A model generated the notes under the pieces. It was not told where the DNA came from. It saw nothing but the letters and a program-made list of their open reading frames with translations, and did no database searches. From a virus (lineage: Duplodnaviria; Caudoviricetes), in the IMG/VR virus record IMGVR_UViG_3300027759_000043: a DNA stretch of 64,000 nucleotides; one strand, given 5' to 3'. Position 1 is the stretch's first letter, and every line of letters starts with the position of its first letter. Shown piece by piece: positions 1 through 64,000 of the stretch. Position numbers and translations under genes: made by a program.

Positions 1-3000
1 GGCAATATTATTGTCAAAGCAAGTGCTAATCTTACAACACCAAACATTGGTGCGGCAACCGGTACAAGTCTAAGCACAACCGGCAACGTTGATGCAGGTA
101 ATTTTAACACTGGTGGCCTGGTAAGTTCTACCGGCAATGTAATAGGTGGCAACATCACAACAGGCGGTGTGATCACAGCAACTGGTAACATCACAAGTAG
201 TGCTAATATTGCCGGTGGCAACTTGCTCACAGGTGGATTGATTAGTTCCACTGGTACTGTCACTGGTTCTACATTGATTGGTTCAGTTGTCACAGCAAGT
301 GGTAACGTAACTGGTGGCAATTTGTTGACAGGTGGATTAATATCTGCAACGTCAACAATCACAAGTTCAGCCAACATCACTGGCGGTAACATCTTAACAG
401 GTGGATTGATTAGTTCAACTGGTACAATCACTAGTGCGGCGAACGTCAACGGCAACAATGTAATTGCTACTACTATTGTCAACGCACCAAGTTTAACCGG
501 TACTATTGCATCATTGAGTGGTAACGTAACTGGTGGCAATGTTTTAACTGGTGGTTTGATCTCTGCTACTTCTGATATTACCGGTGGAAACTTGTTGACA
601 GGTGGCATAGTATCTGCAACAGCCAATATTCTTGGTGGCAACATTTTAACTGCTGGTCAAATAAGTGCAGTTGGTAATATTACCGCTAACACAGGCTCAT
701 TCTTTATTGGTAACGGCTCGCAACTAACAGGTGTTACTGCTACCTCAGCAGGCTTCCCAATCACAGCAGGAACTTCAAACATTGCAGGTGCCACTAACGG
801 TAATATTGGTATCACCATAGGTGGTGCAAGTAATGTGGGACTTTTCACTGGTGCAGGTCTACTGGTAACTGGTTTAATCAGTGCAAACGGCAACGTAACT
901 GGTGGTAACGTAAACACAGGCGGTGCAGTCTCGGCAACTGCCAATATCACAGGCGGTAACGTACTGACTGGTGGATTAATTAGTGCTACTGCCAACGTTG
1001 TTGGTGGTAACTTGATAACTGGTGGGTTGATCTCTGCTACATCAACAATCACTAGTGCTGCCAACATCACTGGTGGTAATGTGCTAACTGCAGGACTAGT
1101 GTCAGCAACTGGTAATGTGACTGGTAACTACATCTTGGGTAATGGTGCATTCCTAAGTGGAGTTATTACATCAGTAGCCAATATCAACAATGGTACATCA
1201 AACGTTAGTATCTATGCGGCCAATGCCAACGTGGCAGTCAGTGTTGGTGGAACATCAAACGTAGCCGTATTTGCCACTACTGGTGAATACATTAATGGAC
1301 TGTTGAGTGTGAGTGGTAATGTAACAGGCGGCAATGTGTTGACAGGTGGCTTAATCAGTTCAACTGGAACTATTACCAGCGCAGCCAATATTGCCGGTGG
1401 CAACTTGTTGACAGGTGGATTGATCAGTTCAACTGGTACAGTCACTGGTTCAAGTTTCCTGGGCAGTGTGGTCAGTGTAAGCGGTAACGTAACTGGTGGT
1501 AACATTACCACAACTGGTTTGATCAGTACCTCAGGTAACATTGCTGGTGGTAACATACTCACCAACAACTATTTTTATGCCAACGGAACTCCAGTTCCTC
1601 CTGGCATAATATACACAGCCAATACAGCACCTCCTACAACTCCAAATCCTAAAGTGACCGACCAGTGGTATAACACTTCAACGGATGTGTTGTACGAGTA
1701 CCTTTATGATGGCACAAGTAATTACTGGGTCGATGTATCCAGCCCTGCATTTGCTGGCGGAGTGGTTGCCAACGTGGCAATTTCCGGTAGCCTGTTGGTC
1801 AATGCCAATGCCACATACGACATTGGTAGTTCAAGTCAATCATTTGCCAATGTGTATGCTGTGAACTACTATGGTAACGGTGCTTCACTTAGCGGCATTA
1901 TTACAAGTGTAAGCAACATCAACAACGGCACATCAAACGTTACAGTGAATGGGTCTGGTGGTAACGTCACAACCTCAGTGGGTGGCACATCAAATGTGAT
2001 GGTGGTCACACCAACTTTGGTCTCGATCACAGGTGACTTGAGTGTGTCAGGCAATGCCACACTGAGTGGTAACATCCTGGGCGATCGCATACAGAATGGC
2101 ACAACACAGATTGACATTCAGTCACCAAACGGCAATGCCAATATCACAATTGCTGGCACAAGTAACACTGCTGTGTTTAGTACAACTGCATTGACTTTGG
2201 CAACTAACTTCTTGCCAAGTGCCAACATCACTTATGATTTAGGTTCAACATCACAGCGTTGGAAAGACTTGTGGTTGAGCAACAGCACAATTTATTTGGG
2301 CAACGCTCAAATCAGTGCCAACGCCACAGCAATTGTGCTGACCAACCCAGCAGGTGGAACCACAGTATTAGCCGGTGCAACCGCAACATCCAGCGTGGCT
2401 GGTAACGTTACAGGTGGCAACATCTTGACAGGTGGATTGATATCAGCAACTGGCAATATTACTGGTGGTAATTTGTCAGGTACTAATATTGTTGGTACGC
2501 TAACTACTGCCGCACAAACTAATATTACAAGTGTTGGTACTTTGGGTTCATTGGCTGTGACAGCCAACGTAACTGGTGGCAATATCTTGACAGGTGGACT
2601 AATCAGTTCTACTGGTACAATCACTGGTACAAGTCATTTAGGTAGTGTAGTTTCTGTAACAGCCAACGTAACCGGTGGCAATTTGTTGACAGGTGGACTA
2701 ATATCAGCAACCGGTAACGTAAACGTAGGCAACTTGATCAATGCAGGTCTTACAAGTGTTACTGGTAATATCACCGGTGGCAACTTGTTGACAGGTGGAT
2801 TGATATCAGCAACTGGCGCAATACAGGTCGGTGGAGACATAAGCCTAGTAGGTAACATCGTTGATACTGGCGCATTGACTGTTAGTACTTCGAGCAATGG
2901 CAACATTACTTTAAGTCCAAATGGTACAGGTGTAATTATTGTTAACAAAGACATAGTTAACGGTCAAGGCAACGCCGTTGGTAACATCGGTAGTTCCAGC

Positions 3001-3423
3001 GTTTACTTCAACAGATTGTTTGCTCAAGCAACCACAGCACTCTACGCTGACTTGGCAGAGAACTACGTAGGCGATGCTGACTACGCTTCTGGTACTGTTT
3101 TAGATTTTGGTGGCACACAAGAAGTTACTATAAGTACTGTAGATTCCAGCAAGCGGGTTGCTGGTGTGGTTTCAACAAATCCGGCTCACTTGATGAACGC
3201 AGGAGTCGTTGGTGAACATGTGGTCACAGTGGCATTGATTGGTCGTGTACCAGTCAGTGTAACAGGCACAGTACGCAAAGGTGACTTGATGGTCAGTGCT
3301 GGAGACGGCACCGCCAGAGCAGTTACAATTACAAGTCCAAAAGTAGGTACTATAATTGGTAAATCACTAGAAGACTTCGACGGCGACAAAGGCACAATTG
3401 AAATCGTGATTGGCAAGCATTAA
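1..3423 (+). CDS. Gly/Thr/Asn-repeat tail fibre or virion fibre protein, 5'-truncated, with C-terminal Peptidase_G2-like intramolecular chaperone domain
   Basis: Frame 1 is open from base 1 (the ORF track starts at internal GTG 169). Many GN(I/V)TGGNLLTGGLISAT repeats. C-terminus ADLAENY...VAGVVST.PA..MN...GRVPV...GTIIGKSLE. Confidence 0.75.
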   Translation, partial: GNIIVKASANLTTPNIGAATGTSLSTTGNVDAGNFNTGGLVSSTGNVIGGNITTGGVITATGNITSSANIAGGNLLTGGLISSTGTVTGSTLIGSVVTASGNVTGGNLLTGGLISATSTITSSANITGGNILTGGLISSTGTITSAANVNGNNVIATTIVNAPSLTGTIASLSGNVTGGNVLTGGLISATSDITGGNLLTGGIVSATANILGGNILTAGQISAVGNITANTGSFFIGNGSQLTGVTATSAGFPITAGTSNIAGATNGNIGITIGGASNVGLFTGAGLLVTGLISANGNVTGGNVNTGGAVSATANITGGNVLTGGLISATANVVGGNLITGGLISATSTITSAANITGGNVLTAGLVSATGNVTGNYILGNGAFLSGVITSVANINNGTSNVSIYAANANVAVSVGGTSNVAVFATTGEYINGLLSVSGNVTGGNVLTGGLISSTGTITSAANIAGGNLLTGGLISSTGTVTGSSFLGSVVSVSGNVTGGNITTTGLISTSGNIAGGNILTNNYFYANGTPVPPGIIYTANTAPPTTPNPKVTDQWYNTSTDVLYEYLYDGTSNYWVDVSSPAFAGGVVANVAISGSLLVNANATYDIGSSSQSFANVYAVNYYGNGASLSGIITSVSNINNGTSNVTVNGSGGNVTTSVGGTSNVMVVTPTLVSITGDLSVSGNATLSGNILGDRIQNGTTQIDIQSPNGNANITIAGTSNTAVFSTTALTLATNFLPSANITYDLGSTSQRWKDLWLSNSTIYLGNAQISANATAIVLTNPAGGTTVLAGATATSSVAGNVTGGNILTGGLISATGNITGGNLSGTNIVGTLTTAAQTNITSVGTLGSLAVTANVTGGNILTGGLISSTGTITGTSHLGSVVSVTANVTGGNLLTGGLISATGNVNVGNLINAGLTSVTGNITGGNLLTGGLISATGAIQVGGDISLVGNIVDTGALTVSTSSNGNITLSPNGTGVIIVNKDIVNGQGNAVGNIGSSSVYFNRLFAQATTALYADLAENYVGDADYASGTVLDFGGTQEVTISTVDSSKRVAGVVSTNPAHLMNAGVVGEHVVTVALIGRVPVSVTGTVRKGDLMVSAGDGTARAVTITSPKVGTIIGKSLEDFDGDKGTIEIVIGKH

Positions 3424-3434
3424 AAGGATAGCGA

Positions 3435-5597
3435 ATGGCCTTTCCAACGTCGCCGACGAACGGGCAAACGGTAGTTGTTAACAACGTTTCGTATCAGTAC
3501 TCGAACGTTAGCAACTCCTGGACCCGCATCCTCTCAACGGCCAACATCATCACGGCCAATACTGTTGTTTCTAATGGCTATATCAGTGCGGCCGGCAACA
3601 TCCTAACAGGCAATTACTTTATTGGTAACGGTGCGTTACTCACAGGTATTTCTACAAATCCTGCGGCCATAACCAATGGTACAAGTAATGTAAGTGTAGT
3701 AAGTTCAGGCGGCAACGTTAGTGTTGGCATTGGTGGCACGGGCAATGTGGCTGTGTTTGCCACAACAGGTGAATATGTTACTGGTATCGTAAGTGCCAGC
3801 GGTAACATTATATCGGCAGGCAATGTCACTGGTGGGAATTTATTAACTGCTGGATTGGTTAGTGTTACTGGCACGCTCAGTGTAAGTGGAGCAACCACAC
3901 TTGCTAATCTCAGCGCAGGTAATATTTCAGCAGGTGGCATAAGTTCTGGCGGAGCAGTTAGTGCCGCTGGCAACATCACAGGTGGTAATTTATCAGGTAC
4001 TAATATTGCGGGTACACTGATCACAGCCGCTCAAACTAATATCACAAGCGTTGGCACATTAGGCTCATTGGCTGTTACTGCTAACGTTACAGGTGGCAAC
4101 TTGTTGACAGGTGGACTAATCAGTGCTACATCAACTATCACTGGATCACAATTTAATGGATCAGGTGCTGGATTAACCAGTATACCGGGCGCCAACGTCA
4201 CAGGCACATTGAGCATTCCAACAACAAGTTATGCTGCCACAGTATCAGGTAACGCACAAGCAAACATTACCTCGGTTGGCACACTAACATCATTGGCGGT
4301 GACTGCCAACGTTACAGGTGGTAATTTGTTGACTGGTGGGTTGATCACAGCAACCGGTAACGTAACCGGTGGTAACTTGTTGACAGGTGGATTGGTTAGT
4401 GCCACTGCTAACATTATAGCCAATAATGGTATGTTCACTAACATTGTTAACGTGGCAAGTCATACAGGTGCTGTGGTCAGTGTTAGTGGTAATGTAACTG
4501 CCGGTAACATATTAACAGGCGGATTGATATCCGCTACAGGTAATATCACAGGTGGAAATATAACTATTCCAGGGTCGGCCAACATATCTACCTTTATAGG
4601 TAATGTTTTCTTTGGCTCTATCCCGGCACAGCCAACATGGTATACTATTGCCCCATTAAATCTTAACAACAGTTTGGCAGCGGCAACAAAAGTTCAGTTA
4701 AATCTAATTAACACAGGTGGCGGCGCAGGCGCTGGGTCAGCAATTGATTTCTACACTTATCAAATTTCAGTTGCCGCGGCCAACGCAGAAGCCAGAATAG
4801 CCGGAATTGATGATGGTAACTATTCAGCCTATCTCAGTCTTCAAACAAAAACTCCCGGTAGTGTCGGCACTAATGGACTGGTTGAACGAGTAAAAATTGA
4901 TTCAACTGGTGCATCAGTAGTTGCCAACATAACCGGTGGCAACATCTTGACCGGTGGGCTAATAAGTGCCGCTAGTACCATAACTGGCACAAGTCACTTG
5001 GGTACAGTAGTATCTGTTACAGCAAATATAACTGGTGGCAACATACTGACAGCAGGATTGATATCTGCTACATCAACAATTACCTCAGCAGCCAACATTA
5101 CTGGTGGTAATTTGCTCACAGCAGGTATACTCACAGCCACTGGCAACGTAATTTCAGTTGCCAACATAATTGGTGGTAATATTACCACAGCAGGCCTAGT
5201 TACAGCAACGGGTAATATCACTGGTGGTAACTTACTCACAGTTGGACAAATTTCAGCAACCGGCAATATCACTGGTAATTATTACATTGGTAACGGTGCG
5301 TTTTTAACTGGGCTTAATGCAGGTGCTGCCAGCCAAATTGCCAACGGTGCCACAACTATCAGCATACCGCAGGCTTCGGGCAACATTGCCATGAACGTGG
5401 CAGGTGCGTCAAATACTGTGGTTATTAACCTGGGCAGTTTGACCATGTACGGTACATTTGCAGGGCCAAAAACACTGAGTGCTAATGTAGCAGTGGCAGA
5501 TTCTGTAAATGCCCTGTTGCTGGGCCCAGTCACATTAGGGAATGGGTTTAATATTTCAGTACCCGACTCATCAACGCTATATGTTTACGCACCATAA
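3435..5597 (+). CDS. Repeat-rich virion fibre protein (paralog 2, no chaperone domain)
   Basis: SD aagga. N-terminus MAFPTSPTNGQ is typical of large-phage structural proteins. Same repeat unit as the flanking genes. Confidence 0.7.
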   Translation: MAFPTSPTNGQTVVVNNVSYQYSNVSNSWTRILSTANIITANTVVSNGYISAAGNILTGNYFIGNGALLTGISTNPAAITNGTSNVSVVSSGGNVSVGIGGTGNVAVFATTGEYVTGIVSASGNIISAGNVTGGNLLTAGLVSVTGTLSVSGATTLANLSAGNISAGGISSGGAVSAAGNITGGNLSGTNIAGTLITAAQTNITSVGTLGSLAVTANVTGGNLLTGGLISATSTITGSQFNGSGAGLTSIPGANVTGTLSIPTTSYAATVSGNAQANITSVGTLTSLAVTANVTGGNLLTGGLITATGNVTGGNLLTGGLVSATANIIANNGMFTNIVNVASHTGAVVSVSGNVTAGNILTGGLISATGNITGGNITIPGSANISTFIGNVFFGSIPAQPTWYTIAPLNLNNSLAAATKVQLNLINTGGGAGAGSAIDFYTYQISVAAANAEARIAGIDDGNYSAYLSLQTKTPGSVGTNGLVERVKIDSTGASVVANITGGNILTGGLISAASTITGTSHLGTVVSVTANITGGNILTAGLISATSTITSAANITGGNLLTAGILTATGNVISVANIIGGNITTAGLVTATGNITGGNLLTVGQISATGNITGNYYIGNGAFLTGLNAGAASQIANGATTISIPQASGNIAMNVAGASNTVVINLGSLTMYGTFAGPKTLSANVAVADSVNALLLGPVTLGNGFNISVPDSSTLYVYAP

Positions 5598-5618
5598 ATA
5601 CAATCGAGGACAGGTTTC

Positions 5619-7178
5619 ATGGCATTATCACTAGACGGTACAACAGGAATATCAGCAACAGGCAATATCATATCCAGTGGGGGTATTATCTCTGCCACTG
5701 GCAATATCTATGGCGGAAACATTATTGGTACACTAGTTGTTTCTAGTGCTACATTTTCAGGCAACGTCTCAGCAGGTAATCTGCTAACTGGTGGGTTGAT
5801 TAGTTCCACAGGTACAATTACTGGCACAAGCCATTTGGGTTCAGTGGTATCTGTAACAGCCAACGTTACAGGTGGTAACATCTTGACTGGTGGATTGATA
5901 TCTGCAGCCGCCAACGTAACTGCCCCTTATTTTATCGGTAATGGTGCCGCATTAAGTGGACTCAGCGCCAGCAAAATATTTAACGGCACAAGTGAAGCCA
6001 ATATTGGCACAAGTGGCGGTAACGCCAACATCACAATTGGTGGTACATCAAATGTGTTTGTTGTAGCATCAACTGGAATCTATACAACTGGTTTATCCAG
6101 TGTAAGTGGCAACATAACTAGTGCTAACTTCTTAACAGGTGGATTGATCAGTGCAACTGGCAACGTTACAGGTGGTAATTTGTCAGGTACTAACATTGTT
6201 GGTACGCTAACCACAGTCGCACAAACCAACATTACATCAGTTGGTACTTTGGGTTCATTGGCTGTAACAGCCAACGTTACAGGTGGTAATTTGTTGACAG
6301 GTGGATTAATTAGTGCTACTAGTACAATCACTGGTACAAGTCATCTAGGCTCAGTGGTTTCTGTTACTGCCAACGTTACAGGTGGTAATTTGTTGACAGG
6401 TGGCCTGATTAGTGCCGCAGGCGCTCTCATAACAGGTGGCGACCATAGTTTAACCGGCAACATTGTTGACACCGGCACATTGTGGATTAACACCACTTCT
6501 AACGGTAACATCAACTTGAACCCTAACGGCTCAGGACAAACCAATATACCGGTTGGTATACTCAGTGTCACTGCCAACGTAATTGGTGGTAACATTCTAA
6601 CTGCTGGACTAATGAGTTCAACAGGCAATGCTGTTCATTCAAACGTGATCATTAATGGCACAGCCGCCTTAGGTAGCGGTGTGTTAATCGTTTCAGGCAA
6701 CATTCAAACCAGTACTGCCAACGCCACAGCCAACATTGGCAACGCCAGCAACTATTTCAACAGATTGTTTGCTCAAGCAACCACAGCACTCTATGCTGAC
6801 TTGGCCGAAGTTTATAAAGCCGATGCGCAATATCCTCCAGGTACTGTAGTAGTATTTGGTGGCACACAAGAAGTCACCATGAGCACGGTGACTCATGACA
6901 ACAAAATTGCCGGGGTAGTATCTACACACCCAGCACACGTGATGAATTCAGGACTGCAATCAGAATTTACAGTGGAAGTTGGCTTGATTGGCCGTGTGCC
7001 ATGTCGGGTGATTGGTCCAATCACAGCAGGTGATCGTGTGGTATCTAGCAACCGTGCTGGTGTTGCTGAACGCTTAGATATGAGCAAATATCAACCAGGT
7101 GTGATCATTGGCAAAGCACTAGAAAGTTACTCCAGTACCGATATTGGTACAATTGAAGTTGTGGTTGGCAGACTATAA
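5619..7178 (+). CDS. Repeat-rich fibre protein (paralog 3) with Peptidase_G2-like C-terminal domain
   Basis: TAAATA at 5595 and SD gagga. Same repeats. C-terminus ADLAEVY...IAGVVSTHPAHVMN...GRVPC...GVIIGKALE. Confidence 0.75.
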   Translation: MALSLDGTTGISATGNIISSGGIISATGNIYGGNIIGTLVVSSATFSGNVSAGNLLTGGLISSTGTITGTSHLGSVVSVTANVTGGNILTGGLISAAANVTAPYFIGNGAALSGLSASKIFNGTSEANIGTSGGNANITIGGTSNVFVVASTGIYTTGLSSVSGNITSANFLTGGLISATGNVTGGNLSGTNIVGTLTTVAQTNITSVGTLGSLAVTANVTGGNLLTGGLISATSTITGTSHLGSVVSVTANVTGGNLLTGGLISAAGALITGGDHSLTGNIVDTGTLWINTTSNGNINLNPNGSGQTNIPVGILSVTANVIGGNILTAGLMSSTGNAVHSNVIINGTAALGSGVLIVSGNIQTSTANATANIGNASNYFNRLFAQATTALYADLAEVYKADAQYPPGTVVVFGGTQEVTMSTVTHDNKIAGVVSTHPAHVMNSGLQSEFTVEVGLIGRVPCRVIGPITAGDRVVSSNRAGVAERLDMSKYQPGVIIGKALESYSSTDIGTIEVVVGRL

Positions 7179-7601
7179 CGTCTGTTCCACTTGCTGAATC
7201 TTTTGCTGAACAGCATCTAAATTTACAGTGTTCCACAAGCCAGGATGTAAAGGTCTTGGCCAACGTCCAGATTCAATCCAGGCATAGCCTGTGTGTTCGT
7301 GATTTAGATCAGGTACAAACTCATAGTCTACCCTGCACCAAAAAGTATGATACTCAAACGCACCATCTGGTGATGTGAATTTTTCTATGGGTATCAAGCG
7401 TTCGTAATCAGGCACACTGCCCAGTTCTTCACTGCATTCGCGTTCCACTGCCACAAGAAGATTTTCGCCCGACTCAACCTTGCCTCCGGCCAGGCCCCAG
7501 GTGTCAGGATACTTGACATCATTTCTTAAGAGATAGAGGTACCGTTGTGTTCTACCACAGTAGAACCACACCCCAACGGCCTTTACAATATCAGATTCCA
7601 C
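7173..7601 (-). CDS. NUDIX hydrolase
   Basis: Nudix box GGKVESGENLLVAVERECSEELG. Start placed at GTG 7601, overlapping the end of the gp15-like gene (the ORF-track start at 7667 is probably too long). Confidence 0.85.
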   Translation of the reverse strand: MESDIVKAVGVWFYCGRTQRYLYLLRNDVKYPDTWGLAGGKVESGENLLVAVERECSEELGSVPDYERLIPIEKFTSPDGAFEYHTFWCRVDYEFVPDLNHEHTGYAWIESGRWPRPLHPGLWNTVNLDAVQQKIQQVEQTL

Positions 7602-8998
7602 GAGCCCCCAGCATACAAGCCATCGATGCTTTTGACCCAAGCACCACCAGTTGTGCCAGTAGTCCACTTGTATTGAATGGCGGTGGTAAGATTGGTTACA
7701 TACTGTACTTCAGTGTCAGTTAAACTGTTAAATGCTATTATCCATCTAACACCATCAAATTCAATAATGTCATTGGCATTGGCCAACAAAGGTTGTCCCC
7801 CGGCACCCAGCCAACCCATGGGGTTTTGTGCGTTATCAGTATTGCCAGTCGCTTCAGTAATCAAATAACGTTGACCTAGGACTGGTGCAGGTAATCCGTT
7901 GTTGGGGCCACTCAACAAAGGGTTGATCACTGAATTTACAGGAAGCAAAGTATTTTGCGGTGCAGTGTCTGGATCAATGTTGAAAATAAACAATCTATCA
8001 TCTGCAGGATTCAGTGTAATAGTTCCCACAATGCTGGAGTCAGGATTCCAAGGGTTATCCAAGGTAATATAACTAATACCGGGACGTAACACCCCATAGG
8101 CTTCAACCACAGCAGGCCAAGTGATTTGTGGATTTTCCACAATAGGGAATGTAAACGGTGACAAACTCAATCGGTTGGGTATAACCACCTCGGCAGGTTG
8201 TAGGATTTGCAACTGCCCGTCTAACAACACCACTTGATAATTCCAAGGAGTGACCTTGAGCCGTGTGCCCAACAACAAGTCGTTGTCCAGGATAGCGTTG
8301 GCAGCATCACCATTAGCGTCAAATATACTTGCAATCACACGTTCGACCACGCCCAGTTTCTTGACCTTGGCTGGCGAAGATATCCAGATAGGAATACCAA
8401 ACGTTAACGTCATAATATCAATAGGATTTTCTGTGCCCACCGGAATGGTTCTTGAACTCCAGTTTACTCGTTCTAGATTTACCACACTCAAACTGGTCCA
8501 GTCAATATAGTTTTCCGAACTTTGAATTTCCAGGCTAGGATTGAATAGTGTGGCAATTTGTTCAAAGATCTGCATTTTTTGGTTAGTGTTACTAGTCCAG
8601 ATGTCCATACTGATAGTCATGTTGTACGGTACAGGCATAAGTCGTTCAACAGTAAATGCATTGCCTTGTGTGGTATCGTATGTGTCTGTGGCAGGATCAT
8701 AAGTGCGTTGACGAACCTGCATTTTGTTCACATGATATGGCTCTTGCATTCTAGGACGATCATAGTCCATACCAGTGATGTAAAATGTTATCAGCGGAGT
8801 TGATGGCAGTGCATTGGCTGAGTTCTGTTGCATGATGACGGCGGCCTGACGACTAGCATCACCATAACGCACAGGTACACGTACTAGATCTTTTGTGCCT
8901 TGCTCATTGCGTCCATACTCTACTTGGAACAGACTGACCATGCGTGTGAACTGTAGCAGGTATCTGCGTATTTGCTCATCATAATAGAACATTTGCAT
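7583..8998 (-). CDS. gp15: Tail sheath stabiliser/terminator (T4 gp15-like) with C-terminal extension
   Basis: FYYDEQIRRYLLQF, VPVRYGDASRQ, MPVPYNM..MDIWTSN..QKMQIFEQI..LFNP pattern. Lies next to a gp14-like gene. Confidence 0.7.
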   Translation of the reverse strand: MQMFYYDEQIRRYLLQFTRMVSLFQVEYGRNEQGTKDLVRVPVRYGDASRQAAVIMQQNSANALPSTPLITFYITGMDYDRPRMQEPYHVNKMQVRQRTYDPATDTYDTTQGNAFTVERLMPVPYNMTISMDIWTSNTNQKMQIFEQIATLFNPSLEIQSSENYIDWTSLSVVNLERVNWSSRTIPVGTENPIDIMTLTFGIPIWISSPAKVKKLGVVERVIASIFDANGDAANAILDNDLLLGTRLKVTPWNYQVVLLDGQLQILQPAEVVIPNRLSLSPFTFPIVENPQITWPAVVEAYGVLRPGISYITLDNPWNPDSSIVGTITLNPADDRLFIFNIDPDTAPQNTLLPVNSVINPLLSGPNNGLPAPVLGQRYLITEATGNTDNAQNPMGWLGAGGQPLLANANDIIEFDGVRWIIAFNSLTDTEVQYVTNLTTAIQYKWTTGTTGGAWVKSIDGLYAGGSWNLIL

Positions 8999-9001
8999 AA
9001 A

Positions 9002-10378
9002 TTAACTCGATGGTTGATAAGGTTGCGTTGGCGGATACGGATTAGGCGGCTCAACGTTGCCACCATTGTCGCCATTGGCCGCATTGGGTTGTAACGCCTG
9101 GCTCAAACTTTGACGACTTGGAATGTTGCCCATGTCTGAAGTTGGCGTAGTGTATGTATTGTTAACGAAACTACTGCGTAAAGTATTGTTGGTGGCTCCA
9201 GGCGTGAGTTGAGTACGTACATCGCTTTCGATCTTGACCCATGATCTGCCGTTAAAGCGGAACAGTCGATTGGGGAAGTAGTCCAATCGCAAAGCGTATT
9301 GTCCAGCGAGAGGATTTACCGGGAAGTTTACGCCGGCTGTGACTGGCAAGCCATTGGGTGCCTTGCCATCGCCTGTGAGATAGCCTGCAGTATACCCATC
9401 ACCTCGAGGTGAGTTACCATCATTGGCCACGGTTCTTGATGCGTCAGTTATGGTGTAGTCTGCGGTGTAAGTTGCATTGGTAGGATTAGCAGGTGTGCCA
9501 TCTAAATTGGTGGCCACAATGTAAAACTTCACAACATCAAATCCTGACTTGGGTATTTCTGCTTCGGCTTGAATTAGAATAGCATCATTGATTTGCAAGT
9601 CTTTGGGTCTAGTACTCATCTTGTCTGCTAGAGTAGCAGGATTAGATTTTTCTTGCCAATATTGAGTATTGGTGATATCTGTACCTGGCGGCACATTTTT
9701 AGTACTGATATAATATTTGTCGCCGTAGAGCACAGTGGTACCACCTGGATAAAAGTTTCCATCATCCCAAATGTTAATGGGTTCAAAAGGTTCTTTGGTA
9801 ATCTCATTGAATTCTTGAGCATTGACCATGGGGGTACATTTTACTCGCCACAAGTGAGGCAACCAAGTCTGTGAAAAACCTTCTGACGCAAACGCCGCGT
9901 CCTGAATCACATAGAATCTGGGCAATGCTCGTGGTATAGTTTCATTTAACGGATTGTAATCTCGCAAGTTGGGTAATTCTAGCACATCACCACTCATGAG
10001 TTTGCGACCCATGGTGTCAATCATGTTGTTGTAGTGAAATGTAATGAACAAGGTATCGTTGTTTAAGAACAATCCAAATTGCGTTAGATCAAAATCAATG
10101 TCTTGTGTTTGATAAACACCACGCATGACATACACATCAGGATCATACTTGCGATCTCGATTCTCCAGCAACAACAAATCTTCAATAAACAACGGATTGG
10201 ATTCTGTGTACTTGGGCAAAGTAGCATCATTATCGCCCTCGTTGTCGTTGGTGAGTGGGCCCATGTACTTGTGTAGATACATATCTACCCCACCCACCTG
10301 ATACATTTCGGATATGGTTCGGTCAAAGAACTGGTAATCGTTGGTTCGGTTAGGACGGTATAAACTTAGGCGTGGCAT
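9002..10378 (-). CDS. gp14: Neck/head-closure protein (T4 gp14-like), extended
   Basis: ISEMYQVGGVDMYLHKY, LLLENRDRKYD, DFDLTQFGLFL. TAAATA motif on the minus strand at 10385-10390. Confidence 0.65.
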   Translation of the reverse strand: MPRLSLYRPNRTNDYQFFDRTISEMYQVGGVDMYLHKYMGPLTNDNEGDNDATLPKYTESNPLFIEDLLLLENRDRKYDPDVYVMRGVYQTQDIDFDLTQFGLFLNNDTLFITFHYNNMIDTMGRKLMSGDVLELPNLRDYNPLNETIPRALPRFYVIQDAAFASEGFSQTWLPHLWRVKCTPMVNAQEFNEITKEPFEPINIWDDGNFYPGGTTVLYGDKYYISTKNVPPGTDITNTQYWQEKSNPATLADKMSTRPKDLQINDAILIQAEAEIPKSGFDVVKFYIVATNLDGTPANPTNATYTADYTITDASRTVANDGNSPRGDGYTAGYLTGDGKAPNGLPVTAGVNFPVNPLAGQYALRLDYFPNRLFRFNGRSWVKIESDVRTQLTPGATNNTLRSSFVNNTYTTPTSDMGNIPSRQSLSQALQPNAANGDNGGNVEPPNPYPPTQPYQPSS

Positions 10379-10398
10379 AACTTGTATTTATGGGCAGG

Positions 10399-10427
10399 TT
10401 GACCAATAAATCCAAAACTGCTATAAT
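10399..10427 (+). promoter_or_regulatory. Sigma70-type promoter with extended -10
   Basis: TTGACC-17 nt-TATAAT with TG at -15/-14; SD aaggag then GTG at 10453. Confidence 0.75.
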
Positions 10428-10452
10428 TACACATAATCTTTAAGGAGTCCTT

Positions 10453-11580
10453 GTGAAACCGGTTAAACTCTTAAATCCTCGCAGTTCAGATACCAATGTC
10501 ATGGGCGGCGAACCCGCTTGGCGTGCTCAACCCACAGAAAATCGCATCAGTGCCCTAAGCAAAGCATTTTCGTGGTACAATTACTTTTACGGCAAGAAAG
10601 ATGCCCGAGACATGATTGTGAACTATTTGGAATCACATGATCGCAAGGCAGATGTGCGTTTGCTCAAGGGCGTACCTGACAGTGCAATTCGGTTAACTAC
10701 CGGTTGGTTGTGCCGCATGAAAATGGTGGGGTTGCAACTGGACGAGCATGAAGAAATCAAACTGGACAATTTACTAAAAGAAGTACTGGCCAGTAAACAA
10801 CAAGTGGTAGTAGAAGCACAGCCCACAGATGATGAGCCAGCAAAGCCAAACATTCAAGATAGACTTCGCGAAAAAGTGTCAGAGTGCGGTGCTGAACTAG
10901 AAGGTATGTTTGATGAGTTCATGTCTGCAGGTGCAAAAATGTCAGCAGACTACAAGCCCATCATGATGATCCGGGGCATGAACGTGGCACCACAAATGAT
11001 CAGTGTCATAAGTCATCACTGGAAGGCTCGACTAGAAGAGTTTGAACAGGCCATTGAGGGCAAGGATTCTCAATTGGTAGAAGCCTACAGTTTCCTGACA
11101 AAAATTCAATTGCGTAATTGCGTAAAGTTTTGCGAAGCAGTGATCAATGACTGCGGTGCTTATGTACAAATCAAGAAAGTGGAACGCAAGCCACGCAAGG
11201 TCCGAGCAGTTCCCCCAGAAAAACGTGCGGCAAAGTTCAAGATCCAGGCAGAGTTTGCAGAACTCAAACTCAAGAGCCTACCAGCCGCAAGTTTAGTGGA
11301 CCGAGCCGAAGCCTGGCTGTATGATACCAAGAAACGCAAACTGATTCACCTTGTGGCAGACAGTCACACACAGGCGTTTACTGTTAAAAACAATAGTATC
11401 ATTGGTTTTAGCACAGTAGAGACACAACAAAAAACCGTGCGCAAGCCAGCAGATGTTGTAAAGGCTGTGCAAGCCGCGGGCAAGCCAGCCGCACGTAAGA
11501 TCTACAAAGATCTAACAACTACAGAAACACCCTGGAATGCCCGGGGCACTGAGAACTTGATCATTCTCAAGTCCTGGTAA
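10453..11580 (+). CDS. Hypothetical phage protein (early-type promoter)
   Basis: 375-aa ORF, SD aaggag, basic C-terminal region. No motif assigned. Confidence 0.7.
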   Translation: MKPVKLLNPRSSDTNVMGGEPAWRAQPTENRISALSKAFSWYNYFYGKKDARDMIVNYLESHDRKADVRLLKGVPDSAIRLTTGWLCRMKMVGLQLDEHEEIKLDNLLKEVLASKQQVVVEAQPTDDEPAKPNIQDRLREKVSECGAELEGMFDEFMSAGAKMSADYKPIMMIRGMNVAPQMISVISHHWKARLEEFEQAIEGKDSQLVEAYSFLTKIQLRNCVKFCEAVINDCGAYVQIKKVERKPRKVRAVPPEKRAAKFKIQAEFAELKLKSLPAASLVDRAEAWLYDTKKRKLIHLVADSHTQAFTVKNNSIIGFSTVETQQKTVRKPADVVKAVQAAGKPAARKIYKDLTTTETPWNARGTENLIILKSW

Positions 11581-11610
11581 CGGGCTAAATATTGGGGACG
11601 GAGTTCCCTA

Positions 11611-12378
11611 ATGGCCGAAACTGAAAATTCCCTAGTTACACTTAAATCTGCATTATACGATTATGTACGCCTGACTCTAGGCGATCAAATTGTGGATCTT
11701 GAACTAGACCCTGCACACTATGAAGCCGCTTATCAGCGCACCATTGGTACCTACAGACAACGTGCCAACAATGCGTATGAAGAAAGTTACAGTTTCATGC
11801 AGTTGGTCAACCAAGTAAATATCTACACCTTACCGCAAGAAGTGCAAAGTGTACGTCAAATCTTTAGACGCACATTTGGTATTGCTACAGGACCTTTTGG
11901 AAGTAACTTTGATCCATTCAGTCAAGCACAAATGAACGTGTACTTGATCAACTTTAACCAAGCAGGTGGCTTGGCCACATACGACTTCTACTCACAGTAT
12001 GTTGAGTTGGCCGCACGTATGTTTGGTGGTTATTTGAACTACACCTGGAACCCGGTTACCAAGAAACTGCAACTGATCCGTAGCCCTCCTGGCGGCGGCG
12101 AGGTAGTGTTGCTTTGGACTTACAATCTCAAACCTGAAATACAATTGCTGAGTGATTACCAAATCCAACAGTGGATCCGTGACTACATGGTTGCGGCCTG
12201 CAAGATGATCATTGGTGAAGCACGTGAGAAGTTCTCACAAATTGCTGGTCCACAAAGTGGTAGTACTCTAAACGGTACAGCCATGAAAGCCGAAGCACAG
12301 GCCCAAATGGATGCCAAAATCCAAGAACTGGTGATGTATGTGGATGGTTCACAACCGCTTACCTTTGTAATTGGCTAA
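11611..12378 (+). CDS. gp13: Neck protein (T4 gp13-like)
   Basis: LYDYVRLTLGDQIVDLEL, WIRDYMVAACKMIIGEAREKF..IAGP...TLNG pattern. TAAATA at 11586. Confidence 0.7.
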   Translation: MAETENSLVTLKSALYDYVRLTLGDQIVDLELDPAHYEAAYQRTIGTYRQRANNAYEESYSFMQLVNQVNIYTLPQEVQSVRQIFRRTFGIATGPFGSNFDPFSQAQMNVYLINFNQAGGLATYDFYSQYVELAARMFGGYLNYTWNPVTKKLQLIRSPPGGGEVVLLWTYNLKPEIQLLSDYQIQQWIRDYMVAACKMIIGEAREKFSQIAGPQSGSTLNGTAMKAEAQAQMDAKIQELVMYVDGSQPLTFVIG

Positions 12379-12385
12379 AACGCAA

Positions 12386-12414
12386 TAGACAATCTGTTGC
12401 AGTTGTGTTACAAT
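12386..12414 (+). promoter_or_regulatory. Sigma70-type promoter
   Basis: TAGACA-17 nt-TACAAT with TG extension, 6 nt before ATG 12421. Confidence 0.55.
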
Positions 12415-12420
12415 CATCAC

Positions 12421-12942
12421 ATGGACCTGATGATTGATTTAGAGGGCTTGGCAACAGGCCCCGACACTACTATTCTTACCATAGCCGCACAGGCTTTTGA
12501 TCCTCTAGGTGACGGTTGGTACGACCAAGAATACTATGCTCGAATCACTCTAGAAAGTCAAGAAAATCGACGCATCGAACAAGGCACACTGGAATGGTGG
12601 GCAACTCAACCTGCACCTGCTAGAGACGAAGCCTTTGCCGAAGAAGGGCGTATTCCACTAGATCAAGCATTAGATGAGTTAGGCCGGTTGATTTGGCACT
12701 CCAAGATGATCTGGGCCCAAGGTCCTACATATGACTGTAACATACTTGAACACGCCTACAAGAGTTATGGCAAAGCCTTGCCTTGGAAATACTATCAGGT
12801 ACGAGATTCGAGAACTGTGTTTAGTCTGTGGCCAGAACTGCCCAAGCCTCCTACTAGTCATCATGCACTGGAAGACTGCCGCAGACAAATTGGTATGCTT
12901 CAAGACACGCTGAAATATCTCAACGTAAAGGAACTGATTTGA
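12421..12942 (+). CDS. DEDDh 3'-5' exonuclease (exonuclease VIII N-terminal/Rv2179c-like)
   Basis: MIDLEGL, WAQGPTYDCNIL, VRDSRT, HHALEDC motifs. Confidence 0.85.
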   Translation: MDLMIDLEGLATGPDTTILTIAAQAFDPLGDGWYDQEYYARITLESQENRRIEQGTLEWWATQPAPARDEAFAEEGRIPLDQALDELGRLIWHSKMIWAQGPTYDCNILEHAYKSYGKALPWKYYQVRDSRTVFSLWPELPKPPTSHHALEDCRRQIGMLQDTLKYLNVKELI

Positions 12943-13931
12943 AAATTATAAGAATAGATGATATATCTTTCAAAGATGATAATTTAGTTAACACACTCGT
13001 TGATCTGTCCAATGCACAGCCATGTGCATTTGGTATATTTTCTGAAGTATTTCTCACTAGTAAGAGGTTAGTTCCTATACTTGAACAATTGCCACCAGGA
13101 TACAAAATAGTATTAGATCGATCACACCAATCACAAGCAGTTGCTTGGCCGATTCCAGCGTTATATATAGATTGGCATTTGTTACGAGTTAACAATGCAG
13201 TAAACACAAATAAATCACAAAATAATAGTTGCTATAATCCAACCACTGGTAAATTTTTGTTTTTAACTGGTAAATCATACAAGTTACAAAGAATTAAATT
13301 GTTATGGATGTATGCTCAGGCGAATCTATTAGACCGTGCAATATGGAGTTTATTCTTAGACAACAACACTGTGGAAAAGTGTCGCAAATTTTTGCCCGAA
13401 CTTGACGAGTTAGAGTTAACAGAGTTTTTAACACAATACCAATGTAACCCAGACAACATTGAATTAGAAAGACATGAAGCACAAGTACTCTCTAGTGTCC
13501 AGTGGCAAAAAAATCTCTATGAGCAAACCAGTTTGAATGTGGTTAGCGCAACAGAATTTGTTGATAATTCTTATGACATGGTCTTATGTGAAAAAATATG
13601 GAAGCCCATTATAAACTGCCAACCTTTTATCGTTGCTGGACAACAAAATACATTAAATCGCTTGAAGGATTTAGGTTTTTTAACTTTTGAAAAGTATATG
13701 GTATACCCAGATTACAGCAACGAATCAAATACACAAGAAAAATTAAAGAAAATTGTGGCCAACACTGCTGGGTTTTTGGATAATATAAATATCTATCAAA
13801 CACAAGTGACCCAAGATGTTGAGCATAATTATAATCACTTCTTCCAAGTGGTTGATAATAATATGACACAGTTGCGAGAGTTTGTTGAAGACAATCAATT
13901 AATTTTAGACTTTACAGGAAGACATTTATGA
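12939..13931 (+). CDS. AT-rich hypothetical protein, possibly GT-B glycosyltransferase-like
   Basis: 330-aa ORF with LNVVSATEF, CEKIWKPIINCQPFIVAG, LKDLGFLTF. Visibly more AT-rich than its flanks. Confidence 0.5.
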   Translation: MKIIRIDDISFKDDNLVNTLVDLSNAQPCAFGIFSEVFLTSKRLVPILEQLPPGYKIVLDRSHQSQAVAWPIPALYIDWHLLRVNNAVNTNKSQNNSCYNPTTGKFLFLTGKSYKLQRIKLLWMYAQANLLDRAIWSLFLDNNTVEKCRKFLPELDELELTEFLTQYQCNPDNIELERHEAQVLSSVQWQKNLYEQTSLNVVSATEFVDNSYDMVLCEKIWKPIINCQPFIVAGQQNTLNRLKDLGFLTFEKYMVYPDYSNESNTQEKLKKIVANTAGFLDNINIYQTQVTQDVEHNYNHFFQVVDNNMTQLREFVEDNQLILDFTGRHL

Positions 13932-14593
13932 TCATTGGAGTATGTGGATTTATTGGCTCGGGCAAAGATACTATTGCTGATTATCTCACTAACTTTCATG
14001 GATTCCGTAGAGAATCATTTGCATCGACCTTAAAAGATGCTGTGGCACAGGTGTTTGGTTGGGATCGTACTCTATTAGAAGGGCGCACAAAACAAGCCCG
14101 TGAATGGCGTGAACAAGTGGATCCTTGGTGGGCAGAACGTTTACACATGCCCACACTAACTCCACGTTGGATCTTGCAATACTGGGGTACAGAAGTGTGC
14201 AGGGCCGGATTCCATGATGACATCTGGATTGCCAGTTTGGAAAACAAACTGCGCCACAGTCAAGATGATGTTGTGATATCAGACTGCCGTTTTCCTAACG
14301 AAATTCGTGCTATTAAAAATGCCGGCGGCCGAGTTATTCGAGTAACCCGTGGTGCAGAACCCGCTTGGTATGATGCCGCTTTGAGTGTAAATCGTGGCGC
14401 TAATGGTAATAGTACCTGGGCGCTAAGCCACAAGAAACTAGAAAAACTTGGCATCCACGCCTCAGAAACTGCTTGGGTAGGTACACAGTTTGACGCGGTA
14501 CTAGACAATAATGCTACAGTAGACGACTTATTTGCACAGATCAATGATCTGCTTGCAAGTCTCCAGGTCGCCAAGGTACCGCCAAGCGTCTAA
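13928..14593 (+). CDS. Deoxynucleoside monophosphate kinase (T4 gp1-like)
   Basis: IIGVCGFIGSGKDT P-loop, FASTLKD, TPRWILQYWGTE, ISDCRFPNE. Confidence 0.9.
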   Translation: MIIGVCGFIGSGKDTIADYLTNFHGFRRESFASTLKDAVAQVFGWDRTLLEGRTKQAREWREQVDPWWAERLHMPTLTPRWILQYWGTEVCRAGFHDDIWIASLENKLRHSQDDVVISDCRFPNEIRAIKNAGGRVIRVTRGAEPAWYDAALSVNRGANGNSTWALSHKKLEKLGIHASETAWVGTQFDAVLDNNATVDDLFAQINDLLASLQVAKVPPSV

Positions 14594-14885
14594 CTTCTTC
14601 TACGCAGTTCAGGCAGACTGTGCGTAGGTTAGATAGTTCTGTGTTGGTTAGTCGGCCATCCATATGATACACTAGTAGTTGGCTAGCATATCTTGATCTA
14701 AATCCACAACGATCACACACAGTTTTTTTCTTGTACCCTGCTGATTGCCATCTTGCTATAGGTGCTTTTTCCTTGCGCCCACGACGTATACAGTTGTCGC
14801 AGGTCTTGCGATAGTAAACAGTTTCTTCACGACGATAATTTACAGCCACTGGGCGTTGGTTACAGGCTTTGCAAGTTGGTCTCAT
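14541..14885 (-). CDS. HNH-like zinc-binding protein
   Basis: CKAC, CDNC, CDRC...YHMDGRLTN..LSNLRTVCLNC. ATG 14885 directly follows a TAAATA motif. Confidence 0.65.
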   Translation of the reverse strand: MRPTCKACNQRPVAVNYRREETVYYRKTCDNCIRRGRKEKAPIARWQSAGYKKKTVCDRCGFRSRYASQLLVYHMDGRLTNTELSNLRTVCLNCVEEVRRLAVPWRPGDLQADH

Positions 14886-14982
14886 TGAGTATTTATGGGC
14901 ACGAACCTTTATAAAGGGCATCGTAACTGGCATGGTTTTAGTCTGTTACGATAAATATCTTTAAGTTTTATAAGGAGCCAAC

Positions 14983-17900
14983 ATGGCACTAGTTTCCCCA
15001 GGTGTACAAGTCACCATCATAGATGAAAGCAATTATCTTTCAGCCGCTACAAATTCAGTACCTTACTTTTTAATTGCCACTGCGCAAGACAAAGTATCAG
15101 GATCTGGAGTAGGAGTGGCTGCCGGTACATTGGCTGCAAATGCCAATAGAGCCTATTTGATCACTAGTCAACGAGATTTGACTGCTACATTTGGCAATCC
15201 CTTCTTTTACAAGACCACTATTGGTACTCCAATCAATGGTTATGAACTCAATGAATATGGTTTACTTGCGGCTTACTCTGCATTAGGAGTGACCAACCGT
15301 GCTTATGTACAGCGTTGCGACATTGACTTAACACAACTCACAGCCAGTCTTGTACGTCCTACAGGCGAACCCGACAATGGTGCCTACTGGTTAGATACTG
15401 CCAATACATTATGGGGTATTTTTGAGTGGAATTTGACCACAGGTACCTTTAGCAATATGGTGCCAACAGTGATCACAGACACTGTGTACCTTACTGGTGG
15501 TGTTCCTTCAGACAGTTATGGTAGCATTGGCGACTATACAGTGGTAGCAACCAACACAGCCAATCCAATCTATTACAAAAATGGAGCAGCCGACAGTGAT
15601 CAAACCAGTTCCACTACATTGCAAGATTTATACAACACCTGGGTGTTAGTAGGCAGTAATGACTGGAAACTGAGTTATCCCACAGTCACAGGCGCAAATG
15701 CAGTGACCGCTGATTTGACTGCTGGAAATACATTAGTAATCAATGGTACCTCGGTTGCTGTGCCTGTAAGCCCCAACAACGATGTTGCTGGACTCAGTGC
15801 CGCAATCAACACAGCCGCTATTACTGGTGTGTACAGTGCAGTAATTGACAACAAGTTGTGTTTGTTTGCCGATGCAACTGCTCAAGCAGATGGCTCAACT
15901 GCCGACGATGGTGTTATTGTGATCAACAGTGTGGGAAGTACTGCCGGATTGATCACAACATTAGGTCTAACTACCAATGACGTTTATTATGCTCCAACAT
16001 TGCAACAAAGCCCCAGTTATCAAAACCCACGTTGGAATTCTACTGGATCAACTCCACGACCCACTGGATCAGTTTGGAACAAAATCAACAGTGTAAATCT
16101 TGGAACCACAATGGTTGTCAAGCAATACTCTACTGCACTGGCAGCATTTGTTCAACAATCAGCCACCGTATATGCCAATGACTGGACAGCCAATGCAACT
16201 CTTGACACCACTGGTGGCAAACTTATTTCAGCCGGCGCTACATATACCCAGTACAACGTAGATCCTGAGGTAAATGGCGGTCCTACCAGTAATTACCCTT
16301 TCAATCCCACTTATACACTTCAAGTATTTGAAAGATCAGTTGCGGGGCCCACAGTAATCACAGGAGACGATGACACAGCCACATTCATCAATGGTAATGC
16401 GTTCTACATCATGACTTCCGTGGCCAACAGTACAACATTGACCACTCCGGTGTTGGCCACCGTAAACGGTACAACACCCGCCGCGTTTGTAACAGCAGTG
16501 AGTGCGGCTTCAGTACCTAATGTCAGCGCCAGCATTGACAGTAATGGTTATATTGTACTCACACAAACACAAGGTGGAGTAATTCTACTGCAAAATGCCA
16601 CTGGTACTCCTGTAACTGCCGCAGGATTTAACACCACGGTCACAGGATGTCGTACAGTGTATCTTGACACAGACACCACAGTACCAATCACTGCGGCAAG
16701 TGACACATGGTTGAATTTGAGCAACTGGGTTGCCGCAACTTACACAGCCAGTGCTACAGCACCTGATCAGGATCCTGCAGATGGTCGCTACTGGTACTAC
16801 TCAGCAACCAACCAGGTTGATATCATGATTCAAAGTGGTACAGGCTGGGTTGGTTATCAAAATGAAACCAATGATGTTCGTGGAAACAATCTGAGCCTGA
16901 CAAATCCAACGGGACCAATTATTAGTGCTACTGCACCTACTACGCAAACAGATAACACAGCGTTGGTATATGGTGATATTTGGATCGACACCAGCAACTT
17001 AGAATTGTATCCAGTGATCAATCGTTGGTCAGTAGTTGAAGGAGTTGATCAATGGGTCACTCTTGACAACACAGATCAAACCACACAAAACGGTGTGTTG
17101 TTTGCAGATGCTCGCTGGAGTTCAACAGGCACAGTAAATCCTATCACTGGCGCATTACCTACTATCACAAGTTTGCTGACCAGCAACTACTTGGATGTTG
17201 ACGCACCGGACTACACACTATATCCAACAGGCATGTTGTTGTTTAACACACGCCGTTCTGGATTCAATGTCAAGAGTTTTCAAACAGATTATTTTAATGC
17301 TACAAGTTTCTCATATTCAACATGGAGTAACACAACTCAATACGCAATAGGTGATCAAGTGTTGTATAACACTACCTTGTATGTGGCAATTGCAACACCT
17401 CCTGTTGCTACAGTTCCTACAAATACTAGTTACTGGAGTGAACTAGAAGTCAACAGTTGGGTAACAGCAAGTGGCAACCGGAATGACGGTGCTCCTTACA
17501 TGGGACGCTTTGCTCAACGCGAATTGATTGTGGCTGCACTCAAGTCAGGAATTGATACCAGTGTGACCATAAGAGAAGAACAAAATCAATTCAACCTGAC
17601 AGCATGTACCGCTTATCCTGAATTGATTCCTAACATGGTAGCACTCAGCAACGAGCGCAACAACACTGTGTTTGTGGTAGGTGATACTCCAATGCGTTTG
17701 CCAGCAACAGGTGCTGATATTGTGAGTTGGGCAACCAACAACGCAGGAGCAGGCTACTTAACAGGTGATGGTTTGACCACAAGTACTCCTTACCTGGGTG
17801 TGTTCTATCCAAGTTGTCAGACAGTTGACCTGTCAGGATCTGCTGTGGTTACAGCACCAAGTCACATGATGGTTCGTACTATCATCCGCAATGACGAAGT

Positions 17901-18468
17901 GGCTTATCCATGGTTGGCACCCGCAGGTACACGTCGTGGTGTAATTGACAACGCTGATCAAATTGGTTATATCAATGGCCAAACAGGTGAGTTTGTTACA
18001 CTGGGTGTAAATCAAGCCCTGCGTGATGTGTTATATCAAAACAATATCAACCCAATTACATTTGTGCCTGGTGTGGGTATTACCAACTTTGGTAACAAAA
18101 CAACTTATGCCAATGCCACAAGTTTGGATCGCATCAACGTGGCACGTTTAGTTGTGTTTATTCGCAACAGACTCGAATCAATTGGCAAGCAGTTCTTGTT
18201 TGAGCCAAATGATCAAATCACACGTGACGAGATCAAGAATGCTGTTAACAGTCTAATGATTGACTTGGTGGCCAAGCGTGGTATCTATGACTACTTGGTT
18301 GTTTGTGATGATACCAACAACACACCAGCCAGAATTGACGCCAACGAACTATGGGTTGACATTGCAATTGAACCTGTCAAGGCAGTGGAATTTATCTATA
18401 TTCCAATTCGTCTCAAGAACACAGGCGAGATCGCAGCCGGCTCAGTGGCAGTGGCACAAGCAGTCTAA
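14983..18468 (+). CDS. gp18: Tail sheath protein (T4 gp18-like, enlarged to 1161 aa)
   Basis: MALVSPGVQVTIIDES start; C-terminal WLAPAG.RRG, NINPI, DRINVARL, FLFEPND..TR, IEPVKAVEFIYI. Confidence 0.95.
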   Translation: MALVSPGVQVTIIDESNYLSAATNSVPYFLIATAQDKVSGSGVGVAAGTLAANANRAYLITSQRDLTATFGNPFFYKTTIGTPINGYELNEYGLLAAYSALGVTNRAYVQRCDIDLTQLTASLVRPTGEPDNGAYWLDTANTLWGIFEWNLTTGTFSNMVPTVITDTVYLTGGVPSDSYGSIGDYTVVATNTANPIYYKNGAADSDQTSSTTLQDLYNTWVLVGSNDWKLSYPTVTGANAVTADLTAGNTLVINGTSVAVPVSPNNDVAGLSAAINTAAITGVYSAVIDNKLCLFADATAQADGSTADDGVIVINSVGSTAGLITTLGLTTNDVYYAPTLQQSPSYQNPRWNSTGSTPRPTGSVWNKINSVNLGTTMVVKQYSTALAAFVQQSATVYANDWTANATLDTTGGKLISAGATYTQYNVDPEVNGGPTSNYPFNPTYTLQVFERSVAGPTVITGDDDTATFINGNAFYIMTSVANSTTLTTPVLATVNGTTPAAFVTAVSAASVPNVSASIDSNGYIVLTQTQGGVILLQNATGTPVTAAGFNTTVTGCRTVYLDTDTTVPITAASDTWLNLSNWVAATYTASATAPDQDPADGRYWYYSATNQVDIMIQSGTGWVGYQNETNDVRGNNLSLTNPTGPIISATAPTTQTDNTALVYGDIWIDTSNLELYPVINRWSVVEGVDQWVTLDNTDQTTQNGVLFADARWSSTGTVNPITGALPTITSLLTSNYLDVDAPDYTLYPTGMLLFNTRRSGFNVKSFQTDYFNATSFSYSTWSNTTQYAIGDQVLYNTTLYVAIATPPVATVPTNTSYWSELEVNSWVTASGNRNDGAPYMGRFAQRELIVAALKSGIDTSVTIREEQNQFNLTACTAYPELIPNMVALSNERNNTVFVVGDTPMRLPATGADIVSWATNNAGAGYLTGDGLTTSTPYLGVFYPSCQTVDLSGSAVVTAPSHMMVRTIIRNDEVAYPWLAPAGTRRGVIDNADQIGYINGQTGEFVTLGVNQALRDVLYQNNINPITFVPGVGITNFGNKTTYANATSLDRINVARLVVFIRNRLESIGKQFLFEPNDQITRDEIKNAVNSLMIDLVAKRGIYDYLVVCDDTNNTPARIDANELWVDIAIEPVKAVEFIYIPIRLKNTGEIAAGSVAVAQAV

Positions 18469-18485
18469 CAGGACCGCTAGACACG

Positions 18486-18515
18486 AAAATGGGGTGGCAA
18501 CACCCCATTTTTTTT
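18486..18515 (+). terminator. Rho-independent terminator
   Basis: AAAATGGGGTG-GCAA-CACCCCATTTT hairpin followed by a T-run, right after the sheath gene. Confidence 0.85.
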
Positions 18516-18527
18516 GATCTCAAATGA

Positions 18528-18535
18528 TATAAATA
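18528..18535 (+). promoter_or_regulatory. T4-type late promoter (TATAAATA)
   Basis: Exact T4 gp55 consensus 20 nt upstream of the tail tube ATG, with SD aggaga. Confidence 0.8.
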
Positions 18536-18555
18536 ACACTATAGGAGATACTAAT

Positions 18556-19197
18556 ATGGCCGTTGCATCATTATCAAGAATGACAGTGCCCCTGGCAAGC
18601 GATCAAAGCGCAAGCAATCAGGGCTTGCTCATGCCCAAACTCAAATATCGCTTTCGAGTGGTATTTGAAAACTTTGGCGTGAGTACACCTAGAACAGAAT
18701 TGACCAAACAGGTCATGGACTTCAAACGTCCCACAGTGACCTTTGACCCCATTGTTATTCCAATCTACAACAGTGAACTAAAACTGTCGGGCAAACCGCA
18801 CTGGACAGATGTCACATGCACATTACGTGATGATGCATCGGGCGCCACCACTCGCCTGGTCGGCGAACAGGTTCAGAAACAAATGGACTTCTTGGAAATG
18901 GCTTCGGCTGCTTCGGGCATTGACTACAAGTTTACCACACGTTTTGAAGTATTGGATGGTGGCAATGGTGCCGCTACACCCAACATCCTTGAAACCTGGG
19001 AATTGTATGGTTGCTATCTAAGCAATGTTGACTATGGTGATGCCAGTTATGGCACTAATGATCCAATGACTATTGCAATGACCATTGTATACGACAATGC
19101 TAACCAGACACCTAACGGTACTGGCATTGGTACTGCAATTGCTAGAACAGTGAATGACGTTGTAACCGGCGCTGGTACTGCTCAGGCAGTCCAGTAA
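18556..19197 (+). CDS. gp19: Tail tube protein (T4 gp19-like)
   Basis: LMPKLKYRFRV, GKPHW.DVTCTLRDD, ETWELYGCY, IVYDNA. Immediately follows the sheath gene. Confidence 0.85.
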   Translation: MAVASLSRMTVPLASDQSASNQGLLMPKLKYRFRVVFENFGVSTPRTELTKQVMDFKRPTVTFDPIVIPIYNSELKLSGKPHWTDVTCTLRDDASGATTRLVGEQVQKQMDFLEMASAASGIDYKFTTRFEVLDGGNGAATPNILETWELYGCYLSNVDYGDASYGTNDPMTIAMTIVYDNANQTPNGTGIGTAIARTVNDVVTGAGTAQAVQ

Positions 19198-19209
19198 GGA
19201 TAAAACAAT

Positions 19210-20352
19210 ATGCAATGGGGTCAGGATTTCCTGACAGGTTTTTTTGGCGCACAAGGTCTCAAAGACTACGCACACGCCAGCAAAACCTTTAGAACCAACG
19301 GATACGAACTTGCTCCCAGGAACAAGTTCTTATTTCATGTTTACTTCAATCTCAACACAAGTGAAATCCCCACACTGCGAAATGTTTTCAGTGCTAGTGA
19401 ACAGGCTGAATTGGGACTGTTGGTCAAGACCATACAACTGCCGACCTACACACTCGATACTGAAACACTAAATCAATACAACCGCAAACGAATAATACAA
19501 AAGAAAATCAACTACATGCCAGTGTCAATGACATTTCATGATGATGGTGGTGACCTAAGTCGTAACCTTTGGTACAATTATTATTCATACTACTACAAAG
19601 ATCCTAATCAACAGTACGGATCAGCCAGCAGTCAAAACGGCACCAATGGCCAGGTGGCTAATGAACCGGGATTTTCCTACAACTCCAGAGATATCTATGC
19701 CAACAATCGTTCAGTCAACGACTGGGGCTACATCGGTGAAGGGTACAGTCAGGGCAATGCTGGAGGGTCAGGTGGAGGGTCAGGTGGAGATCAGACTTCG
19801 GGCAAGCCGCCCTTCTTTAGAGATATCACTATCTATGGAATGGATCAACACAAGTGGGCTAGTTATGTGTTGATTAATCCTCTTGTGAAAGAATGGAAAC
19901 ATGATCAATACAACTACAGCGAAGGTGGCGGCATTATGGAAAATGCTATGACTGTGGAATATGAAACTGTAAAATACTATACTGGTGCTATCGGAGGATC
20001 AAGATCTGACACCAACGTCAAAGGCTTTGCTGATCCAGCGCACTACGACAACGTTAGATCAAGTCTGGCAAGACCTGGCAGCACAAGAACTGTATTGGGG
20101 CAAGGCGGCTTGTTGGATGCTGGCATTGGTATTGTGCGAGATTTACAAACTGACAGTTTTGATCCGATTGGCGCAGTACAAAAAGCAGGCACAGTTTACA
20201 ATACATTTAAAGGTGCCAACATCAAGAGTGTGGTCAATGAAGAAGCCAATGCGGCGGTCAAGGCCGTGGTGCGCAACAGCATTCCGGGTGCAGTAAGACA
20301 ACAACAAGGTGGATCAGGAGGCTTTGTGTTTCCTAGATCGCCAGGAGCATAA
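19210..20352 (+). CDS. Tail tube-like baseplate/tube initiator protein (gp48/gp54-like)
   Basis: APRNKFLFHVYF, LVKTIQLPTY, NQYNRKR..QKKINY.PVSMTFHDD: tube-fold-like pattern, downstream of gp19. Confidence 0.55.
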   Translation: MQWGQDFLTGFFGAQGLKDYAHASKTFRTNGYELAPRNKFLFHVYFNLNTSEIPTLRNVFSASEQAELGLLVKTIQLPTYTLDTETLNQYNRKRIIQKKINYMPVSMTFHDDGGDLSRNLWYNYYSYYYKDPNQQYGSASSQNGTNGQVANEPGFSYNSRDIYANNRSVNDWGYIGEGYSQGNAGGSGGGSGGDQTSGKPPFFRDITIYGMDQHKWASYVLINPLVKEWKHDQYNYSEGGGIMENAMTVEYETVKYYTGAIGGSRSDTNVKGFADPAHYDNVRSSLARPGSTRTVLGQGGLLDAGIGIVRDLQTDSFDPIGAVQKAGTVYNTFKGANIKSVVNEEANAAVKAVVRNSIPGAVRQQQGGSGGFVFPRSPGA

Positions 20353-20354
20353 TC

Positions 20355-20717
20355 ATGGGCGGCTCAGTTAACAATCCCAACTCAAACAATGACTTGACTG
20401 TTAGAATCTTTGACGGTTTCTACAGTTACGAACAATTTGTGAGTGCAGAAGAATATGATGTTGTGTACAGTTATCTCAAGAGCGTGTTTACAACAGATGC
20501 GGCTGCTGGCAACTTCACTGTGGCTTTGTTTAGAATTGCCGATGAAACACGCACTCCAGTATTGACAGTTTTACAAAGTATCCAAGGACAAGACTCAATC
20601 ACACTCACACAAACCTTGTGCTACTATCTCAACAGCATGCGAAGCGGTAGCACCCTGTTGGGCTTTGGTGCCACAGTCACACCCAACTACTATACCGCAA
20701 GGAATGTGTTGGCATGA
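20355..20717 (+). CDS. Hypothetical structural-module protein
   Basis: 120-aa ORF, tightly coupled to its neighbours. Confidence 0.65.
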   Translation: MGGSVNNPNSNNDLTVRIFDGFYSYEQFVSAEEYDVVYSYLKSVFTTDAAAGNFTVALFRIADETRTPVLTVLQSIQGQDSITLTQTLCYYLNSMRSGSTLLGFGATVTPNYYTARNVLA

Positions 20718-21145
20718 GTCGCTGGGCCAATGGCACTTACACACTTACTAATCCAGCCAAGTATGTGGGCAAGGGTGTGCCTAGATACAGATCCGGATGG
20801 GAGCATGCTTTTTTTAAATTCTGCGACTCAAATGATGCTGTGCTACAGTGGGCCAGTGAAAGCATAGCCATACCCTATCGTAATCCCATCACAGGCAAAC
20901 AGAGCCAATACATACCCGACATCTTGATGACCTATCGCACTAGAGGTAATCAAGTGCGAGCAGAGTTGATAGAAATCAAACCCAAAAAGCAAAGCGTGAT
21001 TGAATCCAAAATGTCAGCCCGTGACCGTGCGGTAGTAGCAATCAACTACGCCAAATGGGACGCCGCAACCAAATGGGCAAAACGAAACGGGCTCTTGTTC
21101 CGGGTGATCACTGAAGATCAAATGTTCAAGAACGGTAGCAAATAG
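20714..21145 (+). CDS. gp4: Head completion nuclease (T4 gp4-like, TnsA-N fold)
   Basis: YRSGWE..F...CD....V.QWASE...IPY, YIPD, IEIKPKKQ, NYAKW.AA. Confidence 0.85.
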   Translation: MSRWANGTYTLTNPAKYVGKGVPRYRSGWEHAFFKFCDSNDAVLQWASESIAIPYRNPITGKQSQYIPDILMTYRTRGNQVRAELIEIKPKKQSVIESKMSARDRAVVAINYAKWDAATKWAKRNGLLFRVITEDQMFKNGSK

Positions 21146-21176
21146 CCTACACCGTTGAGTTTGCGGTAAATATGGC

Positions 21177-21662
21177 ATGACCCGCAAACTAGAAGAACTT
21201 TTTGATTTACCCCCAAACGACAGCCCTGAGCCAGAGTCTGTTTCTTCTATTGAAGAAACACGCACCTACATTGCTGAAATAGACCATGCACTTGACAAGA
21301 TAGATGCGGCCCTACCGGGTGTGCGTGATCTCAGTGCCAGCGACGTTGAGATGGATGATTTGGCAGCCAAAGCAACCAAGAGTTTTGATGACCTAATGGA
21401 TTTAGGTTTTAACGTAGATTCAAGATTTGCCGCAGAAATCTTTGGCGTAGCCGGCACAATGTTGGGCCATGCACTCACAGCCAAGACAGCCAAACTGAAC
21501 AAAAAACTAAAAGTGATTGATCTACAGTTGAAAAAAGCACGACTGGATCAACAAAACCCTGACGATGCACCCACACAGACAGGCCAAGGCCATGTGCTGG
21601 ACCGCAACGAAATCTTGGAACGCTTGATTGGTGATAGAAGAACAATCGTGAAAAAAGAATAA
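21177..21662 (+). CDS. Possible terminase small subunit (gp16-like)
   Basis: 161 aa, helical acidic N-terminal half, SRFAAEIFGVAGTML followed by a coiled coil. TAAATA at 21167. Assignment is inference. Confidence 0.4.
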   Translation: MTRKLEELFDLPPNDSPEPESVSSIEETRTYIAEIDHALDKIDAALPGVRDLSASDVEMDDLAAKATKSFDDLMDLGFNVDSRFAAEIFGVAGTMLGHALTAKTAKLNKKLKVIDLQLKKARLDQQNPDDAPTQTGQGHVLDRNEILERLIGDRRTIVKKE

Positions 21663-21682
21663 ATATCATATAGGACCTTAAC

Positions 21683-22291
21683 ATGAAGACATTTCATCAA
21701 TATCTCGCAGAATCTGAGCGCACATACGACTACCGGATCAAAATCCTAGGTGACGTACCGCAGGAATTCATCAAAAATCTCGAAGAAAAAATGGCGCAGT
21801 TTGACATTGTCAAACTTAGTCGTCCTAAAACTACACCTGTGCAAAAGTTGCAAAAAGACTTTCCAGGCGCAGAAAATCAAAGCGTGACTTTTATGGACGT
21901 GAGTTTTAGATACCCTGCTATCGAACCACAGATCAAGCAGTTGGCACAGTTGTTGGGACTCAATCCCAACTTCATCACTTTGCAAACACAGTCGTATGAT
22001 GACAGCATTGCCAAAGAGATTGCTGACATCACAGCACAAAACACGGACCTGATTGCTGACACTGATTATCCCACACCTGATGCAGAACAGCGAGCATTGA
22101 GCCAAGACTACTCGGCCAATCCCTATCAACATGCAGTATTAAAGAACGAATATCGTTCAGACTTTACTGTGGCCGGCGGCAAGACACCTCCAGCAAAAAC
22201 CACAAATGATATTCCAACACAGGACAAGAGCCCGTTCAATAATATCAAGCGTCAACCCCGCCCAGCAACTGGTGCCAACCCAAGAGGATAA
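21683..22291 (+). CDS. Hypothetical protein with capsid-targeting-like N-terminus
   Basis: Starts MKTFHQYLAE, resembling the T4 internal-protein CTS MKTYQEFIAE. TAAATA at 21660, SD agga. Confidence 0.6.
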   Translation: MKTFHQYLAESERTYDYRIKILGDVPQEFIKNLEEKMAQFDIVKLSRPKTTPVQKLQKDFPGAENQSVTFMDVSFRYPAIEPQIKQLAQLLGLNPNFITLQTQSYDDSIAKEIADITAQNTDLIADTDYPTPDAEQRALSQDYSANPYQHAVLKNEYRSDFTVAGGKTPPAKTTNDIPTQDKSPFNNIKRQPRPATGANPRG

Positions 22292-22295
22292 TAAC

Positions 22296-24500
22296 ATGAC
22301 ATTTTTTTACGACTTAAACAAACGCATGGCTGAACTGAGCCAAAAACAAACTCTTGCAGAGCATGCAGTATCTGATCCTCAGCCTACTAAGAAGAGTCCA
22401 ATGACACAAGCACTCAATGAAAGCGCAGTTGCTGAAGCCAGTTATAGTGCCAAGGCTGCTCGTGCTGGTAAAGACATTGGTAAGCCAGGCAAGAACTTCA
22501 GTAAGATTGCTGCCGATGCAGGCAAGCGTTATGGTTCAAAAGCCGCAGGCGAGCGTGTGGCAGGTGCAGTATTAAACAAACTGCGTCATCCTAAAGAAGA
22601 TGTTGAAGAAAGTGCATTACAGGCTTACCTTGGCGACAAAAAGTACGGTAAAGAAGGCATGAAGGCATTGCAACAAGCAGGCCGTGAGCATGCTGGCAAA
22701 GAAAAAATGAACCAGATTCGTAATCGCTATGACAAGATGGACGAGGCCGACATGGAAGAAGGTGGCATTCCAATGACAGCCAAGCAAAAATCATTTGCTG
22801 CCTTGGCACCTCCCAAAGACAAGATTACATTTGCCGACAAGATTGCCGGCGCCAAACAAGAAGTTGAAGAAATGTTGGGTGACGTGGCAGCCGAAGCCAT
22901 CAAGAGCGCACTGAGTCCCAAGCAAAAGAAACTTGACCGTAACAACAACGGCAAATTAGATGCACAAGACTTTGAGATGCTACGTCGAGGTGCCAAACAA
23001 GAAACTGACGAAGGCTTTCCAACAGTAGCAGGTGCTCGTGCTGAATTGAACAAACGTAAAGTTGGCGATGTCACACATGGTGACAAGCATGACACACAAG
23101 AGATTCCAGGTGGCCGCAGAGTAACACGCCGTGTTGATCCCAACACAGGGTATTCAGTAGGTGCCGACAGTGACGCACCGGCCGGTGGTGAAAAGCGTGG
23201 ACGTGGCCGTCCCAAGTCCTCAGAAGGTCCACGTCAAGAACGTACCACAGCAAAATCACGCAAGACTGATCGTACTGCATACAGCAAAAAGAAAACCAAC
23301 GAAGATGATCTTGAGATCACTGATCGTGGCGAGTATGATCAAGAAGGCGAAATGGCCAAAGACAGCATCAAGACTGTGGTGCGTCATGCACAAGCCTTGG
23401 AAAAAATCCTGGGCGACAATGACAACTTGCCAGAATGGGTACAATCCAAGTTGGCCAAGATTGAAAGCATGATGACTGCTGTGGATGACTACATGCAGAA
23501 TCAAGAAGGCGACGATGAAATGGCCATGGACGAAGAAAAAACTTCTACTCGTGACAGTCGTGCTGAACGAGCCGGTCGCAAGGTAGCCAAAGACATCGAG
23601 TATGATGAAAAGAAGAAAGACGGTATCCATGGTAAAAAGCGTGGCTCTGAAGATGACCGGGCTGAACGAGCCGGCAAGAAAGTCACTAAAGACATCGAGT
23701 ATGATGAGAAAAAGAAAGAAAAGAAAGTAGATGAAACTACTACCAGTGGATCAGTTGCCACAGGTGGTGACGCTCCCAAGGCCAGCAAAGGTGGCATGCA
23801 AGTTGGCAAGGGCATTTACGACAGTTTAAATCGCCGAGTCGAAGGCATGATTGCGGAATCAATGAGTATCAACGTGAGCATGACCAAAGATGACAACGGT
23901 TCACACAAGAACATCACTGTCACAGCAGCCGATGAAGATGCAGAGGCTTTGGCACAAATGTTGCGCAGTGCTGGTCTAGGCGGTGATATGTCACACGGTC
24001 ATGAAGAGCCTTGCCCAGATTGCGGATCAACTGATTGTGGTTGCGATGAAGCAGTAGAAGAAGCCTATGGCGATACTAATGCTACACAAAATCAACCTGA
24101 TTGGCCTACTGACACTGAATACAGTGACGATGCCCTGCAATACTCAGGTGGCTTGAACAAGCCCAAGACTGACATTGCCGGTGACGGACAAACTACGATT
24201 CCTAATACTGCTGTTCACACTCAAAACGAAGATGAACTGCGCAGATTGCGTGAAATGGCTGGCATCAAGCAACAAGAACTCAAGCCATGGGAACGCACCA
24301 TGAAAGAAGCGGCAGTTGAAGAAGGTGTTGTAGACACAGTCAAAGACGTTGTGAAAAAAGGCATTGATGCGCTTAAAGGTCCTGACGATGACAAGTTGTT
24401 GTCAAAGTTAGAAAAAGAAACTGGTGGCAAGCGTCCTGAAAAGAAGGACGAGAAAATGCAAGAAAGCCTCATGCGAGAGTTTGCTAACTTCCGGATCTAA
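22296..24500 (+). CDS. Large charged protein, likely prohead core/internal head protein
   Basis: SD gagga, ATG 22296. K/E/D-rich, many hydrophobic-x-E sites, internal duplication, EF-hand-like loop and AT-hook-like motif. Confidence 0.6.
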   Translation: MTFFYDLNKRMAELSQKQTLAEHAVSDPQPTKKSPMTQALNESAVAEASYSAKAARAGKDIGKPGKNFSKIAADAGKRYGSKAAGERVAGAVLNKLRHPKEDVEESALQAYLGDKKYGKEGMKALQQAGREHAGKEKMNQIRNRYDKMDEADMEEGGIPMTAKQKSFAALAPPKDKITFADKIAGAKQEVEEMLGDVAAEAIKSALSPKQKKLDRNNNGKLDAQDFEMLRRGAKQETDEGFPTVAGARAELNKRKVGDVTHGDKHDTQEIPGGRRVTRRVDPNTGYSVGADSDAPAGGEKRGRGRPKSSEGPRQERTTAKSRKTDRTAYSKKKTNEDDLEITDRGEYDQEGEMAKDSIKTVVRHAQALEKILGDNDNLPEWVQSKLAKIESMMTAVDDYMQNQEGDDEMAMDEEKTSTRDSRAERAGRKVAKDIEYDEKKKDGIHGKKRGSEDDRAERAGKKVTKDIEYDEKKKEKKVDETTTSGSVATGGDAPKASKGGMQVGKGIYDSLNRRVEGMIAESMSINVSMTKDDNGSHKNITVTAADEDAEALAQMLRSAGLGGDMSHGHEEPCPDCGSTDCGCDEAVEEAYGDTNATQNQPDWPTDTEYSDDALQYSGGLNKPKTDIAGDGQTTIPNTAVHTQNEDELRRLREMAGIKQQELKPWERTMKEAAVEEGVVDTVKDVVKKGIDALKGPDDDKLLSKLEKETGGKRPEKKDEKMQESLMREFANFRI
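23562..23720 (+). repeat. Direct repeat pair with 99-nt period encoding RAERAG(R/K)KV(A/T)KDIEYDEKKK
   Basis: gctgaacgagccgg...aaagacatcgagtatgatga occurs at 23562 and 23661. Confidence 0.85.
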
Positions 24501-24501
24501 T

Positions 24502-24681
24502 ATGACACAACAGTATCAGACCTATGCAGAAACAATGTCCAGACTGGCGGAGAGACACCCGCCAGCACCAACACCTGCAGAGGTACGCAATCAACCTGCA
24601 ATGATACCCGGCGTGTTAAGTCAGACCACAAATCTGTTCCGCCCAGTGGCAGTGGCAGATCTCAATAAGGAATCGAAATAA
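24502..24681 (+). CDS. Small hypothetical protein (59 aa)
   Basis: ATG 1 nt after the upstream stop; its stop overlaps the next ATG. Confidence 0.5.
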   Translation: MTQQYQTYAETMSRLAERHPPAPTPAEVRNQPAMIPGVLSQTTNLFRPVAVADLNKESK

Positions 24682-25004
24682 TGGCTATTCAAGTTATCAA
24701 TGCAGTATCAAACGTGGCATGGACTACAGACAAGGTAGAAATTGCTACCACAACTGCCAACGTGACTTTTCAAGTTTCGGTTGTACAGTTGACCTATGTA
24801 CAAGCAAACGGTGTTCCGGCTAATGCCACAATGACCACACCCACCGGAAATCTATATGCCAACGTTATAGTGGTCCCTGGCAACACAGTGCAACAATACT
24901 ATGTTGGTGCAGGAAACTATTTGAACATAGTCACAGGCACTGGCTTCTCGGCCACAGCACTAGGCGCAGCCTCATCAGCCACGGCAGGTTCAAACGGCAT
25001 CTAA
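24681..25004 (+). CDS. Small beta-rich putative virion protein
   Basis: SD aagga; 107 aa, Thr/Val/Asn/Gly-rich. Confidence 0.65.
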   Translation: MAIQVINAVSNVAWTTDKVEIATTTANVTFQVSVVQLTYVQANGVPANATMTTPTGNLYANVIVVPGNTVQQYYVGAGNYLNIVTGTGFSATALGAASSATAGSNGI

Positions 25005-25005
25005 A

Positions 25006-25392
25006 ATGAGAGCCCGTGAGTTCATAACAGAAGGCGCTGGCAAGCGTGGCGGAACAAGAGCCGCTGCCGCGCATGAATTTGAAACTGCACATCCTGGCAT
25101 AGTAGGCCCTGGCGGCAAGGGAGACGTATACTGGGGCCGGTATTATGATCATTATCGTGTGGCAACATTGGCCGGCATGGACCTTGAACAATTGGAAAAC
25201 TCAGGCGATATAAATTTCTTTGGAAACTTGCCTATCTTTAGTGCCTACACTGAACACGATCGCAAGAAACTCACTGCAATTATGAAAAAACTGGGCATGA
25301 AGCCCCGAGATTCTATCAGCAATGGCAGTCATGAACCTGACTACGTAAATCACACAAGCCCAGTTACAGCATTTAAAGGTTATGCGAGATAG
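25006..25392 (+). CDS. MRAREF-family small protein, paralog 1
   Basis: MRAREFITE...YYDHYRVATLAG...TSPVTAFKGYAR. Confidence 0.8.
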   Translation: MRAREFITEGAGKRGGTRAAAAHEFETAHPGIVGPGGKGDVYWGRYYDHYRVATLAGMDLEQLENSGDINFFGNLPIFSAYTEHDRKKLTAIMKKLGMKPRDSISNGSHEPDYVNHTSPVTAFKGYAR

Positions 25393-25394
25393 CC

Positions 25395-26273
25395 ATGTGT
25401 GTAATACTTGCCAAGTACTTTGATGGTATTGGATGGGCCGGCGCTAAAAATCGCGATCGCAACTACACCCCTGTGCTAGACTTCATTGAAGACAACAGTC
25501 ACGACGTGCAACGTATGATGATGCATGACCAAGTCACAGGCTACAAAGAAGGCATCAATAATCATGGCATTAGCATACTAAACACCAGTTTGGATGTGTA
25601 TGATGATGAACGTGAAGTTGAAGCCGGCACAGCAGAAATCAGTCCTGACGGGCAAGTGATTGCCAAGGCCCTGTTACAACACACAGTACCCGATGCTGTT
25701 CAAGTGTTATTAGACGGAAAACTAGGCGGTTGTACCATTGTGTTTGACCGGGAACAACTGTATCTAATAGAAGCCAGCGACTGGGATAGCACACGTGAAT
25801 TCAAATCGATTGTGAAAAAGATCCCGAACACAGACACAGTGGCCAGAACCAATCATGGCATCTGGATGCAGGACACAGGATATCAACGCAGGCCCAACAA
25901 CCGGAGTGAAACACTCAGTAGAATTTCAAGTGAATCAAGACTTGCACTGGCCGAAGCAGTGGTGGCCACAGCCGAAGAACCTGAGGATTTGGTAGATGGC
26001 ATGTGTCAAGTGTACTTGAAGAATCCGCAACTAAATATAATGCGGACCAGCACAGAGCAAAAGAAAATGCGCACCACTAGTCAGCAGTTATGTGTTCCAG
26101 AAGAAAAGACACTGTATTGCCGTCCTGTTAGCAGTCATTTGCAATTTGATTTCTGGGGATTGAATCAACCCAACACTGATGTATGGGTAGAGATACTGAG
26201 CAACCGCGCACTGTGGCAGAATACACAAGGTGATCCTCCTTTTGGACACATGAAATTGAAAGACGTCAAATGA
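25395..26273 (+). CDS. Ntn-hydrolase-fold protein (NRDE/TANGO2- or peptidase C45-like)
   Basis: Met-Cys start, KNRDR, EGINNHGISILNT, ARTNHG. Confidence 0.6.
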   Translation: MCVILAKYFDGIGWAGAKNRDRNYTPVLDFIEDNSHDVQRMMMHDQVTGYKEGINNHGISILNTSLDVYDDEREVEAGTAEISPDGQVIAKALLQHTVPDAVQVLLDGKLGGCTIVFDREQLYLIEASDWDSTREFKSIVKKIPNTDTVARTNHGIWMQDTGYQRRPNNRSETLSRISSESRLALAEAVVATAEEPEDLVDGMCQVYLKNPQLNIMRTSTEQKKMRTTSQQLCVPEEKTLYCRPVSSHLQFDFWGLNQPNTDVWVEILSNRALWQNTQGDPPFGHMKLKDVK

Positions 26274-26668
26274 GAGCACGAGAGTTTGTAGCAGAAGCAA
26301 GATTTGGATCAGCCCAAGACGTTCCTGCTGACGCAAAGAAATTACCCAAAAGCCACGCTAGTGCCATCAAGGGTGCAGTCAGCATGCCTGATATATCAAT
26401 GACCAAACAAGGTGGTAGTCCCTACACACAATGGCGTTTTAGTCTGGCCATGGCAGGAGCACCAGATTTCCCCACACCAGCCGCTGGCGCATTTGCTGGC
26501 GACCCGCTGTTGGCAACTTACACAGACGTTGAAATGGACATCATTAATGCCGCTGCCAAGAGTGTTGGTGCCGGAAGAGTTAACAAACTAACTGACAATC
26601 GTAGTACAGAAGCAGACTATGTGCAAAAAACAAGTCCAGTAAAAGGATTCCGAGGATATCCCCGATGA
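26270..26668 (+). CDS. MRAREF-family small protein, paralog 2
   Basis: MRAREFVAE...PYTQWRFSLAMAG...TSPVKGFRGYPR; ATGA overlap with the upstream gene. Confidence 0.8.
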   Translation: MRAREFVAEARFGSAQDVPADAKKLPKSHASAIKGAVSMPDISMTKQGGSPYTQWRFSLAMAGAPDFPTPAAGAFAGDPLLATYTDVEMDIINAAAKSVGAGRVNKLTDNRSTEADYVQKTSPVKGFRGYPR

Positions 26669-27036
26669 GAGCCAGAGAATTTCTTAAAGAACACGATGGA
26701 ACCATCAGCGACAATTTCCGTTATGCCACAGTGGGACTGAACACCTTTGGTGATGGCGAGCACATCAGTGGGGATTATACATCATACAGGCTCATGATGG
26801 CCACTGCCATGGCTGACGGCACCAACAAGCCACTGGATCTTGATGCCAAGAGTTGGCACGGCAAAAGAAAAACAGCGCACCCTTACACTCAAGCGGAACA
26901 AAACATGTTGAAACAGGCCTACAAGGCAGTGGGCGCAGAGTGGCAAGATCTAAATCATGGCGACTTGGAGAGCCAAGAACCACCAGGCGGCAATGCCAAA
27001 AGCCCTATCGAACCATTTAAAGGGTATCCCAGATGA
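26665..27036 (+). CDS. MRAREF-family small protein, paralog 3
   Basis: MRAREFLKE...DYTSYRLMMATAMA...KSPIEPFKGYPR; ATGA overlap. Confidence 0.8.
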   Translation: MRAREFLKEHDGTISDNFRYATVGLNTFGDGEHISGDYTSYRLMMATAMADGTNKPLDLDAKSWHGKRKTAHPYTQAEQNMLKQAYKAVGAEWQDLNHGDLESQEPPGGNAKSPIEPFKGYPR

Positions 27037-27419
27037 GAGCACGAGAGTTTATTACAGAAGATCAAAATTTACCTCCTGAGCAAGCAGATCCCATGAGTCA
27101 TGTGTTTGTGTTGCCCGGAGTTAGATCTTCAGATCCTTACCAAATATACCGACTGGGTGTGGCCATGGCCCGAGCCCGTAGCGATGCTGGCACACAAGAT
27201 CCAATACCCTACATGCCTACCTGGAGTGCGCAAGCGGCATTTGGTGAAGAAGCAGTGATTGCTGGATTCAATGGTAATGTAGCGCCGGTGATTGATCAGG
27301 CATTGAAAATGGCTGGACTGCCAGGTGGCAAAGTACAAGTCAGTACACCAAACAGCATTGAGCCTGCCTCTGTAGACACACAAAGTCCTGTAAAAGGATT
27401 CAAAGGCTACCCAAGGTAA
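27033..27419 (+). CDS. MRAREF-family small protein, paralog 4
   Basis: MRAREFITE...PYQIYRLGVAMARA...QSPVKGFKGYPR; ATGA overlap. Confidence 0.8.
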   Translation: MRAREFITEDQNLPPEQADPMSHVFVLPGVRSSDPYQIYRLGVAMARARSDAGTQDPIPYMPTWSAQAAFGEEAVIAGFNGNVAPVIDQALKMAGLPGGKVQVSTPNSIEPASVDTQSPVKGFKGYPR

Positions 27420-27451
27420 CATAAATATTAGCCTATTTAAAAGGTATCTTT

Positions 27452-28267
27452 ATGAAACAACTCATTGCCTTGTTGGCATTGGCGGTATCCTTATCGGCTC
27501 ATGCCTGGGACCAACGAGCCCCTAATCCTGTACAAGCCTGTCAAGCGCACTCACCTTATGGATTTGCTACAGTCAAACGTGCTGTGCAACCCATCTGCCG
27601 TGAAGCATATCTAGTGGCATATGATGCTCCTGTAAAGATTCCTGCTTATGTGGCCTACACATTGCTACCGCAAAACGCATTGGGTTGCTTTCCCCGCACC
27701 AATGCTTTTGTTGCTGATCAAAGCGTCCAGGGCGGTGCTAGACCAGATGATTATGCTGGCACAGGCTATGACAAAGGACATGCCGCTCCTGATGGCGATT
27801 TATCTTGGTCAGCACAAGTGGAATACGAATCATTCCTTATGACCAATATGTATCCACAACACGGTAGTTTAAATCGTGGCATTTGGAAACTGTTGGAAAC
27901 AAGTGTGCGTGGTTGGGCAGTACAACTCAATCAACCCTACACAATTTATGTGGGTGCGTTCTACGGACCCGGTGATGAGTCAATTGGCAACGGCGTCGTT
28001 GTGCCACACGGCTTTTACAAAATTGTAATCAACAATCAAACCAAACAAATTGCTGGTTGGGCATTCCCACATACCAAACCCTATGTTAATTTAGGCAATG
28101 ACTTGACCAAGTTCCGACTGCCAGTCAGCCAAATTGAAATCACAGCAGGTGTTAAATTTGCTTACCCAGCAGGTGCTCGAGAACTACAGCCCGGACAAGA
28201 ATGGCCTGTGGACTACGGGTCTCTCACCAACGCTAAACGTGCTCGGTGTGGTCGGAATGCAGAATAA
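27452..28267 (+). CDS. DNA/RNA non-specific endonuclease (NucA/EndA-like) with signal peptide
   Basis: YDKGHAAP, MTNMYPQHGSLNRGIWKLLE, VPHGFYKIV. N-terminus MKQLIALLALAVSLSAHA. TAAATA at 27422. Confidence 0.9.
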   Translation: MKQLIALLALAVSLSAHAWDQRAPNPVQACQAHSPYGFATVKRAVQPICREAYLVAYDAPVKIPAYVAYTLLPQNALGCFPRTNAFVADQSVQGGARPDDYAGTGYDKGHAAPDGDLSWSAQVEYESFLMTNMYPQHGSLNRGIWKLLETSVRGWAVQLNQPYTIYVGAFYGPGDESIGNGVVVPHGFYKIVINNQTKQIAGWAFPHTKPYVNLGNDLTKFRLPVSQIEITAGVKFAYPAGARELQPGQEWPVDYGSLTNAKRARCGRNAE

Positions 28268-28334
28268 CCCATATCCTGTATACCCAGAGGACGATGGTCG
28301 CGATCGATTTCGTAACCCCTACAGTCCTGTATAA
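28257..28334 (+). CDS. Possible 25-aa microprotein MQNNPYPVYPEDDGRDRFRNPYSPV
   Basis: ATG overlaps the nuclease 3' end and the ORF fills the gap to the next gene. No clear SD. Confidence 0.3.
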   Translation: MQNNPYPVYPEDDGRDRFRNPYSPV

Positions 28335-28342
28335 CTAATTGA

Positions 28343-29077
28343 ATGCAACATTGCTATCATAACTATTCTGCTTATGCCAATCTATTATTGAATTGGGTAG
28401 GAACTGACCAACAACATAATCTTAGAGCAAAACTAGACCCGTCGTTTAGACCTACCTGGCTAGAATCTGGTTGGGCAGACGATAATGTGATCGAATATCA
28501 ATTCAACAGTGGTGGTTTTAGAACAGACGAGTTTGATCAATCCAAAAGAATCTTGATCTTAGGCTCAAGCCCCACAGTTGGTGTAGGGCTACATCGATCA
28601 CAAACATGGTCTGAATTGTTGAGTAAAAAAATCAATCAACCTGTTTGGAATTTGGCCACTGGTACAGGCTGTTCTGATACTATGTATAGGGTATGTAAAA
28701 ATTATATTTCGCAACTGAACATAAGCATGGTCATTGAACTTGGCGGAGAGAAAGATGCTTTTGAGATATACTTTCAAAATCATTGGCAAATAATCAACAG
28801 TCCTGAATATGATGCTATCTCGTCATTGAAAAGTTTGGTACATTCATGGTATTCAGACACGGAAAATTTAAAAATAAATCAAGAAAAAAATACCGCCGCT
28901 ATGAAATGGATTTGTCATGAAAATCAAGTGCCTTATTATAAATTTTCTTTAAGTGAAATACAAATGAAGTACTATGACATGATAGGTCAATCTGACTGCT
29001 CTCGATGTGGTCATCATGCAGGCCCAAAATTTCACACGGCGGCTGCAGATTATATTGCCGATCATATAATTTTGTAA
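28343..29077 (+). CDS. AT-rich SGNH/GDSL-hydrolase-like protein
   Basis: ILILGSSPTVG, VWNLATGTG, HHAGPKFH near the C-terminus. Confidence 0.55.
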   Translation: MQHCYHNYSAYANLLLNWVGTDQQHNLRAKLDPSFRPTWLESGWADDNVIEYQFNSGGFRTDEFDQSKRILILGSSPTVGVGLHRSQTWSELLSKKINQPVWNLATGTGCSDTMYRVCKNYISQLNISMVIELGGEKDAFEIYFQNHWQIINSPEYDAISSLKSLVHSWYSDTENLKINQEKNTAAMKWICHENQVPYYKFSLSEIQMKYYDMIGQSDCSRCGHHAGPKFHTAAADYIADHIIL

Positions 29078-29084
29078 ATACTAG

Positions 29085-30656
29085 ATGACCAAAACACTAG
29101 AAGGCGTACTGGTCAAAGCACCATACCGACGCCAAACGTTCTCTGATGATCAACTGCAGGAGTTTCTTGCCTGTGCCGATCCTCAAGACGGTCCTCACTA
29201 CTTTTTAGATCACTTCTTTTACATACAGCACCCCACACAGGGCAAGATGTTGTATCATCCGTTTTCTTATCAAAAGCGACTGATCGACACTTACCACAAC
29301 AACCGCTATAGCATAAGCATGATGCCGCGACAAACCGGCAAGTCCACATCAGCGGCTGGCTACATTCTCTGGTACGCCATGTTTGTGCCTGATTCCACTA
29401 TCCTTATTGCCGCACACAAGTACACAGGTGCCCAAGAGATCATGCAACGTATTCGCTTTGCTTATGAACTGTGCCCAGATCATATTCGAGCAGGTGTCAC
29501 CAGTTACAACAAAGGCTCCATAGACTTTGAAAACGGATCAAGAATTGTGTCAGCCACAACAACCGAAACAACTGGTCGTGGTATGAGTATTACTTTGCTG
29601 TACGCTGACGAGTTTGCGTTTGTGCGGCCCACTATTGCTACTGAGTTTTGGACCAGTATCTCCCCTACACTGGCCACAGGTGGTAAGGCCATTATCACAA
29701 GTACCCCCAACTCAGACGAAGATCAGTTTGCACTAATCTGGAAAGGTGCCAACAAGTGCATAGACGAGTTTGGCAACCCAACTGAACTGGGCATGAATGG
29801 ATTCCGAGCATTTAGAAGTTACTGGCAAGAGCACCCGGACCGTGACGAAGCCTGGGGTGAGAACATGCGGGCACAACTGGGTGATGATCGTTTCCGTCGA
29901 GAGATTGGTTGTGAGTTCATTATCAATGATGAAACACTTATTGCCCCGGCCAAGTTACTAGATTTAGAAAGTCGTGATCCTTGGAAACGTACAGGACATG
30001 TGCGTTGGTACGAAGCAATCAAACCCGACAGCATTTATGTTGTGGCACTAGACCCGTCATTAGGCACCGGAGGTGACCCTGCGGCCATACAGATATTTGA
30101 AGCCAACACCACACGTCAAGTGGGCGAGTGGACACACAACCGCACACCCATTCCAGAACAGATACGCATACTGTCGGACATCTGTAAGTACATCAACGAA
30201 ACTGTGCAAAACGACAAGAACATCTACTACAGCATCGAAAACAACACCATTGGCGAAGCAGGCTTGATCTCTATTGCAGAATTTGGTGAAGAAAACATAC
30301 AGGGTTACTTTTTGTCAGATCCACACATGAGCGGTAGTAACAGACGTATGCGCAAGGGCTTTAATACCACGCACAAAAGCAAACTGAGTGCCTGTGCCAA
30401 AGTTAAAAATCTAATAGAAACCAATAGAATGACTGTACACAGTGCGGCCTTGATAAGTGAACTCAAGACCTTTGTGGCTTCGGGCTTGAGTTTTGCCGCA
30501 AAAATAGGCGAAACAGATGACCTTGTGATGAGCATGCTATTAGCGGTGCGTATGATGCAGGTTTTACAGAGTTTTTATACAGAACTAGACAGTCAAATGA
30601 AGGATCACATGGACAACATAATTGAACCCATGCCTTTTATCTCTGTGATGCACTAA
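29085..30656 (+). CDS. gp17: Terminase large subunit (T4 gp17-like)
   Basis: MPRQTGKST Walker A, LYADEFAFV Walker B, ITSTPN, ALDPSLG, DDLVMS nuclease motifs. Confidence 0.95.
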   Translation: MTKTLEGVLVKAPYRRQTFSDDQLQEFLACADPQDGPHYFLDHFFYIQHPTQGKMLYHPFSYQKRLIDTYHNNRYSISMMPRQTGKSTSAAGYILWYAMFVPDSTILIAAHKYTGAQEIMQRIRFAYELCPDHIRAGVTSYNKGSIDFENGSRIVSATTTETTGRGMSITLLYADEFAFVRPTIATEFWTSISPTLATGGKAIITSTPNSDEDQFALIWKGANKCIDEFGNPTELGMNGFRAFRSYWQEHPDRDEAWGENMRAQLGDDRFRREIGCEFIINDETLIAPAKLLDLESRDPWKRTGHVRWYEAIKPDSIYVVALDPSLGTGGDPAAIQIFEANTTRQVGEWTHNRTPIPEQIRILSDICKYINETVQNDKNIYYSIENNTIGEAGLISIAEFGEENIQGYFLSDPHMSGSNRRMRKGFNTTHKSKLSACAKVKNLIETNRMTVHSAALISELKTFVASGLSFAAKIGETDDLVMSMLLAVRMMQVLQSFYTELDSQMKDHMDNIIEPMPFISVMH

Positions 30657-30666
30657 ATATAAAACT

Positions 30667-32457
30667 ATGGCAGCGAATACCCCCGGACAACAACTAAACG
30701 ATTTATTGGTCACTAGAAATTTTGACCCTGAAGCATTGGATGCACGAACTGGCAAGCCACCCTTGGACGATCAAGGTGCTCCTGATCCAGAAGCGGCTGA
30801 CATGTTCACATTTGACTGGGTAGCAGACTCGGGCAAAAACTACGGCACAGTTGTGTGCTTGATAGGTGCTGACAACAACTTTGAGGTTTACTTTGGCGAC
30901 AATCTGGGCCGCGGCATGGAGTTTGACGACAAGGCCGATTGGTACGAATTTCTGGATCAGTTGCGTAACTTTGCCAAGCGCAATTTATTACGCTATGACC
31001 TGCAGAATCTGCGTAGATTGAAATACACCATGGCCGGAATGGCCGCCATTAAAGAGGGCCTGTTTGAAGGCTACTATGGCAACCGAAAGGTAAGTTATGC
31101 TGGCGAGCCCACACAAGCCCGACTCCGGATCAAGCACAATCGCACACTAGGTGAAAACGATGCACGTTTCCGTTATGTGGAAAGTTTGTTTATTGAAACT
31201 GCCGAAGGCGAAGTGTTCAAAATGCCGTTCAAGAAATTAGCAGGCGGCAGAGCCATGCTGGAACATGTGCGTCACGGTGGCACACCTTATGATGCCCGTG
31301 GACAACACATTGTGGAAATAGTTGAACAGATCAATGTGCTATCACAGTTCCGCAGAGCACATCAAGGTCGAGTGTTTGAAGGTGCTGCCGGTGAACTGGT
31401 GGCAGAAACAACTGAATACCTGAATCGACTGCGTCACAACTTAAAAGCCGTGAGCAACGATCGCGGTTACACCCAATACTTTGAATCATGGAGCCCGGCC
31501 ACAGTGTCGGAATCAGATCTCATAGTGGAAGATTTAAAAAGCCTCTTTGTGGAAACACGTATCGATCCACGCATAGAGCAAGCATTGCCCATGTTGGCAA
31601 GAATACAAAAGGAAGCACTAGCCATGAAAGAAGCAGAAATATTTGAATCCTGGGCCAATCGTATCGTAGAAGGTACTTGGGCACTGCCAGAAACTCCTGA
31701 GCAACAAGATGAACTCAAAATGCTGATGAGTCAACCACTTGTGGCAGGTGCTGATGGCATGAATGCCACAGAACAACTGTATGGCTTGGTTGGCGATGAC
31801 GAGTTGTTTGACATCATTGGCGACATTGCTGTAGATCCTGATGCCAACATCTGGGACGATGAACGTGTGCAAAACCGCTTGGAAGAACTAGGCGTGTACA
31901 TGGTCACACCAGCAGAACCTGCTGTGGCCGCACCAGCCGCCGAAGCACCTCCTGTGGCCGAAAACGGTCCATACGACTTGCCAGGCAAGGATTATGATCG
32001 TCCGGGTGATGTAAAACGTAAACAACCTAGTGGTGAACACAATCCTTATCCTTATAGCAAGGAAGAGGATGATGATTACTTCCGTGAAATCTTCCGCAAG
32101 AAACGTGAAGCCAAAGACCAAGGCATGGCGGAAGGCCACCAAGCCCCGGCACCGGGATGGTATGTTACTCACGAACTAAGATCTGGCGATCCAGATATTG
32201 TCAAAGGCCCTTTTGCAAGCCAACAACAAGCACAAATGTGGATGAATGGTAACATTCCAGATGCAGATGATCCCAGCGAGCGGTATGAAATAACACAGAT
32301 GTTCGAAGGCGACAACCTGGCCACATTTGAAGAGGCCCAGTGCAACCAAACCATGGAAGGTGAATACTGCCCAGAACACGGCCTGGCCGAGTGCGGCAAC
32401 TACAGCATGTACGAATCAGAATTGGCAAGATTAAAATCATTGGCTTTGCTCAAATGA
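30667..32457 (+). CDS. Hypothetical 596-aa protein (late promoter, possibly head-associated)
   Basis: TAAATA at 30654; acidic C-terminal half, CPEHGLAECG. Confidence 0.7.
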   Translation: MAANTPGQQLNDLLVTRNFDPEALDARTGKPPLDDQGAPDPEAADMFTFDWVADSGKNYGTVVCLIGADNNFEVYFGDNLGRGMEFDDKADWYEFLDQLRNFAKRNLLRYDLQNLRRLKYTMAGMAAIKEGLFEGYYGNRKVSYAGEPTQARLRIKHNRTLGENDARFRYVESLFIETAEGEVFKMPFKKLAGGRAMLEHVRHGGTPYDARGQHIVEIVEQINVLSQFRRAHQGRVFEGAAGELVAETTEYLNRLRHNLKAVSNDRGYTQYFESWSPATVSESDLIVEDLKSLFVETRIDPRIEQALPMLARIQKEALAMKEAEIFESWANRIVEGTWALPETPEQQDELKMLMSQPLVAGADGMNATEQLYGLVGDDELFDIIGDIAVDPDANIWDDERVQNRLEELGVYMVTPAEPAVAAPAAEAPPVAENGPYDLPGKDYDRPGDVKRKQPSGEHNPYPYSKEEDDDYFREIFRKKREAKDQGMAEGHQAPAPGWYVTHELRSGDPDIVKGPFASQQQAQMWMNGNIPDADDPSERYEITQMFEGDNLATFEEAQCNQTMEGEYCPEHGLAECGNYSMYESELARLKSLALLK

Positions 32458-32468
32458 GATAAATAAAC

Positions 32469-32497
32469 TTGACACAGCAGACTAAAGCGCATATACT
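32469..32497 (+). promoter_or_regulatory. Sigma70-type promoter for gp32 (late motif TAAATA just upstream at 32460)
   Basis: TTGACA-17 nt-TATACT. Confidence 0.75.
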
Positions 32498-32596
32498 ACT
32501 ACTGTGTTTGCGCTTTTTCTTTTGTGGCACAGGCAACAATTGATCTAAGTAATTAGATAGGCAACATACATAGGCAACTTAACAAGGAGAAAAACT

Positions 32597-33598
32597 ATGG
32601 CATCATTATCAGAAATTCGAGCAAGACTACAGGCAGCAGAAAACAAAGGTGGGCAATCCACTGAACGCGGTGATAATTCAATTTACCCGCACTGGAACAT
32701 GGAAGAAGGCCAATCGGCTACACTACGCTTCCTCCCTGATGGTAACTCTAAAAATACTTTCTTTTGGCAAGAACGAGCAATGATTCGTTTACCTTTCAAC
32801 GGTATCAAAGGAGAGATGGAATCCAAACAAGTTATGGTACAAGTACCTTGCGTGGAGATGTGGCAGGAAGCCTGCCCAATCTTGGCAGAAGTACGCACCT
32901 GGTTCAAGGACAAGAGCCTTGAAGACATGGGTCGTAAGTATTGGAAGAAACGCAGTTACATCTTCCAAGGTTTCGTTCGCGAAAACCCCTTGAGCGACGA
33001 CAAAACACCAGAGAATCCAATTCGCAGATTCATCATTGGTCCACAAATCTTTACAACTATCAAAGGCGCCTTGATGGATCCTGAACTGGAAGAATTGCCA
33101 ACAGACTACCTGCGTGGTCTGGACTTCCGCATTAGCAAAGGTGCCAAAGGTGGTTTTGCTGACTACAATGGTTCAAAGTGGGCACGTAAAGAGTCAGCAC
33201 TCACAGAAGCAGAACAAGCCGCAGTTGATGCACATGGTTTGTTTGACTTGAGCACATTCTTGCCCAAGAAGCCCACAGACGTTGAGTTGAAAGTTATCAA
33301 AGAGATGTTCGAAGCATCGGTTGATGGCCAACCATACGACACCGAGCGTTGGGGCCAATACTTCCGTCCTGCTGGTGTGCAAGCACCTGCTGGTGGATCC
33401 GCTCCAGCAATGGCAGTAGATGGTCATAGCGATGTTCATGAAGTAGCGGTCAAGCCTGCACTCAAAGTAGTAACACCTGCAAGTGACTTTGATGAAGATG
33501 ATGCTCCTGTGGCAACTGCTCCTGTGGCAAAACCTGCTGGTGGTGGACAAAAGGCCGAAGACATTTTGGCCATGATTCGCGCACGTCAACAGAAGTAA
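32597..33598 (+). CDS. gp32: Single-stranded DNA-binding protein (T4 gp32-like)
   Basis: LRFLPDG, VPCVEMW..ACPI, YWKKRSY, IIGPQIF, DFRISK...FADYNGSKW. SD aaggag. Confidence 0.9.
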   Translation: MASLSEIRARLQAAENKGGQSTERGDNSIYPHWNMEEGQSATLRFLPDGNSKNTFFWQERAMIRLPFNGIKGEMESKQVMVQVPCVEMWQEACPILAEVRTWFKDKSLEDMGRKYWKKRSYIFQGFVRENPLSDDKTPENPIRRFIIGPQIFTTIKGALMDPELEELPTDYLRGLDFRISKGAKGGFADYNGSKWARKESALTEAEQAAVDAHGLFDLSTFLPKKPTDVELKVIKEMFEASVDGQPYDTERWGQYFRPAGVQAPAGGSAPAMAVDGHSDVHEVAVKPALKVVTPASDFDEDDAPVATAPVAKPAGGGQKAEDILAMIRARQQK

Positions 33599-34221
33599 TG
33601 CGAACTGCTCTGGACACAGAGTTATTTCCAGATCTATGTGAAGTGGTAGAAATGCCACTTCACAATCAATGGGTTTATCTAATTCAGAAAAACGGAAACA
33701 GCAGTTTAAGACTTCAGCAGACAAGAGATAATCTTGCTGTGTTTACCAATGAAGGGATTCGGGCACTTGATTATGTGGATGTCTATATACGCAACCCCCG
33801 AGCCAGATATGTCAGTGGAGTTAACACATACCTGCAACATCTTCAACGCGATCACCCTGAGTTAGATTCTTCTACCGCATTTTGGTTTGCCAAACGATAC
33901 AAATTTTTAAACACACATTACTTGCCGCAGTTTTACTGGTTGGCAAATCTTGCCCGTTACTTGCATAGAGATGCAAAAATACGCATTAGAGATTTCAACG
34001 ATTTTAAAAAAATTACAGATTTTCAAGATCGTGCTAAAGTAGTCCCGCCCTCAAAAGAATTTGTTGACATGTTGTTGAATGGCAATGACATTGCATTATG
34101 GCTGTATTTAGACCAAATACTGCTAGATCAAGTAGGAAAACAGTTTACTTGGACAGAGTTGTTGGATCATTATCAACATAATCATAAAAATATTATAGAC
34201 CATGTATTGCCCAAGACTTGA
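33598..34221 (+). CDS. Sulfotransferase family 2-like protein
   Basis: LIQKNGNSSL (5'-PSB-like), IRNPRARYVSG (3'-PB-like), THYLPQ. Confidence 0.6.
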   Translation: MRTALDTELFPDLCEVVEMPLHNQWVYLIQKNGNSSLRLQQTRDNLAVFTNEGIRALDYVDVYIRNPRARYVSGVNTYLQHLQRDHPELDSSTAFWFAKRYKFLNTHYLPQFYWLANLARYLHRDAKIRIRDFNDFKKITDFQDRAKVVPPSKEFVDMLLNGNDIALWLYLDQILLDQVGKQFTWTELLDHYQHNHKNIIDHVLPKT

Positions 34222-35167
34222 CCACTTTGTGAGATTCAATCCCAATGGCACACTTGGCCGATGCGGCCACATGGTCAACCCACCGCAGTTTAATTCAATA
34301 GAGCAAATGGATTCTAGTAACTGGCTGGCCGATATCAAAAGCAAACCGGATACTTGGCCAAAAGAATGCATACGATGTCAACAAACAGAACAAATAAACA
34401 ACACAAGTATAAGACTCAATGCTATAGAGTTTGATAAAAAACAAACACGCTCTGACTACCTAACTGTGGGCGGTGTACTAGACAACATTTGCAACAGTGC
34501 TTGCCAATCATGCAACGCACAGTTAAGTACAAAAATAGGCAGTTTGATATCTCAAAATTATCCAAATATAGATAACTCAAAGGCTTTTTGGCAATTGCCA
34601 TTGGCTCGAGTGGTGCATTTGGACATTAATGGTGGTGAACCCAGTGCCAGCAAAAACTATCGTAACATACTTAAAAATATCCCGCCATCGGTGGCTAGTG
34701 TTAGAATTAATACCAATTGTTCAATAGTCATTCCTGAAATTCAGGAACTTTTAAATCGTGGCATACACGTCATAGTTACAGTCAGCCTGGATGGAATTGG
34801 TCGCACACATGACTATGTGCGTTGGCCAATCAAGTGGAAAAACTTCGAACGCAATCTTGCTATATACAAAAGCATGGGTATCCAGGAGTTAAACACATGG
34901 ACTACAGTTAGTGCATTGAACATAGGTGATTTGAAAAATATTTTTGCATACACAAAGGATCAAGGAATTGACCATTCATGGGCCTTGTTAGAACAACCTG
35001 ATGTTTTAAACATCAAGTATAGCAATCACCTGACCAGAACAGCAGATGTTCCTAATGAACTAAATGCTATTGTGGCTCAAGATAAAGACAACACTGTAGA
35101 ACTACAGTTATGGACACACAGTCAAGATCAATTGCGTAGTATTAAACTTTGGGATTATTATAAATGA
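34202..35167 (+). CDS. Radical SAM protein with N-terminal twitch/SPASM-like domain
   Basis: CNSACQSC; INGGEP; N-terminal CPRL...NPNG..GRC...CIRC. Confidence 0.85.
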   Translation: MYCPRLDHFVRFNPNGTLGRCGHMVNPPQFNSIEQMDSSNWLADIKSKPDTWPKECIRCQQTEQINNTSIRLNAIEFDKKQTRSDYLTVGGVLDNICNSACQSCNAQLSTKIGSLISQNYPNIDNSKAFWQLPLARVVHLDINGGEPSASKNYRNILKNIPPSVASVRINTNCSIVIPEIQELLNRGIHVIVTVSLDGIGRTHDYVRWPIKWKNFERNLAIYKSMGIQELNTWTTVSALNIGDLKNIFAYTKDQGIDHSWALLEQPDVLNIKYSNHLTRTADVPNELNAIVAQDKDNTVELQLWTHSQDQLRSIKLWDYYK

Positions 35168-35709
35168 AAATAGCGATCACAGGCGGCACAGCCGGAATAG
35201 GACAAGCATTAGGCAATGAATACGAAAGTCGTGGACACGAGGTTTTAAGATTGAGTAGACGCACGGGGCACAATATACGCTCAATACCTAAAATTGCAGA
35301 TCAAATTGAATCTTGTGATATATTTGTCAACAATGCACAAGCAGGATTTACTCAGACTGAACTACTTTTTGAAATGGCTGGTCGTTGGGCTGATACCGGA
35401 AAGCGTATCATGGTAATCAGCACTATGATGACTCAATATCCGGTGAGTGTGTTGCCTGGATTAGACATGAATGCCTACAGAATTCAAAAGGTTGCTCTTG
35501 AAGAGGCAGTGAAACAAATACGCCATCAACAACTAGGAATCAAAATTACCATTGTGCGGCCAGGCAATATAGCCACCAGCAGTGATAAAACAGTTCCACC
35601 TGCGGCAGATGTAGATACTTGGGCCTCGGTATTAATAAAGACATTAGAAATGGCTCAAGCCAATAATTTAACTATTCCAGACATATCGTTGGGACCAGCG
35701 TTAAAATGA
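35164..35709 (+). CDS. Short-chain dehydrogenase/reductase (short, 181 aa)
   Basis: ITGGTAGIG, FVNNA, YRIQK (YxxxK), VRPG. Confidence 0.85.
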   Translation: MKIAITGGTAGIGQALGNEYESRGHEVLRLSRRTGHNIRSIPKIADQIESCDIFVNNAQAGFTQTELLFEMAGRWADTGKRIMVISTMMTQYPVSVLPGLDMNAYRIQKVALEEAVKQIRHQQLGIKITIVRPGNIATSSDKTVPPAADVDTWASVLIKTLEMAQANNLTIPDISLGPALK

Positions 35710-36857
35710 CACCCCGAGATATGTTGACCAATCCATACTTCTGTCCGATGCCTTGGACCGGACTAATGTATAACTTTGATGGCCAAGTTAAGAATTGTAT
35801 CCGTAGTGCTGGACCACTTGGTAATATCAAAGACCAACCCATTGAACAAATACTAGTTAATAACAATCAATTTAGGCAACAACAAATTGTTGATCAACAA
35901 CCTGTAGAAACTTGTCATACTTGTTACAAACTAGAACGTAGTAAAAAAGGATTTGATCATATTAGTGACCGTGTGTTTTACATACGAGAGTTAAAAAATG
36001 TACCAACGAATACATATCAAATCAATAACTTTGATTTACAAACAATTGATGTGCGTTGGTCCAATTTGTGTAATTTTGCTTGTGTATATTGCGGTCCTGA
36101 GTTTAGTAGTAAGTGGAGTGACGAATTAAAAATTCGTCACGCGGTGCCTTCGTATCAGCAGTTGACTGATTTTAAAAATTACATATATGATCACGCCGAC
36201 CAACTCAAACATGTGTATCTAGCAGGTGGCGAGCCTTTATTGATGAAAGAAAATTTAGCCTTATTGGAAAAACTAGATACCAATACAAATATCAGGATAA
36301 ACACTAATCTAAGCAAAGTTGACACTCAAGTATTTGATGCTGTTTGCAGATTTCAAAATGTACATTGGACTGTGAGTGTAGAAACTCTGGCAGAAGAATT
36401 TGAATACATACGCTATGGTGGATCTTGGATAGATTTTTTGGATAACCTAGCAATAATCAAGCAATTAAATCACAAGATATCATTTAACATGTTGCATTTC
36501 TTGTTGAACTACAACTCCATATTTGACTGTGTGGACTTTTTGAAGCAATTGGGATTTCACAACAACAGTTTTATAATTGGTGCCTTGCTATCACCTGAAT
36601 ACCTAAATATTAGACATTTGCCTGAAAATGTGTTAAACTCTGTAAAGAGTAAATTGCAGGATAGAATCAACCAAAAACCTGGTTATCTACTTGAAGACAG
36701 TTATAGAAATATGCTACACTACCTTGATATTCCGTTTGAGAAAAATATCATGCAATCAATTGATAAAATATCAGAATTGGATCGGCGTAGAGGCATAGAC
36801 AGCCGGACAATTTTTAAAGATTTATATAAGGACATAGACCATGGGAAAACCATTTGA
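35706..36857 (+). CDS. Radical SAM protein with N-terminal twitch/SPASM-like domain
   Basis: CPMPW...CIR...CHTC; CNFACVYC; LAGGEPLL; INTN. Confidence 0.9.
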   Translation: MTPRDMLTNPYFCPMPWTGLMYNFDGQVKNCIRSAGPLGNIKDQPIEQILVNNNQFRQQQIVDQQPVETCHTCYKLERSKKGFDHISDRVFYIRELKNVPTNTYQINNFDLQTIDVRWSNLCNFACVYCGPEFSSKWSDELKIRHAVPSYQQLTDFKNYIYDHADQLKHVYLAGGEPLLMKENLALLEKLDTNTNIRINTNLSKVDTQVFDAVCRFQNVHWTVSVETLAEEFEYIRYGGSWIDFLDNLAIIKQLNHKISFNMLHFLLNYNSIFDCVDFLKQLGFHNNSFIIGALLSPEYLNIRHLPENVLNSVKSKLQDRINQKPGYLLEDSYRNMLHYLDIPFEKNIMQSIDKISELDRRRGIDSRTIFKDLYKDIDHGKTI

Positions 36858-37899
36858 CGTAAGCAAGTTCCGCAAGGAAATTACCAAAAGCATTGACGGA
36901 CTGTCAATTGGCTTTAATGATCCAACTGATTGGATCAGTACAGGCAACTACGCCTTAAACTACCTGATCTCAGGAGACTTTAATCGTGGTATTCCACTGG
37001 GCAAAGTCACTGTGTTTGCCGGTGATTCTGGAGCAGGCAAAAGTTATATATGTTCAGGAAACATTGTAAAGAATGCACAAGATCAAGGCATCTTTGTGGT
37101 ACTGATTGACAGTGAAAACGCACTTGATGAAGACTGGCTTAAAGCACTGGGAGTTGACACAAGCGATAGCAAACTGCTCAAGTTAAGTATGGCCATGATT
37201 GATGATGTGGCCAAAACAATCTCCACATTCATGAGTGACTACAAAGCACTTGCTGAGGGAGAGCGTCCCAAGGTTATGTTTGTGATTGACAGTCTAGGTA
37301 TGTTGTTGACACCCACAGACGTGAATCAATTTGATGCAGGCGAAATGAAGGGTGACTTGGGTCGTAAACCCAAAGCACTCACTGCACTGGTGCGGAATTG
37401 TGTAAACATGTTTGGTAGTTACAACGTGGGCCTGGTTTGTACCAATCACACATACGCAAGTCAGGACATGTTTGACCCTGATGACAAGATTTCGGGCGGT
37501 CAAGGCTTTATCTATGCATCAAGTATTGTGGTTGCCATGAAGAAGATGAAACTCAAAGAAGATGAAGATGGCAACAAAGTGTCAGACGTAAACGGTATTC
37601 GTGCCGGATGTAAAGTTATGAAAACACGTTATGCCAAACCCTTTGAAGGTGTGCAGGTCAAGATTCCTTACACAACAGGTATGAGCCCTTATTCTGGATT
37701 GGTTGACTTGATTGAAAAGAAAGAAATGCTCAAGCGTGAAGGCAACAGTCTAGTGTTTACCACCAGTGAGGGCGAAGTGATTAAGAAGTTCCGCAAAGCA
37801 TGGGAAAAGAACGATGATTCGTGTTTGGACAAAGTCATGGCAGACTTTGGAAATCAGAAAGCCGAGGTAAGTACTCCGGAGGAAACAACTGATGAGTGA
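36841..37899 (+). CDS. uvsX: RecA/UvsX recombinase
   Basis: ISTGNYALN, AGDSGAGKS, IDSENALD, VIDSLGML, TNHTY, GGQG. Confidence 0.95.
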   Translation: MGKPFDVSKFRKEITKSIDGLSIGFNDPTDWISTGNYALNYLISGDFNRGIPLGKVTVFAGDSGAGKSYICSGNIVKNAQDQGIFVVLIDSENALDEDWLKALGVDTSDSKLLKLSMAMIDDVAKTISTFMSDYKALAEGERPKVMFVIDSLGMLLTPTDVNQFDAGEMKGDLGRKPKALTALVRNCVNMFGSYNVGLVCTNHTYASQDMFDPDDKISGGQGFIYASSIVVAMKKMKLKEDEDGNKVSDVNGIRAGCKVMKTRYAKPFEGVQVKIPYTTGMSPYSGLVDLIEKKEMLKREGNSLVFTTSEGEVIKKFRKAWEKNDDSCLDKVMADFGNQKAEVSTPEETTDE

Positions 37900-38155
37900 A
37901 GCAATAGCCAGTGAAATTTGGGGAGAACTCAAGCGTTTTGTAAACACGGTGGATCGTGCCGAAGCCGCAGAAACTGTGATACAAATCTTGATGGACAATG
38001 ATTCAGACGTGGAAGACATTCGCACGGCATTCAAAGGAGATACAGACATCAAACGTGCGTTGACTGCATACCTTGACAACGACAAGGACTATGTGGAAGA
38101 CGAAGAGGAAGAGTTTGACGAAGAGGAAGACGAAGACGAGGACTGGGAAAACTAA
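37892..38155 (+). CDS. Small acidic hypothetical protein
   Basis: 87 aa ending DYVEDEEEEFDEEEDEDEDWEN. Confidence 0.75.
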   Translation: MSEAIASEIWGELKRFVNTVDRAEAAETVIQILMDNDSDVEDIRTAFKGDTDIKRALTAYLDNDKDYVEDEEEEFDEEEDEDEDWEN

Positions 38156-39315
38156 TGACTGGCAAATCGACTGATTTTTATTGCAGTCAGAAGTTTACCT
38201 GGCTATCCGTAGATCTAGAAAAAAGACTAACGTATTCGTGCTGTAAAGCATACCCAGAAAAAATCAATTTATCTTGGCTTAAAAATAATCCTGGACAAAT
38301 ATTCAATACCGAATTGCTAAAGGCCGAAAGACAAAGTATGCTGGACAACATTCCAGTTGAAAGTTGTCGCACTGCATGTTGGATTCCAGAGAGCCAAGGG
38401 TTCACAAGTCGCAGACTGCAACTTGGCCAAGAAAAAACTCACAGCGGCATTGACGCTCAACCCGAAACTTTGAATATTATACTAGGATCCAGTTGTAATC
38501 TGACTTGTTCTTATTGTTGTAAACAATATAGCACTTCGTGGCTGCAAGATATAAAAAACAATGGCGCATATCTTGACTCTAATAGATTTAAACTGCTACC
38601 AATTGACCATGTATTGTTAAAAGTCAGTCAACAAGAACACGAAAATACTGATGCGTTTTTGATGCTACTGGACGAAATAAAACAATTTAACAATCTCAAA
38701 AGAGTTATTATAACCGGCGGCGAACCTTTTTTATACAATAACTTGTTTACGCTTTTGGAAAAAACACCGCCTTCGGTAGAAATTGTGTTGTACACTGGCC
38801 TAGGTGTTAATCACTCTCGATTAATCAAGCAAATCAACAAAATCAAACACATACCCAATTTAAAAATTATTGTCAGTGCAGAGAATGTTGATAATTTCTA
38901 CGAGTTCAATCGACACGGCAACACTTACCAAAATTTTGAAAGTAACTTGCAATTGCTGATTGATTCTGGGTTTATAATAACTTTTTTGTCTATAATTAGC
39001 AATCTCACTGTCTTTGGATTGACGGAATTTGCCAACAAATATGAACATTTTAATATAGATTATGATTATTGTCATGATCCAGATTATCTAGGCGTTCATG
39101 TGTTGGATGATATTAGCAAAGAAAAATTAATACAATCACTCCAGTCCAGCAACATTGCAGTCAAAAATGAAATTATTCAATCTTTGTCAATTGATTGTAC
39201 ACAAGAACAACAAAAAAATTGTTCTATATTTGTTAAAGAATTTGCTAGTCGTAGAAATTTAGATCTTAAAATTTTTCCCAACAGTATGTTACAATGGTTA
39301 GAACATGTGGTATAG
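38155..39315 (+). CDS. Radical SAM protein with N-terminal twitch/SPASM-like domain
   Basis: CSQKF...SCC...CRTAC; CNLTCSYC; ITGGEPFL. Confidence 0.9.
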   Translation: MTGKSTDFYCSQKFTWLSVDLEKRLTYSCCKAYPEKINLSWLKNNPGQIFNTELLKAERQSMLDNIPVESCRTACWIPESQGFTSRRLQLGQEKTHSGIDAQPETLNIILGSSCNLTCSYCCKQYSTSWLQDIKNNGAYLDSNRFKLLPIDHVLLKVSQQEHENTDAFLMLLDEIKQFNNLKRVIITGGEPFLYNNLFTLLEKTPPSVEIVLYTGLGVNHSRLIKQINKIKHIPNLKIIVSAENVDNFYEFNRHGNTYQNFESNLQLLIDSGFIITFLSIISNLTVFGLTEFANKYEHFNIDYDYCHDPDYLGVHVLDDISKEKLIQSLQSSNIAVKNEIIQSLSIDCTQEQQKNCSIFVKEFASRRNLDLKIFPNSMLQWLEHVV

Positions 39316-39757
39316 TCGCGTAGTTGCTGGCCTTGGTGCTATTCCTGATTTTATCAGTCACTATGAACGTGAACTGGAAGATGCCAAAAAAGACTGCAAA
39401 ATCTACGGCATAGTAGAAAAGAATATCACAGCCTTGCCCGGCATCACTGAACACCGTTTTAATCAGTTACAAGAGATCGAAGCGGTGTTAAATTATCTCA
39501 ACATCCAACTGCGTAAGATACGCAGAAAGCATTTTCAAAAGTATCTAGAAAACTACGCCCGCGCTCTCACAAGTAGAGATGCTGAAAAGTATGTGGACGG
39601 CGAAGACGAAGTAATTGATTATGAAACCATCATCAATGAAGTAGCATACCTACGCAATCGTTGGTTGGGTATCCTCAAAGGACTTGATACCAAACAGTGG
39701 CAAATGGGTCACGTGGTCCGCCTAAGAACAGCAGGAATGGAAGATATTCAAGTGTGA
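39305..39757 (+). CDS. uvsY: Recombination mediator UvsY-like
   Basis: LENYARALTSRDAEKYVDGE, KGLDTKQWQM; 150 aa, near uvsX. Confidence 0.75.
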   Translation: MWYSRVVAGLGAIPDFISHYERELEDAKKDCKIYGIVEKNITALPGITEHRFNQLQEIEAVLNYLNIQLRKIRRKHFQKYLENYARALTSRDAEKYVDGEDEVIDYETIINEVAYLRNRWLGILKGLDTKQWQMGHVVRLRTAGMEDIQV

Positions 39758-39782
39758 CCTGTTGTGTGTGATACATAATAGT

Positions 39783-40772
39783 ATGAAAAAGACCGCATTT
39801 GTTACAGGCATGACCGGGCAAGATGGCCCATATCTTGCCCGATATCTAATAGAAAAAGACTACCATGTATATGGGTTAGTCAAACGCTATTCAAATCCCA
39901 ATTTGGAAAATCTCAAATGGTTGGGTATTGAAAACGACATTGAACTCATCACAGGTGACATCACCGATGAGAACAACATGAATCATATCATGCAAGGGAT
40001 CAAGCCTCAAGAAGTGTACAACTTGGCGGCTCAAAGTTTTGTTGGCATCAGTTGGGAATTGAACAAACTCACAACCGAAGTCAATTGCATGGGTCCGTTG
40101 AACTTGCTGAACTCAATACGCCAACACAATCCCAATGCAAGATTTTATCAAGCATCTACATCAGAGATGTTTGGCAATGCAACCGAACCTGGACTGCAAG
40201 GTGAAACAACCCCGTTCCGTCCACGAAGCCCATATGGTGTAAGCAAGTTGTATTCACACTGGATGACTATAAACTTCCGTGAAAGTTACAGTTTATATGC
40301 TTGCTCGGGCATTTTATTCAATCATGAATCTCCCTTGCGTGGTCGTGAATTTGTCACACGAAAGATCACAGATGCAGTGGCACGTATTAAATTAGGACTG
40401 GCAGATGATGTTACACTGGGCAATTTAGACAGTGCTAGAGATTGGGGATTCGCCGGCGACTTTGTGGAAGCCATGTGGTTGATGTTGCAACAGGAAAAAG
40501 CCAGTGACTATGTGATTGCTACTGGCGAACAGCATACCATCGGTGACTTGTGTCGTGTGGCATTTGAACATGCAGGAATTCATGAATGGAAACATTTAGT
40601 AAAAAGTGATCCGCGATTTAAACGTCCAGCAGAACTTTACAGTTTACGTGGCGATAGTGCTCGTGCTAGGGAACAGTTGGGGTGGAAACCACGTACCAAC
40701 TTTGAAACCATGATACGTGACATGGTTGATGCTGATCTAAAGAGACTGCAAATCAATCGTGGACCGTGGTAG
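39783..40772 (+). CDS. gmd: GDP-mannose 4,6-dehydratase
   Basis: TGMTGQDGPYLA, YNLAAQSFV, FYQASTSEMFG, PRSPYGVSK, GILFNHESPLRG.EFVTRKIT, RDWGFAGD. Confidence 0.95.
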   Translation: MKKTAFVTGMTGQDGPYLARYLIEKDYHVYGLVKRYSNPNLENLKWLGIENDIELITGDITDENNMNHIMQGIKPQEVYNLAAQSFVGISWELNKLTTEVNCMGPLNLLNSIRQHNPNARFYQASTSEMFGNATEPGLQGETTPFRPRSPYGVSKLYSHWMTINFRESYSLYACSGILFNHESPLRGREFVTRKITDAVARIKLGLADDVTLGNLDSARDWGFAGDFVEAMWLMLQQEKASDYVIATGEQHTIGDLCRVAFEHAGIHEWKHLVKSDPRFKRPAELYSLRGDSARAREQLGWKPRTNFETMIRDMVDADLKRLQINRGPW

Positions 40773-41423
40773 ATAGATGGTATCGCCGTCAAAATCGGCT
40801 ACTGATTCATAATCTAGTTCTTGTATCAATTCTAAATATTGATCATTGTCGTAAGTGTGTAGACTTTTAGGGTGATTGCCACCCGTGTATTCTACCATCA
40901 TCACCGGTTTATGAGTGCGTATAGTGTTCATGGCTCCTTTGAGAACTTCAAATTCCCAACCTTCCACATCAATTTTTATAAAATCAACATTGTTGAAAGT
41001 GTACTCATCTAACTTATGGCATTGGATGTCATGTAGCACAGCACAAGATTGATGTCGGCCAAAATCTTCATCAATCATCTGAAAAGTTCCAGTGTTCTTG
41101 GAGGTTCTGTAAGTGCCTTGTCTTGATCCAGTTTTGTCGCCTAGGGCAAAATTATAACATTGAACATTGGATAAATTTTTAGTGTTTTTGATCAAACATT
41201 CATAATGAGCAGGCATAGGTTCAAATGCGTGTACCTGCTGAAACAATGTTGACCAATGATCTACGCTGATTCCTACATGTGCTCCTATATCTATTACTGT
41301 ACAAAAACTATGTACATACTTTAAGGCCTCAGTCCTAGAGTTCAATCCAAATAATCTTATGTTCTGGTTGAATTTTTCAAAATAATCTTCATAAGGTAGA
41401 TTAAACCCATCGACTAAATGCAT
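40737..41423 (-). CDS. FkbM-family methyltransferase
   Basis: IDIGAHVG, AFEP, FIKIDVEGWE. TAAATA on the minus strand at 41428. Confidence 0.9.
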   Translation of the reverse strand: MHLVDGFNLPYEDYFEKFNQNIRLFGLNSRTEALKYVHSFCTVIDIGAHVGISVDHWSTLFQQVHAFEPMPAHYECLIKNTKNLSNVQCYNFALGDKTGSRQGTYRTSKNTGTFQMIDEDFGRHQSCAVLHDIQCHKLDEYTFNNVDFIKIDVEGWEFEVLKGAMNTIRTHKPVMMVEYTGGNHPKSLHTYDNDQYLELIQELDYESVADFDGDTIYLPRSTIDLQSL

Positions 41424-42262
41424 TGGGTATTTAGTCTACCCAACAATCTTCCAAACGGTTGACCCGTTGCAATTTCCTCTATAGTCCATTCTGTGTGGGC
41501 TATATCTTCCAACCAAGCCGTGCGATCTGGCATCCACGGCTTTTCTATATCTGACAGATCCAAATTGGCCACCGGAGCGGCCAGACTGTCTGCACCAACA
41601 AAAGCAGGCACACCTGCTATGACGCTTTGACAACCTGGACCGGAGTTTTCGTTAATCACACACCAGGCATTGGCTAGGTCGGTATCAAAATCAAAACTAT
41701 CATATGTGTTGATTAACGGACGAGGGTTGCGTATAGAGACACCTGCTATGTTGGTGATACGTTGCCTAGGGTGTGGCCGCACAACAATAGGCCGGTCAGT
41801 AACTGATTTAATTTTTGCAACAGTTTGTTCAACCCATGTTTTTGTCTCAGGCAGCCCGGTCCATTGCTCACTATCTCCACGTTGTACAGCAATCACAATG
41901 TTTTTGCCTTGCTGCCAAGGTTGTAGATTTAAGCCCAACGTTTGTGCTCGGTTGGCTTGACTATTTTGTCCAAACCAAGCACGACGATTCACACCGTTCA
42001 GTCCCATCTTCCATGTGCGACCACGTTGCAACATTCCTACTTCTAGTACAATCACGTCACGCCCAGAGTTTCTGAATATTTTCCAGACGTCCTGATTGTG
42101 TCGCATTCGCCCAGACCAAAGATGGCTCCATATCACCGCCACATCTGCGTCTAGATCATGATTGTTGGATTGGATACCGCAAATACGTAGTCCTTGTTCA
42201 AAGGCCGTAAACACAGGCACAGAGTTTAATGCACCAAAATTATTAAATAGACTGATTTTCAT
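41414..42262 (-). CDS. GT-B/capsule-synthesis-like protein, paralog A
   Basis: VVRPHPR, CVINENSGPGCQSVIAGVPAF, EWTIEEIATG. Confidence 0.6.
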   Translation of the reverse strand: MKISLFNNFGALNSVPVFTAFEQGLRICGIQSNNHDLDADVAVIWSHLWSGRMRHNQDVWKIFRNSGRDVIVLEVGMLQRGRTWKMGLNGVNRRAWFGQNSQANRAQTLGLNLQPWQQGKNIVIAVQRGDSEQWTGLPETKTWVEQTVAKIKSVTDRPIVVRPHPRQRITNIAGVSIRNPRPLINTYDSFDFDTDLANAWCVINENSGPGCQSVIAGVPAFVGADSLAAPVANLDLSDIEKPWMPDRTAWLEDIAHTEWTIEEIATGQPFGRLLGRLNTQCI

Positions 42263-42280
42263 TGGGTTAAATAGTTATAT

Positions 42281-42928
42281 ATGTATAAAATAAACTCTCT
42301 GTGGTATTCTTCAGAACCACCAAATGGATTTTTTAGTGAACGACTGCAGGAGGTAGTGGATGTACATTATCAAAATCGTTATCGTTGGTATGTGTATAAC
42401 AATATTCCTCGCAAGCGTGTGATGATTGACGTTGGTGCCAACATTGGTATATTTGCTAGACCCAGTGCAGAGCAGTTTGAACGTGTGGTATGTTTTGAAC
42501 CAGTATTTAAAAACTTTGAAGTCTTGCAAAAAAATCTAGAAAATTACAGCAATGTAGAATTGCATAACTTGGGTCTTAGCGATCGAGATCAAACAGCAAC
42601 ATTTGAATTACAAACTCTCAAGTGTGGACACACCAAACAAGTGACAGAGTTTGTGCCCAATCCAGAGTTTGAACAGCACACTGGAGAGTTAACCACACTG
42701 GATCGATTCAATTTTCAAGACATTGACTGGATCAAAATTGATGTTGAAGGTTTTGAAAATGCAGTGCTAGAAGGAAGTCGTGAAACTATAAAGCGCAATA
42801 GACCTTGGTTGTTGATTGAGGACAACGGTCAACAAGACCAACACAGACAGTGGCTCAATGATTTGTGCGGCCCATATGAGGCAGCACCAGTCAAGAGCAA
42901 GAGTAATACGATATGGATACCATTATGA
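42281..42928 (+). CDS. FkbM-family methyltransferase
   Basis: IDVGANIG, CFEP, WIKIDVEGFE. TAAATA at 42268. Confidence 0.9.
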   Translation: MYKINSLWYSSEPPNGFFSERLQEVVDVHYQNRYRWYVYNNIPRKRVMIDVGANIGIFARPSAEQFERVVCFEPVFKNFEVLQKNLENYSNVELHNLGLSDRDQTATFELQTLKCGHTKQVTEFVPNPEFEQHTGELTTLDRFNFQDIDWIKIDVEGFENAVLEGSRETIKRNRPWLLIEDNGQQDQHRQWLNDLCGPYEAAPVKSKSNTIWIPL

Positions 42929-43641
42929 AGCATTTACCGTATGAACGACAAGGTTTTAGTCAAAATGCCGAGACCGGAATCATTGAATACATGTTGGCAG
43001 GTATCGCAAACCCGAAAAAAACTTTTGTAGAGATTGGGTTTGGTGATGGAACACAAAATATGACTCTGGATTTGCTACATCAAGGCTATTGCGGTGTTGG
43101 CATAGACGGATGGGACTGGGATCCATCTGTGACTGAGAGATGGCCGGATCAATTGATCAAAATACAACGAATGATTTCCCCCGGAGATGTTGCACAATAC
43201 ATTCCAGAACAATACTGGCAACCAGACTTTTTTAGTCTAGACATTGACAGTTTTGATTATGAAGTAGCATCAACTCTATTGCAATCGGGATTCCGCCCGG
43301 CCACAGTATGTTGCGAGATTAACAAGAATTTTGGTAACAACTGGGCTAGTTTTCCTTATGTTGAAAACCCAATAAAAAAAGTTACATACAATAGAAAATT
43401 TCATTATGGCTGTTCATTATCAAAGTACAAAGATTTGTGGTCACAGTATGGTTATGAGTTTTTTACATTTGACACCAGAGCCGTGAATGCATTTTGGTTC
43501 CATCCAGAACAAGTTAGCATAAATTTAGATGTTCCTAGAAATCAAACACTTGATGAGATAGATACTGCTATTATAAAACAACAAATTGCCGACCATCAAT
43601 ATTGGAACAATAAACAAAACGAAATCTACCAAACAATATGA
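42925..43641 (+). CDS. SAM-dependent methyltransferase-like protein
   Basis: FSQNAETGII, FVEIGFGDG, FSLDIDSFDY, CEIN; ATGA overlap. Confidence 0.7.
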   Translation: MKHLPYERQGFSQNAETGIIEYMLAGIANPKKTFVEIGFGDGTQNMTLDLLHQGYCGVGIDGWDWDPSVTERWPDQLIKIQRMISPGDVAQYIPEQYWQPDFFSLDIDSFDYEVASTLLQSGFRPATVCCEINKNFGNNWASFPYVENPIKKVTYNRKFHYGCSLSKYKDLWSQYGYEFFTFDTRAVNAFWFHPEQVSINLDVPRNQTLDEIDTAIIKQQIADHQYWNNKQNEIYQTI

Positions 43642-44465
43642 AATACGCAGTACTAACAACATTTCACGCTGCCGGCTATGAAAAATATGCCAGTCGCATG
43701 ATTAATACATTTTTACAAAACTGGCCAGCGGAAGTTGACCTGTATGTTTACACAGAAGATTGCACTATCACGCAGTCAGCGCCTAATCTACATGTGAGAG
43801 ACTTACACGCAGTGAGTCCGGAAATTGTGGCATTCAAGCAACGCTGGGGGTCGGACCCTAGAGCACGTGGTATGGTTGCCACAGGTCCTGTGGATCGTAA
43901 AGGCAAAGCACCAGGAATAGGTTTTCGTTGGGACGCCATACGCTTTAGCCACAAAGCATACTCAGTTGTTCATTGTGCGGCAAATTGTTCAGCAGATGTA
44001 TTATTTTGGATGGATGCGGACATGGTATGCCACACACCTATCTCCACAGAATTTATCAACAGCCAAATGCCGTCAAAAATTGGCCTAGCATATCTAGGCC
44101 GTGAAAAAAAGTTTACTGAATGTGGTCTATACGGAATGAACTTGCAGGATCCTATAACCCGAACATGGTTGAAAGAATTTCAACTGGCATATGATTCTGG
44201 TAGATTAATGACCATGAGTGAATGGAACGACTGTTGGGTGTTTGATGAAACACGCAAAGAAGTGCAAGCCGCTAACCCTGCCTGGCGTCAACTCAACTGG
44301 TCAGCAGGCCTAATCAAAGGCGAAGGGCATCCGCTAATTAACACTGCCTGGGGTGCGTATCTAGATCATCTCAAAGGCAAGCGAAAAGACACTGGGCGCA
44401 GTAATGCTAAAGATCTAATACGTCCCAGAACTGAAAGTTACTGGTCTTCTTCTGTAGTTTCCTGA
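43638..44465 (+). CDS. GT-A glycosyltransferase-like protein
   Basis: FSHKAYS, FWMDADMV (DxD), ECGLYG, WNDCWVFD, LDHLKG. Confidence 0.7.
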   Translation: MKYAVLTTFHAAGYEKYASRMINTFLQNWPAEVDLYVYTEDCTITQSAPNLHVRDLHAVSPEIVAFKQRWGSDPRARGMVATGPVDRKGKAPGIGFRWDAIRFSHKAYSVVHCAANCSADVLFWMDADMVCHTPISTEFINSQMPSKIGLAYLGREKKFTECGLYGMNLQDPITRTWLKEFQLAYDSGRLMTMSEWNDCWVFDETRKEVQAANPAWRQLNWSAGLIKGEGHPLINTAWGAYLDHLKGKRKDTGRSNAKDLIRPRTESYWSSSVVS

Positions 44466-45172
44466 CTGTATTCCGCTTTGGAATGTTTAGCCTTGTAGTG
44501 TATCAGGTGTTCGCCCATTACTGTGTGCGGTAGTGGTGTTTTGTAAGGTTTAGTAAATCCATGACAAAGGTCATTCACCCGACATTGTTTGACCACTCCG
44601 AGCGCGGCACCAAAAACATCATTGTCATAAAATCTACGCAAGTCAGCATGGTCTCTTTTGTGATACCTTCTAATATATTCTGTTCTAAATGTTTTAAATT
44701 GCCAATGGCGGGTGTTCACGGCAAAAATTCCAGTTTCGGGCACCAGCCAGTTGCCTGTATTTCCTGCTTTGTCGGAAGTATAAGTCACTCCCATGTACAT
44801 GGACAAGCAACCAGATTTCAATATTTTTTCTAATATTTCCATCGGTAAGTCTTTGACAGTGACAACATCAGCATCCATCCAAAAAATCCAATCTGCTTCT
44901 GAATGCATGAGGGCATGCATAAAACTATAGGCCTTCTTGGCAAACTTTTTTTGACTTTGAGTTAACCCAGGCTCTTGTTGAAATTTTTCATAATCGGGAT
45001 CCAACTCGGAAAAATCTATTTGCTTAATACGGTTGTGCTCGGGTAAAACAAATTCTTCTACGTAGCAGGTTAATTTTAATTCCTCAGGCCAATATTTAAG
45101 AAAACTTTCCACACTATCTCGACCAATAAGATCATAATAGTTCTGGTTAAAACTTGTTATAACTTGTATCAT
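44438..45172 (-). CDS. GT-A glycosyltransferase-like protein (paralog of 43638)
   Basis: FAKKAYS, FWMDADVV, ETGIFA, YDNDVFG, LIHYKA. Start placed at the ATGA overlap, 45172. Confidence 0.7.
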   Translation of the reverse strand: MIQVITSFNQNYYDLIGRDSVESFLKYWPEELKLTCYVEEFVLPEHNRIKQIDFSELDPDYEKFQQEPGLTQSQKKFAKKAYSFMHALMHSEADWIFWMDADVVTVKDLPMEILEKILKSGCLSMYMGVTYTSDKAGNTGNWLVPETGIFAVNTRHWQFKTFRTEYIRRYHKRDHADLRRFYDNDVFGAALGVVKQCRVNDLCHGFTKPYKTPLPHTVMGEHLIHYKAKHSKAEYSQETTEEDQ

Positions 45173-46134
45173 TTTTTTGCCCATTTTTTCATATGCGCCC
45201 AGCATGCGCCGGATTGTAGTTCTTCGTGACTCCAGTGAAACTGTGCAATACGTTGTATCCATGACTCTCGATCAGGAGTGTGTGGTTTTTCAATTCTGTT
45301 GAGCCCAGATCCTGCTATGTCTCGTGCTTGGCTGCGATCTGGATCAGTCACAAACACTGGTATACCTTCAATGGCAGCAGCCACAGCAGGACTGGAATTA
45401 TGATTAACCACAGCCCAACAATTTTTAAAATCATGCATGAGAGTGCTGCCAGTTTTACTAAGATGCACATTTAACAATCTACGGCCAATACACAATTTAA
45501 GCAAACGCTCACAGTATTTTATTGCCCGTTTGTCCCCAGGATGGGGGCGTATTCTAATGGGACGATCGGTATATTTTCTTATCTCTGCAATGGTTTTTAC
45601 AGCCCAATCGATCACGTCCCAACCAGCCATACTCCATCCGCCGTCGCGTTGCAAGCACAACAATATATGGTCTCCTTGTGTGCGCCAGGGTTCTAACTGT
45701 ACACCTGTCTGTGCCTGTATAGTTTGCCACCGTTCAGGATCAGGAGCCTGATCACAGTATTCTCCGGTGTTGGGAAACACACCATCATAACTGTAGCGCA
45801 ACCAGTAACCAGGATTGTTGGTGTCTCTGTACAGGAACAAATTTGAATCAGCAATCACAGTTCGACCATTGTTGGCACATTGCCCGTCCACAATGTTTTG
45901 TCTCAATTGTAAATGTGCGGCTGTTTTTCCATGCTCGTGTACCCAGCCCAATATAACAGCCACTTCACTGGGTTGATACACTAGATCATCAGATATGATC
46001 CCATCATCATCGCAGGCGTTTACACCTTGGATAAAATATCTCAGGGTATTGCTCTTGTCTTGTGCCTTTTGCAAAGACTCTGCGGTGTATTGATCCTTTT
46101 TGGGCAAGGTAGCCAAATAACTTGTAACTTTCAT
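45169..46134 (-). CDS. GT-B/capsule-synthesis-like protein, paralog B
   Basis: IRIRPHPGD, AVVNHNSSPAVAAAIEGIPVF, HWSHEELQSG. Confidence 0.6.
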   Translation of the reverse strand: MKVTSYLATLPKKDQYTAESLQKAQDKSNTLRYFIQGVNACDDDGIISDDLVYQPSEVAVILGWVHEHGKTAAHLQLRQNIVDGQCANNGRTVIADSNLFLYRDTNNPGYWLRYSYDGVFPNTGEYCDQAPDPERWQTIQAQTGVQLEPWRTQGDHILLCLQRDGGWSMAGWDVIDWAVKTIAEIRKYTDRPIRIRPHPGDKRAIKYCERLLKLCIGRRLLNVHLSKTGSTLMHDFKNCWAVVNHNSSPAVAAAIEGIPVFVTDPDRSQARDIAGSGLNRIEKPHTPDRESWIQRIAQFHWSHEELQSGACWAHMKKWAKK

Positions 46135-46940
46135 TCTTGCATCATCCTAAATGCTGTGCCATTTTGCAGTTCCTTCACATGATACTGTCCATAGGCCATG
46201 CTGTGACACCAAGCATCTAATCGATCTCGATCGGACCAAACAGGATTTTCAATACTGTCTAGAGACGTGTTGGCCACTGGTGCTGCCACATGAGTCGGAG
46301 CCAGAACAAATGCAGGTACTCCTGCAAATATACTCTCCACAGCAGCCACACTGTTGAATGTGACCAAAGCGTGTACATCATTGACTAGTTCTTGACTCAA
46401 TGGCGCTGTGGCAACTCTATCTATGCGTTTGGGCGAACGTTGTCGCACCTCCACAGGCCGGTCTGTAAGTTGTTTTATTCTTGCCACAGTATCGTTTATC
46501 CATTGTGCTTGATCAATCCCGTAAAATCTACAAGGCTTTTCGTCAGGTGCCGCCACTATGATTCTTCGTCCGTGGCGTCGAGGTTGCAATGTGATTCCTA
46601 ACTTAGACCATCGATCTGCTGGACGAGGGCGAATTTCTTTGTGCTGTAAATCATTTTTTACTATCCTGTGATAGACTTTAATACCACGAGGATTAGTAGC
46701 AGTTGCATTGTTGCCTGCATAGCCTGAGTCTACATACCAAAAATCGTGACCGCCCTCCCAGCATCGGTGCATGATTTTGTGCTTGAGAATACCACGTAGT
46801 ACCAGTTTTTTATGATCTACTTCAACATCATAATGAAAGTCAAAGTAGTCACTGTCGGTGGGTTCCGCACCGGCACTGTGAGCCAACATATTGATATACT
46901 CGTCTTGATTGTTTTTGCTTAAAAAAAGAAAATCGGTCAT
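46131..46940 (-). CDS. GT-B/capsule-synthesis-like protein, paralog C
   Basis: VEVRQRSP, ALVTFNSVAAVESIFAGVPAF, QYHVKELQNG. Start at the ATGA overlap, 46940. Confidence 0.6.
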   Translation of the reverse strand: MTDFLFLSKNNQDEYINMLAHSAGAEPTDSDYFDFHYDVEVDHKKLVLRGILKHKIMHRCWEGGHDFWYVDSGYAGNNATATNPRGIKVYHRIVKNDLQHKEIRPRPADRWSKLGITLQPRRHGRRIIVAAPDEKPCRFYGIDQAQWINDTVARIKQLTDRPVEVRQRSPKRIDRVATAPLSQELVNDVHALVTFNSVAAVESIFAGVPAFVLAPTHVAAPVANTSLDSIENPVWSDRDRLDAWCHSMAYGQYHVKELQNGTAFRMMQE

Positions 46941-47590
46941 TTTGTTACCTGTAAACTGCATTGTTGATGTTGACTGCGAAACAACGGAACAAACTCACGG
47001 TTGTGATTTACGATCCATTCTCCCAAGGCCTTAAATTCTCCTTGCGCCCAAAGATCGTATTGATTATAATCCGCCCAGGGATACATCTCGTCAAACACAA
47101 TCACAGTTCCGGGAATTATGCGATCGTTTAACAAAGTCAGTACGGTAAGAGCACTTGAATATAAATCCGAATCAATATGTAAAAAACAAATGTTGCCTGA
47201 ATTTTGTTCTAACCATGTGGGTATGGTATCATTGAACCAACCAGCAATCAATTCCACATTTGGTAAATTCACAAGTTCTTCTCCCTCAAGACTGAATTTA
47301 CCAGCCGGATGACTTGGCCCTTGTTGAGTGCTTTTTGTAAACCAGGGCTCTGGCAATCCTACAAAACTATCAAACCCCCAAACTCGTTGTTGAGAAAAAT
47401 ATTTGCCTATAAGTGATATAGTTTTTCCTTGCCATACACCAAATTCCATGACATGACCTGAAATTGTAGTAGATTTAAGTGCCCGCTGGAGGTGACGATT
47501 TCTTCTGGATTTTTTACTGGTATTTGATGATTCGGCTACAACAGCATCATGGAAACAATCTATAGTATAATTACTGCTGTTGATTATCAT
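46937..47590 (-). CDS. TylF/MycF-like O-methyltransferase
   Basis: MEFGVWQG, GFDSFVGLPE, LHIDSDLYSS, IVFDE. Confidence 0.8.
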   Translation of the reverse strand: MIINSSNYTIDCFHDAVVAESSNTSKKSRRNRHLQRALKSTTISGHVMEFGVWQGKTISLIGKYFSQQRVWGFDSFVGLPEPWFTKSTQQGPSHPAGKFSLEGEELVNLPNVELIAGWFNDTIPTWLEQNSGNICFLHIDSDLYSSALTVLTLLNDRIIPGTVIVFDEMYPWADYNQYDLWAQGEFKALGEWIVNHNREFVPLFRSQHQQCSLQVTK

Positions 47591-48273
47591 AATTTATTTC
47601 TTTGCAAACAGTAGTCGGCCAAGAGATGTTCTCGATGCCACTCGTCTGCCATTGGCGTAGTAGCAAACTCATGAAAGCAAGGTGTGCCCAGTGTGTAATG
47701 CAATAACTTAGCATCTGTATTTGGCCCGTATTCATCAGGCAACCAGTTCCACGCTCGGGGCAACTCACCAATACGATCATCATCTAGCCATGTGAAGCGA
47801 TGCAGGAAACTGCCTAAGGATTGTTGAACAAAGTCGGGGGTGAGTTTCCGATTAGGAAAACTATTGCAGTTCCACAAGATAACACTGGACCAATTTTTTC
47901 GAGGATAATTTTCATTTGGTGATCCTAGATATTTTTCTGTCATTCGAGTTTGATAATCATGCTTGACCACCATCACGTCTTTGTCTAATTCTCTCAGGTC
48001 CCAAAGTTTTGTAATGTCATCACGCACGATCATATCACCATCTATAAAAATAGCCCATCCAGTGTACTCCATCAAATGTGGCACAAGAAAGCGACTGTAG
48101 ATAAACTGGTTACTACCATCAGTGTGTGTTTCTTTATAGTCATCAAACAAGTTTAGTGCCAATGGAATGACAGCAACAGGCTCCGATGCGTGTCGTATGA
48201 TTGAGTTGGCGCACACATGATATGCTACTGCTTCTCTTGGATCGTATCCGATAAAAACTGGAATTGGTTTCAC
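47587..48273 (-). CDS. GT-A glycosyltransferase (GT8-like)
   Basis: VFIGYDPRE, FIYSRFLVP, IFIDGDM, PRKNWSSV, WNWL, LHYTLGTP. GTG start inferred from TATAAATA at 48279-48286. Confidence 0.75.
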   Translation of the reverse strand: MKPIPVFIGYDPREAVAYHVCANSIIRHASEPVAVIPLALNLFDDYKETHTDGSNQFIYSRFLVPHLMEYTGWAIFIDGDMIVRDDITKLWDLRELDKDVMVVKHDYQTRMTEKYLGSPNENYPRKNWSSVILWNCNSFPNRKLTPDFVQQSLGSFLHRFTWLDDDRIGELPRAWNWLPDEYGPNTDAKLLHYTLGTPCFHEFATTPMADEWHREHLLADYCLQRNKL

Positions 48274-48278
48274 ATCGA

Positions 48279-48306
48279 TATTTATAGGCATATATAACGG
48301 TAAATA
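48279..48306. promoter_or_regulatory. Back-to-back late promoters inside the glycosylation island
   Basis: TATAAATA on the minus strand at 48279-48286 and TAAATA on the plus strand at 48301-48306. Confidence 0.65.
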
Positions 48307-48310
48307 CAAA

Positions 48311-48904
48311 ATGGAACATTTTTATCAAGACATCAACGGCTTTATGAGTCACAAAAACACAGTGATGCTTGATATAGTGTTGGATCAGTTTCCTGAATCG
48401 GGCACCTGGGTTGAACTAGGATCCTGGACCGGACGCAGTGCGGCATACTGTGTGGTTGAATTGCTCAATAGAGAAAAGTTGGGTGAATTTTATTGTGTGG
48501 ACAGTTGGAAAGGTGAGGCTGATATAGCATATGATCCTGATACTGTGCAAGACCTTAAAAAGATTTTTAGACAAAATGTAAAACCAGTCATCAAACATAT
48601 TACCATGCTAAACATGATGAGTTGGAATGCCGCTAAAAAGTTTGAAAATGATTCTGTAGACTTTTGCTATGTAGATGCAGGACACAGTTATGAAGCAGTG
48701 ACCAAAGACCTCGAAGCATGGTGGCCAAAAATGCGACCAGGTGCTATGTTTGGCGGGGACGATTATACCAAAGGATATCCAGGAGTACAACAGGCAGTTT
48801 GGGACTTTTTTGGCCCACAAGATATAAAAGTACGCAGGGCCGGACGTTGCTGGTTGGTAACAAAATCAAACACACAACAGCAAACTGATTTAAATACCTT
48901 ATGA
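48311..48904 (+). CDS. Class I SAM methyltransferase (Methyltransf_24-like)
   Basis: VELGSWTGRS, CVDSW, YVDAGHSYE, GDDY. Confidence 0.85.
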   Translation: MEHFYQDINGFMSHKNTVMLDIVLDQFPESGTWVELGSWTGRSAAYCVVELLNREKLGEFYCVDSWKGEADIAYDPDTVQDLKKIFRQNVKPVIKHITMLNMMSWNAAKKFENDSVDFCYVDAGHSYEAVTKDLEAWWPKMRPGAMFGGDDYTKGYPGVQQAVWDFFGPQDIKVRRAGRCWLVTKSNTQQQTDLNTL

Positions 48905-49539
48905 ACAAATCCTGGTTAGAACACTATCGTAGTGAATACTATGAATTATTGAGCCCCGAAGTTAGTGGAGCAAAAAGACTACTAGTAGAGGGCATTTACA
49001 AACGAGCCATTGGCTTTGACATCATGTTTCGTTTGTTGTTAAATCAACGCAGAGAAAACTTTTCTATTGTTGAAACTGGCACCTTGCGCACACCGGGCAA
49101 CTGGAAAGATGGGCAAAGTGCCGCACTGTTTACAGAGTTTGTAGACTGGCACGGGGGTCAGATGCGTAGTGTAGACATTGATCCAGAAGCAGTGGCGGCC
49201 GCACGTGGACATATAACCAGCGATCGATTTAGTGTGGTATGCAGTGATAGTGTGGCCTGGTTAGAATCCTTAAATGATCGAGATCAAGTGGATCTCTACT
49301 ACTTAGACTCCTGGGATGTCAAATGGGACAACGATACAGACAGTGCTGATCATCATTTGAAAGAATTTCAAGCAATTGAATCTTATTTGAAACCAGGTTG
49401 TGTGGTGGCCATAGATGACAATAGTCGTTGGTATGCTAACAACCGCCGCACAGGTAAAGGGCGTGCCGTTGTAGAATATCTTGAAGCAAAGAATCACTTG
49501 CCCATCTACGATGAATATCAAATTATATTTCAATTCTAA
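48901..49539 (+). CDS. Class I SAM methyltransferase-like protein
   Basis: IVETGTLR, SVDID, SDSVAWL, YYLDSWD, AIDD. Confidence 0.75.
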   Translation: MNKSWLEHYRSEYYELLSPEVSGAKRLLVEGIYKRAIGFDIMFRLLLNQRRENFSIVETGTLRTPGNWKDGQSAALFTEFVDWHGGQMRSVDIDPEAVAAARGHITSDRFSVVCSDSVAWLESLNDRDQVDLYYLDSWDVKWDNDTDSADHHLKEFQAIESYLKPGCVVAIDDNSRWYANNRRTGKGRAVVEYLEAKNHLPIYDEYQIIFQF

Positions 49540-50330
49540 TGGTTATAGATACATTTTTATTCAATGACGAGTTTGACATGCTGGATATACATCTAGCAAT
49601 TACCAGTCACTATGCAGATCGTTGGATAGTGCTAGAAGCCAGCAGAACATTTAGCGGTATACCCAAGCCCTACAATTTGTCTGACAATCTAGCCCGGTAT
49701 CAAGACAAATACGGGGATAGTATTCAAGTAGTCACACTGGAATTAAATGAAGATCAAACCAACTTGATCTGTGAAACCATGATGCGACAAGGATTACAAT
49801 CTGCAATTGAACAATACAGCGCAGATGATATTGTCATACACGGCGACCTTGATGAGATTATAGATCCCACAAAATGGTCTGCCATTGTTGATCTCATGAA
49901 CACACACGATCGTCCGGTCACCTGTGGATTTGAAATGTACATGTACCGATTTGATCAAAAGGCTGATCGGAACTGGAAAGGCAGTGTGGCGGCTAGAAAA
50001 CGTATGTTTGCCACACCACATGAGTTGTACAAAGGACAAAGTACCAAACGCAAAGATCGCAGTCATTGTGTGGGACTCAAAGAAGCAGTGGGTTGGCACT
50101 GGACCTGGATTGGCACAGATGAATTGGTAAAAAACAAAGCACGAAGTTGCATTGAGAGCCAACATAGAGATCCAGACCAAATACTTGAAGCATTTAAACG
50201 TCTAGACACTATTTCAGCAATCAATCACAAATGTACCACACGCACCATTAGTACCGCATACCCTGACGAAGTACAATCAATATTGAAAAACTATCCACAA
50301 TATTGGAATCATGCTCCGACGGCTAAATGA
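49539..50330 (+). CDS. GT17-like beta-1,4-N-acetylglucosaminyltransferase
   Basis: DTFLFNDEFDML, IVLEASRTFSG.PKP, HGDLDEI, GWHWTW. Confidence 0.75.
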   Translation: MVIDTFLFNDEFDMLDIHLAITSHYADRWIVLEASRTFSGIPKPYNLSDNLARYQDKYGDSIQVVTLELNEDQTNLICETMMRQGLQSAIEQYSADDIVIHGDLDEIIDPTKWSAIVDLMNTHDRPVTCGFEMYMYRFDQKADRNWKGSVAARKRMFATPHELYKGQSTKRKDRSHCVGLKEAVGWHWTWIGTDELVKNKARSCIESQHRDPDQILEAFKRLDTISAINHKCTTRTISTAYPDEVQSILKNYPQYWNHAPTAK

Positions 50331-51139
50331 AAACTCGTGCGCAACTGAAACAAGAGCATCGTGCGGCTAGAGAAGCATACCGTGCTGCCAAGCACCAAGA
50401 CACAACAATTGAAGTAGTTGACTACAACATGCCTGTAGATTGTGCCTGTGTCATACACGGTGATGTTTATAGTTGGCAGTACGTGGACACTCTTTACAGT
50501 ATGTTGAGTCGTAATCTGTCTAGACCAATCCGTATGCATGTATACACTGAACAACACCGAGAAGTGCCGCCACACATGATCAAACATGTGTTGACCGAAT
50601 GGCCGGGCATACGAGGAAGCAAAAAATCCTGGTGGTACAAAATGCAGTTGTTTAATACCGAACACCATTTGGGGCCGTTGCTTTATCTGGATCTTGACAC
50701 AGTGATAGTAAACAATCTAGACTGGATAACACAACTCGGTCTATCGCACTTGTGGACCATACGAGATTTCAAAACACTTTGGAACCCAAGATTTCAAGGC
50801 ATTAACTCCAGCGTAATGTATTGGCACACTGAAAAGTTTGCTAAAGTATGGGCAGAATTTAGTAAACAACATATTCCTAAATTATGCAGTCAATACCACG
50901 GTGATCAGGATTACCTGTCTGTGGTATTGAAACCTAATCAGCGACGCTTCTTTCCTGAAAAATCCGCCCTGAGTTGGCGTTGGCAAGCACTAGATGGCGG
51001 TATGAATCCGTACAATCGAATCCACCGACACCCAGGACAGGGCACACAATTTGGTGCAGAGACTAGCCTGCTCATTTTTCACGGACAACCCAAGCCCGAT
51101 CAAGTGACAGATCCTGTAATAAAAAATCACTGGTGTTAG
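50327..51139 (+). CDS. GT-A glycosyltransferase (GT8-like)
   Basis: WWYKMQLF, LYLDLDTVI, INSSVMYW, GDQDYL, FHGQPKP. Confidence 0.75.
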   Translation: MKTRAQLKQEHRAAREAYRAAKHQDTTIEVVDYNMPVDCACVIHGDVYSWQYVDTLYSMLSRNLSRPIRMHVYTEQHREVPPHMIKHVLTEWPGIRGSKKSWWYKMQLFNTEHHLGPLLYLDLDTVIVNNLDWITQLGLSHLWTIRDFKTLWNPRFQGINSSVMYWHTEKFAKVWAEFSKQHIPKLCSQYHGDQDYLSVVLKPNQRRFFPEKSALSWRWQALDGGMNPYNRIHRHPGQGTQFGAETSLLIFHGQPKPDQVTDPVIKNHWC

Positions 51140-51168
51140 GCTAAATACATCAAAAGGGAGATACCAGC

Positions 51169-51717
51169 ATGGGTACAAAACAAGTTCAAATGGAATTCCA
51201 GGTCGCCGCAGATGACGGAGTATCAGCACAAGTAACTATCACTGCTGGAGGTACACAAGTGTTTTCTGGTGCGTTAGGACAAACTACTAATCCTCTTCCG
51301 GGTCAAGTTTATTTTGATTCAACCCCATTTAGTTTGGTTGAATTTGATCTAAATGTAGCAGATATGCCTAGTCCTTGGGGCACCCCTGGACCATATGGTC
51401 AATGGACAACGCCAGTTGATATAACTATCTTGGTCTCGGGCGGTAGTATTTGTTTACAGGAAACGGCGGCAAATTATAGTACCTATTTGGCCGAAATTAC
51501 TCCAGCAACTACCCCGCCTACATATCATACAGCGCCAGGCAATGCCACCATATTCTCTACACTACGGTATGACACTCAGCCAGTCTGGACTCCAACTGGT
51601 ACTGATGCTGGTAGACTCAACATCGCAGATAATGTTGCTACCGGACCGGGATCGTTGTTGCTGTTAGATAACGAATCAGTCGCTTATCAAGTGGCCATGA
51701 CATTGTACAGTGCTTAA
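51169..51717 (+). CDS. Hypothetical beta-rich protein (late promoter)
   Basis: TAAATA at 51142, SD gggag; Thr/Pro/Gly-rich. Confidence 0.7.
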   Translation: MGTKQVQMEFQVAADDGVSAQVTITAGGTQVFSGALGQTTNPLPGQVYFDSTPFSLVEFDLNVADMPSPWGTPGPYGQWTTPVDITILVSGGSICLQETAANYSTYLAEITPATTPPTYHTAPGNATIFSTLRYDTQPVWTPTGTDAGRLNIADNVATGPGSLLLLDNESVAYQVAMTLYSA

Positions 51718-51743
51718 AAAGTAAACCCAAAGTATTATCAGTA

Positions 51744-51758
51744 AAAAGTACTACTTTT
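51744..51758. promoter_or_regulatory. Palindromic operator-like site AAAAGTA-N-TACTTTT, copy 1
   Basis: Perfect 7-bp inverted repeat with 1-nt spacer; second copy at 52068. Confidence 0.55.
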
Positions 51759-51761
51759 GTA

Positions 51762-51786
51762 ATAACCCTGCTGTGTGCAGGGTTAT
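51762..51786. repeat. 10-bp inverted repeat (hairpin; terminator or operator)
   Basis: ATAACCCTGC-TGTGT-GCAGGGTTAT. Confidence 0.7.
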
Positions 51787-51796
51787 CTCTTTGTAA

Positions 51797-51825
51797 TTGA
51801 CCAATAATCCGCAATTTGCTATAAT
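51797..51825 (+). promoter_or_regulatory. Sigma70-type promoter with extended -10
   Basis: TTGACC-17 nt-TATAAT with TG. Confidence 0.8.
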
Positions 51826-51853
51826 ACGGCATAGAAACAAAAGGAAATTAAAA

Positions 51854-52075
51854 ATGACTCTAAATCAAAAAGCCGCACTTCAAACCCTTGCTATCATTGT
51901 AGCCATAGTAGGCGGATCTCTAGGTACAACTTATTTGTTATCTCTGCTAGGCCCACAGGCTCCGGCCATTGCAGGATGTGCATTATTGTTGAGCGTATTT
52001 GTATACATGACATTTGGCATAGTAAAGAACCGCTTGGAATATCAAGAAAAACTAGAAGAAATCAACAAAAAGTAA
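51854..52075 (+). CDS. Small two-TM membrane protein
   Basis: SD aagga; two hydrophobic stretches and a charged C-terminus. Confidence 0.7.
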   Translation: MTLNQKAALQTLAIIVAIVGGSLGTTYLLSLLGPQAPAIAGCALLLSVFVYMTFGIVKNRLEYQEKLEEINKK

Positions 52076-52082
52076 TACTTTT
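52068..52082. promoter_or_regulatory. Palindromic operator-like site AAAAGTA-N-TACTTTT, copy 2
   Basis: Ends 7 nt upstream of the -35 box at 52090. Confidence 0.55.
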
Positions 52083-52089
52083 GTAGTAC

Positions 52090-52118
52090 TTGACCATTAA
52101 ATGGTCATTTGCTATAAT
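52090..52118 (+). promoter_or_regulatory. Sigma70-type promoter with extended -10 and internal inverted repeat
   Basis: TTGACC-17 nt-TATAAT; TGACCAT-TAA-ATGGTCA overlaps the -35 box. Confidence 0.8.
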
Positions 52119-52164
52119 ATAAGCATAGACAGTTAATTTTAACCCGCACAAAAAGGAGCCAATT

Positions 52165-53187
52165 ATGAGTGCAATTCGAGTTTTACGTGGTGTGTATCGT
52201 AACCAGCCTGTACAAGACATTTCTTTTACTCTTGTAAAAGGATTTCAAACTGGTGCTAAAGGTGGCTTTGTCACTGTAAAAAATGAGGGACAATTTCCCG
52301 GTTTCGCACCTACAATCCGTATCACTGTTGACAACCCTTCAGATATCGAGTATACTAACAGCATGACAAAAGACAACACCGTACATTTTGAAAAACAAGT
52401 TTTAGTAGCAGAAACGGACGAGGATGCAATGACACGTATCCGTGAACGTTTTGACATCTTAACAGAAATGACCAAAGCAGCCACAGCCGGTGACATCCGT
52501 GCTATGATTGTTAGCGGACCTCCAGGCGTGGGCAAGAGTTACGGCGTAGAGCAAGAGATTGAAAAGGCTTGCTTGTTTGACAAAATTTCTGGCAAACGTC
52601 TACGTGCCGAAGTTGTAAAAGGTAGTGCCACCCCAATTGGCCTGTTCCAAACACTTTACAAATACTCAGACGCAAATTGTGTGTTAGTATTTGACGACTG
52701 TGATAGTATTTTGCTAGACGACGTTGCTCTTAACTTGCTGAAAGGTGCATTAGATTCGGGCAAGAAACGTACCATTAGTTGGTTGTCAGAGTCTAGTGCT
52801 TTGCGTCGTGAAGGCATTCCAGATCGTTTCGAATTCAAAGGTTCAGTAATCTTTATTACCAATCTTAAATTTGATCAAATGAAATCGCAAAAATTGCGTG
52901 ATCACTTGGACGCATTGCAATCACGCTGTCACTACCTGGACTTGACCTTGGACACCATGCGTGACAAATTGTTGCGTATCAAACAGATTGCCAAAGACGG
53001 CGTACTATTCCAAGATTACGATTTTGATGAGGCTGTGCAAGACGATATTATTGACTTCATGCACACCAACAAGGACCGTTTGCGTGAAGTATCTTTGCGC
53101 ATGGCGCTCAAGATTGCAGACTTGCGCAAGATGTCAGTGTTAAACTGGAAACGTTTGGCAGAAACAACTTGTATGAAGAGTGCCTAA
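52165..53187 (+). CDS. AAA+ ATPase
   Basis: SGPPGVGKS Walker A, VLVFDDCD Walker B, LLKGALD, FITN, SRC. SD aaggag. Confidence 0.85.
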   Translation: MSAIRVLRGVYRNQPVQDISFTLVKGFQTGAKGGFVTVKNEGQFPGFAPTIRITVDNPSDIEYTNSMTKDNTVHFEKQVLVAETDEDAMTRIRERFDILTEMTKAATAGDIRAMIVSGPPGVGKSYGVEQEIEKACLFDKISGKRLRAEVVKGSATPIGLFQTLYKYSDANCVLVFDDCDSILLDDVALNLLKGALDSGKKRTISWLSESSALRREGIPDRFEFKGSVIFITNLKFDQMKSQKLRDHLDALQSRCHYLDLTLDTMRDKLLRIKQIAKDGVLFQDYDFDEAVQDDIIDFMHTNKDRLREVSLRMALKIADLRKMSVLNWKRLAETTCMKSA

Positions 53188-53188
53188 T

Positions 53189-53281
53189 ATGGCTTGGATA
53201 GGTGTCTTAATGTTACTAATGTTAGGACACCTTTGGTGGGCATTGTTCCTTTCATGTATAATTTTATTTTTTGGAGATTGA
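53189..53281 (+). CDS. 30-aa hydrophobic microprotein (not in ORF track)
   Basis: MAWIGVLMLLMLGHLWWALFLSCIILFFGD; fills the gap between two ORFs exactly. Confidence 0.45.
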   Translation: MAWIGVLMLLMLGHLWWALFLSCIILFFGD

Positions 53282-53282
53282 A

Positions 53283-53456
53283 ATGGCAGGAAAAGCAAAA
53301 TCGATTTATCTAACAATCACACTCAAAGGTGAGTACAAGGCAGTTTTTCGCAAGACGTTTTTTGATGCCAAAGCATACAATGAATACGTGAAATCGGAAG
53401 AGTTTAAAACCAAGTGGCCAGCAGAGCAATATGATTTGGTAAAGGAAACATACTGA
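53283..53456 (+). CDS. 57-aa hypothetical protein
   Basis: SD ggag; MAGKAKSIYLTI... Confidence 0.6.
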   Translation: MAGKAKSIYLTITLKGEYKAVFRKTFFDAKAYNEYVKSEEFKTKWPAEQYDLVKETY

Positions 53457-53563
53457 TGTACGAAGTTTATGAAGGTGACTTTTTGTTGTTCACAACTGAC
53501 GATATAGAAGAAGTGGAATACTATCAAATTGAAGGATACATTGTGCGAGAGATCAGCACTTAA
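53456..53563 (+). CDS. 35-aa acidic microprotein (not in ORF track)
   Basis: MYEVYEGDFLLFTTDDIEEVEYYQIEGYIVREIST; TGATG overlap, SD aagga. Confidence 0.5.
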   Translation: MYEVYEGDFLLFTTDDIEEVEYYQIEGYIVREIST

Positions 53564-53610
53564 GATTGACCCTTTCCCCGGGCATTGGTTGGCTCCGGCC
53601 CGGGTTTTGC

Positions 53611-53647
53611 AACAGGTACCCTTTAAAAGGTACCTGTTTTTTTTTTT
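53611..53647 (+). terminator. Rho-independent terminator
   Basis: AACAGGTACC...GGTACCTGTT stem followed by a long T-run. Confidence 0.85.
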
Positions 53648-53661
53648 GACGTAAATACTTT

Positions 53662-54465
53662 ATGCAAATAGTCTTTTCTAATGGTGAAACTGTAGATTTA
53701 CTAATGAACCAAACACCAGTGGCTTCTGTCTATCAAAAAATATATAAACATCTGCAAAATGTTACTATTCCTTTTCGAGACTGGGACAGCCCTTTTTATT
53801 TTTATAATCACTCCTTGCAACAAATGGTTGGCAAGTTGGCTATGTATGCAGAAAAAGTAAATGTATCAATTGATCAACAGCGTTGCTTGGCACAAGATCA
53901 ACATTATTTGAATTCTATACACGAAATTTATGAGAAAAACTACAATGGAGATCCTGCATGGTTAGACTTTCACGAACACATTCACCTATGTGAACAAGAG
54001 TATACATATAAATTAAAAATTTTTAGGATTGATTATAGAGAAAAATCTGGCCTGTTAGAAAAACCATTTGATTACGAATGGCTAGAAAACGCAACGACAA
54101 AAATCAAAGCCGGCGATGTGTTCATATCATGGAACGAATTAGGAAAAACGCCATACACCTATTGGTACCATAACGAACCTAATGACATAACTCGTATGCG
54201 CGAGTTAATTAAACCCTGGGTAAGATTAATACCTAAAATTTTCATTGCATTGGAAGATAAAGACCTAGAAAAAGATTGCACAAAACTTTTAGAATTTGAG
54301 TCCTGGTGGGCGCAATACAGTGAAAAACTTTGCCAATATTGGAATATTCCATCATGGACTTCAAATGATATGTTTAAATGTTTGATTTTGGGTAAAGTAG
54401 TGGACATTGGTACATTTATCACACTATTAAAAAACAACGTCACACCAATTAGAGTTATATTATAG
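53662..54465 (+). CDS. AT-rich hypothetical protein
   Basis: 267-aa ORF, TAAATA at 53652. Confidence 0.7.
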   Translation: MQIVFSNGETVDLLMNQTPVASVYQKIYKHLQNVTIPFRDWDSPFYFYNHSLQQMVGKLAMYAEKVNVSIDQQRCLAQDQHYLNSIHEIYEKNYNGDPAWLDFHEHIHLCEQEYTYKLKIFRIDYREKSGLLEKPFDYEWLENATTKIKAGDVFISWNELGKTPYTYWYHNEPNDITRMRELIKPWVRLIPKIFIALEDKDLEKDCTKLLEFESWWAQYSEKLCQYWNIPSWTSNDMFKCLILGKVVDIGTFITLLKNNVTPIRVIL

Positions 54466-54502
54466 GTTGCATTTTCCAACGCAATCAATTAAAATACACA
54501 CA

Positions 54503-55972
54503 ATGAAAAGATGTACAATACAGATTAAGGACGAAGTCAACATCCGACTAGAGGGACTAGATTTAGATGTGCGTCGATCCTTGGTCACGGCTTTTAAATA
54601 TGATGTACCTTATGCTAGATATCTTCCAGCAGTTCGTTTAGGACGTTGGGACGGCAAGATCAGTTACTTCCAATTAGGCGGTAGTACTTACACAAACTTG
54701 CTACCCGAGATTATTCCCATATTAGAAAAGTTTGATTACGATATTGAACTGGATGATCAAAGAGATTACTCGACTACCTTTGCATTTGAACAAGTGCGTG
54801 AGGATTCATTTGCACATGTGAAGTGGCCCAAGGGACATCCTGCCGCAGGTGAGTCCATTATGATGCGAGACTATCAAGTTGATATTGTGAACAACTTCCT
54901 GGCCAATCCACAATGCTTGCAAGAAGTGGCCACAGGTGCAGGCAAAACTATCATGACAGCGGCGTTGTCAAATGCAGTGGCACCATATGGACGCTCAATC
55001 GTTATTGTGCCCAACAAGAGTTTGGTGACACAAACAGAAAAAGACTACATCAACATGGAGCAAGATGTGGGTGTGTTCTTTGGAGATAGAAAAGAGTATG
55101 GACGCACACATACCATTTGCACTTGGCAAAGTTTGAATGTGCTGTTAAAGAACACCAAGTCGGGTGTGGGTGACTGCACTATTGGTGAATTCTTGGAAGG
55201 TGTGGTGTGCGTTATTGTAGACGAAGTACACATGGCCAAAGCAGATGCACTCAAAACCTTGCTAACAGGCGTGATGGCTAGAGTGCCGATTCGATGGGGT
55301 TTGACTGGAACCATACCCAAGGAGAAGTTTGAGAGTCAGGCGTTGCTGGTGGGACTGGGTCCTGTTATTGGACGCTTGAGCGCCAACGAACTGCAACAGC
55401 AAGGGGTATTGGCCAACTGTCATGTGAACATTGTGCAGTTGGTTGATCACGTGGAGTATAAAGAGTATCAATCGGAACTTAAATACTTGCTTGAAGAGTC
55501 AGGCCGATTGGACACCATGGCTGAACTGATCCGTAAGGTAAATGAAACAGGTAACACACTGGTGCTTGTGGATCGAGTGGCCGCAGGACATGCTCTAGTA
55601 GAACGGCTGGGTGATCGTGCTGTTTTTGTAAGCGGTGCGACCAAAGCAAAAGATAGACAAGATGAATATGATGAAGTTGCAGACAGCGTTGATAAGATTA
55701 TTGTGGCTACCTATGGTGTTGCCGCTGTGGGTATTAATATCCCTAGGATTTTTAATTTGGTTCTTATTGAACCCGGCAAAAGTTTTGTCCGTGTTATTCA
55801 AAGTATTGGACGAGGCATAAGAAAAGCCGAAGACAAAGATCATGTGCAAATTTGGGACATTACTAGTACCTGCAAGTTTGCCAAAAGACACCTAACCAAA
55901 CGCAAACAGTTTTATAAAGAAGCCAACTATCCATTCAGTTCAGAAAAACTAGAGTGGATGAAAATCGCTTGA
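54503..55972 (+). CDS. uvsW: SF2 DNA helicase (UvsW-like)
   Basis: MRDYQ, ATGAGKT, IVDEVH, GLTGT, VGINIP, QSIGRGIR. Confidence 0.9.
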   Translation: MKRCTIQIKDEVNIRLEGLDLDVRRSLVTAFKYDVPYARYLPAVRLGRWDGKISYFQLGGSTYTNLLPEIIPILEKFDYDIELDDQRDYSTTFAFEQVREDSFAHVKWPKGHPAAGESIMMRDYQVDIVNNFLANPQCLQEVATGAGKTIMTAALSNAVAPYGRSIVIVPNKSLVTQTEKDYINMEQDVGVFFGDRKEYGRTHTICTWQSLNVLLKNTKSGVGDCTIGEFLEGVVCVIVDEVHMAKADALKTLLTGVMARVPIRWGLTGTIPKEKFESQALLVGLGPVIGRLSANELQQQGVLANCHVNIVQLVDHVEYKEYQSELKYLLEESGRLDTMAELIRKVNETGNTLVLVDRVAAGHALVERLGDRAVFVSGATKAKDRQDEYDEVADSVDKIIVATYGVAAVGINIPRIFNLVLIEPGKSFVRVIQSIGRGIRKAEDKDHVQIWDITSTCKFAKRHLTKRKQFYKEANYPFSSEKLEWMKIA

Positions 55973-55997
55973 CTTTTCAATATAAATCCTGTATTAT
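55969..55997 (+). promoter_or_regulatory. Sigma70-type promoter
   Basis: TTGACT-17 nt-TATTAT, 6 nt before ATG 56004. Confidence 0.55.
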
Positions 55998-56003
55998 TAA
56001 AAC

Positions 56004-56504
56004 ATGCGCATATTAACACTCGACAACGCTCCTTACGATCTTGATCATTTGCCTGAACAGGTAGAAGACATGAGATTTGCAATACTAGACAATTCTGATC
56101 CTGCCAATCCAGACTATCATTATATTCCATTAATTTTTCTAGAAAGTTTTAATGCACCTGCTCTAGTGCTACAGATAGGCACCAACAGAATCCGAATGCC
56201 CGTGGACTGGCAAATCCTTATTGGTGAACCTGACGTGGGCGACTTGGAAATACTGCCACTAACATCAATCAATGATCGTGGCTTTAGCGCATTTCAATTC
56301 AACCCACTTTCAAGTTTCCGTCCCTCCTTTCCTAACGTAGAGATTGTGGATGTGTATCAAGAAGTAGCATGGTACGCACCCAAACTCAAGAACGGACAGA
56401 TGTTGTGTGTACCCATAGACGACAGTTCAACTCCGGACTGTGTGTACTTTGTAAAAGACGTTAGCCGCAACTGCGAGATTGTGGACTACAATAAAGCGTG
56501 GTAG
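56004..56504 (+). CDS. Hypothetical beta-rich protein
   Basis: 166-aa ORF in the replication operon. Confidence 0.7.
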   Translation: MRILTLDNAPYDLDHLPEQVEDMRFAILDNSDPANPDYHYIPLIFLESFNAPALVLQIGTNRIRMPVDWQILIGEPDVGDLEILPLTSINDRGFSAFQFNPLSSFRPSFPNVEIVDVYQEVAWYAPKLKNGQMLCVPIDDSSTPDCVYFVKDVSRNCEIVDYNKAW

Positions 56505-56507
56505 GCA

Positions 56508-56819
56508 ATGGGAACACTCAAACCAGGTGCCACTTACATTTACGAACGTGCCGATGGCGTAGTATATGCCAGAGAGTTTGGCGCTGATCCTAGTACCCGA
56601 AAAGTAGTAGGATACGAAAACGGTCGTGAGTATGATCCCATAAACGGACACCGTATTGACTATGACTCAAGAACCAGCGACAGAAGACCCTTGCGTGATC
56701 ATATGTTGGAAGACCAACTTTGGGGTGAGATCCGCCGAGAGGCACGGACCAATCCTACTTTACAAGATGCGCTGGAACGTGCTATAATGATCTATCAACT
56801 GAGCAAAGAACATGAGTGA
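56508..56819 (+). CDS. Hypothetical protein
   Basis: 103-aa ORF coupled to its neighbours. Confidence 0.65.
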   Translation: MGTLKPGATYIYERADGVVYAREFGADPSTRKVVGYENGREYDPINGHRIDYDSRTSDRRPLRDHMLEDQLWGEIRREARTNPTLQDALERAIMIYQLSKEHE

Positions 56820-57258
56820 TAAACTGAACATTGCCAACGAAATGCGTATGTTTGATCGCAAGGTCAGAACATTCTATGACGATTTAACTCCAGAAGAAAA
56901 GAAAAAGTTTTCAAACTATCTCATGATACGCTGGGGCTCCGCAGTAGAAGGATCACGTGACCTGCAAGAGTTCTATGTTATTGCTACAAATGAGAGATTG
57001 AACAAGCACTTTTTTAACGTGGGCCGGCACCCTCGACTGCAATGGCTCATGGCCACAACGGTAAGTCCCAATTTGGGTACGCCAAGACATCCGTGGATCG
57101 CACCCCGCAAGAAAGAAGCAGGACTATCGGCCAAACGCAAAGCACTTGTGGCCATGTACCCCGATTACAAAGATGATGAAATAGATGTCATGTGTGCGAT
57201 AACAACTCAAAAAGAAATTGATGCATACAATCGAGCCGCGGGCAACGACAAAAAATGA
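56812..57258 (+). CDS. Possible clamp-loader small subunit (gp62-like)
   Basis: KFSNYLMIRWGS, NERLNKHFF, LQWL, HPWI resemble the gp62 pattern; replication context. Confidence 0.45.
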   Translation: MSDKLNIANEMRMFDRKVRTFYDDLTPEEKKKFSNYLMIRWGSAVEGSRDLQEFYVIATNERLNKHFFNVGRHPRLQWLMATTVSPNLGTPRHPWIAPRKKEAGLSAKRKALVAMYPDYKDDEIDVMCAITTQKEIDAYNRAAGNDKK

Positions 57259-57983
57259 CACCTAATAGACTGGTTGTAAATGGTTGTAGTTATATGGCGT
57301 ACTATGACCGCGGCGGCGGTACACAAGATCTTGCCTCATGTCTAGGAATACCAACGTCAGAAAATCTTTCGATGAATTCAGCATGTAATAGTAGAATTAT
57401 AAGAACCACACTAAGAGACAGTTACAAAACATTAGTTCCTACACTTTATATAATCGGTATTACTTTTTTGACTAGGTACGAGTTGCCAACACGTTTAGAA
57501 AGAGACAATGAGGATGGTAAATGGAGGTCGTTAAATTCTGGTTTATCTTCTTCCACAACGTCAAGTTTTGAACCTGAATTTGATAAGCATTTTACAGTTC
57601 AAGACTTGATAGAGTATTCTGCTCTTTGGGATAAATTTACCACGCTGGGAATAGAGGATCTTGCGGTGAACTTGCAATATCAGTTGTTGAGCCTACGTGA
57701 TAGTCTGCACTATCGAGGACACAGATGTGTGATATTTAATACTGCTGAACATGTGTTGGATTGGGTAATTGACAACAAATCATTTGATTTATTAAAATCA
57801 AACAAACAATTTGTTCAGAGACTTAAATGGAAAAGTATACCTTGGCAATTTGAACAAGGCGCAGACTTTTATCCAGGTGACGAAAAACATCCAGCAGATT
57901 CTAGACATGTTGCATTAGGACAACATCAATGGTTGAATAAATTTTTAGTTGACTATATCAATCAAAACGGTATTTTAGAATGA
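57255..57983 (+). CDS. AT-rich SGNH/GDSL-like protein
   Basis: LVVNGCSY, NLSMNSACNSRIIR, DSRHVALGQH. Confidence 0.55.
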   Translation: MTPNRLVVNGCSYMAYYDRGGGTQDLASCLGIPTSENLSMNSACNSRIIRTTLRDSYKTLVPTLYIIGITFLTRYELPTRLERDNEDGKWRSLNSGLSSSTTSSFEPEFDKHFTVQDLIEYSALWDKFTTLGIEDLAVNLQYQLLSLRDSLHYRGHRCVIFNTAEHVLDWVIDNKSFDLLKSNKQFVQRLKWKSIPWQFEQGADFYPGDEKHPADSRHVALGQHQWLNKFLVDYINQNGILE

Positions 57984-58654
57984 CATTCACGTGTGAGTAT
58001 TGTAAGAAAACATTTGCTAGAGAAACAAGCATAGCAGTTCACATGTGTGAGCCCAAGCGCAGACGTCTTAGCAAGGATGAAGCAGGTGTGCGCCTGGGAT
58101 TTCAGGCCTACATCAAGTTTTACGAAACCATGCAAGGCTCGGCAAAAAACAAAACACATGATGACTTTTGTGACTCGCCGTATTACAGAGCATTTGTCAA
58201 GTTTGGAAACTATTGTGTAAACACTCATGTGATTGCCCCGGCAAGATTCATGACATGGTTGTTAAAAGCACAAAAGAAAATTGATCACTGGTGCAGTGAC
58301 AAGATCTATACAGAATATCTCGTAGAATACCTACGTGTGGAAGCAGTGGACGATGCCTTGGCCCGTGCAATTGAACACAGCATGAGATGGGCAGAGGAAA
58401 CAGGCAATCCCGCACATGACTGGATGCGCTATGGCAATACCAATAGTCTATGTTATGCTGTCACAGCAGGACGCATTTCGCCCTGGGTGATCTACAATAG
58501 TGAATCAGGACAAAAGTTCTTGAGTGAACTCTCAACAGAACAAGTGGCCATGGTGTGGCCCTATATCGACTCAGATGCCTGGCAAAAAAAGTTTGCTAAC
58601 TATCCAGCAGATAAAGAGTATGCCAAAGAAATATTGAAACAAGCAGGATGGTAA
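57980..58654 (+). CDS. Hypothetical protein with N-terminal zinc finger
   Basis: FTCEYCKKTFARETSIAVHMC. Confidence 0.75.
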   Translation: MTFTCEYCKKTFARETSIAVHMCEPKRRRLSKDEAGVRLGFQAYIKFYETMQGSAKNKTHDDFCDSPYYRAFVKFGNYCVNTHVIAPARFMTWLLKAQKKIDHWCSDKIYTEYLVEYLRVEAVDDALARAIEHSMRWAEETGNPAHDWMRYGNTNSLCYAVTAGRISPWVIYNSESGQKFLSELSTEQVAMVWPYIDSDAWQKKFANYPADKEYAKEILKQAGW

Positions 58655-58655
58655 C

Positions 58656-59012
58656 ATGATCAAAGCAATTCACACCAGTGGAAAGTACATACAAGTAATA
58701 GGCGGCAGTGCCAGCACCTATGTAAGTGCTCAACCCGGTTCACAGGGTGTTGGTAACTTACGATTCAACACCAGTGCTCAGCGTCTTGAAGTTTATGATG
58801 GTATGACTTGGTTGGAACTAAACATGCCACATACCAGTGTAGGACTCAATGGGGCGGCCGAGGAAGCCATTGATTGGGTACAACAACAAATGGCGGAAGA
58901 AAAAAGGCTTGCGGCGTTAGCAAAAGAACATCCTGCTGTGGCAGATGCACTTGAAGCAGTTGAGCAAGCACAGGAACGAGTACGTATTGTGGCCGCATTG
59001 GTGCAAGAATGA
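58656..59012 (+). CDS. Hypothetical protein
   Basis: 118 aa; GNLRFNTSAQRLEVYDG motif followed by a coiled coil. Confidence 0.7.
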   Translation: MIKAIHTSGKYIQVIGGSASTYVSAQPGSQGVGNLRFNTSAQRLEVYDGMTWLELNMPHTSVGLNGAAEEAIDWVQQQMAEEKRLAALAKEHPAVADALEAVEQAQERVRIVAALVQE

Positions 59013-59569
59013 GCGCAGACATTGATTTAGATTTTGCTGACAGAGAATCAGTGCTGAAACTGATTCGGCATACTCCGGCACGGCAAAGCAATGGTAGGCG
59101 ACACAACTCGGGTGTGTACGTTACTGATATACCAAGAGATCCGTTTAATAACTGTGCGGCTTTGGATTATGAAACTGCTGAACAGCGTGGATACTTCAAA
59201 CTAGACTTCTTGAACATGAGTGTGTATCAGTTGGTTCGTGATCCCTCACACTATGAGGCAATGTTGACTGCAACACCACCTTGGGAACGACTGTGGACTG
59301 ATCGCGAGTGGGCCCGGCAGTTGGTACACGTGGGCAACTATACAGATTTACTAAAAGTAATGAAGCCAGATTCAATACCCAGGATGGCGGCTTTTATATC
59401 TATTATTCGTCCGGGCAAGGCGCATTTACAGACACGTTCATGGGCAGAAGTATTTGCTGGTGTATGGGATGGAGATGATTCACAAGGCTACACATTCAAG
59501 AAGAGTCATAGTATTTCTTATGCGGCTCTAGTGGCTTTGCATATGAATCTGCTTAATCAACCCGCCTAA
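59009..59569 (+). CDS. Minimal DNA polymerase III alpha (DnaE, family C) catalytic-core homolog, 186 aa
   Basis: ADIDLDF, HNSGVYV, GYFKLDFL, IIRPG and GYTFKKSHSISYA appear in DnaE order. Confidence 0.75.
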   Translation: MSADIDLDFADRESVLKLIRHTPARQSNGRRHNSGVYVTDIPRDPFNNCAALDYETAEQRGYFKLDFLNMSVYQLVRDPSHYEAMLTATPPWERLWTDREWARQLVHVGNYTDLLKVMKPDSIPRMAAFISIIRPGKAHLQTRSWAEVFAGVWDGDDSQGYTFKKSHSISYAALVALHMNLLNQPA

Positions 59570-59939
59570 CGAGTGTAATACTCTTTCTTTTGCTCTTCTT
59601 GCGAGCAATGTCGTTTAAACTGCATATTGGGCCATGCAGAATCTCTAGATCTTTGTTGGCAAATGTTCGCAATGTAGGACGGAACGGATCCCATTCTCCA
59701 CGCAGGAATATATTGATGGGTATACTTCTATTGCTTTCCCACCACCAGGTGTTGGCTAAATCTATAAATCTGCGCTTGGCATCCTGGTCTGTAACAGCAC
59801 CAAAGTCGTAGATGGTGGTAATTGCATCATCACGATTTTGTACTATGCCCACATATTCGTTACTGGCATACATGCACAAGGTTATAAACGGATATTTGTC
59901 TGCTAATTTTTGAAATAAGTCACTGCCCATAAGTTTCAT
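59553..59939 (-). CDS. Hypothetical protein (late promoter)
   Basis: TATAAATA on the minus strand at 59946-59953; WWWESNRSIPINIFL. Confidence 0.7.
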   Translation of the reverse strand: MKLMGSDLFQKLADKYPFITLCMYASNEYVGIVQNRDDAITTIYDFGAVTDQDAKRRFIDLANTWWWESNRSIPINIFLRGEWDPFRPTLRTFANKDLEILHGPICSLNDIARKKSKRKSITLVRRVD

Positions 59940-59983
59940 TCGGTTTATTTATACACTAAACTTTTAGGTAAATATTTGGAACT

Positions 59984-61075
59984 ATGTACTCAACCACCGC
60001 CTACATTTATCAACAGATCCAGCGAATTTTATTAATAGACACTGAAGGAGTGGGTGAGGTATTTGTCCGGAGGTGGGAACCAGTGTACGCAAAAAAACTA
60101 ACAATCAACAAGGGCGTGGATAACGTGATCTTGTTTGAATTCATTAATCAAGATCAAAAGCCGGTAAACATTACCGGTAGCAATTTGATATTCAGACTAA
60201 TCAATTTGCAGGGCGATGTGCAATTGCTGGAAAAAGAAATGGTGATATTGAATGCACCATTTGGTCGTGCCAAAGTCACACTTTCGGCAGCAGATACCAC
60301 AGCACTACCTACAGAACCTGCCAGTTACTCAATAGACAGAGCAAGTGGCAATCTAACAGAAGCGGTGTTTGTGGATGCACAAGCACAGGCACGTGCTGAT
60401 GTGGATATTCAAGATAGTGTACTGCCGGAGTTTGTGCCAAGCCATACTGTGACAGTGCCTACCATATATGGTCCCGAAGTGTACATCAATCCTGTGTATG
60501 CTGGCAACTATCCTGACTGGGCTCTGAATCCACCTCCAGTGGGCAACGTACAACCCAACCCCGAACGTTACTCAAGTTTTATCCCCACAACAGGCGCCAG
60601 TTTAACCACATTCCAGTTGACCATGGACCACTACACTGGCAACATCAAAGCACAGGCAGCCGAGACTTATCAAAGTGAATGGTATGATGTCAGCAACATA
60701 TCTTCATACTATAACCGAACAGGTTCGGAATATATCAATGTACTGGGTTATCATCCATTACTGCGTCTTGCACTCAACAGTTATTCAGGCGCAGAAATTG
60801 TAGGGCCTGCCACAGCCAATGCTCAGGCTGCTAATGGAGTGATCACTGGCATCACGGTGACCAATTCAGGTAACGGTTATCTAGCACCTCCCAAAGTCAC
60901 CATCATTGGTCTGGGTGCAGGTGCAGTGGCTGAAGCAGAAATTACAGGTGGCCAAGTCAGCGCCATAAATGTTACTAACGGAGGCCAAGGCTATACTCCC
61001 TCACCAGCGCAGCCAACAGTGCCTGCCGCGGTTGTTATCACAACAGGGGCAGTTGTAGACATAATTTGTAGATGA
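59984..61075 (+). CDS. Putative virion structural protein
   Basis: TAAATA at 59969; C-terminal GVITGITVTNSGNGY..PP.V...GGQGYT motif typical of large-phage structural proteins. Confidence 0.65.
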   Translation: MYSTTAYIYQQIQRILLIDTEGVGEVFVRRWEPVYAKKLTINKGVDNVILFEFINQDQKPVNITGSNLIFRLINLQGDVQLLEKEMVILNAPFGRAKVTLSAADTTALPTEPASYSIDRASGNLTEAVFVDAQAQARADVDIQDSVLPEFVPSHTVTVPTIYGPEVYINPVYAGNYPDWALNPPPVGNVQPNPERYSSFIPTTGASLTTFQLTMDHYTGNIKAQAAETYQSEWYDVSNISSYYNRTGSEYINVLGYHPLLRLALNSYSGAEIVGPATANAQAANGVITGITVTNSGNGYLAPPKVTIIGLGAGAVAEAEITGGQVSAINVTNGGQGYTPSPAQPTVPAAVVITTGAVVDIICR

Positions 61076-61803
61076 CATTCAAAAAAATTGTGGGATTCGG
61101 TGACTCATGGATGTACGGTGATGAGTTACTGGATCCTGTGCTAGTTCAACAACATTCAGATGCACACAGTTGTTGGCACCAAAATGATAACTATCGTAAC
61201 AGTCACAACTTCTTGGGACTGGTAGGCAAACATTACAACGTTCCTGTGGAAAATTTTGGCATAGCCGGCGGATCCATGCAGAGTTCAATTTGGACTTTTC
61301 TTTGGTGGCTAGAGCATGAGCCCAACCTCCAAGATTGTCTAGTACTTGTGGGTCACACTGACTCAGACCGCCTGAGTTTTTACAACCCCAATCACAATCA
61401 CTATGCCAATGACCCGCCCTGGAACAAGTTTATACATTCAACTTGGGTGCAATATGGATCTAGTGTGGTACCAGAAAATTTTAGATCCATGGTCAAACAA
61501 CAATTGGTGCTGACCAATTGCTCAGAATTGGCTAGACTCAATCACATGCAAACTTTATTGTTTTTTGATGGTATAGCATCCAGAAAACACATACCCATGA
61601 TGCAGTTTCACATCATGCCAGCCGACAATCAATTGGATCTGTTAACAGAGATTTGGCCTGGATTTTCAACTACCATGTGGTTCCGTGATCATCCGGGCAA
61701 TCAAAAGCGAGAACTGATCATGCCCGGAGGTCATCCCAATGAAATTGGGCATAAAATGATTGCTGACAAGTTGATTTCTACCATAGATTCTGCTACAATG
61801 TAG
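61072..61803 (+). CDS. SGNH/GDSL hydrolase-like protein
   Basis: VGFGDSW (block I), NFGIAGGS (block II), GGHPNEIGH (block V). Confidence 0.7.
   Translation: MTFKKIVGFGDSWMYGDELLDPVLVQQHSDAHSCWHQNDNYRNSHNFLGLVGKHYNVPVENFGIAGGSMQSSIWTFLWWLEHEPNLQDCLVLVGHTDSDRLSFYNPNHNHYANDPPWNKFIHSTWVQYGSSVVPENFRSMVKQQLVLTNCSELARLNHMQTLLFFDGIASRKHIPMMQFHIMPADNQLDLLTEIWPGFSTTMWFRDHPGNQKRELIMPGGHPNEIGHKMIADKLISTIDSATM
61771..61799 (+). promoter_or_regulatory. Sigma70-type promoter for primase/helicase
   Basis: TTGATT-17 nt-TACAAT with TG extension, inside the 3' end of the SGNH gene. Confidence 0.45.
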
Positions 61804-61805
61804 CA

Positions 61806-62795
61806 ATGCTTGATATACTGCAATATTTGCCTGCAAAACGACGACCCAGTCCACAAGGCTGGTTGAGTTTCAATGCGGTGTGTTGCGCCCATAATGGTAA
61901 TAGTCAGGACAAGCGCGGGCGTGGTGGGATCAAGGTAACTGAACAAGATTGGAGTTATCATTGCTTCAATTGCAGTTACACAGCCAGTTTTGTTCTAGGA
62001 CGCACAGTGGGTTTCAAAGCCCGAAGATTATTGAGTTGGATGGGTGTGCCCGATAACGAGATTGAAATGCTTAATCTTGAAAGTCTGCGGCATCGTAGCA
62101 TACACGGTATACTTGAAGATAGACAACGAGTATTCAATGCACTAAGTGCTATTGAGTTTGAAGAGTCAGATGACTTCCCACCTTTCTCTGAAGTGGTTAC
62201 ACCAGAAGTTCCTTACTATTGGAACTACATTCGTCGACGCGGTGTGCCAGAAGACTTCCCCATCATGACTTCTATCAAGAACGATGGCGTTCATTGGGTT
62301 AGGCCGTTTGTGTTAGTACCGTTCACATATGACAACAAGGTAGTAGGCTGGACTGCTAGATTTTTAGATGACAAACAACCCAAGTACATCAATCACTCAC
62401 AACCCGGTTATGTATTTGGCACAGACTTGCAACATGCTGACTGGCAACATGTGCTGGTGATGGAAGGCATCTTTGATGCACTTTCAATTGGTGGGCTTGC
62501 TGTGATGCACAACACCATCAGTGACAGCCAAGCAAGATTGATTCGCAGTCTTGGACGTGAAGTAACTGTGGTACCTGATCAAGATACAGCAGGTGTGGAG
62601 TTAATTGACCGTGCTGTAGAACTGGGCTGGGCCGTGAGCATACCTGAGTGGCCAGCGGGTTGCAAAGATGTTAATGACGCTGTGATAAAACTAGGCAGAC
62701 TAGGCACCTTGCTAACTATTATGTCAGCAAGAGAAACTAGTAAGATTAAAATAGAAATAAGGAAGAAGCAACTTGTTAAAAGAATACGGACTTGA
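61806..62795 (+). CDS. gp61: DNA primase (T4 gp61-like)
   Basis: Zinc-binding CCAH...YHCFNC, TOPRIM VMEGIFDA, VPDQDTAG, KDVND. Confidence 0.9.
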   Translation: MLDILQYLPAKRRPSPQGWLSFNAVCCAHNGNSQDKRGRGGIKVTEQDWSYHCFNCSYTASFVLGRTVGFKARRLLSWMGVPDNEIEMLNLESLRHRSIHGILEDRQRVFNALSAIEFEESDDFPPFSEVVTPEVPYYWNYIRRRGVPEDFPIMTSIKNDGVHWVRPFVLVPFTYDNKVVGWTARFLDDKQPKYINHSQPGYVFGTDLQHADWQHVLVMEGIFDALSIGGLAVMHNTISDSQARLIRSLGREVTVVPDQDTAGVELIDRAVELGWAVSIPEWPAGCKDVNDAVIKLGRLGTLLTIMSARETSKIKIEIRKKQLVKRIRT

Positions 62796-64000
62796 TGTCC
62801 AAAGACTATTTCTAGAAATGATGTTGGAAGACGCAACAAGTTATGTGCGTGTTCAAAACATCTATAACCCACAGAACTTTGACAAAAGTTTGAGACCTGC
62901 GGCTGAGTTCATCAAAGAACACTCAGACAAACACAAGACCATGCCTGACAGGCAGCAGATTTCAGCGACCACGGGTGTTCGACTTGCACCAGTGCCGGAT
63001 TTGAATGAAGGACACTTTGACTGGTTCATGGGCGAGTTTGAAGCATTTACCCGACGTCAAGAACTTGAACGTGCTATTTTGAAATCGGCGGACTTGCTGG
63101 AAAAGGGCGAATTTGAGCCAGTGGAGAAACTGATCAAAGATGCAGTACAGATATCACTTACTAAAGACATGGGCACGGATTACTTTGCTGATCCCAAGGC
63201 TCGCATTGAGAAATACTTTAACTCGGGCGGCCAAGTAAGCACAGGTTGGCCACAACTGGATAGATTGTTGTACGGCGGATTCAGCCGTGGCGAACTAAAC
63301 ATTTTTGCCGGCGGTTCAGGTTCTGGCAAGAGTCTCGTGATGATGAACATTGCGCTAAACTGGTTGCAACAAGGACTTAGCGGTGTTTATATTACATTAG
63401 AATTGAGTGAAGAACTTACAAGTTTGAGAACTGATGCTATGTTAACAAACATGAGCACCAAAGACATTAGACGTGACATGGACACAACTGAACTTAAGGT
63501 CAAACTAGTAGCCAAGAAGTCCGGTAACTATCAGGTCAAGGGCTTGCCAGCACAGAGCAACATCAATGACATTCGCGCTTACTTGAAAGAGTATCAAATT
63601 CAGACAGGCAAGAAAGTAGACTTTGTGATGATTGACTACTTGGACTTGCTGATGCCAGTCAGTGCCAAAGTCAGTCCCAATGACTTGTTTGTTAAAGACA
63701 AGTATGTGAGTGAAGAATTGCGTAACTTGGCCAAAGAATTAGCAGTACTGATGGTTACTGCATCACAGTTGAATAGATCGGCTGTGGAAGAAGTTGAATT
63801 TGATCACTCGCATATTTCAGGTGGTATATCCAAGATCAATACTGCTGATAACGTGTTTGGTATCTTTACTAGCAGAGCAATGAAAGAGCGTGGCAAGTAT
63901 CAAATACAATGTATGAAGTCGCGCAGTTCAACAGGTGTTGGACAAAAGATTGATCTTGAATACAACATTGAAACCATGCGTATCACAGATGAAGGTGGTG
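62773..64000 (+). CDS. gp41: Replicative DnaB-like helicase (T4 gp41-like), 3'-truncated, absent from ORF track
   Basis: Translated by hand from TTG 62773: MLKEYGLDVQRLFLEMM...IFAGGSGSGKS...ITLELSE...MIDYLDL...TASQLNR...KSR; open to the window end. Confidence 0.9.
   Translation, partial: MLKEYGLDVQRLFLEMMLEDATSYVRVQNIYNPQNFDKSLRPAAEFIKEHSDKHKTMPDRQQISATTGVRLAPVPDLNEGHFDWFMGEFEAFTRRQELERAILKSADLLEKGEFEPVEKLIKDAVQISLTKDMGTDYFADPKARIEKYFNSGGQVSTGWPQLDRLLYGGFSRGELNIFAGGSGSGKSLVMMNIALNWLQQGLSGVYITLELSEELTSLRTDAMLTNMSTKDIRRDMDTTELKVKLVAKKSGNYQVKGLPAQSNINDIRAYLKEYQIQTGKKVDFVMIDYLDLLMPVSAKVSPNDLFVKDKYVSEELRNLAKELAVLMVTASQLNRSAVEEVEFDHSHISGGISKINTADNVFGIFTSRAMKERGKYQIQCMKSRSSTGVGQKIDLEYNIETMRITDEGG

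Follow-up and report, generated by a model that had tools for sequence, protein, structure and literature searches.

A candidate T4-type capsid-targeting leader on a paralogous protein family of uncultured jumbo phages

Four paralogous genes of an uncultured jumbo phage encode small proteins with a common nine-residue N-terminal leader. On balance, and with slightly better than even confidence, we favour the reading that this leader is a capsid-targeting propeptide of the T4 type and that the proteins are internal head proteins. The leader strongly resembles the tag by which T4 loads proteins into its head, and thus the paralogs are probably head-internal too. By analogy with T4, the proteins would be products of the late structural operon, encoded between the tail and neck genes and the terminase gene, and the leader would attach them to the scaffolding core as the prohead assembles. 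A gp21-type prohead protease would then cut after Glu9. The mature proteins of approximately 114-123 aa would be retained alongside the DNA in the head and probably exit together with it when the phage infects. We infer targeting, cleavage, head residence and ejection of the MRAREF proteins from this analogy.

The window, that is, the whole 64-kb stretch of DNA that was analysed, comes from a phage related most closely, among cultured phages, to Pseudomonas phage PA5oct (52% identity of the terminases). A weak lead suggests that the hosts may be Saprospiraceae. All genes considered here are on the plus strand. The paralogs are F1 (25006..25392, 128 aa), a member of a well conserved subfamily, F2 (26270..26668, 132 aa, basic, pI 9.5), F3 (26665..27036, 123 aa, acidic) and F4 (27033..27419, 128 aa, acidic, pI 5.2). 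Their N-termini all conform to MRAREF[IVL]xE, and their C-termini to SP[VI]xxF[KR]GY[PA]R. The candidate propeptides are MRAREFITE in F1 (25006..25032, predicted cut after Glu9), MRAREFVAE in F2 (26270-26296), MRAREFLKE in F3 (26665-26691) and MRAREFITE in F4 (27033-27059). The C-terminal motif is SPVKGFKGYPR in F4 (27384..27416), and its equivalents are at 25357-25389, 26633-26665 and 27001-27033 in F1, F2 and F3, respectively. Each of the four proteins also contains Y-x-x-[Y/W]-R, after which comes a hydrophobic/Ala stretch. The pairwise identity is 32-34%, and about 30% between the conserved ends. Four genes of 123-132 codons with fixed ends and an internal motif had been noticed in a preliminary description, and both the open reading frames and the pairwise comparison bear this out. 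A six-frame motif scan of the window found the leader and tail motifs in these four genes only.

The copies had been described as one array. Four paralogs are indeed present, but they are not contiguous, as the gene of a 292-aa predicted hydrolase (25395..26273), translationally coupled, separates copies 1 and 2. The chaining of paralogs 2-4 was correctly read: F2/F3 and F3/F4 overlap by ATGA, so that F3 has such an overlap at either end, and the stop codon of the 292-aa gene overlaps the start of F2 in the same way. Gaps of 1-2 nt separate F1 from the 292-aa gene and from the small gene g107 (24681..25004), the first gene of the coupled block, which lies ahead of the array in the majority of related loci that include this upstream region. 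The gene order is sheath, tube, head-closure, array, terminase, which places the array within the structural block; the variable block containing it is bounded downstream, in a conserved manner, by the large terminase gene (29085..30656). A 764-aa protein encoded upstream matches in position PA5oct gp281, a virion protein by mass spectrometry, and has no detectable similarity to it. The T4 late-promoter motif TATAAATA is not enriched in the window (4 found, 2.2 expected), and candidate sigma-70 promoters and terminators in the region 21-30 kb are at or below the shuffle level.

The MRAREF family is an undescribed, phage-only family. No match to the four paralogs was found in Pfam, PHROGs or NCBIfam. 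Among 50,697 cultured phage records, PA5oct included, no match was observed in a tblastn search with F4 and a tandem family member, and none in a megablast search of the same records with the array region; a cytidylyltransferase-family fusion matched cultured phage records via its enzyme domain only. On the other hand, a profile built from the four paralogs detected the family in 79 IMG/VR loci, with one to four copies per locus, at E-values of 1e-13 to 1e-48, a similarity far beyond chance, and the family comprises 2,990 clusters at 90% identity, all of them metagenomic.

The leader is conserved as a peptide. In 119 non-redundant members, otherwise approximately 32% identical, M1, R2, E5, F6 and E9 never vary, and A3 hardly does. 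The synonymous codons vary freely (Ala is GCA in 73 cases, GCC in 45 and GCT in 37; Glu is GAA or GAG, Phe TTT or TTC, Ile ATA, ATC or ATT). Hence selection acts on the leader peptide rather than on DNA or RNA, and conservation at the DNA level was rejected as the cause of the fixed ends. Of 260 leader-bearing database proteins collected in two family searches, 248 have Glu and one has Asp as the last leader residue; Asp is tolerated in 11 cases at position 5, position 6 is F, and position 7 is I, V or L. Some family leaders deviate, the variants MKINEI and MRLxDL being examples from other clades; the IMG/VR relatives of a member with a variant such as MKINEI all carry MRAxEF.

Moreover, the leader occurs on other proteins. 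In 120 IMG/VR loci it starts 158 open reading frames, 98 encoding family members and 60 encoding other proteins; 59 of these 60 (at least 50 aa) represent a minimum of 24 unrelated clusters. The leader is at true N-termini, a median of five codons from the upstream stop. The domains of the non-family proteins are Phage_lysozyme2 with LysM, GH19 with or without LysM, GNAT, ParB_N, DUF6267 and DUF6934, and there is a weak match to Kinase-PolyVal. In three near-complete related genomes (about 320-344 kb), the back-translated leader pattern matches ten gene starts, versus none for the reversed control. Among the non-family bearers are a double GNAT protein of 663 aa and others of 60, 105 and 176 aa. 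The Asp5 variant heads a DUF6321 protein of 183 aa. The pattern has no matches in PA5oct, and the leader is absent from the 50,697 cultured-phage records.

Some of the leader-bearing proteins are not obvious head cargo, which, like the lack of enrichment of the late-promoter motif, speaks against the capsid-targeting reading. Those with DUF6267 contain a KxDG-like motif and may be ligase-like enzymes. In two small GH19 endolysin-like proteins a Tat-like RRGFL signal directly follows the leader.

The same three related genomes encode the corresponding head machinery. A gene of the Peptidase_S77 family, to which T4 gp21 belongs (E-values 1e-24 to 1e-27), adjoins portal, scaffold-like (gp22-type) and capsid genes; the gp21-type protease gene of one relative (L103) encodes 216 aa. 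The capsid protein is a gp23 homolog (E-value 1e-35), and its conserved YL[KR]E-N aligns with FLTE-A of T4, the known gp23 cleavage site at Glu65. The predicted cleavage site of the capsid protein is matched by the leader, as is the T4 leader. This gp21/gp22/gp23-type module was observed in the relatives; in the window phage it would lie outside the 64-kb window. In T4, gp21 cuts after L/I-X-E, and residues 4 and 7 of the leader are involved in targeting and residues 8 and 10 in processing, which is blocked by Asp at position 10 (PMC9026906). The capsid-targeting character suggested for the leader in the preliminary description is thus indirectly supported: peptide-level conservation, the aliphatic-x-Glu end, portability to at least 24 clusters and the presence of the head genes with YL[KR]E in relatives all agree with behaviour of the T4 type.

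The preliminary description had also ascribed the leader MKTYQEFIAE to all three T4 internal proteins. IPII and IPIII do start with it; however, IPI starts with MKTFKEF and has a longer N-terminus with the first Ile-x-Glu at ITE19. As in IPII and IPIII (and in IPI and Alt), a short N-terminal leader here precedes otherwise unrelated proteins. MRAREFITE and MKTYQEFIAE have in common a basic residue 2, the E-F-I-x-E end and Glu before the predicted cut, but the likeness spans only about six residues, and the leader here is one residue shorter. When the family profile was aligned with T4 IPIII, IPII and IPI by hhalign, the probabilities were 0.9%, 15% and 0.2%, respectively, and either the leader segment or nothing was aligned; the leader pairing was restricted to REFItE with QEFIAE, and homology of the mature parts was not detected. 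The relatives of the window phage, like T4, have the gp21-family protease, the scaffold and the gp23-family capsid protein with aromatic-Leu-x-Glu at the T4 cleavage position, and in both systems the internal or candidate internal proteins are small, basic or acidic, and variable in copy number. There are also differences. The T4 ip loci have been described as poorly conserved (PMC9026906), whereas here one large, conserved and slowly evolving paralog family dominates the leader-bearing set, and, unlike the T4 internal proteins, it has a conserved C-terminal motif of its own.

Diverged paralog families in the head, processed by a protease that cuts after Glu, are also present in the giant phages phiKZ, 201phi2-1 and SPN3US. 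The SPN3US paralogs gp53 and gp54 have identical N-termini despite 34% overall identity, and these have been read as a targeting propeptide (PMC5694885). However, the propeptides of these phages are 80-130 residues long with the motif S/A-X-E, the phages belong to a lineage different from that of the window phage, and their head proteins have no sequence or fold similarity to the MRAREF family.

Provided that the leader serves as a capsid-targeting signal, one could list from the sequence alone the proteins that these uncultured giant phages deliver together with their DNA, a task for which a cultured host is otherwise indispensable. The address label used in T4 packaging would then reach as far as a distant clade of jumbo phages, one whose nearest relative in culture, PA5oct, has no such leader, and a first role would be assigned to an unannotated family of about 3,000 database clusters. 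A more ambitious extension, which we regard as possible but doubtful, is that the leader marks, throughout an abundant lineage of uncultured jumbo phages, the whole set of injected proteins, which could then be predicted from sequence. Its bulk internal head protein would be the MRAREF family, the further cargo would include cell-wall hydrolases, acetyltransferases and kinase- or ParB-like proteins, the F1-hydrolase-F2 genes would form a separate unit, and the T4 signal would be an ancient address label conserved across very distant phages of the T4 superfamily. Should the reading be wrong, a nine-residue N-terminal tag on at least 25 unrelated clusters, the MRAREF family counted, would still want an explanation.

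The paralogs had originally been proposed to be diversified against different host targets. One possibility is that they are injected anti-defence effectors, similar to T4 IPI, which blocks GmrSD and is the precedent for injected anti-restriction proteins (PMC3012670). The copy number varies from one to four among relatives, with F3, F4 and other types coming and going, and the family domain is occasionally fused to cytidylyltransferase-like and HExxH zincin-like domains, both of which favour this view. However, each paralog represents an old subfamily, and the subfamilies are deep and persistent. The dN/dS ratios of orthologs are 0.065-0.14, indicating strong purifying selection and similar to or below those of the neighbouring structural genes. 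In degree of conservation the orthologs of F1, F2 and F4 approximately equal terminase, and the mean column identity of the F1 subfamily is 72%. Further, profile and fold searches showed no similarity to known anti-defence proteins or folds. Diversification against host targets is not supported by these data, and we consider the anti-defence role rather improbable. The mature proteins are old, conserved paralogs, of which two are basic and two acidic. A conserved role in the head or in early infection would suit such proteins better than a fast arms race.

The predicted copy-number variation was confirmed by the profile search, and thus the family is not a single-copy, invariant one. The conserved ends had been thought to permit cassette exchange, for which there is some support: F3 is precisely missing between F2 and F4 in two relatives (L002 and L072), and the identity along the array is mosaic. 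The leaders of F1-F4 have only 20-24 of 27 nucleotides in common.

The structure of F4 was predicted with AlphaFold2 (overall pLDDT 84.6). The first ten residues are modelled least confidently (pLDDT 65), and so the leader does not look like a component of the predicted fold. The C-terminal motif is modelled within the fold with fair confidence (pLDDT 77-88). No convincing match to the F4 model was found in PDB and BFVD with Foldseek, in the AFDB clusters, in a wide VIA-align search (best Z 2.6) or by shape in the ESM Atlas, the sole near match being one uncultured-phage protein in BFVD. A profile search of PDB with the family gave nothing meaningful, and a search of the ESM Atlas by features gave no usable match. 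The C-terminal motif had been suggested to be a second docking or ejection signal. This was not upheld, as the motif occurs on none of 58 other leader-bearing proteins and is variable in the wider family. SPVxxFKGYPR belongs to the domain of the family itself and possibly contacts DNA or a conserved phage partner.

A family-specific motif inside the modelled fold, together with slow evolution of orthologs resembling that of housekeeping phage genes, could also mean that these are late non-virion proteins, such as chaperones of assembly, regulators or factors that handle DNA, with a convergent or coincidental likeness to the T4 leader. We judge this improbable: it leaves unexplained why nine residues are shared by at least 24 unrelated clusters at exact N-termini, why confidence in the model is lowest at the leader, and why Glu is strictly kept at position 9. 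The conserved S-x-E approximately 18 residues before the C-terminus might be a second protease site; as its P3 residue is Ser rather than an aliphatic one, this is left as a speculation.

The 292-aa protein encoded between F1 and F2 is predicted to be a Cys-Ntn hydrolase with the C45/penicillin V acylase/bile-salt hydrolase fold. It starts with MC, and this Cys is invariant in 32 homologs. The AlphaFold2 model (pLDDT 80.5, pTM 0.85) matches 3hbc, 2x1e, 6ufy and 5j9r in Foldseek with E-values of 1e-5 to 1e-6. The NCBIfam model C45_proenzyme gives 32.1 bits (E-value 8e-8), below its cut-off of 85, and Pfam AAT gives 16.2 bits, below its cut-off of 23.2.

Another possibility is that the leader is a handle for some process unrelated to the capsid, such as modification by a radical-SAM enzyme or by the Ntn hydrolase, or another kind of sorting, with the family members being substrates or partners. 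Indeed, F1 strictly co-occurs with the hydrolase: the coupled F1-Ntn-F2 cassette is present or absent as a unit, and the F1 subfamily is found only in loci with the Ntn gene. Radical-SAM genes are also numerous in the window and its relatives (12-17 in each related genome), and some leader-bearing proteins look cytoplasmic or exported. However, many phages that lack the Ntn gene have the leader and members of the family. The radical-SAM gene nearest to the array is 3.5-14 kb away and in a different place in each of three related genomes (G001-G003), a proximity expected by chance at such gene density; with no fixed adjacency, radical-SAM linkage of the leader was rejected. Besides, models with such enzymes do not predict a short, charged leader that ends in a gp21 motif with a strict Glu. 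We therefore think a non-capsid handle quite improbable and retain the capsid-targeting propeptide as the preferred reading.

Unlike the C45 acyl-CoA:6-APA acyltransferase, penicillin V acylase, bile-salt hydrolase and NAAA, the predicted hydrolase has no pro-segment, since the predicted nucleophile would be exposed by removal of Met alone. It also differs from the known Cys-Ntn hydrolases in that its gene is phage-encoded and coupled to two genes of the MRAREF family.

Four paralogous genes of the MRAREF family lie on the plus strand of the window (F1, 25006-25392, 128 aa; F2, 26270-26668, 132 aa; F3, 26665-27036, 123 aa; F4, 27033-27419, 128 aa). As reported in the preliminary description, all of them start with MRAREF[I/V/L]xE, end with SP[V/I]xxF[K/R]GY[A/P]R and contain an internal Y-x-x-[Y/W]-R motif, diverging strongly otherwise (overall identity 32-34%). 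A six-frame motif scan of the whole 64 kb found neither the shared start nor the shared end outside these genes. The array is indeed formed by four paralogs; however, a 292-aa gene overlooked in that description (25395-26273) separates F1 from F2. The ATGA overlaps at F2/F3 and F3/F4 are present, and another joins the stop of the 292-aa gene to the start of F2. Because of these overlaps and the tight spacing, the small-protein gene g107 (24681-25004, plus strand), F1, the 292-aa gene, F2, F3 and F4 are considered a single tightly coupled unit. The isoelectric points of the mature proteins are bimodal, the values in the window being 8.9 (F1), 9.5 (F2), 5.9 (F3) and 5.2 (F4).

No models covering F1-F4 were found in Pfam, PHROG or NCBIfam, and no family members among cultured phages. 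At least 187 relatives were confirmed in IMG/VR, and 79 loci were taken for analysis. Each locus has one to four family copies, all on one strand and usually chained, and where the flanks are captured, the array is placed between g107 and the terminase gene. A profile built from 119 non-redundant members was searched against 1.84 billion representatives and matched 689 clusters at the 50% identity level (E up to 1e-3) and 2,990 at the 90% level; every one of them is metagenomic and unnamed. Positions M1, R2, E5, F6, E9, E110 and S118 are invariant in the family, and A3, Y36, R40, S108, P119, F123, G125 and Y126 nearly so. Database members of the wider family include tandem doubles of the domain and proteins where it is the C-terminal module behind cytidylyltransferase-like or HExxH zincin-like domains (P0012, P0138, P0146, P0075 and P0131 form this tandem/fused set); several of the long members begin with leader-like MRLxDL or MKLREF. 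The AlphaFold2 model from the 119-row alignment (pLDDT 84.6, pTM 0.54) combines two real helices with long extended stretches, and its confidence is lowest in the leader (65). A fold search with this model in PDB, BFVD, AFDB clusters, VIA-align wide and ESM Atlas produced no convincing match.

The N-terminal leader is conserved as a peptide, since synonymous codons vary at its invariant residues. In 162 distinct members, Ala3 is encoded by GCA (73), GCC (45) and GCT (37), Glu5 by GAA (101) and GAG (60), Phe6 by TTT (121) and TTC (41), Glu9 by GAA (130) and GAG (32), and Ile7 by ATA, ATC and ATT in roughly equal numbers. The leaders of F1-F4 have only 20-24 of 27 nucleotides in common. In the 260 database proteins with a leader that two family searches yielded, residue 9 is Glu in 248 cases and Asp in one; Asp is tolerated 11 times at position 5, Phe occupies position 6, and Ile, Val or Leu stands at position 7.

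The leader is also portable between unrelated proteins. Its back-translated pattern occurs at ten gene starts in three near-complete genomes of related phages (about 320-344 kb), compared to zero for the reversed control. Four of the ten are outside the family: one encodes a double GNAT acetyltransferase of 663 aa, the others encode proteins of 60, 105 and 176 aa. A variant with Asp5 was found in the related genomes on a 183-aa DUF6321 protein. At least 120 IMG/VR loci contain at least 158 leader ORFs, namely 98 family members and 60 others. With the leader removed, 59 of the latter (at least 50 aa long) form at least 24 sequence clusters; their domains include Phage_lysozyme2 with LysM, GH19 with or without LysM, GNAT, ParB_N with DUF6886, DUF6267, DUF6934 and, as a weak match, Kinase-PolyVal. 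The median distance from the leader to the upstream in-frame stop is five codons, and 50 of the 60 non-family ORFs have no upstream start codon; the leader thus stands at real N-termini.

The C-terminal motif had been proposed as a second docking or ejection signal. It is not a second portable tag but a part of the family domain: in the IMG/VR leader sample it is absent from all 58 complete leader proteins outside the family and present on just 40 of the 91 family members, and the residues that follow SPV vary across the wider family, although they are still mostly basic. Just before the SPV motif, about 18 residues from the C-terminus (F1 residues 108-110), all members have an invariant Ser-x-Glu, which is closer to the S/A-X-E protease motif of phiKZ-type phages than to the T4 motif; it may conceivably mark a further cleavage site.

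All three near-complete relatives encode a Peptidase_S77 protease (T4 gp21 family) within a T4-like head module consisting of portal, small acidic proteins, protease, scaffold-like protein and capsid protein; this module is known from the relatives' genomes, not from the window. The capsid protein is homologous to gp23 (E 1e-35), and its conserved N-terminal YL[K/R]E-N aligns with T4 FLTE-A, whose Glu is residue Glu65 of T4 gp23, the site where gp23 is cut. The T4 internal proteins IPII and IPIII start with MKTYQEFIAE. In T4, gp21 cleaves after L/I-X-E, leader residues 4 and 7 are responsible for targeting and residues 8 and 10 for processing, and Asp at residue 10 blocks processing (PMC9026906). 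The T4 leader alone is sufficient to bring foreign proteins into heads (PMC9026906, PMC5694885, PMC3012670). F6, I7 and E9 of the MRAREF leader correspond to T4 F7, I8 and E10, and the strict Glu9 would suit a glutamyl-specific protease. The likeliest mechanism, to which we give somewhat better than an even chance by analogy, is that the leader directs the proteins into the prohead as in T4 and is then cleaved off behind Glu9; the members of the MRAREF family would thus be the main internal head proteins in this clade of phages. This kind of system is already known from T4; the protein family, the phage clade and the Ntn cassette described below are new. The mature parts of F1-F4 were also considered as homologs of T4 internal proteins; they are not, because hhalign of the family profile against these T4 proteins aligns only the leader segment.

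Two groups of leader-bearing proteins call for caution about capsid targeting. Firstly, the DUF6267 proteins may be ligase-like enzymes. Secondly, two small GH19 endolysin-like proteins from related loci (L176:3861-4493, minus strand; L128, plus strand, ORF start 2992) have a Tat-like RRGFL hydrophobic signal directly after the MRAxEFxxE leader, a combination hard to reconcile with simple head packaging, unless export follows delivery. We also considered an ordinary non-virion family with conserved ends of structural function. However, this leaves both the portability of the leader and the strict Glu unexplained. Another possibility considered was a tag tied to a radical-SAM enzyme. The related genomes (320-344 kb) have 12-17 scattered radical-SAM matches each, which seems unusually high for a phage, and at least two such genes (35706-36857 and 38155-39315, Pfam) lie near uvsX in the window. 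However, the nearest radical-SAM gene is 3.5-14 kb from the array and differently placed in each related genome, and at such density proximity means little.

The second residue of the 292-aa protein, right behind the initial Met, is a cysteine, and this Cys2 is fully conserved in 32 homologs. The protein has weak matches to Pfam AAT and, below the cut-off, to NCBIfam C45_proenzyme (E 8e-8). With its AlphaFold2 model (pLDDT 80.5, pTM 0.85), Foldseek gave matches at E 1e-5 to 1e-6 to choloylglycine hydrolase, isopenicillin-N acyltransferase, penicillin V acylase and NAAA, and thus it is a predicted Cys-Ntn amidohydrolase. This gene has no leader. The F1 subfamily is confined to loci with the Ntn gene, and F2 nearly so; therefore F1-Ntn-F2 acts as a cassette, although this co-occurrence may be partly due to shared descent. 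The cassette is missing from otherwise close relatives retaining F3/F4-type copies. The family could be a partner or substrate of the hydrolase, but this cannot explain the leader, since the Ntn gene is missing from many phages that carry both the leader and the family.

The paralogs had been thought to diversify against host targets as injected anti-defence effectors. Their evolution does not support the anti-defence and arms-race parts of this reading. The tree is divided into deep subfamilies, and every one of them is represented by orthologs in many phages; F1, F2 and F4 orthologs are about as conserved as the terminase, and the mean column identity in the F1 subfamily is 72%. Pairwise dN/dS between the window and four relatives is 0.065-0.14 for F1-F4, comparable to 0.06-0.20 for neighbouring structural genes, which does not look like fast diversification. 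Turnover proceeds instead by whole-gene gain and loss: F3 is exactly absent between F2 and F4 in two related loci (L002 and L072). Nucleotide identity to L002, L003 and L072 changes stepwise from gene to gene along 24600-28300 (for L002, 80-92% in F1/Ntn, 67-80% in F2/F4 and 87-96% in the nuclease), and dS of adjacent genes within one genome pair ranges from 0.4 to more than 1.4, indicating recombination inside this block.

When the large terminase (29085-30656) is compared with 50,697 cultured phage records, identity does not exceed 52%, and Pseudomonas jumbo phage PA5oct matches best. Upstream of g107 are genes for tail sheath, two tube proteins, a gp4-like head-closure protein, two small proteins and a highly charged, low-complexity 764-aa protein (22206-24500); the array is followed by a secreted-type nuclease, terminase, a virion structural protein and a gp32-like SSB. 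PA5oct has the same terminase-flanking backbone without g107 and the array. The 764-aa protein precedes g107 in all relatives; its similarity to the PA5oct virion protein gp281, encoded at the same position, is not detectable. The nuclease directly 3' of the array is a 271-aa DNA/RNA non-specific endonuclease (27452-28267; Pfam Endonuclease_NS, E 2e-37) whose N-terminus has a hydrophobic stretch resembling a signal; it occurs in many, but not all, relatives with variable identity. A block from the 764-aa gene through g107, F3 and F4 to the terminase, with F4 very similar to that of the window, was found on NZ_JBBAKG010000001.1 (183 kb) and NZ_JBBAKG010000003.1 (148 kb), two RefSeq contigs from the bin of a Haliscomenobacter sp. 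MAG. The contigs with this block look like jumbo-phage contigs inside bins, and point weakly to Saprospiraceae (Bacteroidota) as hosts. Another hit, the third, lies on a contig of 3 kb from an uncultured Saprospiraceae MAG.

Follow-up and report, generated by a model that had tools for sequence, protein, structure and literature searches.

Positions 59009-59569 of the 64,000-nucleotide stretch analyzed here (the window) encode a protein of only 186 residues that bears the active-site motifs of DnaE, the bacterial replicase. Is this protein an enzyme in its own right or part of a larger one? The initial annotation had offered both readings: a stand-alone nucleotidyltransferase of the Pol-beta fold, or one piece of a split family C polymerase. 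Our analysis indicates that the product of the ORF (P0001; 59009..59569, +) is very probably the C-terminal subunit of a minimal family C nucleotidyltransferase that consists of two subunits and is found in T4-related 'group 2.2' giant phages. Specifically, it would be the subunit of a split minimal Pol III alpha that carries the Mg2+-binding catalytic aspartates and reduced fingers. Below, this subunit is referred to as the C-half and its partner as the N-half.

Kinship of the 186-residue protein to DnaE

Translation of 59009-59569 (+) yielded a single open frame of 186 codons. As the initial annotation had described, the frame is intact and contains five DnaE-like motifs in the following order: ADIDLDF (residues 3-9), HNSGVYV (32-38), YFKLDFL (61-67), IIRPG (132-136) and GYTFKKSHSISYA (160-172). 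Only three residues precede D4 of the DxD strand. Using an alignment of 72 homologs and a profile match to the PDB, the codons for D4-I-D6-L-D8 (59018..59032, +) were equated with E. coli DnaE D401-F-D403-V-D405, and those for K64-L-D66 (59198..59206, +) with K553-F-D555, D66 being the third catalytic aspartate. Similarly, R134-P135-G136 (59408..59416, +) corresponds to R639-P640-G641 and F163-K164-K165-S166-H167 (59495..59509, +) to F756-N757-K758-S759-H760.

A family profile was needed to establish this relationship, as searches with the single sequence came up empty. Thus, a Pfam search with the C-half alone gave no match even at an E-value of 10, the gathering score of DNA_pol3_alpha (PF07733) not being reached, and phmmer against the PDB returned only spurious matches to Vac8 (E 1.5). 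The PHROG profile phrog_11778, labeled 'DNA polymerase', matched the ORF with an E-value of 7.1e-51, residues 3-183 aligning with positions 7-192 of 197. The size of 186 aa (~185-215 aa in the family), the start just before the DxD strand and the end soon after FxKSH are as in this family. A second profile, phrog_405 (1190 positions), matched weakly (E 5e-6). We then built a profile from 72 full-length homologs, a diverse set sharing 27-65% identity with the query (alignment A1), and searched the whole PDB with it. This search retrieved nine distinct sequences, all of them Pol III alpha, the best being 5fku_A (E 9.5e-6). The profile was in register with DnaE at K553/D555, R639-P640-G641 and F756-H760. 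The D401/D403 stretch scored below zero, with D4, D6 and D8 still lining up with D401, D403 and D405.

A tblastn search located the C-half family in 96 phage records. Nearly all are 285-490 kb long (RaK2, 121Q, PAC2/MIJ3, Atu_ph07 and Phosso), and some carry the annotation 'DnaE-like DNA polymerase III alpha'. The same search identified a C-half in a record of only 142 kb, that of Alishewanella phage Slickus01, so the split system is not strictly confined to genomes larger than 200 kb.

Structure prediction against the DnaE palm, which the initial annotation had proposed as a check, gave a concordant result. The AlphaFold (AF2) model of the C-half had a pLDDT of 96.2 and a pTM of 0.88, and the top 16 matches in a Foldseek search of the PDB were all DnaE or PolC. 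Using VIA-align, 173-184 of the 186 residues were placed on E. coli DnaE 399-780, Thermus DnaE 460-837 and PolC 970-1294, with Z-scores of 6.1-9.8 (8.1 for E. coli 2hnh, 9.5 for Thermus 3e0d and 9.8 for PolC 3f2b). The best unrelated fold had a Z-score of 3.8. The model contains a Pol-beta-like palm with the three catalytic aspartates in DnaE register. Together with the PHROG matches and a PDB profile search that found Pol III alpha exclusively, these Z-scores indicate that the likeness of the motifs to those of DnaE is not due to chance.

The 186 residues span a stretch of 382 residues in DnaE (399-780), which supports the earlier claim that the protein lacks the thumb, a large part of the fingers and all that lies outside the palm. 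More specifically, the HMM alignment has gaps at the thumb region (~433-510) and in the middle of the fingers (~642-738), where ~100 finger residues of DnaE are deleted. Nothing in the C-half is equivalent to the PHP domain or to any part of DnaE before residue 399 or after residue 780, and the protein has no beta-clamp-binding motif, OB fold or tau-binding domain. Finally, with the ORF starting at the equivalent of DnaE 399, the GS triphosphate-binding motif is absent from the polypeptide.

A separate gene for the N-terminal half in relatives

A separate N-half gene was present in every sufficiently complete relative that was checked, and occurs alongside the C-half in Phosso, PAC2, G004, G005, G007-G009, G012, G013, G027 and G032. 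In Phosso and PAC2, whose C-halves are 40-42% identical to that of the window, the N-half is encoded by a distant gene of 169-177 aa. These two N-halves terminate in ...GVGRGSSVASY...EFL[NK] and match Pfam DNA_pol3_alpha positions 21-97 above the cut-off; the N-half of G032 also exceeds this cut-off. G032, an IMG/VR sequence of 300 kb, is the closest relative that could be searched for both halves. Its C-half is 76% identical to the window's and is followed 97 kb downstream, on that strand, by the N-half; a 911-aa PolB ORF is found further on. Conversely, of 12 large contigs with an N-half, 7 proved to carry a C-half as well, at a distance of 20-210 kb; both CheckV-complete genomes are among the 7.

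The point at which the two halves part is fixed. Each of ~200 N-halves from IMG/VR stops at ...EFL[KRN] or no more than three residues from that point, and G-V-G-R-G-S-S is invariant in an alignment of 92 N-half sequences (A3). The N-half model, folded from A3, had a pLDDT of 91.7, and its residues ~70-172 aligned with E. coli DnaE 278-393 (Z 10-11) and M. tuberculosis DnaE1 304-413 (Z 12.8). The equivalent of the N-half, DnaE 278-393, thus abuts the start of the C-half at DnaE 399. In the N-half of G032 (L388:1198-1713), residues 1-68 were modeled as small strands and helices (pLDDT 77-93) that had no DnaE alignment in the fold search. Residues ~1-70 may represent a phage-specific extension sited where the PHP domain would join. 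N-halves with an EFLR stop were very abundant in low-GC IMG/VR loci (L186-L305; GC about 0.35), where they start with MLMKTD...

Within the 64-kb window, tblastn and a motif scan detected no N-half, and no Pfam PolB domain was found in the 10 largest ORFs. Similarly, neither an N-half nor PolB was found on three IMG/VR fragments with close C-halves (G001-G003; 10-37% complete), and comparison of window positions 1-20000 with 14 N-half records gave no DNA match. A search of IMG/VR for an exact 48-mer was also negative. The 169-aa N-halves of Group A (P0285) were considered as the cognate lineage and rejected: G027 pairs a Group A protein with a C-half only 42% identical to that of the window.

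PolB was found in Phosso, PAC2, G027 and G032. The remark in the initial annotation that T4-like phages use family B is correct and presents no conflict, as relatives of the window phage carry PolB too. In PAC2 (W02; 202949-206726, loci L092, L094 and L096), PolB matches of 825 and 379 aa lie in two frames ~2.5 kb apart, which suggests that the gene is split or interrupted.

Three natural proteins of 375-376 aa fuse an N-half to a C-half through a short linker (P0185, P0272 and P0273; locus L185:1066-2193). Their source metagenomes are independent. The fused proteins score above the Pfam DNA_pol3_alpha threshold, and are rare as compared to the thousands of split forms. Finally, we predicted the complex of the window C-half with the N-half of G032, using self-made alignments and a partner taken from this relative rather than from the window's genome. 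The complex scored 0.91 versus 0.00 for the best of three controls, a pass that may reflect memorization by the model, as solved DnaE structures contain the two segments side by side in one chain. Of 80 solved complexes, 58 attained the mark applied to this score, as did 2 of 110 mismatched pairs. Agreement between the runs was at least 96% of contacts, with a partner pLDDT of at least 91, and the predicted interface juxtaposes N-half residues 133-146 (GS motif) with C-half residues 2-10 (DxD strand) and 164-167.

Selection and gene neighborhood

The initial annotation had made its reading contingent on conservation of the catalytic aspartates and on non-neutral evolution. Indeed, D4, D6 and D66 are invariant in the 72 homologs of A1, as are K64, R134 and P135; D8, H32, G35, K164 and H167 are at least 90% conserved. 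Based on comparisons with 80 IMG/VR relatives that are 82-92% identical, in which the catalytic residues are fixed, the median Nei-Gojobori dN/dS of the C-half was 0.074 (range 0.043-0.144), a value that is approximate because dS is ~1.4 and near saturation, though far below 1. The C-half gene is clearly under strong purifying selection. When grouped at 90% or 50% identity, the family comprises at least 5,993 or 362 clusters, respectively. Full-length matches among the latter are mostly 180-220 aa, and many of the rows listed are shorter fragments.

Other genes of the window, for a T4-type terminase, a tail sheath and a gp15-like protein, identify the phage as a T4-related myovirus. Its relatives point to a giant background: nearly all phages carrying the C-half are of 285-490 kb, and close relatives occur on contigs of 300-335 kb.

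Immediately upstream of the C-half is a 118-aa ORF (58656..59012, +), the stop codon of which overlaps the C-half start codon (ATGA). This overlap agrees with the earlier description of the ORF as coupled to its neighbor and suggests, from the arrangement of the codons, that the two are translationally coupled. Preceding this pair is a conserved neighbor, a C2H2 zinc-finger-like protein (phrog_11058; 57980..58654, +); in PAC2, a C2H2 protein occupies the equivalent position. On the other side, a convergent 128-aa ORF (phrog_11637; 59553..59939, -) overlaps the 3' end of the C-half gene by 17 nt. An ORF of similar size, matched by layout alone, is annotated at the same position and in the same orientation in Phosso, PAC2, 121Q and Atu_ph07; because of this recurrence, the 128-aa protein may be functionally tied to the C-half. 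Around the C-half gene, promoter-like sites were no more common than in shuffled sequence, and terminator-like sites were slightly more so (10 versus 6.5 ± 2.4).

Between the C-half and the primase is a 363-aa protein (59984-61075, +), the C-terminal ~70 residues of which match a domain that recurs in structural proteins of the virion and in those of the baseplate wedge. In 121Q and Phosso, the gene likened to it by position is annotated as a virion structural protein. The conserved replication cluster continues with a Toprim DNA primase (phrog_47, E 3e-32; 61806..62795, +) and a DnaB-like replicative helicase cut by the end of the window (phrog_19, E 6e-69; 62773..64000, +). Its upstream member is a UvsW-like DEAD/ResIII helicase (54467..55972, +). 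The initial annotation had reported gp62-like, primase and helicase neighbors. The primase and helicase were substantiated, whereas no gp62-like gene was, the nearest candidate being an AAA+ ATPase with weak similarity to clamp loaders (phrog_168, E 4e-4; 52165-53187). The order of UvsW, C-half, reverse ORF and structural gene, followed by primase and/or helicase, is shared by the window, 121Q, PAC2, Phosso and the partly annotated Atu_ph07.

Two further observations concern the edges of this cluster. In 121Q, gene 9 (L392:805-1623), located just upstream of UvsW, encodes a DnaQ-like RNase_T exonuclease annotated as 'DNA polymerase exonuclease subunit'. No homolog of this exonuclease was found in the window. 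The 267-aa ORF that occupies its slot (53662-54465) is unrelated and has no family match, and was rejected as an epsilon-like proofreader. In addition, two radical-SAM genes are inserted right after the DnaB helicase in a relative whose C-half is 88% identical (335-kb JGI contig, L009:15214-17418); this pair is missing from the L005 contig, which bears the window's exact protein.

Proposed mechanism and known systems

We have high confidence in the identity of the split mini-DnaE and in its assembly from two chains. That the ORF is one piece of a split family C polymerase, as the initial annotation had considered, is supported by its start at the DxD strand, the separate N-half genes, the natural fusions and a published description of such a system (Iyer et al. 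2021; Viruses 13:63, PMC7824862). In the mechanism that we propose, the C-half would supply the metal-binding residues D4, D6 and D66 (E. coli DnaE D401, D403 and D555) as well as K64 (K553), R134-P135-G136 (639-641) and K164/K165-S166-H167 (757-760), set on a palm and cut-down fingers module corresponding to DnaE 399-780. A predicted second protein of ~170 aa, encoded far off in the genome, would supply the GVGRGSS triphosphate-binding part of the Pol-beta-like fold (DnaE 278-393). The active site would be completed by non-covalent association of the two halves, with no intein involved. The resulting heterodimer would add nucleotides to a primer 3'-OH in a Mg2+-dependent reaction, and may work alongside the family B polymerase of the phage in replication or repair, where it could fill gaps or give primers their first extension before hand-off.

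Whether the heterodimer performs templated DNA synthesis in replication or repair appears evenly balanced. The same can be said of the role that we favor, short-patch or primer-proximal DNA synthesis beside PolB, which could as readily prove wrong as right. Processive templated synthesis is doubtful because the enzyme has no thumb, clamp-binding motif or proofreader, and lacks most of the finger elements that grip DNA. More tentatively, the mini-DnaE could be a dedicated primer-handling enzyme of the primosome as opposed to a back-up replicase. Such an enzyme would take RNA primers from the adjacent primase-helicase and add the first nucleotides before PolB, or would tail or modify 3' ends.

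The main alternative, which we consider rather unlikely, is that the heterodimer of N- and C-halves is a template-independent or otherwise specialized nucleotidyltransferase, acting in 3' tailing or modification, primer capping or the production of a nucleotide signal. Essentially a nucleotidyltransferase core has been kept: the thumb and ~100 duplex-gripping finger residues are deleted, and the clamp-binding, OB and PHP domains are all absent. Moreover, relatives have a complete PolB, such that a second replicase is not obviously needed, and our literature search found no reported activity, structure or phenotype for the split mini-Pol III alpha family. However, the RPG and F-x-K-S-H finger motifs of replicative DnaE are not only kept but conserved, the gene is linked with those of primase and helicase across distant relatives, and all detectable relatives of known function are DNA polymerases.

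It is very improbable that the 186-aa protein acts alone as a Pol-beta-fold nucleotidyltransferase, a reading of the initial annotation that is unsupported because the GS triphosphate-binding part of the fold is missing from the ORF. Thus, although all three catalytic aspartates are present and the protein folds confidently alone in silico, it starts three residues ahead of the DxD strand and without the GS segment that DnaE has just upstream. In relatives, that segment is a separate, equally conserved protein, and it is fused to the C-half in the three natural proteins described above.

The metal-binding aspartates and K64, invariant across homologs 27-65% identical to the query, and the dN/dS of ~0.07 argue against a non-catalytic remnant or decoy that binds DNA or parts of the host replisome, whether to block host Pol III, to hijack it or for a similar purpose, as a decoy would not need conserved metal-binding residues. 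Large deletions relative to DnaE are in keeping with such a role, yet the protein retains none of the DnaE regions for binding epsilon, beta and tau, and we regard this explanation as highly unlikely. Finally, post-translational joining of the halves by a split intein has next to no probability despite the known trans-splicing of split DnaE genes in cyanobacteria, as neither half has spare sequence at the split to leave room for intein pieces: N-halves end at the equivalent of DnaE 393, three residues precede D4 in the C-half (DnaE 399-401), and the natural fusions join the halves by a short linker only.

The preferred reading, a split mini-DnaE, has implications beyond this locus. The family is very common in nature and reduces the ~1160-aa bacterial replicase to ~355 aa distributed over two chains. 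Knowing what this mini-core is capable of would define the minimum needs of a family C polymerase and would explain its retention by T4-like giant phages that already have PolB. If it is indeed a primer-handling enzyme, it would represent the core of a family C polymerase in its smallest working form, and would serve as a living model of the Pol III catalytic module in its ancestral state. For the window itself, the outcome is chiefly a correct annotation.

The window gene is a new, divergent freshwater member of a family already published computationally. Based on sequence analysis, Iyer, Anantharaman, Krishnan, Burroughs and Aravind described a split minimal Pol III alpha that accompanies PolB in group 2.2 jumbo phages, and their family is PHROG 11778 (Iyer et al. 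2021). Judging from the accessible portion of that paper (PMC7824862), the window ORF is like the published members in size, in its start at the DxD strand and in its background of a T4-like giant myovirus; the relatives examined here are like them in having a separate gene for an N-terminal, NTP-binding partner and an accompanying PolB. Unlike the members in cultured phages, to which it is 27-42% identical, the window member belongs to an uncultured freshwater phage. Relative to the same portion of the paper, our analysis adds that the split point is strictly conserved and that natural fusions, though rare, exist, along with the mapping of both halves on DnaE 278-393 and 399-780, the metagenomic scale and the strength of selection.

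Among enzymes of solved structure, the palms of bacterial DnaE (E. coli 2HNH and 5FKU; Thermus 2HPI and 3E0D; M. tuberculosis 5LEW and 7PU7) and of PolC (3F2B) are homologous to the C-half. Common to all are the three aspartates, K553, RPG and FxKSH. DnaE contains ~1160 aa in one chain, whereas the phage protein comprises 186 and ~170 aa in two. Further, the phage C-half, unlike DnaE, has no PHP domain, thumb (~433-510), mid-fingers (~642-738), beta-clamp motif, OB fold or tau-binding domain.

Cyanobacteria likewise produce a family C polymerase from two distant genes, and the split DnaE is healed by protein trans-splicing through a split intein. In that protein, however, the split lies elsewhere, and the phage halves, which have no intein sequence, must associate non-covalently. 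In Bacillus subtilis, DnaE is a full-length, primer-extending partner of PolC. The resemblance to the phage system is a functional analogy only: each would provide a second, C-family polymerase beside the main replicase, and the phage gene adjoins those of primase and helicase.
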